Both the position numbers and the translations under genes were made by a program. DNA of 64,000 nt from Azolla caroliniana. Lineage: Eukaryota > Plantae > Polypodiophyta. This document shows, piece by piece, positions 1 through 64,000 of this stretch (position 1 is the first letter of the stretch; every line of letters starts with the position of its first letter). A model generated the notes under the pieces. The model was given only the letters and a program-made list of their open reading frames with translations, was not told the DNA's origin and ran no database searches. The stretch spans positions 10,974,001-11,038,000 of the forward strand of contig JBHGNT010000015.1 in NCBI GenBank assembly GCA_043228905.1, in the 5' to 3' direction.

Positions 1-190
1 AGCATTCCCAACATCTGTCTTGCCGGACCCAAGTCTTTCATTGAGAAGGTCTGGTTGAGAGCCTTCTTCAACATCCATATTTTGGCTTGGTCCCGTCCGA
101 CGAACAACATGTTGTCCACGTACAGAATGAGTATCAGGAAGTCGCCTCCTTCGAACTTCTTCACAAACACGTAGTGATTGGCCTGCATCG

Positions 191-980
191 TGTCGTGCCT
201 TTTGGCTCCGGATCGTTGCGTGAGTCGGGTGGGAACCGCAGAGGTTTTGGACTAGGAGAAAGAAGAATATGAGATGAGGCTAGTAATGAATAGATTATTA
301 GAAAGAGAGATAGAAATTTCGTGAATCCCACGAGTGTATTGTATTCGATTAATCAATATTTAGATAAGAATATGTATTTAGATTGAAAGAAAGATATAAG
401 AAACTTGTGAATCCCACAAGTATAGATTATATTATTTTCGTGAATCCCACGATTATATTAATCGGTTGGTGTTTTCGGAAATATATCCAATTTCCAAATA
501 TTTCACACACCTATTACATTGTGCTCCCCATCCTTATGTAGTGATGGGAGAGACTAAGCATAGCTACATGCTTTTTTTTCTAATATGTTCATGCACACTA
601 AATATGCATGTGATGCTTTTCTAATCCTTGCTTTTATTTGCTAAATATAGTGCTCATGCACGCTAGATGTGCACGAGTCACTTTTTAGTTGCTTGCGTTT
701 TTTCTATAAAATATTCACACACTCTAAAAATGCACGATTTACCTTTTAATAAAGGTAGGCGCAAATAAAGCACTTATAGTTATTAAATCTATTTATAGAA
801 CACTAAAGATAAGGTAGTATAATAGTAAAGTTGAGGTTTGGCTACGTGGAGGTACAGAGTTCAAATCCTGCCCTATGCACGTGATAAATATCTTGATATA
901 TTATTTTATTTATTTATATGTAATTAAATCGGTTATATTATTTTTACTTTTTCACGTAGTGTACGAAATACACTACGACA
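191..980. mobile_element. Solo LTR inserted in the Copia RT
   Basis: Ends TGTCGT...ACGACA are inverted; flanked by near-identical 5-bp GCATC (plus 1 extra base) and GCGTC; removing it restores the RT frame; AT-rich and non-coding. Confidence 0.8.
815..868 (+). promoter_or_regulatory. tRNA-like Pol III A-box/B-box pair inside the solo LTR
   Basis: TAGTATAATAG (815-825) fits TRGYNNARNNG; GTTCAAATCC (859-868) fits the B-box; tRNA-like spacing. Confidence 0.45.
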
Positions 981-3900
981 GCGTCTTGTGGTACCCTTGA
1001 TCGGTCATGAAGGAGTCGAACTTCCGATACCATTTTCGGGGAGCCTGCTTCAGTCCGTACAGGCTCTTCTTCAACCGGCAAACCAGGTGCTCCTTCCCTT
1101 TCCCCATGAATCATTCCAGTTGTTGCATGTAGATCTCCTCTTCGAGGTCACCATGAAGGAATGTCGTCTTCACGTCTAGCTGCTCTACCTCGGTCCATGT
1201 TTGCCGCTATACTCAACACCGTCCGGATGGAGGTCATCTTTACCACCAGGGCAAATATCTCGTTGAAGTCCACGCCCTTCTTTTGCTGGAACCCCTTCAC
1301 CACGATCTTGGCTTTGTATCTCGGGGGGTTTCCGGCATCTCCCGGTTTCAACTTGTACACCCACTTGTTTCGGAGTGCCCGCTTTCCTTTCAGCAACTCC
1401 ACCAATCCGTACGTATGGTTCTTGTGCAGGGAATCCATCTCATCCTGCATGGCACTTAACCATTTGCGGCTGTGGGTGTCATCCATTGCTTCCTTGAAGC
1501 TTTCTGGCTCCCCCTCATCGGTTAGCAGCACATGCTCTGCATCTGGAAATCTCTCGGGGGGCCTTCTCTCTCTGAGAGGATTTCTCCGTCTTTGGGATTC
1601 GGTAACTGGCTCCTCCATTTGCTCTTTGTCCGAATCCGATTCGGGGTCTTGGCCGGTTCCGGTTTCAGCTTCCTCTACTTCCTCTTATGCCGGTTCGGTA
1701 TTCTCACGGTAATCGGTTGGTTCCTGGAGTGCTAACCGGTCTCTTGCCGGTTGGGTTTGCTCATCGTAGAATCATTCCTTACCGGTTGACTCGGAGTTCA
1801 TTATCTTCTTCTCCGACTCCCAGTCGGCGAGCGTCTTGTCCTCCATGAAGATAATATCTCGAATCTGAAATTCCTTCTTGTTGACCAGGTCCCACACTCG
1901 GTAGCCGAACTCATCGTCACCATAACCGAGGAATATGCATGGCGGGGTATTCGGATCTAGTATTCCTCTCCGGTCCATAGCTACATGCACGTACGCAAGA
2001 CACCCGAATACCTTAAGATGCCGGTATGACACTTCCTTACCGGTCCAGACTCTCTATGGCGTGTCTCAGTCCAAGGGTATTGAGGGTGATCTGTTTATCA
2101 CATATGTCGCCGTCGACAGTGCCTCAGCCCAAATCTTCGTGGGTAGTTTTGCATGCGTCAGCATACTCCAGACCCTCTCCATTATGGTCCGGTTCATCCT
2201 CTCGGCCAGCCCGTTTAGTTCCGGCGTCTTCGGCACGGTAAATTCGAGCCGGATTCCCTTCGAGTGGTAGTACTCCTCGAACTGCCCCCCGTATTCTCCT
2301 TCGTTATCTGCTCGAACCGCCTTCAAATTCCGGCCGGTTTCTCTTTCCACTCTCGCGTGGAGCTCTTTGAAGACGGATAACACCTGATCCTTCGTCTTCA
2401 ACGGTGTGGCCCACAGCTTCTGGCTATGGTCATCTATGAACGTCACGAAGTACTGCGATCCTGCATGTGACTTCGTGTCCACTGGACACACATCAGTATG
2501 CACCAACTCCAGTGGTGCATTACGTCTCATCGGTGGCCTCGATCGGAAGGAGGTCCGGTTTTGTTTACCGGCCAGACAATCAGTGCACTTATCCAAGTGC
2601 ACGTTCTTCACTAGAATGAGGTTGTCGTCTGCAAGCCTCTTCATCCCCTTCTCACTCATGTGACACAACCTCTTGTGCCACAGCTCACCGGTAGTGTCGA
2701 ATGCCACGTTCACTTCCTCCGGACATAACCGGGCATTCATCAGGTACAGAGTGTTTACCTTCTGGGCCCGAGCCACAATCAAGCTCCCTTTGCTGAACTT
2801 TATAACACCGTTCCGGATGCTACCCGTGTAGCCTTCATCATCTAGCCGACCGGCTGATATCAGGTTCAGACGAACCTCCGGAATGTGTCGGACATCCTTC
2901 AGCAGCAACTTGCATCCGGTTGGCATTTTCAACCACACGTCTCCTATGCCGACAATTCGACATGTACCTTCATTCCCCATCCAGACACAGCCGTGATCAC
3001 CGACTAAGTAGGATGAGAAGTATTTCCGGTTCGGGGTAAGGTGGAACGACGCTCCGGAGTCGACCACCCAGGTCATCTCATTGCCGGCAAGGTTTAGCTC
3101 ACTCTCCTCGGTGATGAGCATCAACTCTTCTTCACTTGCCGCGATTGCCGTTGTTCCCTTCCGTCCGGCCCCCTCCGGTCTTTTCCTCTTTGGTCCGGTG
3201 TCCGTTTCGAATCGGTGCCGTCAGTTTCCTTGTCCTTTCGGAAGTGCCGACAGTTTTTCTTGCAGTGACCCGGCTTGCCGCAATAGAAGCAGGTAGGCCT
3301 CCCCCTTGACTTTGACCGTGTCCCCGACTTCTCCTGGTTCTGGGGGCTACGATTCCTTCGTCTTCCGCATTCCGATTCGGTAAGGAACACTTTGGAGTCG
3401 GAGCTCGTATCCTTATCTTTCCGATGTGCCTCCTCATCTAGCAAGCTCGACTTCACTCTTGCTAGGGATAACCGTTTCCCTTCCGACCCGACGTTGCCCA
3501 AAGTGACAACCAACGTCTCCCAACTATCCGGGAGGGAACCGAGCAGGAGTAGCGCTAGTACCTCATCGGCGAGAGGTACTTCCAATGATGTTGCCTGGTG
3601 TATCAGCCCCTAGAAGGCATTCATGTGCTCCGGCATGCTGGAACCATCTTGGTACCGAAGTCTTACTAGCTTCCGGAATACCGAAACCTGGTTAACAACA
3701 TTTTTGTTTTGAAACATAATGCCGATCTTCTCCCAAAGCTCATGAGCTTTGCTCTCTTCATTGAAGTTGTTGTATAGGCTCATGTCGATGAAGCACCGTA
3801 TGTACGTCGTTGTCTTCATGTTATCGTGGCGTCGATTTTGTCCGGTCTCTTGTCCCCGAACTGAACTAGCAGCCAAAAATCTTTAACCACGAGCATGTCC

Positions 3901-3987
3901 CTCATCTTCGACTTCCACACGGAATAGTTGGAGCCGGTGAGCTTGAACATGCCTCCCAACGATTCGTCCATTTTTTTTGTTGCTTCA

Positions 3988-3998
3988 CTCTGATACCA
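3988..3998 (-). other. Primer-binding site, tRNA-iMet
   Basis: TGGTATCAGAG on the minus strand, 3 nt inside the LTR boundary. Confidence 0.9.
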
Positions 3999-4001
3999 CT
4001 T

Positions 4002-4267
4002 TGACAGGAACTACACGCTCCCGATGAACAACGCTCGGCCACAACCAAGCTAAGAATCAAACACAGAAAACGGGTAATGAATGCATGACACAGTGAAGAG
4101 AAGAGAACACAAGATGTTATCGTGGAAAACCTAAACTAGGGAAAAAACCACGGCAGCCCACAGACTGCAAACTATCACTATGTCAGAATGTACAATGGTA
4201 AAGCACCGAGGCAACGACCTTGAGCTTGTTATCTTCGACACAGGCGGCAGTTACAACAAGGGCAATG

Positions 4268-4312
<45 letters not shown>

Positions 4313-4755
4313 CACAGTTACGTGTTCTAATCTTGCACCAACAAGAATGACAACTACACGTATACTAAGTTTGCCCTAAGTCATATTTATACTAATATGA
4401 CTTTTCAGCTATTTACAAATATAGCCCCGATGGACTCTCATAAACATATTTACGAATATGTTCCTTCATCCAGTGAGCACTCCTCACCGGGCCGGCATCA
4501 TCCGGCGCTTGCCGGGTACTCCACATCCAGTTCTCACCGGGTCTTCACCATCCGGCTCTTGCCGGGTACTCGTCATCCGGTTCTCACCGGGTCTTTCGTT
4601 GCCGGGTATTCTTCATCCGGTTCTCACCGGGTCTTCCGTTTCCAGGTACTCTTCATCCGGTTTCACTTCCCATCTGGAGGGACCTGTTTCCTAACACAAC
4701 TGTCGGCTTCTTCCGAACAGTCGGTTCCTCCCATTGGAGGGACATATCCCCAACA
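4002..4755 (-). repeat. 5' LTR of the Copia element
   Basis: Minus strand TGTTGGGG...CTGTCA, adjacent to the PBS; contains (CT)n at about 4270-4308 and ~40-bp tandem repeats at about 4487-4660. Confidence 0.8.
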
Positions 4756-6960
4756 ATATAGAGGAGAATTTGGCAAATGGTTTCATTTGACATTCGAAAT
4801 CTCCAGTCGGTGCACCCATTTTCTTGGTCATGAAAAAGGATGGATCACTTCGTCTCGTCGTAGACTATCACCGCTTGAATAAGGTCACCATCAAGAATAG
4901 GTATGCACTTCCTCTTATCTCAAGTCTTTATGAAAAACTAGAAGAGCATGATTCTCATGTACTGTTAGTACTAAAATGGCTTCGAGAACATGGTCTTTAT
5001 GCAAAACTAGAAAAATGTAGCTTCGCGTGCAACCAAGTGGAAGTTTTGGGCTATGTCATCTCCTCGGAAGGCATCCATATGGATCCAACTAAGGTCAAAA
5101 CTGTGGTAGAGTCGTAGACTCCACGTTCGTTAACATATGTGCAATGCTTTTTAGGATTTGCCAATTTCTACCGCAAGTTTATACAGTATTACTCAAAGCT
5201 TATTCTACCTCTCACACAACTTACCAAGAAGGGGCAATCGTTTGTTTGGTCTAAAGAAGAGGACATGGTTTTTGAGAGTCTTAAGAAGGCATCTACATCA
5301 GCTCCTATTCTAGCTCATGTTGATCCGGCAAAACCATTCATCATTGAGGCAGATACGTCGGATTTTGCCTTGGGTAGCATTCTTTCACAACAAGGATATG
5401 ATGAAAAGCTACATCCTGTGGCTTTCCACTTACACAACTTTAATGCCGCCGAAATCAACTATGAAATTCATGATAAAGAGCTATTAACAATAGTGGACTC
5501 TTTTACACAATGGAGGCATTTCCTAGAGGGATCTTCTCATGAAGTCACTGTATTCAGTGATCACAAAAATCTTGCCTACTTCCAAAATGCTCGTATATTA
5601 ATTGATGCCAAGATCGGTGCGCCCAATTCCTCACTCATTTCGACTTCAAAATTACATATCGTCTTGGGAAGCAGTAAGGGAAGGCAGATGCGTTATCACG
5701 GCTCTCGTATCTAGCACCGCATCCTAGTGAGCTAGCATTCGATAACCAAAAGCAAGTAATCCTAGGACCGGCACGACTAGAAGCAACGCGAGTTTTCGAT
5801 ATGCCATTGGATTCTCACATTATTGATACCCTATGTGAGGACTTGAAGACAGATGCTTTGGCTATAGCCATTCTAACACAAATTGATCCCTCTTGGGCAT
5901 CTTGTTCATAGTCGCAACAACAAGGTACGGATTATTGACAATTCGAATGTCATGATGGATTACTATTCTTTAAGAAGTTCTTGTATGTTCCTAATGGTTC
6001 TTGTCGCCTTTGATTAGTCCAAAAATTTCATGACACATGAAGTTGGGCACTTTGGTAGTACTAAAACGTTAGATTTAGTACAACAATCATTCTAGTGGCC
6101 TCATATGCGACGGTCTATCGAAGATTATGTTCGGACATGTGATACATGTTGCAAAGCAAAGATGGCAGCCAAGACACCATCCATATGGTTTATTGGAACC
6201 ATTACCAATTCCAAGCAACCCGTGGCAATCCATTACTCTAGATTTCATTACAGATCTTCCAGTATCTAAGGGATTCAATGTGATCTTAACAGTAGTAGAT
6301 TGATATACGAAGATGGCCCATTTCCTACCATGTATTAAGGAAATCACTACTGAAGAAACCGCCGAAACTATCATGCGTGAGGTATGTCGACATCATGGCC
6401 TCCCTGACAGTATTATCAGCGACCGTGGACCCCAGTTTGTCTCGAAATTCTGGACGCACCTCTTCAAAATGCTCAAGGTCACTTGTAACCTCTCCTCCGG
6501 CTACCACCCGCAAATAGACGGACAAGCAGAACGAACAAATCAAACGCTGGAACAGTATCTTCGGTGTTTTCTTAGTTATCATCAAGATGACTGGGTGGAT
6601 ATTCTCCATTTCGCCAAATTTGCGTATAATAACTCTATCCACTCATAGATAAAGGCCACACCATTTTATGCTTATACGGGCTATCATCCTTGGTGGTGTG
6701 TTTTTGAAACTCCGGAGTTACCCACAAATCCTTGTGGAGAGGATCGTTTGGAGCGGCTATGCAAGATACAGGAGGATTTATCTACTCATTTACAACAAGC
6801 TCAATAAACACACAAGGATTATGCGGATTGTCATCGGCTTCCATCTAGTTTTAACATTAGAGATCGGGTATGACTATTACTATGACAAATCAAGACTACT
6901 TGCCCATGCGATAAATTGGATTATCGGCGATTGGGTCCTTTCCATATTATCGAGAAAAAT
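4756..6960 (+). mobile_element. Tcn1-like chromovirus (Ty3/Gypsy) pol fragment, RT-RNaseH-INT, with the RT core deleted
   Basis: [60 protein letters not shown]; same family as 54828-59123; LISSL is joined directly to EEHDSH, so the YLDD segment is missing. Confidence 0.9.
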
Positions 6961-7348
6961 TAATAAAAGAATGGACATAACTAGTAGGGGATTGACTTTT
7001 ATTAATACTTTATTGCCTTTATTTTAACATATTTATACTTTGTGGCTTATTTGCCCTTATCCCTACCTGCTACACATTCTCTCTCTATCTCTCTCTATCT
7101 CTCTCTTACTTTCTGCTCGGTTACCATTTTTTTTACCCCATGCACTTACCTTTGATTCCATTATACGTCCAAATAGTTTTGTCATTAGTGAGCCAATCAT
7201 GATGGTTCAATAGTTGTTTACGTTATTTACTTCTTCATCTTTATGTAAAGGTTTGATCCAATTTGTGGTCCAATCGTACGACATACCATGTTGCAATGCA
7301 TGATTAAATATATCTCTTATCAATGCACGTGCTTCCTTTCCTGCCCAT

Positions 7349-7812
7349 TGTTATCTATGGGACAAAGGGCACCAGGTGTGAAACAAATCTAAAGAGACGA
7401 TTAGGTCAAGTAGGTTAAAAGGGAATCGGCCGAGCACTGGTAGCCGAGGAAGGTTGAACGAAATACATTCAGCCGAGAATAAAGGTCGTGAGTTAGGAGG
7501 AAGTAGCTAAAGCGTGCCAAGGAGAGAATAGCCTATATAAATCGTGGAACAACAGAAGGAAAGGGAGAGCGAATATATGCATAGGTTATGATACAGAGAG
7601 AGAAAGTGACTAATATAATCAGGCTTGTGTTGCCTTGTAATCAATTTATCCAATAATCAATATACATATAAGTTTTGGGTCATCTATATGTCTGTTCCAT
7701 CTTAATCTGTATTTTCAGTTCTATTATTCTAAGTCGTAAGTGGAAAGTCGAATGTGGTCAGCTATTGCGTAAAGATGAATCATCTCAAAGACGCATTTCT
7801 CGTAGAACTACA
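7349..7812 (+). repeat. Probable LTR
   Basis: TG...CA ends with imperfect inverted termini (TGTTATCTATG / CGTAGAACTACA), TATA box at about 7533; no TSD or PBS found. Confidence 0.4.
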
Positions 7813-8439
7813 GGAACATTTGCGCACGACGCAAGCCCTAACCGACTTCTCATAGCAAACAATCGAGCAGGTGGTTGCTCATGTCCTAACATTGGACAGA
7901 GCTCAAACTAGTACATCTTTCTCAATGGGCTCACTCCAAAATGCCTTGCCAACACACGAAGAAACCCAATTTTCGCAGGCACTCCAATGCACGACATGCT
8001 TGAATTCTGACCACTTAGTCGTGGATTGCGCTCTTCGACCACAGTGCCCGATCTGCCACTCCCGCACGCATATGGTAGAGCAATGTGAATATAATCTACT
8101 CAATCACACAACCACTGCTCCTTTGTTGTTAAAAAACGTGTATTTTACACATAGAGTACGTTTTAGAATACCCACACATATTCTAAACGTATTCTACGTT
8201 TTGGAACTGTCATTCTTTTATAAGCCTAAATTTGTAAATAATTAAAAAAATACTTTTGTAGGGCTTTTTTTAGTAGTGAAATCCGAAAAAGTAAACAATT
8301 GGGGTTTTTTGTTATGACTCACGAGTGTCTTCATTTTGTAGGTTAAAGGTTTTAACTTTTTACTCAGGTCTTTAGAAGCAGCCTGTAGGAAGCAAGCATT
8401 GTTTTAGTTTATTTTCAAAGGTAATTTCGTCATAATATA

Positions 8440-9975
8440 TGTGCATGTATGAATGATTTTGTTCTGTTTATGCCCAAATGCAATGTGGATTAAAATCTGT
8501 TTAGAGGGTCTCAAAACATAAAATATTTCAGAAAATTCAGAAAATTCTAAAATAGATTTGAAATTTTCTATGAAATCTAGATTAAGTAACATACATTATT
8601 GAGAAAGAGGGCTGAAATTAAAAATTCCATTATGTGATGACTTCCCTGTATATTAATTAACTTATTAAGTAACATATATGGAGATGATATTAAAGTAATT
8701 ACCATAGAATAACTTGCATATTACATATGCATGTTTGAAATCTAAATGATTTATGTGTGGTTATGCCCAAATGTAAGTGGATTAAATATATGTCTTGAGA
8801 GTATTTAAGTATTTATGCTCAAGATTTTAGAAAAAACTCTGAAATAGATTTGAATTTTTTTAATTTTCTATTGAATCTAGATTAAGTAACATACATTATT
8901 GAGAAAGAGGGTTGAAATTCAAATTTGTATTACGTGATGACTTGCCCATATAGTTAATTAACTTATTAAGTAACATATAGGGAGATGATATTAAAGTAAT
9001 TACCATAGAATAGCATGCATATTACATATGCATGTTTGAAATTTGAATGATTTATCATTTATGTGTGGTTATGCCCAAATGCAAGTGGATTAAATATATG
9101 CCTTGAGAGTATCTAAGTATTTATGCTCAATATTTCAGAAAATACTCTAAACTAGATTTGAAATTTACTATAGAATCGATTAAGTAGCATATATAATGGA
9201 GAAAGAGGGGTGGAATTTCCATTATGTGATGAGTCATGACTTTCCCGTATAGTTAATTAACTTATTAAGTAACATATATGGAGATGATATTAAAGTAATT
9301 ACCATACAATAGTAAGATACAAATGCATGTTTAAAATTTGAATGATTTCTATGTGTTTATGGCCAAATGCAAGTGGATTAAAATCTAATTGAGAAAGAGG
9401 GCTGAAATTTTCGTTATGTGATGACTTTCCCGTATAGTTAATTAACTCATTAAGTAACATATAGGGAGACAATACTAGTAATTATCATAGAGTTGTAACA
9501 TACATACGCATGTTTGAATTAATACTCTGTGTTTATGCCTAAATGCAAGGGGATTAAAATTTGGTTTGAGGGTCTTGAGGTTGTTTATGCCCAATATTTC
9601 AAAAAAACTCTGAAATAGAGGTGAAATTTTCGTATTTTCTTCAAAAATACCACTAATGAAACCCCGAAGGCACCTAGTGAGGGGGATCACTTGCCCTTTT
9701 AGTCAAAGTAGTTTATCTAATTGAGAAAGAGGGCTGAAATTTCGATACAATTCAATGTGACATTGTGGATTCATGAATAATTTATGGCTAAAATCATATG
9801 TTTTAATCATATACATTATGACATTCTGGATTCAATGTCCATGAATAATTTATAGTTAAAATCATATGTTTAAATGATATACATCTGTCATCTTCACATT
9901 GTGGATTCATGAATAATTTCTTGTTAAAATCATATGTTTAAATGATATACATAATCACATTGTGGATTCATGAAT
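8440..9975. repeat. Degenerate tandem repeats in the hAT 5' region (about 190-330-bp units, then ~60-bp units)
   Basis: GAGAAAGAGGG.TGAAATT anchor recurs at about 8600, 8900, 9199, 9391 and 9723; ACATTGTGGATTCATGAAT recurs from 9760 to 9975. Confidence 0.85.
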
Positions 9976-10037
9976 CTAGGACAATATAAAAGACAACTCT
10001 CGAGTCTCTAGAACTTGATATCACCAATTAAGCAACT

Positions 10038-12754
10038 ATGTCACGCAAAGAATCTCCCTTATGGGATAAATATTGTTTGAACAAACAAGTTGGGAAGTCA
10101 TCTGGGTCCTATTATTGGGATTGCCGATTTTGTGGTCTTCATGGGACTGGGACACTAACACGTTTAGTTGCTCACCTTGCTAGAATTAAAGGTGAAGGTA
10201 TAGACAAGTGTGTGCAAGTAACTCTCAAGGCATATCAAGAGGCTATAGCAGTAGCACAAGAAAGTGAATTAACTCTCACAAGAAGCAAAAACGCATTAAA
10301 GAAGTGGAAGCCATGGAACAACAAATTGAGCTTAAAGAAGGCATGGTGGATTCAATGGTTGATTCCATGTTCCAATCACAACCATCAATAGCTAGCACAT
10401 GTGCCTCATCTAAGAAGGATACAATTGACCAAATTCCTATGGATATTGAAGATACAGAAGGTTCAAGAAGAGAAAGTCTCACTCAAAGCACCATAAGGAG
10501 AGGATCAAGTGATGCTATGTTGATCAAGAAAGACCATGCAAACACAATGTTGGTTAGATGCATTGTGGAAGGTAATCTATCTTTTAATCTTTTGAAAATG
10601 TCATGTTGGAGGAACATGTTGCTAGCTTTCTCTGAGATTGGGGAAAAGCATAGTGGCATTACCTACAATGATTTAAGAGTTAAGTATTTAAAGAAAGAGC
10701 ATTTGAATGTGCAACACAAAGTGGAAAATGTGAAAGCCCTTTGGCCAAAATATGGAGTTACAATACTTTCAGATGGATGGATTGACACTAGCAAGAGAGC
10801 ACTTGTGAATATTTTGGTCTCATGTTGTTATGGCACTATGTCCCTTAAAACTATTGGTTGTAGTGGTGTTTCTACAAGGGTTGATGGTCCATGGTTGGCT
10901 GAAATGCTATCAATTGCAATAAAGGAAGTAAAAGCAGAAAATGTGGTGCAAATTGTCACTGACAATGCATCTAATTGTGTTAGCATGGGTCACATTCTAG
11001 AGACTGAATTCCCAAGCCTTGTATGGACTCCTTGTGCATCACATTGTCTAGATTTATTGGTAGAGGATATTGGGAAGCTGTCTTGGGTTTGTCGAGTGCA
11101 CAAGAGAACAATTTACGTGGTTAAACTATTCACCAAGAGGCTTGCAAGAGTTTGGAGAGCCCTTGAACAAACAGTGGTTAGTAACTATTGGGAGGATTGG
11201 AGTGACTCCAAAAAGCCAGATGCTGTCAAGGTGAAGTCTATTGTGCAAGACAACTCTACTTTGCCTTCAATTATGATTGTAATTTCTATTATGCGTCCAC
11301 TGTTTTCTGTTTTGTGCCTAACTGATTGTGAAGGATCTACAATGGGCTTACTTTATGAGTTTAGGAGGAGGGCTAGAGACACATTACAACGAGGAGCGAG
11401 AGAAGACACATCAAACAAAGACAGGTGATTTATTCTAATATTATTATTTCTATGTAGTATGTAGTATGTACAATTGCTATTTATTGCATCTTTTTCATTT
11501 CTTTGAATCATTGCTATCATCTATGTTATGCATATTTCCAGTAACTGATTTCTATATTATGCATATTTATGTTAATGCAGATATAAAGAGGTTTTGGAAT
11601 GCTTTGATTGTCGTTGGTCATGGTTCAAAAAGCCAATTCATATTGTTGCACATATTTTGCATCCTTTATGGAAGCCCAAAGATAAACCAATAGTTATGAA
11701 TGTAGAGATGCAGATGGATGGCTTGGTTATATTCAAAAGGTATATTCTATAGATGAATGTGAAATCTTACAAGATCAATTTGACATGTCTAGAAATGGTG
11801 TGGGTCGATTTAGCAATGAACTATCAAAATCACACATTGCAAAATGTAAACCTGTCTCATGGTGGGAAAGATATGGGGACAATGTGCCCTTACTACAATC
11901 ATTAGCTTGTAGAGTATTGTCTCAGGTATTATAGTTTTTTTTTATTGTTTTAATGTTATTAATCTTCTACAATGACATATGTTCATGTTGTTTGTTTGTT
12001 GAATACTTTGTGTCATAGGATTGCTCTTCTGGAGCTATTGAAAGAAATTGGAATGCACATGCGTTGGCACATACAAAAAGGAGGAATCGTTTGAAGGTGA
12101 AACAAGTCGAGAGATTAGTATATGTTAACTTAAGGCTTGTTAGGACCTTTCAAACTCATGTTGGTCTTCCAATGCAGGTCTGCATCTTTCTTATTCATAT
12201 TTGACATTTGACGTTTAGAGTCTACACAAGTAATTTATAGGTTAATTAACGAGCCTCGTTAATTGGTTATGGTTTTAAAATTATGAATCATGATCATGAT
12301 ACTAGAATATTATTTGATTTAGGTTAATCCAGATGAGATAGACATTGACAAGACTCCTGAAATGCCTCGATCAACGACTGATATTGACACTAAAGTCGCA
12401 CAAACATATTTTGAGGAAGCAGAGGCTATGCATATTGGTCGGGTTACTCGGAGTTGATCTAAGTTTGCCACTATGATAGTGGATGAAGGACTGGTAGGTT
12501 CAAGTTCTAGCACTACTAGAGGTGGTCATGTTCGTAGTCGTGCTTGTGTGAGAGTTTCAAGTACAAGAAAGGTACTTACTCGACAAGCTACAAATATTCC
12601 TTGCAATGCTGAATATGGTAATGATGATGGAGAACAAAAGGATGAAGACATTGACAATGACACAATTGATTCATCTTCTGATAGTGATTATGTGGACAAC
12701 TATGATGATACAACAACTGAATCCTCGAATCATGATGTAGAAGAGGAAATATAA
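10038..12754 (+). pseudogene. hAT transposase (BED zinc finger, DUF659-type catalytic core, C-terminal dimerisation domain), intron-containing and disrupted
   Basis: WDCRFCG...RLVAHLA; ILSDGWID, VVQIVTDNASN, WTPCASHCLDL; PVSWWERYGDNVPLLQSLACRVLSQ and IERNW...RNRL; frameshift near 10300 and several stops. Confidence 0.88.
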
Positions 12755-15700
12755 TCGAAAATAGAATGGAGATAATTTATTACTGGTTTTTACATATTTA
12801 TTTGAATTAGAGAACCAATAACTATGAGTATGAAGAAATTCTAACTTCTAAATTAGTAATTCTAATAGTGTTTTGATCACTCATTCACTTTCCATGATTT
12901 GTGTGTTGAAATGATATGTTTTTTTATTTGAATTTCAAACTTCAATTGTGTTCTCCACTTTCATTTTAATTTTTAAAATATGTATATCACGTGTATTGAA
13001 ACATAGATAACCATGTGGTATCCATGGACAATAAAGATAATTGGTATTTACTCTATAGTACTCAAATTTCAAGTATCTTTGTACTCAATGTATTTAACAA
13101 ATTTAACGTATTTAATGAATTTAGTGTATTCAACGAATTCAACGTATTTAACATATTTAATGTATTCAACATATTTTACCTTTAAAATACGTATTCTAAG
13201 AACTTATATATATATATTTAGAATACTTATAAAATACGTAGCATACGTATTGTATGCGTACAGTATGCTACGTATGTTACAACCATGCACTGCTCCAGTA
13301 CGCCTAATCAATCCTCGCCATGATCACCCTCGACAGGATGATCGTCAGGGTTCACCACCTAGATTTCGAGAAGCTGAGTGACACCGGTACAACGAACGAT
13401 ACCGACGTGACGATAGGTATTTGTCCAAAGAAGATCGTTATCGGCCAGACAATCGGTACCAGCCCGAGGAGGATCGTTATCAGCTGAACACTGGGTACCA
13501 GCCCAAGGAAGATCGTTATCGGCCATGGGAGGAACGTTATCAACTAGTGAATGACTACTACCGATACGTTCGGAATGAGAATTATGACCCAAGACATCAT
13601 TTCGACCAAACGCACGATCGACGGCCTCATCAACATAATCGAGGTCATCAACAATCAGGAAATATTCGATGACCTCAACATAATCAACGTCGCGACCCAC
13701 CGCGTCCAGATTATCATCAGTCGTCTTCTCACACTTAGCCTCGAGAGGATTCCCACCGAGCACAGCAGTACACCGCACTACCCAGAGAAGAAAACCCACG
13801 GCCCTATCAAACATCTCAATTCGAGCCAGGGGAGTCAAGCAATTCGGCGCCGATCACATGTTTTAACTGCAATCAACCAAGGGATTATGCCACACAGTGT
13901 CAAGTCATTGATTGCGGCAAAGGTCCTGTCATTAATATCATCACGGCCAAGGTCCAACAGGTTACAACAAGAAGAAAGACCCAACACACGCAATGGGAAG
14001 TCCAGGATGAAGTCCAACAAGCCGCGACAGAATGGGTTGAGAAAACTAATAACACAAATGTCGATCGCATGCATACCGAGATGAAAGATATCATTGTCGG
14101 TACGTCGACCTCTTCACAGCCCACCAGGCCGCCGGACGACGACCCCATTTGGCAGGCACTCACTAGTTGCCCGATAACCATGCCCTTAAATAAGCTCCTG
14201 CAACTACTTCCATTGTTCAAGGACATGGTGGCATCCTTAACTACTGGCAAAGAACAGACAACCATGCCTGTGCACCTTGGTGAGCCGAAGGAAGGTTCAC
14301 CACTAATAAACTTCCAGAACCCCACTATCAAGATCGTTATAAAAGGGAGGGATGTCCACTACTGCATTATCGATGGAGGATTAGGGGTCAATGTCATTAG
14401 CGAAGCCACGTGTCAAGATCTCGGTATCACCCAATCAGAGCCATGCCCATTTTGGCTCCGTATGGCGGATACATGATCCATCCGACCAATGGGTTTAATT
14501 CGACACCTCGATGTTATTATGGGAGGCCACACTTTCACGATTTCGGTGGTAGTGTTACGCCTCGACACTCTAGGCACTTACCCGATCGTCCCTGGTTATG
14601 CACGACCAACATTAACCAACATTGGTAACAAAATATGATATCATTCCGACGCGAAAAAACAAAGGTTTGTGTCATCACAGAGGTGCGAATCTATACCCCA
14701 CAAGACACCACTCCATTATACGCAGATGTCATTCAGATGCTCGAGGGACTCGTCAATGAGGAAGTCCACCACTTCCTGGAGGACCACTCGACGATTGTTC
14801 CATTGTTCAAGATCAACATCATAACAACCGCCAACCCTTATGTCTCCGAGCAGGCCAAAGAAGAGAAATATATCAACCGAGAACCCGATCCGAAATCGGT
14901 CGATGAATTACAATGTGCACGCAAAGCGCTCGAACATGAGCTTGAAATATCTCAAGGTGTGAAGGCATCAACACTAGAGGAGATTAATCTTGGCACCACT
15001 ACAGATCCACGAAAACTAAAAATAGCAAAATAATTGGCATCCGATGAACGCTCAACATTGGTCAGGTGGATCACTGAATACCATAATGTTTTTGCATATC
15101 GTACAGTGACATGAAGGGGTTAGACCCGGCACCAGATCCATCTGCAGCATGATGCATGACTTGTACAACAATGTCGCTACAAAATGAATCCTAATTATGC
15201 AGCACAAATGGAGGAAATCGACAAACTCCTTAGGGTGGGTTTTATTCAGCCAATCAAAAGGGCAACATGGTTAAGCCCTATCGTGGTCATTCCAAAACAA
15301 AACAGACAAATTAGGGTTTGCATCAACTACGGAAAGCTAAACGCAACGACCATCACCGACTCATTTCATCTTCAGTTTACGAATGGTGTGCTCGATGTTG
15401 TGGCAAGCCATGAACACTATAGTTTTTTGGACGGATTCAATGTGTACAATCATATCCGCATGCACCCCAACAACCAAGAGAAGACAACATTTGTAAGAGA
15501 ATGGGGTGTTTTTGTTGAAGTCATAATGATGTTCGAATTGAAAACGGCATCAGCCACCTTCCAATGTATCATTGTAGAAACTTTCGATGACTATATTCCG
15601 GCCTTCATGCAAGTCTTTCTCAACGATTTTGTTTTCTATGGCCGACAAATAGAGCATCTCGATCAGTTATGCCTCTGCCTCGATCATTGTCGACAAGCCC

Positions 15701-17864
15701 GACTAAGTCTAAACCCCGCGAAATGTGCATCTTACATCTCTAGCGACACTCTGCTTGGGCACATCGTCAGCCGCGAAGGGATCGCTATGGACCCCGACAA
15801 AGTTAAGGACATCTTGAACGCCTCGGCCCTGACTACGGCAAAAGCCATCAGCCGATTTTTGGGCCATCTTGAAAGCCTCGGCTCCAAATGACGTCTCATG
15901 CAAATAACGCCTCCAAACTAGTATTAGCAAACGACTTTTGACGGCTGAAAGGAACTATTCAACAATGGAACGAGAAACACTCAGCATGATATACAATGTC
16001 ACAAAGTTTCGGCAGTATCTACTCGGCTGAAAATTTATGTTCCACGTCGATCACTCGGCCTTACTGTATTTAGTCACCAAGCAGACACTGACCGACCGAC
16101 TTGCACGATGGATGCTACTTTTACAAGAATTCGGATTTGACATACACCATCAGCCAGGGGTACAACACGCGGTCACAGACTATTCAAGTTTACACGAATA
16201 AGGGGAACCAATCGAAACCATATATGACAATCTTCCCAAAGCCAACATTTGCGGTTTCGACCCTGCCACACAACCTACCGTCTCCGAGGATGGGTGGATA
16301 AATGACATGATTCATTTCCTCAACATGAGACTTCCACCCAAACACTTGCTCCTCGATGCAAAGAAGTGATTAGCAGTCAGGAGCCAAACTTTTTGCCTGA
16401 TGGCTGACACACTCTACCACAAGGGCTCGGATGGAATCTGGCACCATGCAGTGCGATAGTTTGAGAAGGTCGCTATCCTCCGAGAAATTCATTATGGGAT
16501 CGCTATAGGGCACTATGTGGGAGACACCACGGCTCAGAAAAATTGGGAGAGCGGCTTATGGTGGCCCACAACGCAAAAAGACATCCACGATTTCTGTTGG
16601 CAATGCGATTTATGCCAACGCATTGGGCCAGCCCACCGAGCAAGCCTGAATGCTTGACCAGCCAATTCTTACGCTAGAACCTTTCCAGAAATGGGGTCTG
16701 GACTTCATCAGGCCATTCAAACTGGTTGTGGTTCGCACAAACAATCAATATACCATAGTTGCAACAGAATATTGCACTAATTGGGTCGAAGTGAAGGCGC
16801 TTCGGGACAACACTGTTTAATATGTCAACAACAAAATTCGTTTACGAACACTTAGGGTGCCATTTTGGTTGCCAGATCAATCTCGTCAGCGACCAAGGAG
16901 GTCATTTCCTCAACCGACTTATTCGGGAACTCACGACACACTACACGATGGTCCATCAGAAAAGGACGTCGTACTACCCGCAAGCAAATGGCCTAACTGA
17001 GTCAACAAATAAAACACTGCAGAACATTCTCAAGAAGATTGTGAATGAACACCGAACCAATTGCACAGTGCACTCTATGCATATTGCACAACGTTCAAAA
17101 CAAGTATCAAATCTATATCTTTTCGCCTGGCTTTCAATTTGGAAGCGGTCATGCCTATGGAATTCCAAGTACCGAGTCTACGAGTACAAATCACCGAACA
17201 ACTTCCTGATTCCAAGTCAGAGCGGAAATGACTCAAACAATAACTAGAACTTGAAGAACATCGGATCACCAGTTTGACCCAATTAGAAACGACCAGCGAC
17301 AATGGAAAGCCTTTGTCGACCGCCATCGGAAGGGCTCGGAAAATCATTCGAAATCGATAAACCGGTCCTAGTTTTTCAAACTTGGCTTTGCTCGATGCCA
17401 GGGAAGCTCCGTTTCCAATGGACAGGGCCTTTTTGGATCATTGACGAATTTAATGGGATGTTCGAGCTCGAGACACTAGCCGGCAACATCATGCCGAAAT
17501 GGGTTAATGGGTTTCGGTTAAAAGCGTATCTCAGCCATACCCTGCCAAACCCTTTCGCCGATAAGTGACACAACCACGATTGGCCCATAGTAGGTGAAAC
17601 AGAGGATCTTGGGAGACAATCATGGTAATTACTCTACCTACTCCCCAAAATTGTATACTATGTGAAAAAGAAAAGAAAAAAGACCCGCTAACTCAACTAT
17701 TTAAAGAGCGTGCACACCACACGAGAAAAGAAAGTACAAACGGTTTTGAGATGTGTGGTCTTAAAACCTTATTAAAGAAGGAAAGATTCTAAATCTAGGG
17801 GACAAGGTCATGTCTCGAGAACCGAGGCACATACAAAAAGAAAGGCACCTCAGGCACAACACTG

Positions 17865-18185
17865 ACAGACACACACACACAACCCTCAAGCTCTCTCACC
17901 TTCTACACAACAACTCTCTCGCTCTCACACTCCCTGCACGAAACCTTGCTCTCACTCTTAGCCTCGATACTCTCAAACCTCTTCTCACTGTTCATCTCCT
18001 AAGTCAACCAAGCCACTCAACAGACACACACAGACACACACACACAACCCTCAAGCTCTCTCACCTTCTACACAACCACTCTCTCGCTCTCACACTCCCT
18101 GCACGAAACCTTGCTCTCACTCTTAGCCTCGATACTCTCAAACCTCTTCTCACTGTTCATCTCCTAAGTCAACCAAGCCACTCAA
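17865..18185 (+). repeat. Near-perfect tandem duplication, 165-bp period
   Basis: 17865-18020 repeated at 18030-18185 with about one mismatch. Confidence 0.92.
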
Positions 18186-19043
18186 AGTTTCGAAGGAGCT
18201 TTGCACCTGGTTGAACAAGCATGGCCTGAGTGGATACCTCAAAGTGGTAGAGGCAACCCCCCACCCAAGGCACATGAAATTTGATACCACGTGCATCCTA
18301 ACACCATCATCGACGACTAGATCAGGTCGTTGCTAGGCCTGTAGCGAGGTAGGGACCATGTTACCGAGGCTCCGCCTCAGAACGTTGTCTTGAAGATTTC
18401 CGGCAATAGTGAGAAAACCGGATGAAATGGGCAAAGTTGTCCATGTGCGACATGTGCACATGTGCATTAGGAAATGTATATAAAATAATAGGGGAATATT
18501 TATCCCACATTGTAACATCCTTCCCTCCATGGACTGTAAAAGGAGCGAGGGGTCTCTTCCAGTCAGGCCACATGATTTTTGCTCTTCCCTTGTCTGTACA
18601 TAAGAGGGTGCGAAGAGCCAGTGTGCATGCGTGGGATCCCCCTCTCTTCAATATGGTTGCTTCCGGAACGCATCTAGTCGCAGCCAGATCTATCCGGCTC
18701 GGTTGCTTTCGGGATCGTTTCGGTTAGAGGTGATGGAGGTGATGAGGTATGGTTAGGGGGTGGGGGTGGGTGGTGGTCGGTATCATCGGGTGAGTCGGGG
18801 TCCCACTCCGGGTTGATCTCGGGCAGGGGTATGGTTAGGGGGTGGGCGGGGTGCGGGGGTAGTAGTGCACCAGCAAGAGCCTCGTCGAAGGTCATAAGTT
18901 GGTACTCACGACAAATGTCGAGGTAGAGGTCTAACTCTCGTATGTCGTCAGCCTCGAGATCGGTGGGCCAATTGAATGCAGCACATTCTATATTGAATAT
19001 GTCGGTATGAGACCTGACGTCCTAGGCATTTCTCCAAGCGCGG

Positions 19044-19694
19044 TGTCGCGTTACTACGCGCGTGCGTGGAGAAATGAGGCGGGACCACCGGGGTCTTGAA
19101 CCGAAGAGCAGGTGATAGAAGAGGAAAGAGAAAGAGAGAGACGCCCGGTTGCGTGTGAGCAAAGGAACACAGGGACACGACCCGTCAACGTAGAAAACAC
19201 GAATGGACACAGAGACAAAGAGACACGAAAGTTTGTATATTAACGAATAACAAATACAAAACAGAGCACGCAAGCGGTTACAACCGAACAGGCCGGCGAT
19301 CAGATGTCGATGCCTGTTCGTCTGCGCACGAAAGGGGATAGGATGGAGGTGCTGCCGGAAGCACACGGGCGTTCCTCGAAGCAGCGCGAGCCTCCTGAAA
19401 ACCTGCAGAGAAGAGCAATAGAGAACAAACAAAGGAGAAGCGTTTGGTTACGGTCCGACAGCACTTCGTCCTCCTCAATGCGCGATCCCTTTCTCCCCGC
19501 GTCTCCCTCTCCTTTATAGCTTCAGGAAAGGAGCCGTCTCCCTCATTTACTTCCTACGTACCGAATCTAACTACCCCCGTATATGCCTATGTACTTAATT
19601 CCCTATTATATACATTAAAGGGCGCGCACCCGTGAAGAGCCGGTTCACGCGCGCTATACACCGATTGCGCTAAGGGACGGTTTTCTTCACGACA
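19044..19694 (-). repeat. 3' LTR (651 bp)
   Basis: About 20 substitutions versus 25418-26068 by manual count; PPT GGTTAGGTGGGGGCGGA at 19695-19711. Confidence 0.95.
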
Positions 19695-22600
19695 TCCGCC
19701 CCCACCTAACCGCGCATCCACCGGTATGCGCCAAAATTGTGCTCTGGTTGGAGAAAACCGGCCCGAGTTCCGGTTCTTCGTCCATCGGTTCGTCCTCTGT
19801 TTCGGACTGTTCGTCGTCGCTGTCCAGGCCTCTTAGATCCGGTTCGCCATCGAGGCGCTTCTTGAACGCTTTGATCCGCTTCCCTGCTACCGGTATCGCC
19901 ATCCTCATACCGTCGAGTTCCGCCAGGTGATACGTCCCCTTGTCGTTGGCACTCGTTACCACGTAAGGCCCGAACCACCACTTTGCAAACTGCCGTGTTG
20001 CTCGGTGCTGGTTGTCAAGGCTGCTGTCGTAGACTAGCACCCAGTCGCCTTCCTCGATTTTCTTTGGTCGAAGCCAGTGCGTTCGGTCGAACCGGGCTTT
20101 GTTCCTCATCCTCGCCGTCCGAAGTCTCTTCGCCGCTCGTTCCACGTCCTCTAGCCTCCGCTCAAGCTGCCGGATACGCGCCGCTAGCAGTTCATCCCGA
20201 CTCATCTCGTCTCTCCAGTCCACTGTCGCCCAAGAGGAGATCGTCTGTTCCATCGGCATGATTGGCTTCTGTCCGAACATGAGCTTTGACGGCATGAACC
20301 CGGTTACCGAACTGTGCATTGTCCGGTTCGCCCACAAGGCATAAGGTAACAGTCGTGGCCAGTTCCCGACCTGGCCTCCGCATGCCCAGACTAGCGCTTT
20401 GACGATCGGTCCGTGTCCGTGCTCCACCTTCCCGTTCACTTCCGGATTGTACGCTGTGGTGAGCGAGAGCTTGACCCCTAACCGGTCGAACAACTCCTTG
20501 GCCTCTTCGGCGTCCAACTCCCCGCGGTCAGCCACGATCTTCCCGACGCACCCGTACTGGCATATTAGGTCCTCGATCAGGAACCGACACACGGCCGCGG
20601 TCGTTTTGTTCTACAGGGCTCGGCCTTCCACCTGGTTCGTCAGGTCCTCCCGAGCCAGCACCAGATATCGCATCTGCCCTACGCCCATCGACATCGTCAC
20701 CAAATCTACCATCCATTTGAAGTGGATGGCCGGAGGGTATATAGGATGAAGCTCGTCCCGATGTCGGACTGTGGAGTGTATCTGACAGCTCTCACAAGTT
20801 GTCACGAACCGATGCACGTCCCGGTACAGCCCCGGCCACAAGTACTTCCCCTTTAGTTTCTCGAACATGGCCCACGTCCCACGGTGTCCAGCCCAGGGGC
20901 TGTCGTTGTAGGCCTTCAGCAACTCCTTTTGTTCCTCCTTCATCACCACTACTCGGAGCGGGATGTCGTTTCTCTTCTTTGGGTGCTTCCACAAGTATCC
21001 GTCTCGAAGAAAGAATCGGTACACTTTCTTCCGGATCTGGTTGGCCTCGTCCCTTGTCCATGACGCGCCCGGCGTCATCGTCCTTAAGAATCCTCCAATC
21101 TGCAGCCACTCCCCATCGTACTTGCTCTCGTTAAAATCGTTAAGCGCTGGAGTGCTCCCCCCCTCGATTGTTACGTAAGCCGCCTCAAAGAAGTCCACGC
21201 CGACTTCCTCGTCCTCCGAAACCATGCCGCCCTCGTCGTCGAATCGCGCCCTCGAAAGCATGTCGGCCATGGCATTGTCTTTCCCGGAAATGTGTCGTAT
21301 TTCCGGATCCAGGGACTTGATGTACGCTATCCACCTGAGCATTGCCAGGTCCGGGGTTGCGCATCTGGAAACCATGCCGAGAATCGGCAGGCAGTCCGTC
21401 TTGATAATCACCTCTGTACCGATCATATAGTCTTTATCGGCCTTTACTGCCAAAACGATACCCCAGAGTTCGCGTTTAACCTAGGCGTATCCTCGTTGTC
21501 GCTCGCTGAGGACCTTCGCGCCGAACCGGATTGGGAACCGAATACCGTCCTCATCTTCTTGGTTGACGACCCATCCGATCCTGGTCGGACTTGTATCTAC
21601 CGTTATGTAGATGGGGGTGCCTTTCTCGTAGACAGCCTTCCGGAGCGCCGGAGCTGCAGCAAGAGCCTCCTTCATTTTTCGGACCGACCCCGTATGCTCG
21701 ACTCGCCACTCGAATTTTCGCCCCTTTTTCAGCAACCCGTATAGCGGCTCGGCAACGTGGGCGTAATGCGGGATCCATATGTGGTAGAACGCGCATGCTC
21801 CCAAGAACCTCCGTACCTCCGTGACCGAGTTACAGTCGGGCTTCATCGCGGAGATCACTTCCACCTTAGCCGGAGATAGTTTCCGGCCATACGGTCCGCA
21901 TAGATGTCCGACGACCATGATCTCTGATTGCCCGAAGGCCGATTTCTCCCCGGAGAAGGTGAGCCTCGAGTCCTCTAGCCTCTGCAGCACCCTCTCGCAG
22001 TCGTCAATGTGTGTCGCCACGAATCTCCGGCATCCCTCCGGTCCAATCGTTTCGTCCTTTTCCTCCACCGGACATCCCTTGATCGGGATGTCATCCAAGA
22101 ATGGCATGGTGATGTCCGGGATACAATCCCTCAACACGTTGTTCATCGCATTCACCATGTGGGCCACCGAGTTCGTCCCTCCTTGTGGCAGGGTACACAT
22201 CCGCACTAGGCCGAGAGGAGTCCGCATCGTCGTAATGTCTCAGCTCTCTACGGCTAGTTGGAACTGATTGTACCCTGAGTACAGATCACCGAATGAGTAG
22301 ATCGACCTTCCGGCGAAGGCCTCCGCGAACTCGTCTATCGTTGGTTCGATCCCTGCTTTCCGAATGGTGACTCTGTTGACCGGTTGCAGGTCTTGAATGA
22401 AGCACAACGTCCCGTTCTTCTTCGGTACAGTAAACAACCAGTTCGAGTACGGGGCACTCGACGGTTCGAGGATGCCCATATCGACTTTCTGCCTCAACAG
22501 CTCCATCAGCTCCGGGATGTGAGCTCTCGGTACCGGAATTGGTTTGAGATTCATTGGCACATGCGGTACCGTGAATATCACCATTGGCTTCACGACTGTC

Positions 22601-25400
22601 GGGTCTACGCACCTGATCTCTCCTGGTGAGAATGCGAAGGCTTTCCCGTGCCTTCCGAGCATTCTCCGAAACCGGTCTTCTTCCACCGGCAGTATTTGAG
22701 CTCCCGTTGCGTTCTGTCGGTGAAGGTGTGTCCTATGCAGGCCGGATCTCGTAAACTGGGGTCCGAGGCGACCCCCTTGATTCGCAACTCGCTGCCCTCC
22801 GGTAAGGGTGCCACGACTGGCCTTACCTTCCGGTCCACAGTCTTATACTTCGTGTTAACCCGGGCCGTCCGATCCGAATCGAGCCCTCGACTGAAGTCCG
22901 CGATGACGTCGTACATCTCTTCTGAACAAACCGGTATCGTCGTACACCTCTTTAAGGCCCTCTCCGACCACCTCTCACAGTATTCCCAAGGTATCGTCGA
23001 AGGAGACCGCCTCCACGGCTCCGTTGATTTCTTCGCTGGGCCCAAGAACTCCGCATGCCCGAAGTCGCTCTTCCGCCCTTGTCTTTTCTCGGCCAACGAC
23101 GTCGACTATCGTACACCCTCCGTTATCGGAGAAGCAAAACTTCCTACTTATGGTACAAGGTTTCTTCGGTTTCGCCTCTATCGTACATTTGTGGGGTTTT
23201 CCCGGAGTGTCCGGACTGTCGCAGCCCCACGCCTTGACAACCCTCTCTAAAAATCCTCTCGGTTCTCGCCACCGAGGGACTCACGGTTTCGCTCGTGGTT
23301 CGGTCGCACCGTCAGGAACTGGACCGAATGACGCCCGTCCTGACTCTTGACCCTCGCGTAAGCCGACCCGTTGTCCAGCACCTTGGTCTCCATTCGCATT
23401 GTCGTAATGTACGGTTCTCCCAGTATGACTGGGTGCGAGGACGTCTCCTGCACAAAGAAGTGTTGGTCTATCCCGACGTCGCCGATCTTGACGCGCACGT
23501 TTGGGCAGGCCCCGTGTAGTTCCTCAGTGGCGCGCGTTGCCGCCCGTATCTTCCACCCGTGCTTAGTGTTGATCGGCCATTTCCCTTTCTTGTAGAAGTC
23601 CATGGACATCATGTTTATTTCCGAACCGTGGTCCACCAACGCCACCACCGGTTCCTGAACATCTCCGATCTTCACCGGGGTCTCCATGGTCGCTCGGGCC
23701 CAGTGTGGCCTCGAATAGTGGCTCTCCGCCCACTCGTCTTCCAGTGCCATGTCCTCTATGTGCCCCATCCGCACCTCCACCGGCCTTTCCGGTTCTGTCT
23801 CCGTCGACAGCCTCTTCCTCTTCACCAAGTCCATGATGGAGTCGTGGAACTCCTTTTTGGCGATTCTGAGCACCTCCCGCAACGATAGTTCCACCTTGCT
23901 GTCGAGGATCCGTTCTTCCAGGACCTTCCGTAGGTCCGTGGTCCTTTCAATCTCCGTGCCCAAACGGTATCCGCCCTTCTTGTGGTTATCCCGGGCACTG
24001 GACTCACCGGCCTCGTTCCGTTTCGGCCCGAATCGGGTTTCGTATCTCTGTGAGGGTCCAGCCCCTCCGGTTTTACCTACCCGTTTGTCTTCAACCAGAG
24101 CCTCGTAGTTCTAGCAAGTTGCTTCGACGAAACCCGTCTTTTCTTCGACCGGGTCACTCCACCCGGTTACCTCCTGGACCCGCTTCTCCGTGCGGTCCGC
24201 CTCATCTCTCTTTAGTCGGGCACCGGCGAGGCCTTCCAGCACCGTCGGCCAGAACCCAGCTTTGCTCTCCTTCCGGGCCTCACTGCCTCCGACCCGAATA
24301 CCGGCTGACGCTGAGTAGTGGACGGTCTCCGCGTGCCGGGCCGCCGCCTCCTCCATCAGCCTTTTCATTCCTCCTCGCCTGTCGTTTCGGTTCAGGGCCC
24401 TCCTGGTATCGCTGGTGTGCACCCAACCTTCCCACAAGTACACTACCCTGCTTCTCAAAGCCTCCATAAAGTCCCCGCAGTCTTTCCGGATGTGGCCGAC
24501 CTCGTCGCACCACATGCACCTATTTCCTGCCGGAGGCCGTCGGTCACGAGCCTGATCGCCGCCTTCCCTCCGAGCCTAGGCGATCTGGAGATCCTTTATC
24601 GCCCGTGTCAACTCCTCCAAAGTTGTTCCCCCGGATGAGGCTCTGACCACGCCGGTCGAAGCCGAACCGGTTTCGGGCCACTCTCGGGTCTCTTCCCTTC
24701 GCGCCTGCGGTATCGGTTCGAGCTTCCTTGGTGCGACAGGACCCACCCCGGTCGCCCCTGTATCAGCCCACTCCCACCGTTTGTCAAAACGGCTGCAGAC
24801 TCTTTTTACCGCTGCCCAGTCGGCCGTTAGCCCGTCTTCGGTTTCCAATAAGGAGCCCATTTGCTCCCGATCCTGTGCGTCAACCGATTTGACAAACAGT
24901 AGGACACGACTTGTGTCCAGAACGGTCCGATCGAGCACCGAAAGGCGCGCAAAGCGTTCCTCAAACTCCCAGAGGAGTACCGACGCATTTCTTCCTTTGT
25001 TGGGGGACTCCACCCACTCCATGAAGCTCCGCTTCGAAAGTCGAAGCACGTCATCCAACCCGTATTTCTCCAGGAGCCGTCCTTCGAACTCCTCCCAGGT
25101 CCGGCTCTCCTCCCGGACCTCGAGCACCTCCGCATGGATGCCCGGCATCGCCACTCGAGGGAATCCGGCAAGACGCCTCTCTTCCGGAATATCCCTCATC
25201 AACATCTCCGCCCAGTAGGACGCCAAATAACTCGTGGCATCCTTTCCACTGAACCAGCCGATCATACCGACGATCGCCTCAATAGCCCTTTCAAGGGCGC
25301 CGGTGCCCTCGCGCGCGCTCACTATCCGGTCCACGGCCGAAGCCATGGCCTTTGCAAGATCCGACCCCCTCATCTTCTGCTCCTCTGCCGCCTGCTTCAC
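19687..25400 (-). pseudogene. gag-pol of the full-length Gypsy, with several stops and frameshifts
   Basis: gag 24576-25400 plus CMWCDEVGHIRKDC; PR LVDHGSEIN; RT TLPQGGTNSVAHM and PFLDDIPIKG; RH TVDTS; INT GHRG..CESC, ADRGE, WFGPY. Confidence 0.92.
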
Positions 25401-25413
25401 GTCGGGTTCACCA
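25398..25413 (-). other. Primer-binding site, tRNA-Trp
   Basis: TGGTGAACCCGACGTG is complementary to the 3' end of plant tRNA-Trp (CACGTCGGGTTCACCA). Confidence 0.85.
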
Positions 25414-25417
25414 AATA

Positions 25418-26068
25418 TGTCACGTTACTACGCGCGTGCGTGGAGAAACGAGGCGGAACCACCGGGGTCTTGAACCGAAGAGCAGGTGATAGAAGGGGAA
25501 AGAGAAAGAGAGAGGCGCCCGGTTGCGTGTGAGCAAAGGAACACAGGGACACGGCCCGTCAACGCAGAAAACACGAATGGACACAGAGACAGAGAGACAC
25601 GAAAGTTTGTATATTAACGAATAACAAATACAAAACAGAGCACGCAAGCGGTTACAACCGAACAGGCCGGCGAACAGATGCCGATGCCTGTTCGTCTGCG
25701 CACGAAAGGGGATAGGATGGAGGTGCTGCCGGAAGCACACGGGCGTTCCTCGAAGCAGCGCAAGCCTCCTGAAAACCTGCAGAGAAGAGCAATAGAGAAC
25801 AAACAAAGGAGAAGCGTTCGGTTACGGTCCGACAGCACTTCGTCCTCCTCAATGTGCGATCCCTTTCTCCCCGCGTCTCCCTCTCCTTTATAGCTTCAGG
25901 AAGGGAGCCGTCTCCCTCATTTACTTCCTACCTACCGAATCTAACTACCCCCAGATATGCCTATGTACTTAATTCCCTATTATATACATTAAAGGGCGCA
26001 CACGCGTGAAGAGCCGGTTCACGCGCGCTATACACCGATTGCGCTAAGGGACGGTTTTCTTCACAACA
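25418..26068 (-). repeat. 5' LTR (651 bp)
   Basis: Direct repeat of 19044-19694 at offset 6374; TG...CA ends. Confidence 0.95.
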
Positions 26069-29000
26069 ATGGATTAACCAAAGGAACCACAAAGGGGGAA
26101 CGCACGCAGTAGTGCTCTCCAACATGGCGCGAGTGAGGGTGTCTGTGATTCAGTGTAAGCGACAAAAAGAGTTGGGCCAATTGTTCTTCGTTGACTTGCA
26201 TCGTGACATCGGAAGGGTAACAAAAACACACCAGGTCAGTGATGTCTAAGTCTGGTATGATGGCAGTATGGAGGTATGCCATGCCTTCGAGAAACAAGAC
26301 AGGGAGGTGTTCGGGGAAGAGATCATTTGCCAGTGGTGGGGTCTGATCGGTGACCTTTGAGAGAGTGCTAGGGCGTGGTTGTCTTCTGGGAGTACTCGGA
26401 CGAATGTTGTCCGATTAGGGGGGTGGTCTCATCTAAGACCACGCGATGTGTAGCGGCTAACAATTGAAGCACGCACATGGCATGGGTGAGAAGGTTGCGC
26501 GGTGTACATGGTGCAGTGAAGAGTTCGGAGAGTTGGGATGTCGAGGTCACATACACCGAGAGCGTGTGAGTCATATTCAAAGTAACGTGCAGGGTAGTTG
26601 TGGTGTTCGAAACGGTAGAGGCACTAGTCGTGCCTGGGATGATGGCATGCTTGATGACAACTTTGGTCGTACAGAGTTGGGTGATGTCCTTCTCGAGCTC
26701 GGTGCACGTGCGATGGTGTTTGATGAGGAGGCATCAATTCCGCTCGTTTGTGACCTCCACTTGTTGAACCATAACATCATGTTCAGCTTTGAGCGTTATA
26801 ATCTCGTTCGTGAGAACGTGATTCGTTGTCGTGGCATTGGCCAGGGTCTCAAACCGTGGAAAGAGGTCAACAGTCACGACCGTGAGTTGTGTTTCCGTCT
26901 ATTGGTGTTGCGTGGTGGGGCGTACGTACTCGGCAGAGAGTTCAGCGTGGGCTTGCGGTGCTTGTTCTTGGTTATGGCACCACATTGTCTAGGTTTGATG
27001 GAACTCTTCGGCCAGTTCGTGGCGTCGGGTTTGTTTAGTGAGCATCTCCTTCTTGAGGAGGTTGTAGGTGGCGGCTTGGCATGCATTGGTATGGTGGGCA
27101 TTCCTTACTACGGCGGCCAAGACCTTGTTCCTTGTGTAGGCCTCCAGTTGTTCGTTCGCGGTCTGTTGGGCTTGTGCGTGGAGTTGGAGTAGGCGTCGAT
27201 TCACAACTAAAGTCATCTTGAGAATGTCTGTCACCATGTCAGCTAAGGGTTTGGGGGTGGCGGAGGGTATCGGGATAGTGTGGGCGGTTGTGATAGTGGG
27301 TGGGTGGGGTCTAGGAACAGGGGCTAGTAGGGGTTCGGTTGGGGCGCTAGTCAGGGTGGTATCAAGAGTTAGTTGGGAGGGAACAACCACGAGTGCAGAT
27401 GGTGGTGGTTAGGGTTCTCAGGAGGGGGATGGGCGGTTTCGACCTCTGGGGCGTCGATTGGGGTGGGTTGTGGTGAGCGATTTTATGGGGTCGAGGTTGT
27501 GGGGTGTCATCAGTACGCATGGGAGGTGGTGGTTGGGTGGTTTTGCAAGGAGAGGTTGTCGGGGTTTCACCGAGAAGAGAGATTGTCGACGCTGGAAGGG
27601 GTAGATCCACCAGGTCCTAAGGGTTGTAAAGGATCGTTTCTGTGGTGCAACTTTGAGTATGAGGGGTCATGGCCGTGGTCTGATGGGACACATAGTAGAA
27701 CGTTGTAGACAATTCCTAGATCTCCGTGGGGGTGAATTCACGTGTTTGGAATTCTTTTGTGCGTTAGGTGATATCCCCGGGTATATTGAGGGTATCCTCG
27801 GCCGCCACATGGGTGATTTGTGGTTGTTTGTGTGGTGGTGGGCGTTCACGTTCACCTTGGTGTATTGTCTTACGAAGTCACATTCCTAAATACAGAGGCG
27901 CTTGGTCTGACCTGGTATGGTTATCCTGCGGCATCGTTCCTGGCAGCGTATGTAAGAAGGGGCTAGAGAGCCGATATTGAACTTTGTGCACAGCTAACGA
28001 GTGAGGAACCACATGAAACTACTTATTTGGGTTGTGTTTTCCATTCCTTGACCCTTCGAATGAGCTCATGGGTCCACTGGGCCGGTTGAGGATCGTGTGC
28101 CCACTTGATGAACTCACTGGTGATGCAGGAGATGGCTTCAGTGGAGGCGGTGTCATTGATCTAAGAGATGGCGCTACAACGATCGTGGAGGTGAGGGGGA
28201 ATTTCGGTGAAACGCAAACCTTCACGTCCAAAATACTCGGTGTAGATGGTGGGGATGATGTTGGGGACAACGCGAGGGGACTTTGTGGTGCGGAAGGGAG
28301 TGTCATCCACTAGCAAGTGGAGTGTGGTGCAAATGTCCACGACGTTGAACTGGAACTCAACAAGGGTAGCATCTGCGAAGGCTCACATGTGAACATGACC
28401 GGTAATGGGGTTGTATCCTACTAGGAACCAATTGACCAGCTCATGGAGTACACCCCACGGGACAATCCTAAGGAAGAACTTGAGGCCGAGTCGTGAAAGG
28501 GTGTCAAAAAATCAGGCTTGAGGTACTTGAGTTGTGTGGCTGCAGTGGGTACCCGATAGGTACATAGGGTGTTGTTGAACTCGTCTTGAATTACCAAGGA
28601 GACATAGCCAGCGTCGGGGTAGTATGCGTGGAGGAGCTTGGTGAATGGGTGGACACCATCTATTATAACATGGCAGGACAAAGATTAGTATAGTCGTATG
28701 TGGGTGTACCAAACTCTTACACTCTCACTCTCTCGCTTACACACTTACAGAGGCTACCACACTCTCTAAATATCTTACAATGATAATGCACATTCGTAAA
28801 GTTTTCCCTACTTGTATATATATACTTATACAACTTTCTAGCTATTTAAAGATATGGCCCACAGGGGGCACATTCAGACTATTTACAATTATAGCCTCCC
28901 GAGTTGGTCACGAGATCAATTCTCGATTTCAGTTTCGGTTTCGATATTTCCTTCCCATCCGGGGGGACATGTTTTTGTTTTTATTTTTATTTTTATTGTG

Positions 29001-30413
29001 TGTTCATTATTTATTTTATTTATTTATTTATTTGAATTATTTATTATTATTAGTTATTATTATTATATTTTAAAGTAGTATTATTTGTTTTGAGGGTTAG
29101 TTATATTTATATTTATATTTTAAATTTACTTACGTGTTATTGTCTATAATGTGTTTGGTCAACGAGGGAGGGCTAATAACGAAGAGTGAGGGAACCGGGG
29201 ACGGTTCGAAGGCCGCTTCTCTTCGAACCGTGGGAGGGCATTCGGAGAGTGTCGCTCTTCGAACCGTGAACCGTGGCTGGGCGGTTCAAGGAGTGCTTCT
29301 CTTCAAACCGTGGGTGAGCGGTTCGAAGAGTACCGTGGGACCGGAGGGTGGTTCAGTAGGCGGGTCATCTCTTCGAACCGCAGGTGGGCGGTTAGAAGAG
29401 CACCGGGGCCAGTTCGAAGAGTGCAGCACCGGGGGATTCGAAGAGTGCAGCTCTTCGAACCGTGAAGGGAACCAGTTCGAAAAGTGTTTCTCTTCGAACT
29501 GGGGGGTGGTTCGAATAGAGGACCGTAGGGGGATGCAACAAAGCCACGAGTGAAGGTGGCGCACAGGAGGTGGTACGGCAAAAAGCGACCTCCATCGACA
29601 AGAGGACCGCAAAAACGACGCGTAAGTCGTCGTGGCCACCACATGGGGTGGAGAGTCTTGTGGACAACATGTGGGCATTGGTGGGAGCCGAGTGAGAGCG
29701 TGAAAGAAACAGATTTTGGACCTACCCAAGGGGATGTGCGACTGACCGAGGAGGAGGCGGTGGTGAGAAGCAACACTCGGAAGGCGTGGAGGAGAGTAGT
29801 AGAGGGGTAGGAACGAGGGTAGAGTGCACAACAAGAGGGGCTAGGGAGCAACACAGAAGGAGGAGAAAGTGCGGTGAGGGAGAAGAAAGAGTGTTGAGGG
29901 GGAAAGACGAGTGGGGGTAGGAGGGTAAAAGTGAGGAAGGTAAAAAAAAGAGTGGGGAGGGGAAAAAAGAGGGGGAGGGGAAAAGTAGTCTAATCGTAGG
30001 ACGGAAAAAGGGGGAAGGAATTAAAAAATTAGCACTAAAAATAACCATTAAACATATCCTTTAAAAGAAATAAAAATTAAATAGAAAATGAGTAAAAATA
30101 ACCGATCTAGGTACCACTAAAAATAAAAGATAAAAATTATAAATAAAATAGATGATAAATGCTAATAAATGTACAAAAATAATAGGACAGGAAACAATGC
30201 ATTGAATTTTATTTTCTAGTAAAGAAATAAATAAATAATATTTAGAATACTCCATAATAATAATAATAAATAAATAAAATGACTAATCAAAAAATATAAA
30301 ATAAAATAAATAACAATAATAAATATACAAAATGATGATAAATATACCAAAATAATAAGAATAATGAAACAAAAATAACAACAAAACAAATAGCAATATA
30401 AATAAATAAATAA
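26069..30413 (-). mobile_element. Probable 3' accessory region (degenerate extra ORFs plus low-complexity UTR) of the Athila-like element at 42149-51391; continues at about 18330-19043
   Basis: Contiguous with 42149 once the Sola-like element and one TSD copy are removed; broken Pro/Thr-rich and coiled-coil ORFs on the minus strand; no known domain recognised. Confidence 0.55.
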
Positions 30414-30438
30414 GGGTGAAAGCATGCGAGTGGAAACA
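30414..30438 (+). repeat. Left TIR
   Basis: GGGTGAAAGCATGCGAGTGGAAACA. Confidence 0.95.
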
Positions 30439-30767
30439 ATTAGCTATGTCCTTGACATAGCTAATTAGCTATGCAAAAAAGCTACCATTGATAAATAGTC
30501 ATTTTAGTAAAAAGCCATCATTAATAAATTAAGTATGCAAAAAACTACCATTGAAAATACTAGAGTGTTTTAATTACATATGTAAATGAGTGCCATAAAT
30601 GTGCAACATAAATTGATGTGTGCACCATAAATGTGTACCATAAATTATATATTGAATTCCTAGGTCCATTATGCATGATCCTTTGCCACATCACGTAGGC
30701 CATCTCTAGTTGAGTACTATGGGTTAGTTGCTACCACTGTTGCTAAACCCTATCGAGTCCACTTGCC

Positions 30768-31540
30768 GCCACTCTACACTGAGGGGCCGCTACTGTGCGT
30801 TCCAAGCATCATCAAAGAGCTGCTCAATCTGACGGGGTTCTCTTCTCTGTGACACTCTACACTCAGGGGCCACTACTGTGCATTCCAAGCATCATCAAAG
30901 AGCTGTTCAATCTGACGGGGTTCTCTTCTCTGTGCCACTCTACACTCAGGGGCCATTACTGTGCGTTCCAAGCATCATCAAAGAGCTGTTCAATCTGAGG
31001 GGGTTCTCTTCTTTGTGCCACTCTACACTCAGGGGCCATTACTGTGCGTTCCAAGCATCATCAAAGAGCTGTTCAATCTGACGGGGTTCTCTTCTCTTTG
31101 CCACTCTACACTCAGGGGTTGCTACTGTGCGTTCCAAGCATAATCAAAGAGCTATTCAATCTGACGGGGTTCTCTTCTCTTTTCCACTCTCACTCAGGGG
31201 CCGCTACTGTGCGTTTCAAGCATCATTGGTAACTGTTCAATCTGACGGGGTTCTCTTCTCTTTTCCACTCTCACTCAGGGGCCGCTACTGTGCGTTTCAA
31301 GCATCATTGGTAACTGTTCAATCTGACGGGGTTCTCTTCTCTATGCCACTCTATTCTCAAGTGCCTTCTATGTGCGTTTCAAGCATCATCGGTAACTGTT
31401 CAATCTGACGGGGTTCTCTCCTCCATTGCCATCATTCTATACTCAGTTGCCACTACTGTCCAGTCCCGGATTGCTTCCACATTTCGATTTGACGGAGTTC
31501 ACTCATCCAACGGCAAGATTCTACACTCAGTTGTTGCCAT
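30768..31540 (+). repeat. 83-bp tandem array (about 9 units) upstream of the transposase
   Basis: Equivalent positions at 30795, 30878, 30961, 31044 and 31127; later units are ~81 bp and progressively diverged. Confidence 0.95.
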
Positions 31541-31754
31541 TGGTCGGTCTTGGATCGCCTCCTCAACTGTTGGATCCAACAGAGTGAAATCCTCTACTGT
31601 TCGGTCTTGGATTGCAATAACTTTTCTGTCTATTGATTATCTTGTGTATTGTTGTGTCTAATCTTGTGTATTGTGTGGAATATTTTTGTGTATTGTTGTT
31701 GCCCATAGCCATCTTTAATACTTGTTTTTTTTTCTGGAAATTTAGGGTTTTAAC

Positions 31755-34700
31755 ATGTCTAGCCAAATGGAAGGGGAAGAAGGGTGTTTAGAATTACCCC
31801 TCAATGATCATAAGGATAGGGATGATGTTATCAGGACACAACAAGCCATACGAAACTATTGGGCAGAAAAAAAAAGGAAACATCGTCAATTGTTGAAGGA
31901 TACGAAAGCCACACTCAGTAAAGGTAAGGATAGTTTAGCTGAGAATGTAAGTAATGCGACTACCATCATAGAGAGAAAGGTTGTAGACTATTTCAATGTT
32001 CAAACCAAGCACATCAGCAATGAAGAAAAGAAGGTAGTACTTTATGGAATATGTAATGATCCATCGATAAAGGACTTAGTTGATTGTGATGGTCTTAATG
32101 CAAACATATCATCTATTTTAGTAAATAATCTTCGTAATAGTTTCGTATCCATGAGCAGGTCAGAAGATGATCTTGTCTTAAAAAGGTCTAGTCTAATGAT
32201 GTTACTTAATAGTGATGTTGACGATATAAACATCAGTGAGCTATCTAAGGTAATTGGTGTTAGTAGAAAAACAGTGTACAATACAATGAACCGTATAATT
32301 TTCTCGGGTGAAGGAACTAGTCTACTAAAGCTAACTACAAGATGTAAGCCAATGACACCCATAACATTTGAAATCAAGGATGTAATCACAATGTTTTGGA
32401 CTAATGAGAGTAGGGTTTCACCCAATAAAAAGGATTTATGCAGGAAACGTGTTGGAAGAAATCAATACGAGGAGCATCCCATTCATCTTCTTGATGTACC
32501 TCAAGTATTTACATTTATCTCAACATTTGTTTTGACTCTACTCGGAAAGTTAATTAGCTCAGTTAGCAGAAAAGCTAATTAGCTTATCAGTTACATTTAC
32601 CTCAGTTAGCTACTAGGATCGCTACTACATAGGTAACTAGCTACTCTCAATAGTTACTACCATGATAGCTAATTAGCTATTCTCAATAGCTAATTTAGGT
32701 ACTACCAGATAATTAGCTGTACTGCTAGCTAGTTAGCTATTTCGTTATTACCAGCTAATTAGCTACTAGGAAAGCTAATTAGCTACCATGATAGCTAATT
32801 AGCTACTATGATAGCTACTACATAGGTAACTGGCTACTCTCAATAGCTACTACCATGATAGCTAATTAGTTAGGATAGCTAATTAGCTACTAGACCAGCT
32901 AATTAGCTACCATGATAGCTAATTAGTTACTAGGAAAGCTAATCAGCCACCATTATAGCTAATTAGCTACCATGATAGCTAATTAGCTACTAGACCAGCT
33001 AATTAGCTACCATGATAGCTAATTAGTTACTAGGAAAGCTAATCAGCCACCATTATAGCTAATTAGCTACTAGACCAGCTAATTAGCTACCATGATAGCT
33101 AATTAGCTACTAGACCAGCTAATTAGCTACCATGATAGCTAATTAGTTACTAGGAAAGCTAATCAGCCACCATTATAGCTAATTAGCTACTAGACCAGCT
33201 AATTAGCTACCATGATAGCTAATTAGCTACTAGACCAGCTAATTAGCTACCATGATAGCTAATTAGTTACTAGGAAAGCTAATCAGCCACCATTATAGCT
33301 AATTAGCTACTAGACCAGCTAATTAGCTACCATGATAGCTAATTAGCTACTAGACCAGCTAATTAGCTACCATGATAGCTAATTAGTTACTAGGAAAGCT
33401 AATTAGCCACCATGATAGCTAATTAGCTACTAGACAAGCTAATTAGCTACCATGATAGCTAATTAGTTACTAGGAAAGCTAATTAGCCACCATGATAGCT
33501 AATTAGCTACTAGAGCAGCTAATTAGCTACCATGATAGCTAATTAGCTACTAGGACAACTAATTAGCTACTAGGACAGCTAATTAGCTACCATGATAGCT
33601 AATTAGCTACTACGACAACTAATTAGCTACCATGATAGCTAATTAGCTACTAGAATAGCTAATTAGCTACCATGATAGAGTAGAATAGCTAATTAGCCAC
33701 CATGATAGCTAATTAGCTACTAGACAAGCTAATTAGCTACCATGATAGCTAATTAGTTACTAGGAAAGCTAATTAGCCACCATGATAGCTAATTAGCTAC
33801 TAGGACAACTAATTAGCTACTAGGACAGCTAATTAGCTACCATGATAGCTAATTAGCTACTACGACAGCTAATTAGCTACCATGATAGCTAATTAGCTAC
33901 TAGAATAGCTAATTAGCTACTAGAATAGCTAATTAGCTACCATGATAGCTAATTAGCTACTACGACAGCTAATTAACTACCATGATAGCTAATTAGCTAC
34001 TAGGACAACTAATTAGCTACTAGGACAGCTAATTAGCTACCATGATAGCTAATTAGCTACTAGAATAGCTAACTAGCTACTAGAATAGCGAACTAGCTAC
34101 TAGAATAGCTAATTAGCTACTAGGATAGTTAGCTAGTTACGAGAATAACTAATTCCCCTTTATTACGCAGGTCGATTTATTTATTAGGTTCAAACGAATG
34201 CATCCAACTATCAAAGTTCAACTACGAACATTCGAGTCTCTTAAGCCACGCTTTGTGAGACGCTTAAAGGATCGATACACATGTTGTTGCATTTACCATG
34301 TACAGATGGGTTTTCTGAAGGACTCTGTTAATCTACTACGTCACCATAGCGCATCCCTAACTAATACAGTTTGCACATGTGGGTGCCCAATCTGTCGATC
34401 AAGCCCGCAAGAGGAGTGTAAATCATCTGAGCACGTTATCTCTTCCATGAGTTATTTATTAGATTCAATATTGTGTCCGAGAGAAACTGACGCTATCTTC
34501 CATATTCATAAATGTGTCATGGGTTTATGTCAAGATTGTGGCCCTACTAGATTTAGGTGGTGTCCAAATGAATTGAGTAGTGAAATATTGATCTCTGTGA
34601 AGTTATTTGAGTCAGTGAACACCAATTTCGAAGGAAAGGTGTGTAAAAGAAAGGATCTAGTTCGGAAGATGCTTAAACCAAGGGATTTGGTGTCTCTATT

Positions 34701-36012
34701 TGTAGTATCTCTAGGAAAGTTCATTAAACACAACTTCATTTATTCATGGCAGGCCCATCAGTTTAAGACTTGCATATCTGATTTCCCAAATGATGTAGTA
34801 GTCTCAGTAGTAGATTTCGCAGAGAATTATACTTTCAAGCAGCAGAATGAAATTCAATCTATGCATTGGTGTTCAGTTCAGGTAACCATTTTTGTGCACA
34901 TAACATATTTTCGAGTTTCAGGTGATGTTAAAAAAGTAATTCATTTCTTTATTTCCGATGATAAGAAGCATGATACCTTGTTCGTCCAACACTGTTTTAA
35001 GTTACATTGGCAGTGGTTATTAGCTCAACGTTTGGAGCTTACTCAACATTGGGTCTGGTTTGACGGAGCTGCGTCACAATTCAAGGCTCGACGTCCATTT
35101 TATTTTGTGGGGAGGTATCCTGCTATAACAGGTTTGGAGATGAGATGGAATTTTTTTGGGTCTGGCCATGGTAAAGGTGAACATGATGGTGCAGGGGCTG
35201 TTATAAAGCGGGCACTTACCCATGAACAACTAAAGACAGATGGTGTGCACATGAATTGTGCATCACATGTAGTTGAATTTTTAAGAACAAATATGTCGAC
35301 GAGTGCCACAGGTGTTTATTCCTCGCAAGTTCGAGATATCAAACATGAATTTTGGGAAGTGAAGATAGATGAAGTAAATAGGGAGAAGACCTGGGAGTGC
35401 CAAGGAATTCCCGAATTGCGATCTCTGCATGCTGTTCGCGGTTATTCCAGGTTGGATGGTCATTGTATTGCGGTTAGAGAATTGACTTGTTTTTGCTTCC
35501 ATTGTGTGCAGGGAAATTGGAGATATTGTCTAAACAAAGCATACATTCAGAATTGGGAGTATCACACTCTGAATGATAAGGAAGCAGTTGATGGAGAAAC
35601 AGGGCAGAATGCTGACTTCACATATGAGGGACTTCGAGATACTTTGAGTGATGTCCTGAACGTTGGGGATAACTTCGATGTAAATGCTGAAGAAGGCAAT
35701 TCAGAGGGTGTTGATTTCTATATATTAAAGTGCACGGTTAGTAAACAGTGTGCAAGGCAGAATATTGTAGATGCATGGGGAAATTTTGTATCTGCCGGGA
35801 CATTCTACATCGAAGGCATTTTTTATGCAAAACTAGATGACTACGAATATGTGTACAGGCTGTTAGAAGACAAACCAGCGGCGTATATGTACTCTCATTT
35901 GGTCAAATGCATCAACGTCCCAATGTCAGAATACAATAGCTGCTCCGGTTTATACACTGTTGGTGCTAATGTGTATGAATGTATTTACAATAGTATGCCA
36001 TGGAATTTGTAG
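31755..36012 (+). CDS. Sola2-like DDD/E transposase, two exons (31755-32504 and 34171-36012), about 863 aa, open
   Basis: Phase-0 GT(32505)..AG(34170) intron gives HLLDVPQ|VDLFIRFKRMHP; motifs CCCIYH, VVDFAENY, QNEIQSMHW, FISDDKKHD, WFDGAASQFK, WNFFGSGHGKGEHDGAG and C-terminal CFCFHC. Confidence 0.85.
32550..34140. repeat. Intronic array 1 of the palindrome TAGCTAATTAGCTA, 20-bp period with a 120-bp higher-order repeat
   Basis: Register is conserved line to line from 32881 to 33660; lines 33061, 33181 and 33301 are identical; lies wholly inside intron 32505-34170. Confidence 0.97.
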
Positions 36013-38144
36013 CTACAAGTAGCACTTACCATGTTCTCTTGTAAAACAAACATGTATTTCGCGAAAACAGATCAATAAATTCGTTTGGAATCAATTTCTT
36101 GTATACAGTCTACTTTCTGTGCTTCTTTCTCAATAAAATCATGTCTTTTTTGTTAAGTTTTAAGTTATAAGTTATAGCGAAATAGTCATCAGTAGCTAGT
36201 TAGCTGTACAAATGCAGCTAATTAGCTGTCAATAGCTAAATAGTCATCAATAGAATGAAATCAACAATCTGCAACATATTCCTCAAATTACACAGTAGAT
36301 AAGTACAGTGGGAACAAGTAATTAAATTCTTCATTGAATAATGTCATCTCTTTACATATTTATAAATTACCATTGGAAATGTCTACAAATCTCCTATAAA
36401 CAGCTAAGCTCTTGCTAGTCAGTGGAACGAGTCTACATATATTATCCGCATATTGAGCTCGGTATGGAGTCCACAACCATGCACCTAGTTGGCTGCTCAC
36501 TGTTTGCACCAGGTACTGTTCAGGCATTTCCTCGGGTAGAATGAGACAGCATCTCCGAATATTGAAGTAGTGTCGGAAATGTTCTGTATCCAAAATCAAT
36601 GTATTGTCGGCATTATATTCAGGCCAAGTAGCCCAAAAATCAGAAAGTCTCTTGAATCTTGCAGCTTCCATTTGCTCACAATTTTCTCGTGCCCATTGAC
36701 CTTTAAAACGACTTCGCCATTTTGGGAAGAATCTTGCCAAACACTTCCACACATCTGATTTTGGTTTTTCACTCCAAATAAACAAATCAAAGTATTCCAC
36801 AGCCCACTCTAGAAACTGATTTGCGTCCCTCCTTGGCTGCATATATCTCACACTCATCAAGACTTTATCACGCTCCAAGATCAAGGCTCTTCTTTCGACT
36901 TCTAGTGGTTTAGGTTTCCATTCCTGAAACTGAGCCGCTGTTACACCATTTTCTGGTAGGATACGATCAATCTCAATCAGCTCAGGTTCGGCTGACACAA
37001 CTGGTGTCCTTTTCCTCTTTAAACCCCTAGTCGACTGTGTTGGGCCTAGCTTCACATTCTGGTGCTCTTGTTTTGTCGACTTAGTTATCAATCCTTGGAT
37101 TACCTCAGTGCATGTAGCTACTGTTCTGCTCGATATCAGTCCACTGGTATCACATGCTGCATCTACCTGCAACACCAAGTCATCCGTGCTACATGCTTGA
37201 TCAACTTGTGTGACCAGATCACTTGTGTCAGTTGCTACATCTACTTTCAAGATGGGGCCCTTTAAACATGCCGCAACATCAACAGTATCCACACTGCCAT
37301 TGGCCTTACGAGCAATAGAATCAAACCCTTTAGACTCTGCAACATCAGAAAACACCAACATATTCACACTCACAAAGTAACTAATAGTCTCACAAAACAA
37401 TATCCTGAACATCAAAGAGTTTTAGTCATAAAACAACACTCTTCAAATTATCTTGGAAAAACATCATAGAGTTCCATTACATAATGTGGATCAAGCAACA
37501 ACCAATTTGAGGTTTTACTTGTCCAACAAGATAGTAAAACTTCATAAAACCCTAGCAAAATCCCTAAGCTAACAATCATATCCAACTAAATAGTATTTCG
37601 CTCCACTACGTCTGGGCCCCTTGACCGAGTAACTGGTCTTGTTCCCGATCGTGGCCCCTTCTTCAGCCTTTTTCTGGTTGGTTCCCCATTTAGCCTTGCT
37701 TCTAGGACCCAATGCGCAAGTGTGTCCTCCTCCGACAACCTTCCCATCGCCTCAGCAGCTAATTGCACATCAGCCGTTTCTTGAACTAGCTTTTCAAGTA
37801 CAGAGGGATCTGTTTGGACATTTTCAGTAGTTGGGCTCGGTGGGGTGGAATCAAGGTCTTGAGACTCGAAGAAATGTTGCATCAAGTGTTCATAAACACT
37901 GTTGTTGTGAACCTCAGTTTTACATGTTGTTTCCACTATTTCATGGCATTTCACATCGTTGCCTAATTCAGTACACTATTCCAAAAGAATAGGGTGCAGC
38001 TGATCTGAAGGAGATGTGATAGCAGGACTCTTACTTTCAGCCACATTGGCAGTAGTATCCTCATCTGTTGCAGCATCATCAGCACCAGACACATCATGTG
38101 CCGTCCTTAATCCACAAGATTCTACAATAACATGACAGTTATTT

Positions 38145-39775
38145 AGGATAGTTAATTAGCTACTTTACTAAACTATGGTAGAAGCTAGGATAGCTAATTA
38201 GCTAGTACGATAGCTAATTAGCTAGTATGATAGCTAATTAGGTACTTTACTCAACTATGGTAGTAGTTAGGATAGCTAATTAGGTACTTTACTCAACTAT
38301 GGTAGTAGTTAGGATAGCTTATTAGCTACTAGGACAGCTAATTAGCTGCCAGTAGCTAATTAGCTACTAGGATAGCTAATTAGCTGCCAGTAGCTAATTA
38401 GCTACTAGGATAGCTTATTAGCTACTTTACACAACTATGGCAGTAGCTACTAGGATAGCTAATTCGCTAGTAGGATAGCTAATTAGTTGCCAGCAGCTAA
38501 TTAGCTGCCAATAGCTAATTAGCTAGTAGGATAGCTAATTAGGTACTTTACTCAACTATAGTAGTAGCTAATTAGCTGCCAGTAGCTAATTAGCTAGTAG
38601 GATAGCTAATTAGGTACTTTACTCAACTATAGTAGTAGCTAATTAGCTAGTAGGATAGCTAATTAGCTACTAGGATAGCTAATTAGCTGCTAGTAGCTAA
38701 TTAGCTACTAGGATAGCTTATTAGCTACTTTACACAACTATGGCAGTAGCTAATTAGTTACTAGGATAGCTAATTAGTTGCCAGTGGCTAATTAGCTAGT
38801 AGGATACCTAATTAGCTTTTTTACACAACTATAGTACTAGCTAATTAGCTAGTACCATAGCTAATTACCTACTAGGATAGCTAATTAGCTAGTAGGATAG
38901 CTTATTAGCTACTTTACACAACTATAGTAGTAGCTAGGATAGCTAATTAGCTACTATGGTAGCTAATTAGCTACTTTACTCAACTATGGTAGTAGCTAGG
39001 ATAGCTAATTAGCTACTTTACTAACTATGGTAGTAGCTAGGATAGCTAATTAGCTACTTTACTAACTATGGTGGTAGCTAGGATAGCTAATTAGCTACAA
39101 TGAAAGCTAATTAGCTACTTTCTCAACTATGTAGTAGCTAGGATAGCTTATTAGCTACTAGGACAGCTAATTAGCTGCCAGTAGCTAATTAGCTACTAGG
39201 ATAGCTAATTAGCTGCCAGTAGCTAATTAGCTACTAGGATAGCTTATTAGCTACTTTACACAACTATGTCAGTAGCTAATTAGCTACTATGATAGCTAAT
39301 TAGCTAGTAGGATAGCTAATTAGCTAGTAGGATAGCTAATTAGTTGCCAGTAGCTAATTAGCTACTAGGATAGCTAATTCGCTAGTAGGATAGCTAATTA
39401 GTTGCCAGTAGCTAATTAGCTAGTAGGATAGCTAATTAGTTGCCAGTAGCTAATTAGCTAGTAGGATAGCTAATTAGCTTTTTTACACAACTATGGTACT
39501 AGCTAATTAGCTAGTACCATAGCTAACTAGCTACTAGGATAGCTTATTAGCTACTTTACACAACTATGGCAGTAGTTAATTAGTTACTAGGATAGCTAAT
39601 TAGTTGCCAGTGGCTAATTAGCTAGTAGGATAGCTATTTAGCTTTTCTACACAACTATGGTACTAGCTAATTAGCTAGTACCATAGCTAATTAGCTACTA
39701 GGATAGCTAATTAGCTAGTAGCTAATTAGCTAGTAGGATAGCTAATTAGAAAAGACTAAGCTTATTAGCTACAGT
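38145..39775. repeat. Intronic array 2 of the palindrome TAGCTAATTAGCTA, mixed 17-, 20- and ~37-bp units
   Basis: Same core as array 1; bounded by a minus-strand GT donor at 39784 and an AG acceptor at 38122. Confidence 0.95.
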
Positions 39776-41199
39776 ATGGTATACCTGTTTGTTTTCTCTA
39801 CTCATTTGGTAGAGTTGTACTGCAATCTCCCAAACAGAATGCAGCAATTCGACAGGCATGTTGAAAACAAAGCAGATGGTATGTGTGGTTGCATGGTTGT
39901 AGGTGAACCAACAAAGACGCAGTTTTGTCCTCCACACCTAACCCGCAAGCGATGCAACGTGCTTGAACTGTCAATAAATCATTTTCCGGTTCTACTTCAT
40001 TTGGTAAGGGAGCAAGAATGTTCAGGTCCAAATCCTGTCTGGTCCTTACCATTCCCTCCACAAAATGTAGCTTCTTCTTAAGGCAGCTAACTACATGTTC
40101 TTGATGAATGTATTGTTCCTTCAACGCAACAGAGAAATTTACCGATTAATTATTCTTGTTGTTGAAAGATACACCAACTTTGCTCAGGAATCGTTAACTT
40201 ACTTGAAGCTTATCCAAATTGTAATCTGCAACAGTATTTACACCTAGAAGGTCCAGGTTCATTGAAAGAACCTGGATCTCTATTTGCAGTTCTATTTTAC
40301 GCTGGGGATCCAGTGGCCCCTCTAATTCAAGCTCCTGTTGCGCAACCTATTCCAGATAATGCTTGATTAGCACATTTTACCCGTTATTTATAACACAATC
40401 ACATACCAGCAAAACAATAGTTACCTGAATCTTATTTCTAATTGTTGTAACAGCAGAAGTAACTTTGCTCTCCATTGCAGAAGCCATTGTGGCTTTCTCT
40501 AAATCAGTCTTAAAAAATGCCAATGTCTCACAGGCTTCATGGACATTTTTTAGCATATAGCTAACCAATGTCTCACCTGTATCATCGACATTGGCTTTCC
40601 TTGGGTGTCGGTGTGGTGTATGCCCCCGGTCTTGCTGGGAGTCGGCAGTTGCATCAACAGCTGCCATGCTCCAAAATCTGTCTATTTTTTGTGCCAAGGT
40701 CCCCATCTTTCGGCATCTTTTTACCGATGCCTCACCATAGACTACCCAAGCTACCCTATACATTTCAGGGTCTCTAGATTCCTTCGTTGTTTTGCAGTAC
40801 TCATATGCAAATGCTCTAGCAAATGAAACTGACAACTCATTGTTGACTGGGATCTCCTGATGAACTTTCTAGTGCAGTCTCATGCAGTCATCGTACAAGT
40901 CGGCTCGTACATGCTTCAGCTTGACCTTGCCTTTGACTCTAGGCACTGTATATACTGTCATCCAGTCTATATCATTGATCAATTTATCACTTAGGACAGC
41001 AGGGTCAACACCCTCGAGTGACAGACCATAGGTGTTGTGGAAGTCCTCCTTTGTCTCGCAAAATTTTGCGAAGTTTAGCACTCTCGTATACGGAGGAACG
41101 AGCCATCTGAAATATCATTTCAGAAATCAGAAATAGTGCAAAATCAGAATATGTGAGAATCAAAAACCCCAATCAACAACAACAAAAATGGTGCAAAAT

Positions 41200-41595
41200 C
41201 TTTAACTTAGCAAATCAGAAACCCTAATCATAATTTGTATTCAGAAATTTGAAATCAGAAACCCTAATCAAAATCTGTAATTAGAAGTTTGAAATCAGAA
41301 ACCCTAATCAAAATCTGTAATCAGAAGTTTGTAACTAGAAACCTTATTCAGAAATTCTAATCAAAAATTTATAATCAAAAACCCTAATCAGAAATTTCAA
41401 TCAGAAACCCTAATAAAAAATTTCAATCACAAACCCTAATCAGAAATCCTAAGCAGAAATTTATAAACAAAAACCCTATTCAGAAATTCTAATTTGTAAT
41501 CAAAATTTGTAACCAGAAACCCTATTCAGAAATTCTAATCAGAAATTTATAATCAAAAACCCTAATCAGAAATTTCAATCACAAACCCTAATCAC
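41200..41595. repeat. Telo-box (AAACCCTA)-rich minisatellite in the first intron of the cargo gene
   Basis: About ten AAACCCTA(A/T)T copies interleaved with AATCAGAAAT units. Confidence 0.85.
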
Positions 41596-42119
41596 TAAAG
41601 ACAGGATTAAACACAAAAAAAGTAATATAAACACACCTGTTGCTACTCCCCGATTTGCGAGACATCCTTGTATGGGACTCCAAGGACTTCACCCTATTCG
41701 ATTTTGGGGAAATATGAATCGGCACCAAAGTTCAAACAGTAGTCAAAAAGAAAAAACAAATGTTTGGGGTTTCTGTAACTGAAACATACCAAGACGATGA
41801 TCGAGCGGGTTCTGTGTTGTAGCTCTCAATCTGCAATGTCGATTTTTTGCTGTTGCGGGAGCTACGTTTGCGTTTGTGCTCTGAGTACTCCATCTGCGTT
41901 CAAAATCAGACTTAGGCTAAACAGGAAATTGATGACATTGAAGTCGACCTTAGATGATGGTGATATTCCCCAAGTTCCACTACGTCTGAAACAGAAGTTC
42001 AAATATTTGAGTTTTTTCATAAATTAGTTTTTCAAATATTTGATTTTCCCACAAAAAAGACTAGCTAAACAAATAGCTAATTAGCTATGGCCATTTTAGT
42101 AGCTAATTAGCTATAATAG

Positions 42120-42144
42120 TGTTTCCACTCGCATGCTTTTACCC
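42120..42144 (-). repeat. Right TIR
   Basis: Reverse complement GGGTAAAAGCATGCGAGTGGAAACA. Confidence 0.95.
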
Positions 42145-42979
42145 ATAAGGTAAAAGGGACAAAAAGTATGGGCTAGGGTATTTGTTTAATGGGAACGGTA
42201 AGAGAGATTGGGGGAGAAGACGGGTCGAGTAGTTGACGATCGAAGTGACATAAGGCGTGGTGAGGGGGTATCGTGGTTTGGTGTGGGCTAAGATTTATGT
42301 GCGGATGGTAGAGTTGGACGGGAATCCATCGAGGGTTTTGTGAGAGTTTGGGAAAATTAGGGGCTTTTGGGTGGGTTTGAGGTTTTGGGTGTGTGGGGGT
42401 GGGGGATGTGTTGTCCGAGTGTTGTCAAAGGGCCTTTGTGTGCCTTTAAGGACCCAGACTTGTGGCGTCTTTTCAGGGGGGAAAGGGGCGGTCTATGAGG
42501 TAGTTCTATGGGGAATTTGGCCTCCTAGGTGCTGAATTTGGTTAATGCATATTGCCTTAACCTGGGTTGGGTACTTGGTTGATGTTTGTAGTTGTCGGGT
42601 GTCATGTGCAGTTGCGGTATGGTCACGGGTGGGTAGCCAACTTCATTTTGGGACCCAAAATCGAGTGGCACCTTTGTGCCAACCTTGGGCGTTTGTGAGT
42701 TCTTTTCGAACTCGCCAAACAACACATTCTCCGCGGCGTGGTTCTTCGGTGAAAGTCGCGTGGACATTCACCCACTTGTGCGGCATGGATGTCCTTGTTC
42801 CAATGTTAGCGTTACTCAGACCTTGGGTGATCGGTGGTTTTGTGAGTTCTTTTTGGTTGGGTGTTTTCACACTCTAGAGTTTGTCGAGATTGGTTGGAAG
42901 TGGTTCGAGTGTTGTTGCAACGAGTTTTTCGAACTTCACACCATTTGCAATTTGGAAGGAGACAATGTTCTTGCTTGGT

Positions 42980-43302
42980 AACAGTAGACATTCACTTATG
43001 TGACACCAATCCAAACCGAGGAGGCAAGGTGTTTACAACACTTTCGGTGGGAGGACCCGAATACGAATTGAATAGTCATTGTATTGTGTCTTGATTTTGC
43101 ACAGAAAGGCTCCGAGGCAACGTGATGTGGGACCATCGAAGCCAAGAAAGTTGTTGTTGAACGCTTTGAGGTCTGGGAAAGCTAGATGTTCCCATGTTTC
43201 GAAGGAGAAAAGGGTTAGTGATGCTCCGGGGTCAATTACTGTTGTTAGAGGTACACCTTCAGCGAAGCATGGTATGTGTATTGTCATGACATTAGGGGCC
43301 AT
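42980..43302 (-). pseudogene. Second retropepsin-like domain downstream of the integrase
   Basis: VIDPGASLTLF...LGFDG...CLG followed in frame, after one stop, by CLLGLDW. Confidence 0.7.
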
Positions 43303-46300
43303 CGATCTAGCAATAGCTACAGGGTGGGCGTCACCTTATCATTTTAGTTTCGCTTGTGCATTGCGAAGGTCAGTTTCTAATCGGGCCATTCAACCTTCGG
43401 ATGCTTTAAGTTTAGCTTCCACTTCTCATTGTCGAGTTGTGAGGAGGGCTTCGAGGGTGAGGGGTCCGTAGTAACCTTTGAGCTTGCTCCCGTTGCTGAA
43501 TCCTGGGATGTCGATTCCTTTGAGCGTGCATATTCGACATGCTCCTGCCTTGGTAATCTCTGAGACTACATAGGGGCCTTCGCCCCGTAATTTGAGCTTC
43601 TTTTTTGTGTCGTTGAGAGGTGAATTTGAGAGCCATGTCCCCTTCAGCTAGATCTGTATCCCTTACTTTGTTGTTCTGCCACGCCTTTATATTGGCTTTC
43701 TCTATCAAGAGTGCTTGGAATGCGAGAAGGCAAGTTTCGGTCAACCGTTCTAAGTTCTCTAGGCGTGACAGGAGGGGGTTCCCATCCCATCGTTCTTGAA
43801 TGGCTATCCTGAGGCTAGGGACGAGGAACTCGATGTGAAGTACCGCCTCTTGTCCATATACTAGTTTGAAGGGTGTGTGGTGAGTTGCTACTTTGTAGGA
43901 GGTGCGGAAGGCCCATAACGCGGCTTGGAGTTTGGTGCTCCAATCGGACCGTGAAGCTGCGATTATCTTCGTTTGTACTGCAGATAACACCTTATTAGTG
44001 CTTTCTGCTTGTGCATCGCACCAGGGGTAGTAAGGGGAGCTCTTGCGATGCGTCACCATAAACTTGCCCAGTAGGTGTGCTATCACCTCATTGAGGAAAT
44101 GGGAGCCTTGGTCGCTAATAATCTCAAGCGGACATCCAAACCGTGTGATGACATTTTTGTATAGGAATTTGGCAGTGCTACGTGCATCAGCGTTAACATA
44201 GGCTTTGGCTTCAGCCCACATGGTAGCATAATTAGTGGTGGTGATTCTGTATCGATTAAGGTTGGAAGTTGGGCTAATTGGGCCGATAAAATCGATACCC
44301 CATTTCTTGATTGGATGCCAAGCCACTACCGGGTTTAATATGTTGAAATCCACTTTTAGCGGGTGCTTGAAAAGTTGGCACTTGTCACACCGGCGTACAT
44401 ACTCATATGTGTCTTGGAATAGTGTTGGCCACCATAGGCCAGACTGGAGGATCTTGCGTGCGGGTGACTCGTGATTGAAATGACCGCTTCTGCTTCCGCT
44501 TCCGCAATGACCTTGTTCGATGAGAGCGATGACATCATAGTCTGCAACACACCTTCGAAGTACATCATCGTTTCCTATGAGCATCGTGAAGGGGCCACAT
44601 TTTTTTAACAAAACACATGCTTGTGCCCGACTTAGTTGTTTTAGGAAGGATGCTCCTTCGGTTAAGACACGAACAATGTCCGATGCCCATGATGGTACAT
44701 TGTCGATCGTGAATAATGTAGCATCTGGCGTTTCATCATCGACTCCAGTGGCTTCTTCTCCATTTGGTATTCATGAGAAATGATCGGCGAGTACATGATC
44801 TTTACCTTTCCTCACCACCACCTTGAAGTCAAACTCGAGTAGAGTTATGATCCATCGTGATATGCATCTTGTGGCATGATTCTTGTTTACAAAGTAGAGG
44901 AGAGCTTGATGATCTACAAAAAATGAGAAACGTGACACCAAGAGGTAATGTCGGAAATTCTTTACGATGTAAACCATTGCTAAAGCTTCTCGTTCCGTTG
45001 TGGAGTAATTTTGTTCCGCAGAGTTCAGCTGACGGCTAGCAAAGGTGATTAGTAGATCGAGCGCTCCTTCGCTAGGTTGAGCGAGTACCACACCAATTGC
45101 GAAGGCGGAAGCATCAGTGTGAAGGTGGAATTCTTTGTTCTAGTCTGGCGATCGGATAATGGGGCTTTAGTTACGCACTCCTTCAAGAGCTCGAACGAAC
45201 GGGTGCACTCTTCCGTCGAGGTGTATTGCTTTAGTAATGCGTAGAGTGGTCTCGCCTTGTCTGCGAACATCTTAATGAAGCGTCTAGAGTAACCCACGTA
45301 CCCCATGAACCCTTGTAGTTGTTTTTCATTCATGGGTGGTGGCATGTCAAGGATAAGCTTTACTTTTGCCTCATTGGTCGAGATCCCATGTCGGGACACC
45401 ACATGACCTAATATGGGTCCGTGTTTGACCCAGAATGGACACTTAAGAGGTTTGAGGGAGAGTTGATATTCCTTGCACTTTTTGAACATCAAGCCAAGTA
45501 CTGCCAGGTGGGCATGCCATTTCGAATGGCAGCATAAATCATTAATGTAGGATTCCACCCCTTGCCGCGAAGATGTGGTCTGTTTCCCTTTAATTAGTGC
45601 TTAGGGCACTTGTGAGCCCGAAGGCATCTGTTTGTACGTGAACGTACCAAATTCGGTTGCAAAGGCAATCTTGTGTTGATCTTTAGGCACCACCGAGATT
45701 TGGTTGTATGCCAAGAAACCATTGATGAAGCTATAAGCTTCTGCTCTTGCAACTCTTTCAAGTATGTGCTCGATGTAGGGTACCGGGTAGTTGTCTTTGA
45801 TGGTGGCGTTGTTGACTTGTCGATAGTAAACACATATGCGGATTTTTCCATTCTTCTTCGGGATGACTACGGTCGGGGAGATCCAAGTTGTTCACTCAAT
45901 CAGGTAGATGATGGCAGCGTCTAACATTTTAGGGTTCATTGTGTGCGGTCTTTGTAGGATTGGGCGGGTGTCGGCTCGCATGGGGATGCTATGGGTGATT
46001 ACTTCAACCGGTACACCTTTCATATCTGCATATGACCATGCAAACACTTCTCTAAATTCTGTGAGGGCGATCAAAGACGTCTCCTCGTCCGACTGGAGAT
46101 TCATGGCGTTGAACACTGGTTTGGGGTCCACCCTATTTCCGAGATTGATTTCTTTGACTCTCGCCCGTCCGTCGCATGCCTCTCCTAGAATGTTAGGGGT
46201 GCGTTGTGGTATCTTACAAGCCACCACCCTACTCCCTTGTTCATAGAGTTTGAATTGCTCCAGGAAGTCCACCTCTATCGAGGTATTCCAAGTGGTCGCA

Positions 46301-47492
46301 TTCTCTTCCTTGTGAGTGATTCGTTGCACTAGGTCTTTGTCTTTTACGTCCCATCTTTTTTTGCTTGGGTATGAGATTGTGTCTCCGTCCTCATTGCAAC
46401 ACTTTGTACCAATGGGGTACATTACACTTGCACCCAATTCATCTCTAACAAATTGGAGGCTACGGATTGGTCTTCCCTCGCATTATTTGTGTTAGGGGTA
46501 GTGGATATTTGGGGGAGGGGTTGACCCCTAGCCAAGATTTGAACTGTCTTTGTGCGGTTACATGCTAGGAGGTTGGTCTCAAACTCGGTGGTTTCTGACC
46601 AGTCGTCCACAAGAGGGTTTCCTTCTTGTTCCTGAACTTTTTGTGTGTATGCTTTGATGTTGAAGGTTTTGTTGTTTTTACGCATATAGATTGTATCATT
46701 CCCAAAGTCCATCACAAGTCCACTTACATGTAGAAATGGCCTCCCTAGTAAACACTCGTAAGCGACATGATTGGATGATCTTGTGATGATAAAGGTGAAA
46801 TTGAACTCGACCCCGTGGATAGTTTGTGTACAGGGAACATGCCTTCTAGCCGTTGGATAGACCCATCTGTCATTCGGAGTTTGACGTCCGAAGGAAGCAT
46901 TTTTGGACTTCCCCACTTTCATCAACATTCGTAGCTGACTATGCTTACCCCTGCTCCGGTATCGATGATCGCATCACACGTTGTGCTGTTGACGCAAACG
47001 GGGAGAGTGAAACTAGTGTTGTCGTTCTCGAAATGAGCTTCACATATATCTACCAGCGTTCCTTCGGGTTGTTTGGGGACTGTGGTCATATGAGGGATGT
47101 GGGTGTGTATCTTCTCCCCATAACCTGCTCACACACCTCCATTGAGGCAGCGAAGGACGTCGTGCCATGGTTGGATGCCGAGTTTGAGCAGCTCTTTGAG
47201 TGTCAACTCTATTTCTTTGGCGAGTATAGGTCGTAGTTTGGGATTGTCAGTCACGAAGGTGCCAGTATAGCTCTGTACTTCACGTAATGTTAGTCGTAAT
47301 TTTAAATTTAATATTTGTTGGAGCAAGACTGTGTTGACTTCTTTGATTGGGGTAGATTGGGAGATGGGGGTGTCGGTTGGTGTTACGACGAGGGGGGATT
47401 TACCTGTGTGTTGGGGTGGAGGATTTACCCATTCTTTGAGTTGGTCGAAGTTTAGGCTCAAGAGACTAAGTGACCCTTCGAACTATTCATGG

Positions 47493-47920
47493 CGTATGAG
47501 TTTGATGCACTTTTTGAATCCTAAGCATGGAGGAAGACATAGAGAAGGCCAGAACAGAAATGGTCAAGTTGGTCATAGAAGAACCACAACAATCGAAACC
47601 AGTGGCTCCGGTAACTTTATAGAACAATAAGACCCCAGGGACTGAAGCAGGTCCAGATACTAATAAAATGCCAACACAAGAGCTCGCCGTATTATGGGAA
47701 GAACTTGTAGCACAAGAAGCCTTACGAGCCAAGGAGCGAGAATTGAAAAAAGCGGCAGAGGAGGAACAAAGCAAGACAGCCGAAAGCCTCTGCAGAGCAG
47801 AGGAAAGATTGAGAAAAGGTCATCAAGCGTATGACCGGCTGAAAGAAGAGAAAGAGAAACTTCGACGAACGACAGAAGCAGAGATTGAGCGCCTCAAAGA
47901 GGATTTTCGTTTCTTACACG
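47493..47920 (+). other. 428-bp foreign insertion (coiled-coil coding fragment) in the gag-PR region
   Basis: Flanked by TATTCATGG (47484-47492) and TAGTCATGG (47921-47929); strand composition is opposite to the host element. Confidence 0.55.
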
Positions 47921-50039
47921 TAGTCATGGGGAGGCCTTGGTTGTGACACTTTAAGTTATGAGCTATTCTTTGAGCTTGTGTGATGACGTTGGCGCCAACC
48001 ATTGATGGTACGATAAATAACAGATTTGCATCAATCCATTTCTTTTTCTTTGGGCAATCAAGTACTAAGTGTTCTTTACCACACCCTGGGTGTGATGCTT
48101 CTCTTTGGAACCACCCGATAAGGTCCTACGACTATTGGGTGAGACTTTGCACTGGTGGTTGTGGGGGTGTTTCGAATGGAGGGTGTCGTGGTCGTTGTGC
48201 CATCCGGTTCTAGTACTCATGTTTGTTTGGGCACTCACTAACCATGTGTGGGCCTTGGCAATTGAAGAATTTTAATTTTGACCTTCTTAGACCATTGTTG
48301 TTGCGATATCCCCTCAACGGGCCCCTATGTTCTCCTCTCAAGAAGTACACTGGTATTTGGTCGCCTTCGAAGAGTTCACAAAGTGGGAAAGAACCTCTTC
48401 TTCAACACCGTACTCCCGGTATGAGTCTTCATATTCAGGGGCACCCCCCCCCCCCAACCTAGGTTTAGTTATCGGTGGCATATTCTAGTTCGGCAAGGCA
48501 AGCTCCAATGCGCGGTAGTGGGGGTTGTTTGGGAAGTATTGTTGGTACTTGTGGGCGGTTAAGCAGTGGAGTTGATCGTGCGTGCTTGACCATTGGTGTT
48601 TTGCCATACCTTTCATTTGGCGCTTACCAGTAGTTCGCTTGAGAATGCATCACGAAGGCTTTGCACCACTTACAGTATTCAAGCCACCGTTGGTGGAGGA
48701 GCGGGCATTCATGCCCCGTGTGATGGACATGGCACACCGTGCACCTTACATTTTCTCCTTGGGTGTATGCTTGGGGTCTTTCTATACAAGGTGGTCTCAA
48801 CGGCGTGGGTGGAGTGGGATCTGAGGGCTTCTCACAGTCATCACTACCATAACCTGTTCATTGAATCTTCGAAAGTCATCACTACCGTGCAAGCTTCTGC
48901 GAATGACCGACACATCCTGGCAATCAGGAAATTTTGGAGTGTCGGGTCAAACAACCCATTGATGAAGTGGCTCATCAATTTGTCGTCCGACATCTTGTCG
49001 CTCGAGCTACAACGATGGTGAAGGCTTTTCGTGTGGCATATGTAGTCCCTGTCAGTCTTATTCACTTCTTGCTTGAGGGCGAAAAGTTGGTGGATCGGGT
49101 TCCATTTATTCCCTTGACGAGCGAAGTTTATTAAGAAATCTTTGATGACATACTCGAAGTCCGTGACGATGTCCTCATTCAAGGTCCTAAACCAAATTTT
49201 GGCTTGGTCGGCGAGTGTAAGTCCGAATGTGGCTACTTTGGTGGTCTCTATGAGGGGTTCATAAGCCCGACATATCTGCTTGAACCTCTCTACGTGGTCA
49301 TATGCGTCACTGAAACTGAGGAAATGAGGTACTAGTTTAGAAATGGAAGTGCTCTTCCCAATGTCGTTTGTGGGGTTTCTCGAATTGTCAGTGGGTGCTC
49401 GTTCTTTTTCCATCAATGCCACAAGGGTTTGGATGGATTGTAATGCTAATGCAAGTTCAGCATTTGGGGGTGCTAAGGTAGTTTGGTTGGGTGTAGGGGT
49501 CATGTCCATACGCGGCGGTGTCGGGGGTCTTCACTAGTGTGCTTCGTTTGGGTTGTTGCCCGTTGTGCTCAAATGGGGTGCGGGGCTGGGCTCGCGGTCT
49601 CGATGGTGCATATATGACGATGCTTCTAGGAGGCTAAGTTTTTGTTGCACTCGCGCGACCATGTCTTTCCTTTCTACCAAAGCGGCTTCAATATCTCGGG
49701 GAATGATTTCCGGTTGTCTGTCTTTCGCGAGTTCCATCGTCGATATATTGATTTCTTGTTCTACTACACATAACTCTTGCACGGCATCCTGTATATGCCG
49801 CTCTATGCTGAGTGGATCTACCATTGGGCTCTCCTATAGTGGGGGTGTGTTGAGAGGTGCTTTGGTTGTCAGGCTCGATGGGAGGTTCATGTTTGGTAGC
49901 ATCCCTAGGGTTAACCACCCTCCGTGGTATCAAGTCGGGTTAGATGGGTCAGCACCGTGTGTTTGGTTGGTTTGTATGAACTCCTCCTGGCATGTGGGTC
50001 GGGTTTTGAACATCCCCGTCCATGAGGATCCGGCTATGT

Positions 50040-50450
50040 TCTCTTGTCAAGCTTTGCGGGTCGTCGAAAGATAATCTTTCGTCGAACTTTGTGTGTCTGG
50101 CAAACTTTGATCTTTCATCGAAAGATGTGAGTTTGGCAGACTTTGATCTTTCGTCAAAAGATGTGGGTTTGGCAAACTTTGATCATTCGTCGAAGGATGC
50201 TCCCCTTATCGAACTCTGATCTTTCGACGAAGGATGATCTTCCGTCGAAAGATATCCTCTTGTCAAGCTTTACGGGTTTGTTGAAAGATGTGGGTTTTGC
50301 AAACTTTGATCTTTCGTCGAACTTTGCAGGTTTGGCAAACTTTGAGCTTTCGTCGAAAGATTCTTCCCTTATCGAACTTTGATCTTTCCATGAAGGATGA
50401 TCTTTCATCGAAAGATGGTCTCTTGTCGAACTTGATCTTTCGACGAACTT
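50040..50450. repeat. Degenerate ~30-bp tandem repeats in the retroelement 5' UTR
   Basis: Recurrent AACTTTGATCTTTCGTCGAA(A/G)GAT. Confidence 0.8.
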
Positions 50451-50783
50451 TGAGCGGAAAATTTGAATTTCTTTGGCACCAACGGCTGTTTCGTGTCCTA
50501 TAGGATGATCGTAATCAACGAGAATCGCGGTGATTATTCTTGCCCTGCAACGGCTAAATCTCAACAATGCTTAGCATTAACCAGACAAATAGCTTGTTAA
50601 TGTCCAAGCGATTAAGGGGGGGGGAATTAAAACTAAAAAAAACAGAAAATTAACTTAATGAAAACATGAAATAGTGAGAATTTTAATTAACACAAATGGT
50701 GGTTTCCTTTCGATTTCTTCCCTCGTTAAGTGGGTTTCCTACGAGTGTTTTATCACTTGAAGTCGGCTTCAAGCGTGGGTCGT

Positions 50784-50802
50784 ATCCCCGGCAATGGCAC
50801 CA
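50784..50802 (-). other. Primer-binding site, tRNA-Asp
   Basis: TGGTGCCATTGCCGGGGAT differs by two transitions from the Athila-type TGGCGCCGTTGCCGGGGAT. Confidence 0.8.
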
Positions 50803-50808
50803 CATCAA

Positions 50809-51391
50809 TGTATAAGATCTATGTATCGACGGAGTTAACTCCTCAATGTCGTTTGCAGAGCTCAGACCAGTGTATACTCTTTTGATGGCGAATCGGGCGG
50901 ATATGGTTGTTGGACACCTCCGAGCCTCACACTCACTTAACGATTAATAGATGATTAAGCATGATACCTCTCTCACTCTTTGAAGCTCGATCTCATAGAA
51001 AATAGGGTAATGAATATAGACAATAAGAGTAATGAATATGTTTATTAACCCTCTTTGCTAAGATGTCTACCACCAAAAAGGAAGAGAGATTAGTGTTCTC
51101 TAACTAAACACCTCACTAATCTCTCTTAAGCTTAAAGGTTACAAGAAGGAGGAGAGGAACCTCTAGCTCTTAATCAATAGGGAGATCTTTACAAATGGAA
51201 GAGCCCTTACAAAGCCACCACAATGTGGTTTATATAGCATTTACATTTAGGGTATGGCCCTTTCACACTTGGATGTCCCTTAGCCCTTTTTCCTCTTGCC
51301 ATTTCCTCTTCATAGGTCCTTTAGTCATACTACCTCCTTGTTGATGCACTCTTCTTCATGACTGGTCGTGCTGCAATCCAAGCGCTTAACA
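50809..51391 (-). repeat. 5' LTR of the Athila-like element
   Basis: Ends TGTATAAG / CTTAACA; minus-strand TATA box at about 51235; adjacent to the PBS. Confidence 0.6.
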
Positions 51392-52870
51392 ATCCCTGAA
51401 GCTTATTTCGGGGAATACTTGGTGTTGGCAAAGGCATATCATACACAAGGCTTCCCGAACAAATTCTTTGGCGATCTGGCCAGAATTCTTTTGTTAGCTT
51501 TCAAGGCAAGGAAATGGTTCTTTCCTACTTTAGCACAGTACTTATTTGAGTTTTACCACCCCCCAATCCACTACCGCACCCTGCAGAACCCTCACCCTCC
51601 CCACCCCGCCGACCCAGGCGAAACAACAACGAGCTTTACAGTTAGCCCAAGAAGAATGACAAGATGATTCACCTGTCCAAACTACAGCCACGCCACGACC
51701 GACCAAAGATGCTAAGGCCCAGGAGCCTGAACAAAATATCACCATAAGAGGGTGCAAAAAACCGAAGTCATCTACCCTAGGGGAATGACCGAAATTCAAA
51801 ATGACCGAGCTTTACAATTAGCCCAGGAAGAATGGCAAGATGATTCACATGTCCGAACTCCAACCTTGGCCGAAAACCTCTAATTGGTGTCATTTCCGAG
51901 AAGACTGTCGATGTCATCCCGGACAAAGCCCTATCCTTGACAGAAATGTTGTCATTCAGGAACAAGCATCTTATGTCTCAAAAGAAGAAATGTTGTCATT
52001 ATAGTCCTATCAACTCGATGCGATTTTACAACACGGCATGGCATACGACATAATAGACTTCCTCGCTCGCCTCCAAATTGTTACCGCCACATGAATGGCA
52101 CAGGAACATGTCGAGTAGCAGATGATCCAGGGGGCGCTCATCAACGAGCTTGAATTGGACAAGGAGCCATAACTATAGAAAATCGGCTGAAAACGATAAA
52201 CTAAGAACTGTCGCACACGGATCAAACTACCTGAGCTCAACATGGCCCTAGTCAAAGGTTACCGAGAACTAGACAAGAGAACCCACGCAGCTAAAGATAT
52301 GGCGGCCATTAGCAAACATGCAAACCAACAGGCCAAGACGATCACAGAACTGTGGCAGGCTTCGGAAAGCCAGAGAGCCGAGCTTGAGCAATGGCTCAAA
52401 GAAACCGGGCAAACAAACCCTCCCACCCTTTTGACCATGTGGATGTGTCCACACACACCAAGGACACATACGACTCGATGTCGGCCACCTCAATGGCCGA
52501 GGTCCCTCCACCCAAGTACGAAGAGGAGCTCACGGTGCAATCTGCGATCACCGAGAAAGCGAAATAGTGTTATGAAGCGGCCAAAGCAAAAGTCGACCAA
52601 ATCCAGGAGCAAGCAGCCAAACGCCAAGTCAAACTCCAAGAACAGCTCGATGCACAAACAACCAAGGTCCAAGAAACTAAAGAAAATGTTGCACTAGCTC
52701 TTTGGGCAGCAAACGAAGCTTCTCCAGCCAAAATACATGAGATTGAGGAAGGATACCAACAGGTTGCGACCATTACAAATGACCAATTCAGCAGTCTCCT
52801 AAACGAGCATACGGAACTCCAAGAAAGTTTCAACCGGCAACTTGAAATGTTGGAAGAAGCGGTGTCGTGA
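51392..52870 (+). pseudogene. Degenerate retroelement accessory ORF with a coiled-coil C-terminus
   Basis: Fragments 51392-51667 and 52242-52870; internal ~55-bp duplication at about 51635 and 51811; no domain recognised. Confidence 0.4.
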
Positions 52871-52962
52871 AGGATTCCGGCCATAAAGAGAAACAGAGCC
52901 AAGTGTGCACGAACGGGTGTGTGCACCGATGCACACAAATCAAGTATTATGTACAAACATAA

Positions 52963-54794
52963 TGTAAATAGCTGTTTAGAATCAAGCTCAACTTGGTCTA
53001 GTGTGTGAACTCACGTTGAGAGTGAATAGACATTCCAACGGTCAAGAGTCACCATTAAGTCACCTCTTTGCATTCTAGAATTTAGTATGAGGCATAGAAT
53101 CATATTCTATGACACATAACTTATGAGCTTTCACATTCCCCATACTCCATGAGCCTTGTAGTTAATGAAGAGAGAGGGTGACTATATAAAGCACCCTCCT
53201 CCCACCTTGTATCATGTTGCGTCTTTCTCCTTTGTTAATATACTTAACCTTGCGTATACTCTGTGTGTGTGTGTGTCTCTCTATATATATATCTCATACA
53301 CACACACACAGTTCACACCTATTCCGCTTCACAAGAATCACCATTGATTCTTTACATGGTATCAGAGCGATTTGGTAGTTCGATCTAGCTCATTTGCCTC
53401 ATCGTGATCGTGTGTTGTGCTCCACGCCGATGACCAAGAACCGGCTCATCGCTAACGTAGCTTCGCTACATAGCTCGCATTCGAAGAGAGAAGAAGAAGA
53501 AGAAGAATCGACATAATGAATACTCAAATGGGGAGCGCTCTCCCTACCGAGAAGTTGGATCGAAACAACTTCGTATCTTGGGCGTACAAGATGCACCAAT
53601 ACCTTGTCGGACAAGGCTATTGGAGCTACATCAAAGGAGCGCATGAAGACCGACCCGTCGACACGGCTCCCGGATACGCGACATGGGAGCAAGCCGCAAG
53701 CCACGTGATGTATTGTTTGGCGACATGTGTTCAAGACCACATGCTCAGTTACATTCGAGAAGCCAAGACGCCGAAGAAAGCGTGGGAAAATCTACGAAAT
53801 ATTTTTGCCGCCAACACGACCGCGAGGAAGCTTCAACTCCACCAAGAGTTGAACAACATTCAACAAAGGGACATGTCCATCACAACATACACCTTGAAGA
53901 TCAAGGAGCTTTGTGACTTGCTCGGCTCAATAAGCATAATTATAGATTGTGATGAGATGGTGCAAATATGCCTCGGCGGCCTCGCACCACGGTTCGGCGC
54001 GATGCGAACCGCCGTTCTAGCACAGGAGAAATCTCCCTCCTTCTTCGAGCTCCAATCAATGCTATTGGTCGAAGAAAACCATGTGCGTACAAGGAGCAAT
54101 GAGTCGGAAGGCCACATGCTCTACACACTCTAACGGAGGAAGAGGACGCGGATGAGCGAGAGGCCGATTCGGCCTAAGGACAAGGCGGACGAGGTTCGAC
54201 CTACAACAACAACTCCCAATTTCGGCCGCAAAACGGAGGCCAACGAGGAACCTTCGCAAGAAGGGGAAGCTTCCACTCCGGCCCGAGTCGTCAAAACGCA
54301 ACCGAATGCGGATATTGCGGAAAGCTCGGCCACCACGAAGAAGAGTGCCGAAAGAAGATGCGTGAATCGGCTTCCACAAGCCGACAACTCACGAATTACG
54401 CACACAATTCCGACTACGAAGAGTATAGCGGAATGTATGAGAACAACTCCGACTACGAGGATGGTGGCGGAATGTATGCACGCAACTCCAACCGTGGTGG
54501 AATGTTCATGATGAAACATAGAGCAAACTCTATGTCGGTCTCTACCTCAACTAGTGCCTCCAGTCCGGAAGACGTATGGTTCGTCGATTCCGGTGCCTCG
54601 AACCATATGACATTGCATCAAGAATGGTTCCGAGAACTTCGAGATCCAGACCAACCCGGCTATGTCAAAACCGGAGATGACACTACGCACCCGATTTGGC
54701 ATATCGGCAATGTTCCGTTCGGCAAAGAAGGTAAGCAAAATTACATTAAAAATGTCTTGCATGTACCAACCATTATGAAGAATTTAGTCTCCGT
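52963..54794 (+). mobile_element. Copia 5' half: LTR 52963-53356, PBS-iMet 53357-53368, gag, protease; truncated
   Basis: TGTAAA...TTTACA LTR, TGGTATCAGAGC, gag EKLDRNNF..W, CGYCGKLGH knuckle, WFVDSGASNHMT, LHVPTIMKNLVSV. Confidence 0.92.
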
Positions 54795-54827
54795 CCTAAA
54801 CCCTAAACCCCTAAAACCTAAACCCTA
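54795..54827 (+). repeat. Short interstitial telomeric tract, about 4.5 CCCTAAA units
   Basis: CCTAAACCCTAAACCCCTAAAACCTAAACCCTA exactly at the junction of two truncated elements. Confidence 0.88.
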
Positions 54828-57800
54828 CTATCGGGAAGTCCATGATGCCGACATACTTCACGCATGATAATTTCAGCGGTGTCTTCACTAGAGATTTCCT
54901 TAGTACATGGCGAGAAATGAGCCATCTTCATATATCGATCTACCACTGTTAAAATCGCATTGAACCCCTTAGAGACTGGAAGATCTGTGATGAAGTCGAG
55001 AGCAATGGATTGCCACGGCTTGCTTGGAATTGGTAATGGTTCTAATAAACCATATGGATGATGCCTTGGCATTTTCGCTCTGCAGCATGTATCACAAGTC
55101 CGAACAAAATCTTCGACAAATTGTCGCATATGGGGCCAACAGAATGATTGTTGTACTAAATCTAATGTTTTAGTACTACCAAAATGCCCAGTTGTATATG
55201 TGTCATGACAGTTTTGTACTACTCGAAGGCGGCAAGAACCATTAGGAACATACAAAAGTTCTTTACAGAAGAGTAATCCATCATGGTATTTGAATTGCCG
55301 ATTGTCCGTGCCTGGTGGTTGTGACTGTGAACACGACGCTCGACAGGGATCAATTTGTGCTAGTATAGCTTGGGCGAAAGCATCTGTCTTCAGGTCCGCA
55401 CGTATGATATTGATAACGTGGGAATCCATGGGCATGCCAAAAACCTGTGTTGCTTGCAGTCGTGTCGGCCCCAAGATTACTTGCTTTTGGTTATCGAAAG
55501 CCGGCTCGCCGGGACGCGGTGTTAGATATGAATGTCGTGATAATGCATCTGCCTTCCCTTGGTGCTTCCCCAGACGATATGTAATTTTGAAGTCGAAACG
55601 CATGAGGAAGTGGGCCCACCGAGCTTGACGTCGATTTAACACACGAGCATCCTGAAAGTAGGCAAGGTTTTTATGGTCACTGAATACAGTGACTTGATGA
55701 GAGGATCCCTCTAAAAACTGCCTCCATTGCATAAACGAGTCCACTATTGCCAATAGCTCCTTATCATGAATTTCGTAATTGATTTCGATGGCGTCAAACT
55801 TGCATGAGTGAAAAGCCACAAGATGTAGCTTCTCATCATGACCCCGTTGTGACAGAATGCTTCCCAATGCGAAATCTGATGCGTCAGCTTCGATAATGAA
55901 TGGTTGTTCCGGATCGACATGAGCTAGAATTGGAGCCGATGTAAATGCCTTTTTAAGACTCTGGAAAGCCATATCTGCTTCTTCAGACCAAATGAACAAT
56001 TGTCCCTTCCTGGTAAGCTGTGTGAGAGGCAGAACGAGTTTTGAGTAATCTTGTATAAACTTCCGGTAAAAATTGGCAAATCCTAAAAAGCATTGCACAT
56101 CCCGCAGCGCGGAGCCTACCATTCTACCACCGTCTTGACCTTAGCTGGGTCCCTGGAGATGCCTTCTGATGAAATGATGTAGCCGAGAAATTCCACCTAG
56201 TTGCACCCGAAACTACATTTTTCTAGCTTTGCGTAAAGACCATGTTCTCGAAGTCATTTTAGTACTAATAGTACATGAGAATCATGCTCTTCTTCGGTCT
56301 TTGAATAAACCAGTAGATCATCCAAGTAGATGATCAGACACACATCCAAGAGATCTCGGAATATATCATTTGCCATGTGTTGGAAGACTGATGGCGCATT
56401 AGTGAGACCGAACGGCATGACCGTAAACTCGAAGTGCCCATATCTAGTGCGGAACACGGTTTTCCATTCATCTCCTGGTCGGATCCGTACGAGTTTATAG
56501 GCCATTGATCCGTTCTAAAAGACTTGAGATAAGGGGAAGTGCATACCTATTGCAGATTGTAACTTTATTCAAGCCACGGTAATCTATCACCAGACAAAGT
56601 GAGCCATCCTTTTTCTTGACGAAGAAAATGGGTGCGCCGGTTGGAGATTTCGAATGTCGAATGAATCCATTCTCCAAATTCTCCTCTATATAGGGTCGAA
56701 GGACTTCTAGCTCGGTTGGTGACAAATTGTAGATCGGTCCCCATGGTGGCTCTTTCCCCGGTTGTAAATCGATGGGGCAATCATATGGTCGATGGTGAGG
56801 AAGCGTATTGGCTCGTACTTTATCGAATACATCGGCATAATGATGATACTTCTTTGGAAGTTGAACGGTGGACTCCTCTTTAATGGTATCAGAGGGTTTT
56901 AGTGATATTGCGAAGAGAAACATTTCTTCCTTGCATCCTTCTTCCCGCAACTGATGTAGTGAAATGGTGGCAATCTTCTAAGTAGATCCTCGGGTTTGTC
57001 AACACTGGATTTCTCTTGTTCTCCAATCTATGTCTGGGTTATGCAACTTGAACCATGGTAATCCCAAAACGATGGGATGTTTTGGGATACTAATAATGTT
57101 AAATGATACTACACATGGTTAGTTATCTAGGACAATATTAACGGGTTCTGACTCTTCTATGATATTTCCGGAAGCAATGGGACGACCATCAATGACGACT
57201 ACAGAGGCTGGACATGGGAGTTTTCTAAGAGATATATGATGAGCTTGGGCAAAATTCCTATCCATAAAGCAAGAATTAGCTCCGGAGTCTAGAAGTGCTA
57301 AGACGTGTACTGGAGGAGTACTTTTAGTACTAACTGTTACTTGGGCTACGAACACATTGCTAACTTGCTTAGAGGGAATGGAACCACTAATGGGTTGCAC
57401 AGATCTAGGGTTGTCCAACCAAACATCTCCTATTTTGGTTGGACTTAGTCGTTTAACTCTTCTTCTAACTGACTAAGGACATCAAATTTGTTCGCTAGAT
57501 ATAGGCTATTAGTACTATTAGTACTATCAGATATCCCTATTGTAATAGGCTCAGGTTTAGTACAATTAGAACTAGCAACTATTTGGTTTACCTATCTTCT
57601 TGGCCTATGGGGACAATTTATTGCAATGTGTCCTGGTCCACCGCAGTAGAGACATAGTCGATTTGTTCGGCGTCACTGTTTTTCTTCTTCGGATAATGGT
57701 CCTCGACGACATGTAGTGTCAATCTCCATCGGAGTCGGAGTATTCACTGGAGGCACATTATAGTACTCCCTGGGTAAAGGTTTTGCTACCATTGAGGCGT

Positions 57801-59123
57801 AGGTGGGCTCTGATCTTGCCCTTGGCATCTGTAGTTGTCGTTCCGAACGTCACTCAAAGAGGCGGTTATCACATCTCACCGCGCGACTGATTGCTTATGT
57901 TAAGGACTTTGGCTCTTCAAGGAAAGTCAAGAGTAAATCCTTGAAATCGTTGTGTAAACCATAACGAAATTGCCCCATCAACGCTTGATCATCCCAAGGG
58001 ATGTCAACGGCGAGTAGGCGGAAATCTGCAGCGTATGCGGAGGCTGGACGGTCTCCTTGGCGTAATCACCGGATTTTGTTGATTGCGGTCCTTATGCTGT
58101 CAATATCCCCAAAGGATGCTTTAAACTCTTCAAAGTTGTTGAGTAATGGAGACTCCTTTTCCAACAGTGGAGTGAACCATGCCAACGTTGAGCCACTTAA
58201 CAACGTCCCTACTAAACCCACTCATGATGCATCGGTAGGATATCGGGAAGGATGCATTTGAATAACTAATCGTACTTGATTAAGGAACCCTCTAAACTGC
58301 GATCATGTTCCATCGAACTTCGTGGGAAGGCCAATCTTGGGTTCCTTATGAATCCCTTGTGTTCCGGGGCCTTGTTGTTGCATCGCTACGATGGTTGCTT
58401 CGAGTTGTTGCACGCATAATGCAAGTTCCGCATGTTGTTGTTGTGTTTGTTGCTTTTCTAAGGAGATTTGTTGAAGATCCCCCAGCAACCGTTGATTTTC
58501 TTGTTCCAAAGAAAGGAACTTCTCTTTCAAGCATTGAAACTCCGAGAAAACAGATTGATATTCTTGGGCGTTAACTGTGGCCATGGGATGAAAAGAAAAG
58601 AGGAATAAGAGATTAGTATGAAGGGAGAGAGACAGAAGGGAAAATTGGTTCAAACTGTCAGGAATAGTACTAAATAGAGAGAGGATTAGTACTAAACAGA
58701 GAGAATTAGTACTAGAGAAGGGAAGTACTATTAGAAATAAGAGGACGGGACTACGTAAGACTCCCGAGAGAGGAAGAGAGAAGAGGAGAGAGAGAGAGAG
58801 ATAGCGAGGATGAGAGAGAGAAAGAGATGATGATAACAGATTATATATTATAAGAAGAGCAAGTACAAAAGGGCTATGAGGCTAAAGACTGGCGTTGAAC
58901 CAATTTGGTTCAACATAATGCCTAGTGCCCTCTTTTATAGTGTTCTGAGGAGTAATCCTGAAGCTTCTAGAATGTTCCAGAGAAATCTGGAATATATATT
59001 AATTTCCTAGAATAAAATGTAAATAAAAATAATATCCTACGTATTACAATAGATGATATAATGGTCAAGAGCTTGACCCATATAACCTAAGGTCATGGGT
59101 TCGAGTCTTGCCATATCAGGACA
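54828..59123 (-). mobile_element. Tcn1-like chromovirus: 5' LTR 58656-59123, gag-PR-RT-RH-partial INT; truncated
   Basis: gag [46 protein letters not shown] and [21 protein letters not shown]; LTR ends TGTCA...GGACA. Confidence 0.93.
58642..58653 (-). other. Self-priming PBS, complementary to the LTR R start at 58895-58906
   Basis: PBS TTGAACCAATTT pairs 12/12 with AAATTGGTTCAA, located 33 nt after TATAAAA in the LTR; no TGG tRNA-type PBS. Confidence 0.82.
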
Positions 59124-61717
59124 ATAATTGGGCCCCTACACTAATCCCCAAATATATTCCCTCACGGAATATATGTTCAACGGCCTCCCGGTTTCTCCAC
59201 CGATCCGGCCTCTTGTTGCGTATCGGTTTACGCACTGATCCAGCCAATGTTGAGCTTGTATCTCAACACTCCCCCTCAAGCTCAACTTGAGGCTCTTCTG
59301 GTCCTTCTCTCTGGTTTCTCTTGACTTCACGCCTCGCTCGCGCTCCTCGATCCTTACGGTCGGCTTGTCTGCTCGTGCGGCCTATTCTAGCTCCCTTGTT
59401 GTCACGGTGTTGGTGCCTCTTCTGCTAGCCTTTCTTCCGCTTGGCCTTTAGTTGATACGGCTTCTACAAATCAAACATCCGAGCCGAATTGGTTGCCTCC
59501 GATTTGTCTCCACTTTTGTCCGAATTGGCGGTCTCCAATTCGTCCTCAATCTTGGCCTCCTCGCCCTTGGTGGCTTCATTTCCCCCATGTTTGGCTGGCT
59601 CCGGCTCTTTCTTTCGGCTGTTGCCCTCTTGTCCGCTTCCAGACTCTTCCGTGGATCCGCCTTTGGCTTCTTCAGCCGACATCAAATCGAATTCATCATC
59701 CAACTTCATGTCACGGTCACTTCCGCTCCTTTCCGTGGTCAAGGTGCACCCGAGAATTGCTGCAACTTGTCCAGACCAAGGGGCTTAGTGAAAATGTCGG
59801 CGGTTTGCTAATCCGTCGAAACATATAAGTTGACCTTCACCAAAGAGGATACCCTAACGGACAAAGTGGTAGTGCACCTCAATGTGCTTAGTTCGGGCGT
59901 GGAAGATGGGGTTCTTTGCAAGTTGGATGCTATTGAGGTTGTCGCAGTAGATCGTCGTCGGATTGGACACCTCCACCAGCAGATCCTTAAGTAGCCGCTT
60001 CAGCCATATGGCTTCGCATGTTGCGACAGCCGCTCCTCGATACTCAGCCTCTGTGCTCGACAGTGCAACAGTCGGCTGCTTCTTGCTACTCCACACGATC
60101 ACGGCGCTCCCAAGGGAGAACGTGAATCCAGATGTGGATTGGCGATCGCCAGCATTTCTGGCACAATCGGTGTCTGTATAGACGACTAGTCGCGCGGCAG
60201 TCCGGTCCAATATAGTAGCCCCCGGTCCTTAGTGCCACTGACGTACGTGAGTACGCGTTGCACGCACTGAAGGTGCTCCTCGGTTGGCAGTGCCATGAAC
60301 TGACTAATCAAGCCGACCGGGTAACTGAGGTCCGGCCAGGTGATAGTCAAGTAAATGAGGCTTCCGACAATCTATCGGAACCTTTTCAGGTCACAAACCT
60401 TGCCGGAGTCGGGGCGAAGCTTCACGGTTCTATCGAGAGGAGTTGAGACGGACTTACAGGCTTCCATCCCGAACTTGAAGAGCATACTCAGCACGTAATG
60501 CCATTTGCTGATCAGTATGCCATCGGGGGTTCGGATCACTTCAATCCCGAGAAAGTAATGAGGATCCCCTAGGTCCTTCATATCAAATGATGCCGCAAGC
60601 TGGAGCTTTATGCAGTCAATTTCACCTAGGTCGACGCCGACGATCACCAAGTCATCAACATAAAGTAAAATACTAACCGGCCCAAGTTGACCTTGCCGGA
60701 TGAACAATGAAGAGTCCGATTTGGATGTCGCAAATCCCATCTGACGCAATTGCTACGTGATCTTCGCGTTCCAGGCACACGGGGCTTGCTTTAGTTCGTA
60801 AAGGGACTTCTTCAACCGGCATACCGCCGAAGAGTTCGTTCCGGAGTGAAATCCAGGGGTTGTAACATGTACACTTGTTCCTCAAGCTCTCCTTGCAAGA
60901 ACGCATTCTTTACATCCATCTAATGTAAGTGCCACCCCTTCGCCATAGCTACCGCAAGCAAAACACGGACGGTCATCATCTTTGCGATCGGCGCAAACGT
61001 CTCATTGTAATCGATGTCGTGTTGCTGCGCGTAGCCTTTTGCTACTAATCGGGCCTTGTATCGGTTGACCGAGCCGTCGGTGTTGTACTTGACCTTGTAC
61101 ACCCACCTGCATCCAATCGGCTTTACACCCTTCGGGGCGTCAACCAGGCCCAGTTTTCATTCTCCGCAAGTGCGTTCATCTCTTCTTCCATGACGGCATG
61201 CCAATTTGCGTCCTTTGCCGCTATTGCGTAGCTCTCTGGCTCATGCACTTCCACTACACGTGCCATGTACGCATAGTGATGCACCATGGACTCGTTGTAT
61301 CTAAACCGCACAACAGGGTTCTTCTGGTGGGTGGATCAACATAACTTATCATTACCCGGTTTGGGGCCCTTCTTGGCCGGTTCGGACTTCGTTCCCGAAG
61401 ATCCGCCTTCATCCTTTTTGGAGTCATAGTCGCTTTGATCCGACTCAATGTTCCCGATGTCATATTTTGGCATCTTCTTCTTCCCCTTCTCTTTGCGCGT
61501 GAACCGTCTCCTCAGTTCCTTGTGCGGGGAGAGCACGACAGAGTCTCCACTACTCGCCGGTTCTTCATCCGACTAGTCATCCCGACTCAGCTACTACTTC
61601 GGCCCACTTAGCCGGAATGAGATCAGACTCACTTCTAGAGTGTCGTCTTCACGTTCACCAGGAGGCATCTCAGCCTTGCTGACCTCATCTTCAGAACTCG
61701 GATTGGAGTTGAGGTCC
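59124..61717 (-). mobile_element. Copia 3' half: RT, RNaseH, acidic 3' ORF, PPT and partial 3' LTR (59124-59268)
   Basis: [36 protein letters not shown]; PPT CTTGAGGGGGAG at 59269-59280 precedes TGTTGAG. Confidence 0.92.
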
Positions 61718-64000
61718 TGTTGTTGGGGTGGGGGGTGAAGCCTAGAATGCCTTCACCCCCCCTCCCAAGGGGATTACAATAGAGAGAGCTAAGGAGAGTG
61801 AGAATACAAGATGACACCAAAAATGAGGGGAAAAAACTATATCCAGTACTTGCCCCATAAGGGGTTTATAAAATACATAATGTAACAGTAAATAATGACC
61901 GTTACAAAAGAGACGACCGTTACACTCTTGTCACATGCACATAATTGTGCATGTGCACACACATACTCATCCTCACACTCATATACATTACACATACCAA
62001 ACAACCCCTTTAATGTGTTTTACCCTTATACTGCCTCGTACAACTCCTACGGGTAACACATGGCACGCCTGTGGGACAGTGCATCGCACGGTGAACCCAC
62101 TCGCTATGGCAACTATTAACGACCGGAACTCCATCGGTCGTCTCAACAATCGGAAATCCATCAACTGGATCATAGCTCTAAGATCGATAACTTCGATCGG
62201 AGCATTGCTAGACTCAAACCTTCTCGTTCGGTCAGCATGTCGCTCAATTGGATCACACACCAATTGGCTCCTCAATTGCGGCATGGGCCTTTCATGATTC
62301 TGTTACATGTATGTGTATTTTTCGGTTACGTCATGTGAATTGAGCTATGGTGGCGACGGCTATTGCGACGGCATCCAATTTATCATTTGGTCTGGTACCT
62401 GGTCTTGTAATGAGCTATGATGGTAGTCATGGTATTTAGATCCTCCATAAAATGGAATAAACTTTGTTGGTGACCACGGAAATTCATAGCCTCTGTGTGT
62501 ATCAATGGCTTCAAGCTGCCGAAGGGAGATCCGTAACCACAGAGTGACCATGTGACCAGGAACCAAAGCAAGACAAACAAAGGAAGGCAACCCTAACAGC
62601 AAAATCTCCACCCGGTGTGCGTAAGGAGCAGCAAAGCTGATGGGTGCAGTATACTCATGATTCATGTAGTGGATGTTATTGTATCCCCATTTAGAATGAA
62701 GCCATCTATGAATCCAATAGTTACCATAATCCTCCAACAGAAAGTAGAATGTAATTTGAGCAACTATATCCCATAATGAGGGAAGCAGAAGGCTAGTCCG
62801 AATGCCAATGAGCTTGACAAGAGGGTAGGACAAAATAGAGGGTTGGATCTTGAAACCGTGGAAACATGATCATCGTGATCATGATCAACAAGAAGAGCAT
62901 GAGATTTGTTAGGGGTGAGAGAATGGGGATTTGGGAAGAAGAGATCGAGGAGGAGGGTAGGGATGAATATGGCATTGACATTGATGCGCACGCACCTCCT
63001 CCACCACCACGGCCCTTGTTCAAAGATTTCTCATAGTAGTGTGGGGCTTCTATGCAGGCTGCACTTTCCGAGATTTCTACTGTTGCTGCTTCTTCTTTAT
63101 CTACACTGATTCAGCAGTCAGGGCATCACCGTCACAGTGATGGTGATGGTGATGATGATCTGCAGAGGAAGAAGACGATGATGGTTGTTTGTTTTGTTGG
63201 TGATGATGATGAGAGGAGAGGAACGCAAGTGCACAAGGAAGACCTCATGGATCTGTTGGTGGTGGCCACCATAGTTTTCTATCACTGACATTTCTTCTGC
63301 ACATTCCTCCACGTTATCTCCACAAAGAGCAGGAGGAGAAGTCTAGGTCTCTTATAGGCAGAAGGTATCTATTACATCATGGTGGATGATTCTTCTTCTT
63401 ATCTGCCTTCTACAGCAGCTGCTACCGCTTCCTTCCTTCGACTCAATGGTGCCAAAACTTGAGCTCTCTATCTCTCCACACCCACACCCACACCCACAGA
63501 GCTTACACATACACAGACACAAAGATGTAGAGAGAAACAGTAAGGGATAGACTTGGATACGACATAAAGCTTTTCCCTTCAGGGAGTAGACATAGACAAA
63601 TACTCAGAGAGGGAGAATGCAGGATAAACTTCCTCTCAAAGGAACAATGTAACACAGATACTGACACAGAGACAAAGATATAGAGATTAGTAATGGAGAG
63701 GGAGAGAGTGACTTCTTCTCAAGGGAGGTAGTCCCACCCTGCGTGCCAAAAGTGTTGTTGGGTGGGGGGGTGAAGCCTAGAAAGGCTTCACCCCCCCTCC
63801 CAAGGGGATTACAATAGAGAGAGCTAAGGAGAGTGAGAATACAAGATGACACCAAAAATGAGGGGAAAAAACTATATCCATTACTTGCCCCATAAGGGGT
63901 TTATATAATACATAATTTAACGGTAAATAATGACCGTTACAAAAGAGACGACCGTTACACTCTTGTCACATGCACATAATTGTGCATGTGCACACACATA
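61718..64000 (-). mobile_element. Short non-autonomous (TRIM-like) LTR element with captured gene fragments
   Basis: Direct repeats start at 61718 and 63753 (TGTTGTTGG...); left LTR ends at about 62003; PBS TGGCACGCAGGGTGGGACT (63730-63748) resembles the tRNA-Arg(UCU) 3' end; no pol. Confidence 0.85.
62415..62835 (-). pseudogene. SMO1: Intronless fragment of sterol 4-alpha-methyl oxidase (fatty-acid hydroxylase superfamily)
   Basis: YFLLEDYGNYWIHRWLH, HEYTAPISFAAPYAH, LRQLEAIDTH.GYEFPWSPTKFIPFYGG..YHDYHH; both termini missing; second His box altered (HYMNH). Confidence 0.88.

What the first reader, a model, noticed from the sequence alone, without database searches (positions are those of the whole stretch)
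32505..39784. Twin introns of nearly equal length built from the element's own subterminal palindrome
Seen: the transposase intron (32505-34170, 1666 bp) and the cargo-gene intron (38122-39784, about 1663 bp) are each filled with dozens of TAGCTAATTAGCTA palindromes. The same 14-mer lies beside both TIRs (30458-30471, 42074-42087, 42100-42113) and, degenerate, between the two stop codons (about 36190-36240). The arrays have different unit structures, so they expanded separately yet match in size. Inference: if the subterminal motif is the transposase or cargo-protein site, the introns are binding-site sponges or loading platforms hidden by splicing. Because the genes converge and the motif is self-complementary, the introns could also form hairpin or sense-antisense dsRNA. 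Either would be a built-in autoregulation or anti-silencing module that I do not recognise from described TIR elements.
Basis: partly seen in the sequence, partly recalled or inferred. Interest (0 to 1): 0.88.

Follow-up and report, generated by a model that had tools for sequence, protein, structure and literature searches.

The report
Self-motif arrays in Sola2 transposon introns
A two-gene plant jumping element fills two introns (splicing partly inferred) with about 130 copies of the short DNA word found at its tips, and related elements do the same with their own words, so the copies are likely docking sites for a protein the element makes, while the equal intron lengths are probably chance.

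Summary
An 11.7-kb Sola2-type DNA transposon (25-bp TIRs, 4-bp TSD; host probably a fern) has two convergent genes. The transposase intron (1666 bp) and cargo-gene intron (1663 bp) hold 66 and 68 copies of a 14-bp palindrome that also lies beside both TIRs and nowhere else in the window. The transposase intron is real and old: same codon in 18 loci (92-2015 bp), intronless relatives, one short RNA-like junction. The equal size is probably chance: a 447-bp perfect repeat shows recent growth, and a 95%-identical copy has 1000 bp. Hairpin RNA is not conserved, because the sister family's array barely folds. What is conserved is the layout: each family in one clade piles up its own word in introns, after the stop codon and, where visible, at the tip. 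This is best read as binding-site accumulation for an element-encoded protein (binding untested), as described for VANDAL/VANC and Spm/TnpA, so the logic is known. New here are a Sola2 case and an undescribed cargo protein (unknown domain, RING, FCP1-like). Earlier notes of this scan report similar layouts in other transposons.

The parts
30410..30413 (+). Left 4-bp target-site duplication ATAA (the left flank is itself an AT-rich repeat)
30414..30438 (+). Left TIR, 25 bp, starts GGG; 1 mismatch to the right TIR
30439..30471 (.). Subterminal hairpin and the left 14-mer (30458-30471); L002 has the same hairpin core with its own arm letters
30768..31423 (+). 83-bp x 8 tandem repeat upstream of the transposase; lacks the 14-mer
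31755..32504 (+). Transposase exon 1, 250 aa, with a weak HTH match at aa 147-181
32505..34170 (+). Transposase intron, 1666 bp, phase 0; motif array 32572-34119, mostly 20-bp spacing; perfect 120-bp higher-order repeat 32957-33403
34171..36012 (+). Transposase exon 2, 613 aa, Sola2-type DDD core; no motif copies
36013..36359 (.). Region between the two stop codons with three degenerate motif copies (36193, 36215, 36233)
36360..37336 (-). Cargo gene last exon, NIF/FCP1-like domain (5' boundary approximate)
37589..38121 (-). Cargo exon, low-complexity linker, stop codon at 37978; its donor site was not found
38122..39784 (-). Cargo array intron, 1663 bp, phase 1 (splicing inferred); motif array 38149-39771
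39785..40130 (-). Cargo RING-like exon, stop codon at 39800 (5' boundary approximate)
40347..40424 (-). 78-bp cargo intron, spliced out in contigs of two RNA-like runs
40425..41106 (-). Cargo exon with a conserved ~150-aa helical domain of no Pfam family; stop codon at 40871
41107..41636 (-). 530-bp cargo intron with a different repeat, spliced out in contigs of two RNA-like runs; lacks the 14-mer
42074..42113 (.). Two right subterminal 14-mers (42074-42087, 42100-42113)
42120..42144 (-). Right TIR, followed by the duplication ATAA at 42145-42148

Best explanation
This two-gene Sola2-type transposon carries its own subterminal palindrome about 130 times in two introns, and these copies are likely DNA docking sites for a protein the element encodes, most likely the transposase, which would load onto and help activate copies of its own family. 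Shown: the element anatomy, the motif distribution, the old transposase intron, family-specific motifs shared between intron, post-stop region and tip in relatives, and recent array growth. Inferred: binding; which protein binds (transposase HTH about 55%, cargo protein 30%, neither 15%); and a positive, anti-silencing or loading outcome, taken by analogy with VANC, TnpA and AtMu1. Introns are where sites can pile up without touching the proteins; slippage or unequal exchange would set the length, so the 1666/1663 match is a snapshot.
For: The motif is confined to the element's non-coding parts: 0 in exon 2, 0 outside the element. Top intron 8-mers are enriched after the same element's stop codon in 5 of 13 loci tested (window, L002, L004, L005, L006), and these fall in one 9-row clade (95/86) yet use different words. 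L005 shares only an 8-bp core between a 146-bp intron unit and a 24-bp post-stop unit, which fits retention of a short word better than block copying. L002 has an exact 12-mer of its array unit 60 bp from its left tip (0 of 1000 shuffles). The sister clade with a 92-bp first intron piles a related word into another intron instead; it recurs after the stop in 1 of 2 loci and as a 6-bp core three times at a putative tip. Spacing is mostly 20 bp, about two helical turns. Exon 1 has an HTH-like segment (Pfam HTH_11 E 1.2e-4, below the curated cut-off; three helices at 139-182 in a low-confidence model). One RNA-like contig joins 30480 to 42107, a derivative that keeps little but the tips. Precedent: PMC5735166; bioRxiv 10.64898/2026.08.24.746577 sections 4 and 7.
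Against: No binding, methylation or transposition data. In 7 more distant loci the intron words were not enriched after the stop, and L001 had only 89 bp to test (windows for distant loci were placed approximately). Two off-family signals appeared in L006. The tip tests for L002 and L016 were negative with the top-five 8-mers and positive only with a wider or shorter word set chosen afterwards. 11 of 18 located introns have 5% or less tandem cover, and an intronless clade exists, so arrays are not needed by plant Sola2 elements in general. The 83-bp upstream repeat and the 530-bp cargo intron lack the motif. The arrays are CG-poor (18 and 6 CG cytosines against 92 in exon 2), whereas VANC silencing turns on mCG (PMC10398659). 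The cargo gene of this copy has three stop codons.
Confidence: 0.5

Rival explanations
1. Neutral by-product: subterminal sequence was copied into internal sites by aberrant gap repair or template switching, and the palindromic units then expanded by slippage wherever an intron tolerated them; gene conversion among many copies keeps the sites alike.
For: Arrays are unstable (447-bp perfect 120-bp repeat against 2.4-3.5% exon divergence to L001). The two arrays share a unit in the same orientation, as copying would give. Arrays are absent from many relatives. Co-variation of dispersed sites can arise from copying alone (inference).
Against: Only a short core, not the unit, is shared between sites in L005 and between spacer types in the window. 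The pile-up recurs in a different intron in the sister clade.
Confidence: 0.27
2. Sponge: the arrays bind the transposase but would titrate or misassemble it, lowering transposition (negative autoregulation).
For: About 130 internal copies against 3 at the ends. An extra internal transposase site restricts piggyBat activity (PMC11707139, passages).
Against: Repeated growth of arrays in several families is easier to explain if carriers gain copies (inference). Known dense motif clusters in plants are activating.
Confidence: 0.13
3. RNA module: the introns form hairpin or sense-antisense dsRNA that would regulate the element.
For: The window's intron RNAs fold far better than shuffles (z -28; -24 and -20), as do L001 and L004. 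The two introns are 73% alike over about 1.4 kb in the orientation that lets their RNAs pair.
Against: 6 of the 9 stretches folded come from other families; 5 of these 6 fold weakly (L002 z -2.4, L005 -3.2, L009 -0.5, L037 -2.0, L036 +0.3). Longest perfect stems are 18 and 32 nt and the longest perfect inter-intron match is 27 nt. Tandem repeats in VANDAL non-coding regions are targets of host RdDM (PMC10398659), so such RNA would more likely serve the host.
Confidence: 0.05
4. The two introns are held at matching length for a structural reason, such as looping or pairing the two genes.
For: Two independent lengths from the observed spread fall within 3 bp only 0.5-0.7% of the time (a coincidence picked after the fact). 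No second copy with both introns could be read.
Against: At least 240-360 bp of the transposase intron were added recently. L001, 95% identical in protein, has a 1000-bp intron with 37 units against 73, though its short-read assembly may have collapsed repeats. The same intron runs from 92 to 2015 bp in relatives.
Confidence: 0.05

Closest known systems
Sola2 DNA transposons (Sola superfamily)
   Same: Transposase motif series and spacing match the Sola2 alignment in supplementary file 2 of PMC3627910 (rows seen); 4-bp AT-rich TSD as stated there; short TIRs.
   Different: Carries a convergent second gene (unknown domain, coiled coil, RING, FCP1-like) and intronic motif arrays. Sola2 cargo described in that paper is Fanzor1. 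My searches listed no paper on plant two-gene Sola2 elements; the 2009 Sola paper and Repbase were not read.
VANDAL21/VANC21 and VANDAL6/VANC6 (Arabidopsis Mutator-like elements)
   Same: A short family-specific motif accumulates as tandem repeats in introns of two genes, intergenic and terminal regions; copy number varies between copies; related families use other motifs (PMC5735166, passages).
   Different: Other transposase superfamily; the motif here is a perfect palindrome at far higher density; no VANC homology was detected; binding and demethylation are shown for VANC and untested here.
Spm/CACTA TnpA and AtMu1 transposase as sequence-specific activators
   Same: Dense clusters of a family-specific motif bound by an element protein; AtMu1 transposase alone activates cognate copies (bioRxiv 10.64898/2026.08.24.746577, abstract and sections 4 and 7).
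   Different: There binding is at the termini; here nearly all copies are internal, in introns.
piggyBat inhibitory internal transposase site
   Same: Extra binding sites inside the ends (PMC11707139, passages).
   Different: One subterminal site, not intronic arrays; animal piggyBac superfamily.

Membership tests
Sola2 | DDD transposase with the Sola2 motif series | tested here: met
   D215, D298, D339 invariant in 42 aligned relatives; motif series compared by eye with Sola2 rows of PMC3627910 supplementary file 2
Sola2 | 4-bp target-site duplication | tested here: met
   ATAA on both sides; one copy only, and the left flank is an AT-rich repeat; feature
Sola2 | Terminal inverted repeats beginning GRG (the GRG rule is recalled, from no call) | tested here: met
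   25-bp TIRs starting GGG; similar left tips in L002, L016, L035, L062, L065
Sola2 | Groups with curated Sola2 transposases in a tree | not tested
   No reference Sola2 sequence was held; the tree used unclassified animal homologues only
VANDAL/VANC system | Mutator-type element with 7-12-bp TSD | tested here: not met
   Sola2-type transposase and 4-bp TSD; MULE TSD length
VANDAL/VANC system | Accessory protein homologous to VANC | tested here: inconclusive
   No Pfam family for the cargo N-terminal domain in 21 members; no direct comparison with a VANC sequence was made
VANDAL/VANC system | Family-specific motif in tandem repeats in introns, intergenic and terminal regions | tested here: met
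VANDAL/VANC system | Element protein binds the motif and removes DNA methylation | not testable with these tools
   needs EMSA, ChIP or methylome data
CACTA (En/Spm) | CACTA termini and 3-bp TSD (recalled, from no call) | tested here: not met
   GGG termini and 4-bp TSD
FCP1/SCP (NIF) phosphatases, for the cargo domain | NIF domain above the Pfam cut-off | tested here: met
   PF03031 30.7 bits against cut-off 21.8, E 3e-7
FCP1/SCP (NIF) phosphatases, for the cargo domain | Catalytic DxDx(T/V) motif (recalled, from no call) | tested here: not met
   Glu in place of the first Asp in the window and 4 of 4 close homologues; P0162 and L004 lack the second Asp
General host satellite | Motif present outside the element | tested here: not met
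   0 in 52,289 bases of the window outside the element; the rest of the genome was not available

The most novel reading that the evidence does not exclude
A clade of fern Sola2 transposons runs a third, independently evolved sequence-specific self-recognition and anti-silencing system, outside Mutator and CACTA: each family hides arrays of its own recognition word in whatever intron it has, and these are read by the transposase or by an undescribed accessory protein that joins an uncharacterised helical domain, a RING finger and a pseudo-FCP1 phosphatase.
Probability: 0.3. Interest if true: 0.75.

Novelty: new variant of a known kind. Interest (0 to 1): 0.5.

Why it matters
Sequence-specific self-recognition through motif arrays is documented for Arabidopsis Mutator-like and CACTA elements. 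A Sola2 clade in seed-free plants with the same layout, several families with different words, and a conserved second gene gives a ready comparative test of whether this strategy is general: each family's protein should bind its own word. The cargo protein is itself undescribed in the papers searched. The headline coincidence of equal intron lengths probably has no meaning.

Tried and rejected
No whole genome is held for the window and loci could not serve as genome handles, so no second copy with both introns was read. No RNA holder was listed for the stretch. No contig of the four RNA-like runs joined across the cargo array intron, and run X21 gave nothing; this is no evidence either way. 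Contig depth over arrays and exons in DNA runs was not used for array length, since it is no copy number and units map to several places; joints inside the arrays are ambiguous for the same reason. No array or transposase relative in viral contigs or genome contigs. No Rfam match in 30300-42300. Cargo N-terminal domain: confident model of homologue P0150 (pLDDT 88) but no Foldseek match at E 0.001, best VIA Z 2.6, and only weak Atlas leads; this shows neither a new fold nor a function. Its profile found no clear match in the 80 loci. Transposase exon 1 model was poor (pLDDT 59); fold and PDB sequence searches gave nothing at E 0.001. Literature: 0 papers hold the 14-mer; 0 hold all five terms; two searches returned unrelated papers. 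Earlier-finding look-ups by place, sequence and a second word set were empty. No complex prediction was run, since the open question is protein-DNA binding. Rejected: general satellite; insertion of a foreign repeat that breaks the transposase (in-frame join, conserved intron position).
Full report
Observation. The finding is accurate. The 14-bp palindrome occurs 112 times with at most one mismatch in the window against a shuffle mean of 0.00: 55 in 32505-34170, 54 in 38122-39784 and three beside the element ends. Exact copies number 27 and 29, copies with at most two mismatches 66 and 68; three degenerate copies lie between the stop codons; the 10-bp core is absent from the 52,289 bases outside the element. 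Spacing is 20 bp for 54 of the gaps in the first array and 35 in the second. The arrays differ in their commonest spacers but share one 20-bp unit in the same + orientation, so they have a common seed or have exchanged sequence.

The element. It spans 30414-42144, with 25-bp TIRs starting GGG (one mismatch) and ATAA duplicated on both sides. It lies among retrotransposon fragments. Exons 31755-32504 and 34171-36012 join in frame to an 863-aa transposase. Its motif series matches, by eye, the Sola2 rows in supplementary file 2 of PMC3627910 (files 13 and 14 not searched), three aspartates are invariant in 42 relatives, and that paper gives 4-bp TSDs for Sola2 (passages). Named homologues are from mosses, liverworts, ferns and conifers, and the only named cargo homologue is from the fern Adiantum nelumboides, so the host is probably a fern (inference). 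Four DNA runs labelled as four organisms (three studies) laid 6,226 to 14,638 contigs over all 30 bins, arrays included, so the arrays belong to the family and not to this copy alone.

Are the introns real? For the transposase, yes. Among 80 related loci (from a scan that stopped at half the collection), 13 have the two exons contiguous and one nearly so; the ten put in the tree fall in one clade (99/98). For 18 hand-picked loci including the window, one per near-identical group, both exon ends were located at the same codon; 12 show GT..AG exactly at the predicted places and 6 are off by a base or decayed; lengths run from 92 to 2015 bp. One contig from run X18 (RNA is the tool's guess; another organism label) joins the two exons in frame, but with only 21 letters on its short side and depth 4, below the tool's bar for a bridge. 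Two other cargo introns (78 and 530 bp) are spliced in contigs of X18 and X19. The cargo array intron is inferred: GT..AG, in-frame phase-1 join, and an annotated Adiantum protein with the same domain order (P0162; exon matches E 3e-13, 0.001 and 0.066).

The cargo gene. It encodes a conserved helical domain of about 150 aa (46 relatives; no Pfam family in 21 members; confident model of a homologue), a coiled coil, a RING-like finger and a NIF/FCP1-like domain whose first catalytic aspartate is replaced by glutamate in the window and four close homologues (the motif is recalled). This copy has three stop codons in it. A convergent gene with a NIF domain follows the transposase in L004 (E 7e-17), and RING-like or similar N-terminal stretches are seen by eye in other loci.

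Is the equal length meaningful? Probably not. Two random lengths would fall within 3 bp in 0.5-0.7% of draws, but the match was picked after the fact. The transposase intron holds a 447-bp stretch that is a perfect 120-bp repeat, while exons differ from L001 at 18 of 750 and 65 of 1842 sites, so 240-360 bp are much younger than the split between copies. L001 has a 1000-bp intron with 37 units against 73, with the caveat that short-read assembly can collapse repeats. I could not read a second copy with both introns, so this remains the untested part.

Is it an RNA module? The window's arrays fold strongly, as any palindrome array must. But of six stretches from other families only L004 does; the nearest sister, L002, gives z -2.4. 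Perfect stems reach 18 and 32 nt, and the longest perfect match between the introns is 27 nt within 73% overall identity. Self-complementarity is not the conserved property.

What is conserved. Six of the 18 introns have 40% or more tandem cover, one has 21% and eleven have 5% or less. Taking the five commonest 8-mers of each intron, the same words are enriched after the element's own stop codon in 5 of 13 loci (window, L002, L004, L005, L006); L001 had only 89 bp, and seven more distant loci were negative, with windows placed approximately; L005 and L006 share one word, and two off-family signals appeared in L006. The positive loci form one clade (95/86) and use different words. In L005 the intron unit is 146 bp and the post-stop unit 24 bp, sharing only an 8-bp core. 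L002 carries an exact 12-mer of its array unit 60 bp from its left tip (0 of 1000 shuffles), although the narrower test was negative there. The sister clade with a 92-bp first intron has a second intron near codon 565 filled with a related word; the word recurs after the stop in L074 but not L076, and its 6-bp core, chosen afterwards, occurs three times at the putative tip of L016. A short word that changes in step at separate non-coding sites, and moves to another intron when the first is small, is what selection for protein-binding sites predicts; copying plus slippage is the main rival.

Mechanism. Most likely the word is bound by an element-encoded protein. Its place beside both TIRs, a tip-only derivative (joint 30480-42107) and an HTH-like segment in exon 1 (weak) point to the transposase; the cargo N-terminal domain is the alternative. 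By analogy the arrays would load the protein on cognate copies and favour their activation (0.5); neutral expansion 0.27, sponge 0.13, RNA module 0.05, matched length 0.05. Binding and outcome are inferred, not shown.

Comparison and novelty. VANC21 target motifs form variable tandem repeats in the introns of VANB21 and VANC21 and in terminal regions (PMC5735166, passages), and these regions are also RdDM targets (PMC10398659, passages). TnpA needs dense motif clusters and AtMu1 transposase activates its own family (bioRxiv 10.64898/2026.08.24.746577, abstract and sections 4 and 7; its supplements are closed and could bear on Sola-type elements). An internal site can also inhibit (PMC11707139, passages). 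So the element works like these systems in layout but is not a member of them. Reviews say Sola occurs in moss and is rare or absent in flowering plants (PMC10741241, PMC9804982, PMC6839031; passages). Searches listed no description of a two-gene plant Sola2 with intronic motif arrays; the library lacks most subscription papers, and the 2009 Sola paper and Repbase were not seen. Three unchecked notes of this scan describe similar layouts in other transposons. Verdict: new variant of a known kind, interest 0.5.

Noticed in passing
window 36360-41689 (minus strand): The cargo protein family (uncharacterised helical domain, coiled coil, RING, FCP1-like domain without the canonical catalytic motif) seems to be a conserved accessory gene of plant Sola2 elements and may deserve its own study.
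   Followed up: partly
window 30439-30470 and L002:1815-1842: Both left ends have a hairpin right after the TIR with the same ATGTC..GACAT core, a flipped 3-base loop and family-specific arm letters.
   Followed up: partly
window 30768-31423: Eight copies of an 83-bp repeat upstream of the transposase that lack the 14-mer; L013 and L016 have 63-bp and 53-bp repeats in the same position.
   Followed up: no
window 41107-41636: A second cargo intron is filled with a different repeat (13/40-bp period, AAACCCTAATC-rich).
   Followed up: no
window 31755-32582: If the transposase intron were retained, the frame stops after 25 more codons, giving a short protein with the HTH-like segment but no catalytic core, a possible repressor form (speculation).
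   Followed up: no
window 30480-42107, 31790-35349, 35496-36714: Joints in RNA-like contigs of X18 point to a tip-only derivative and to internally deleted derivatives of the element.
   Followed up: no
L052:4300-5340: A lineage-specific second transposase intron near codon 565, filled with a related motif.
   Followed up: yes
L002:7740-8892: About 390-bp repeats that seem to duplicate an exon-intron unit of the second gene, with near-copies of the family motif on the minus strand.
   Followed up: partly
window 1-30400 and 42150-64000: Flanks are fragments of LTR retrotransposons (RT, RNase H, integrase, gag matches) and a DUF659 ORF at 10268-11428.
   Followed up: partly
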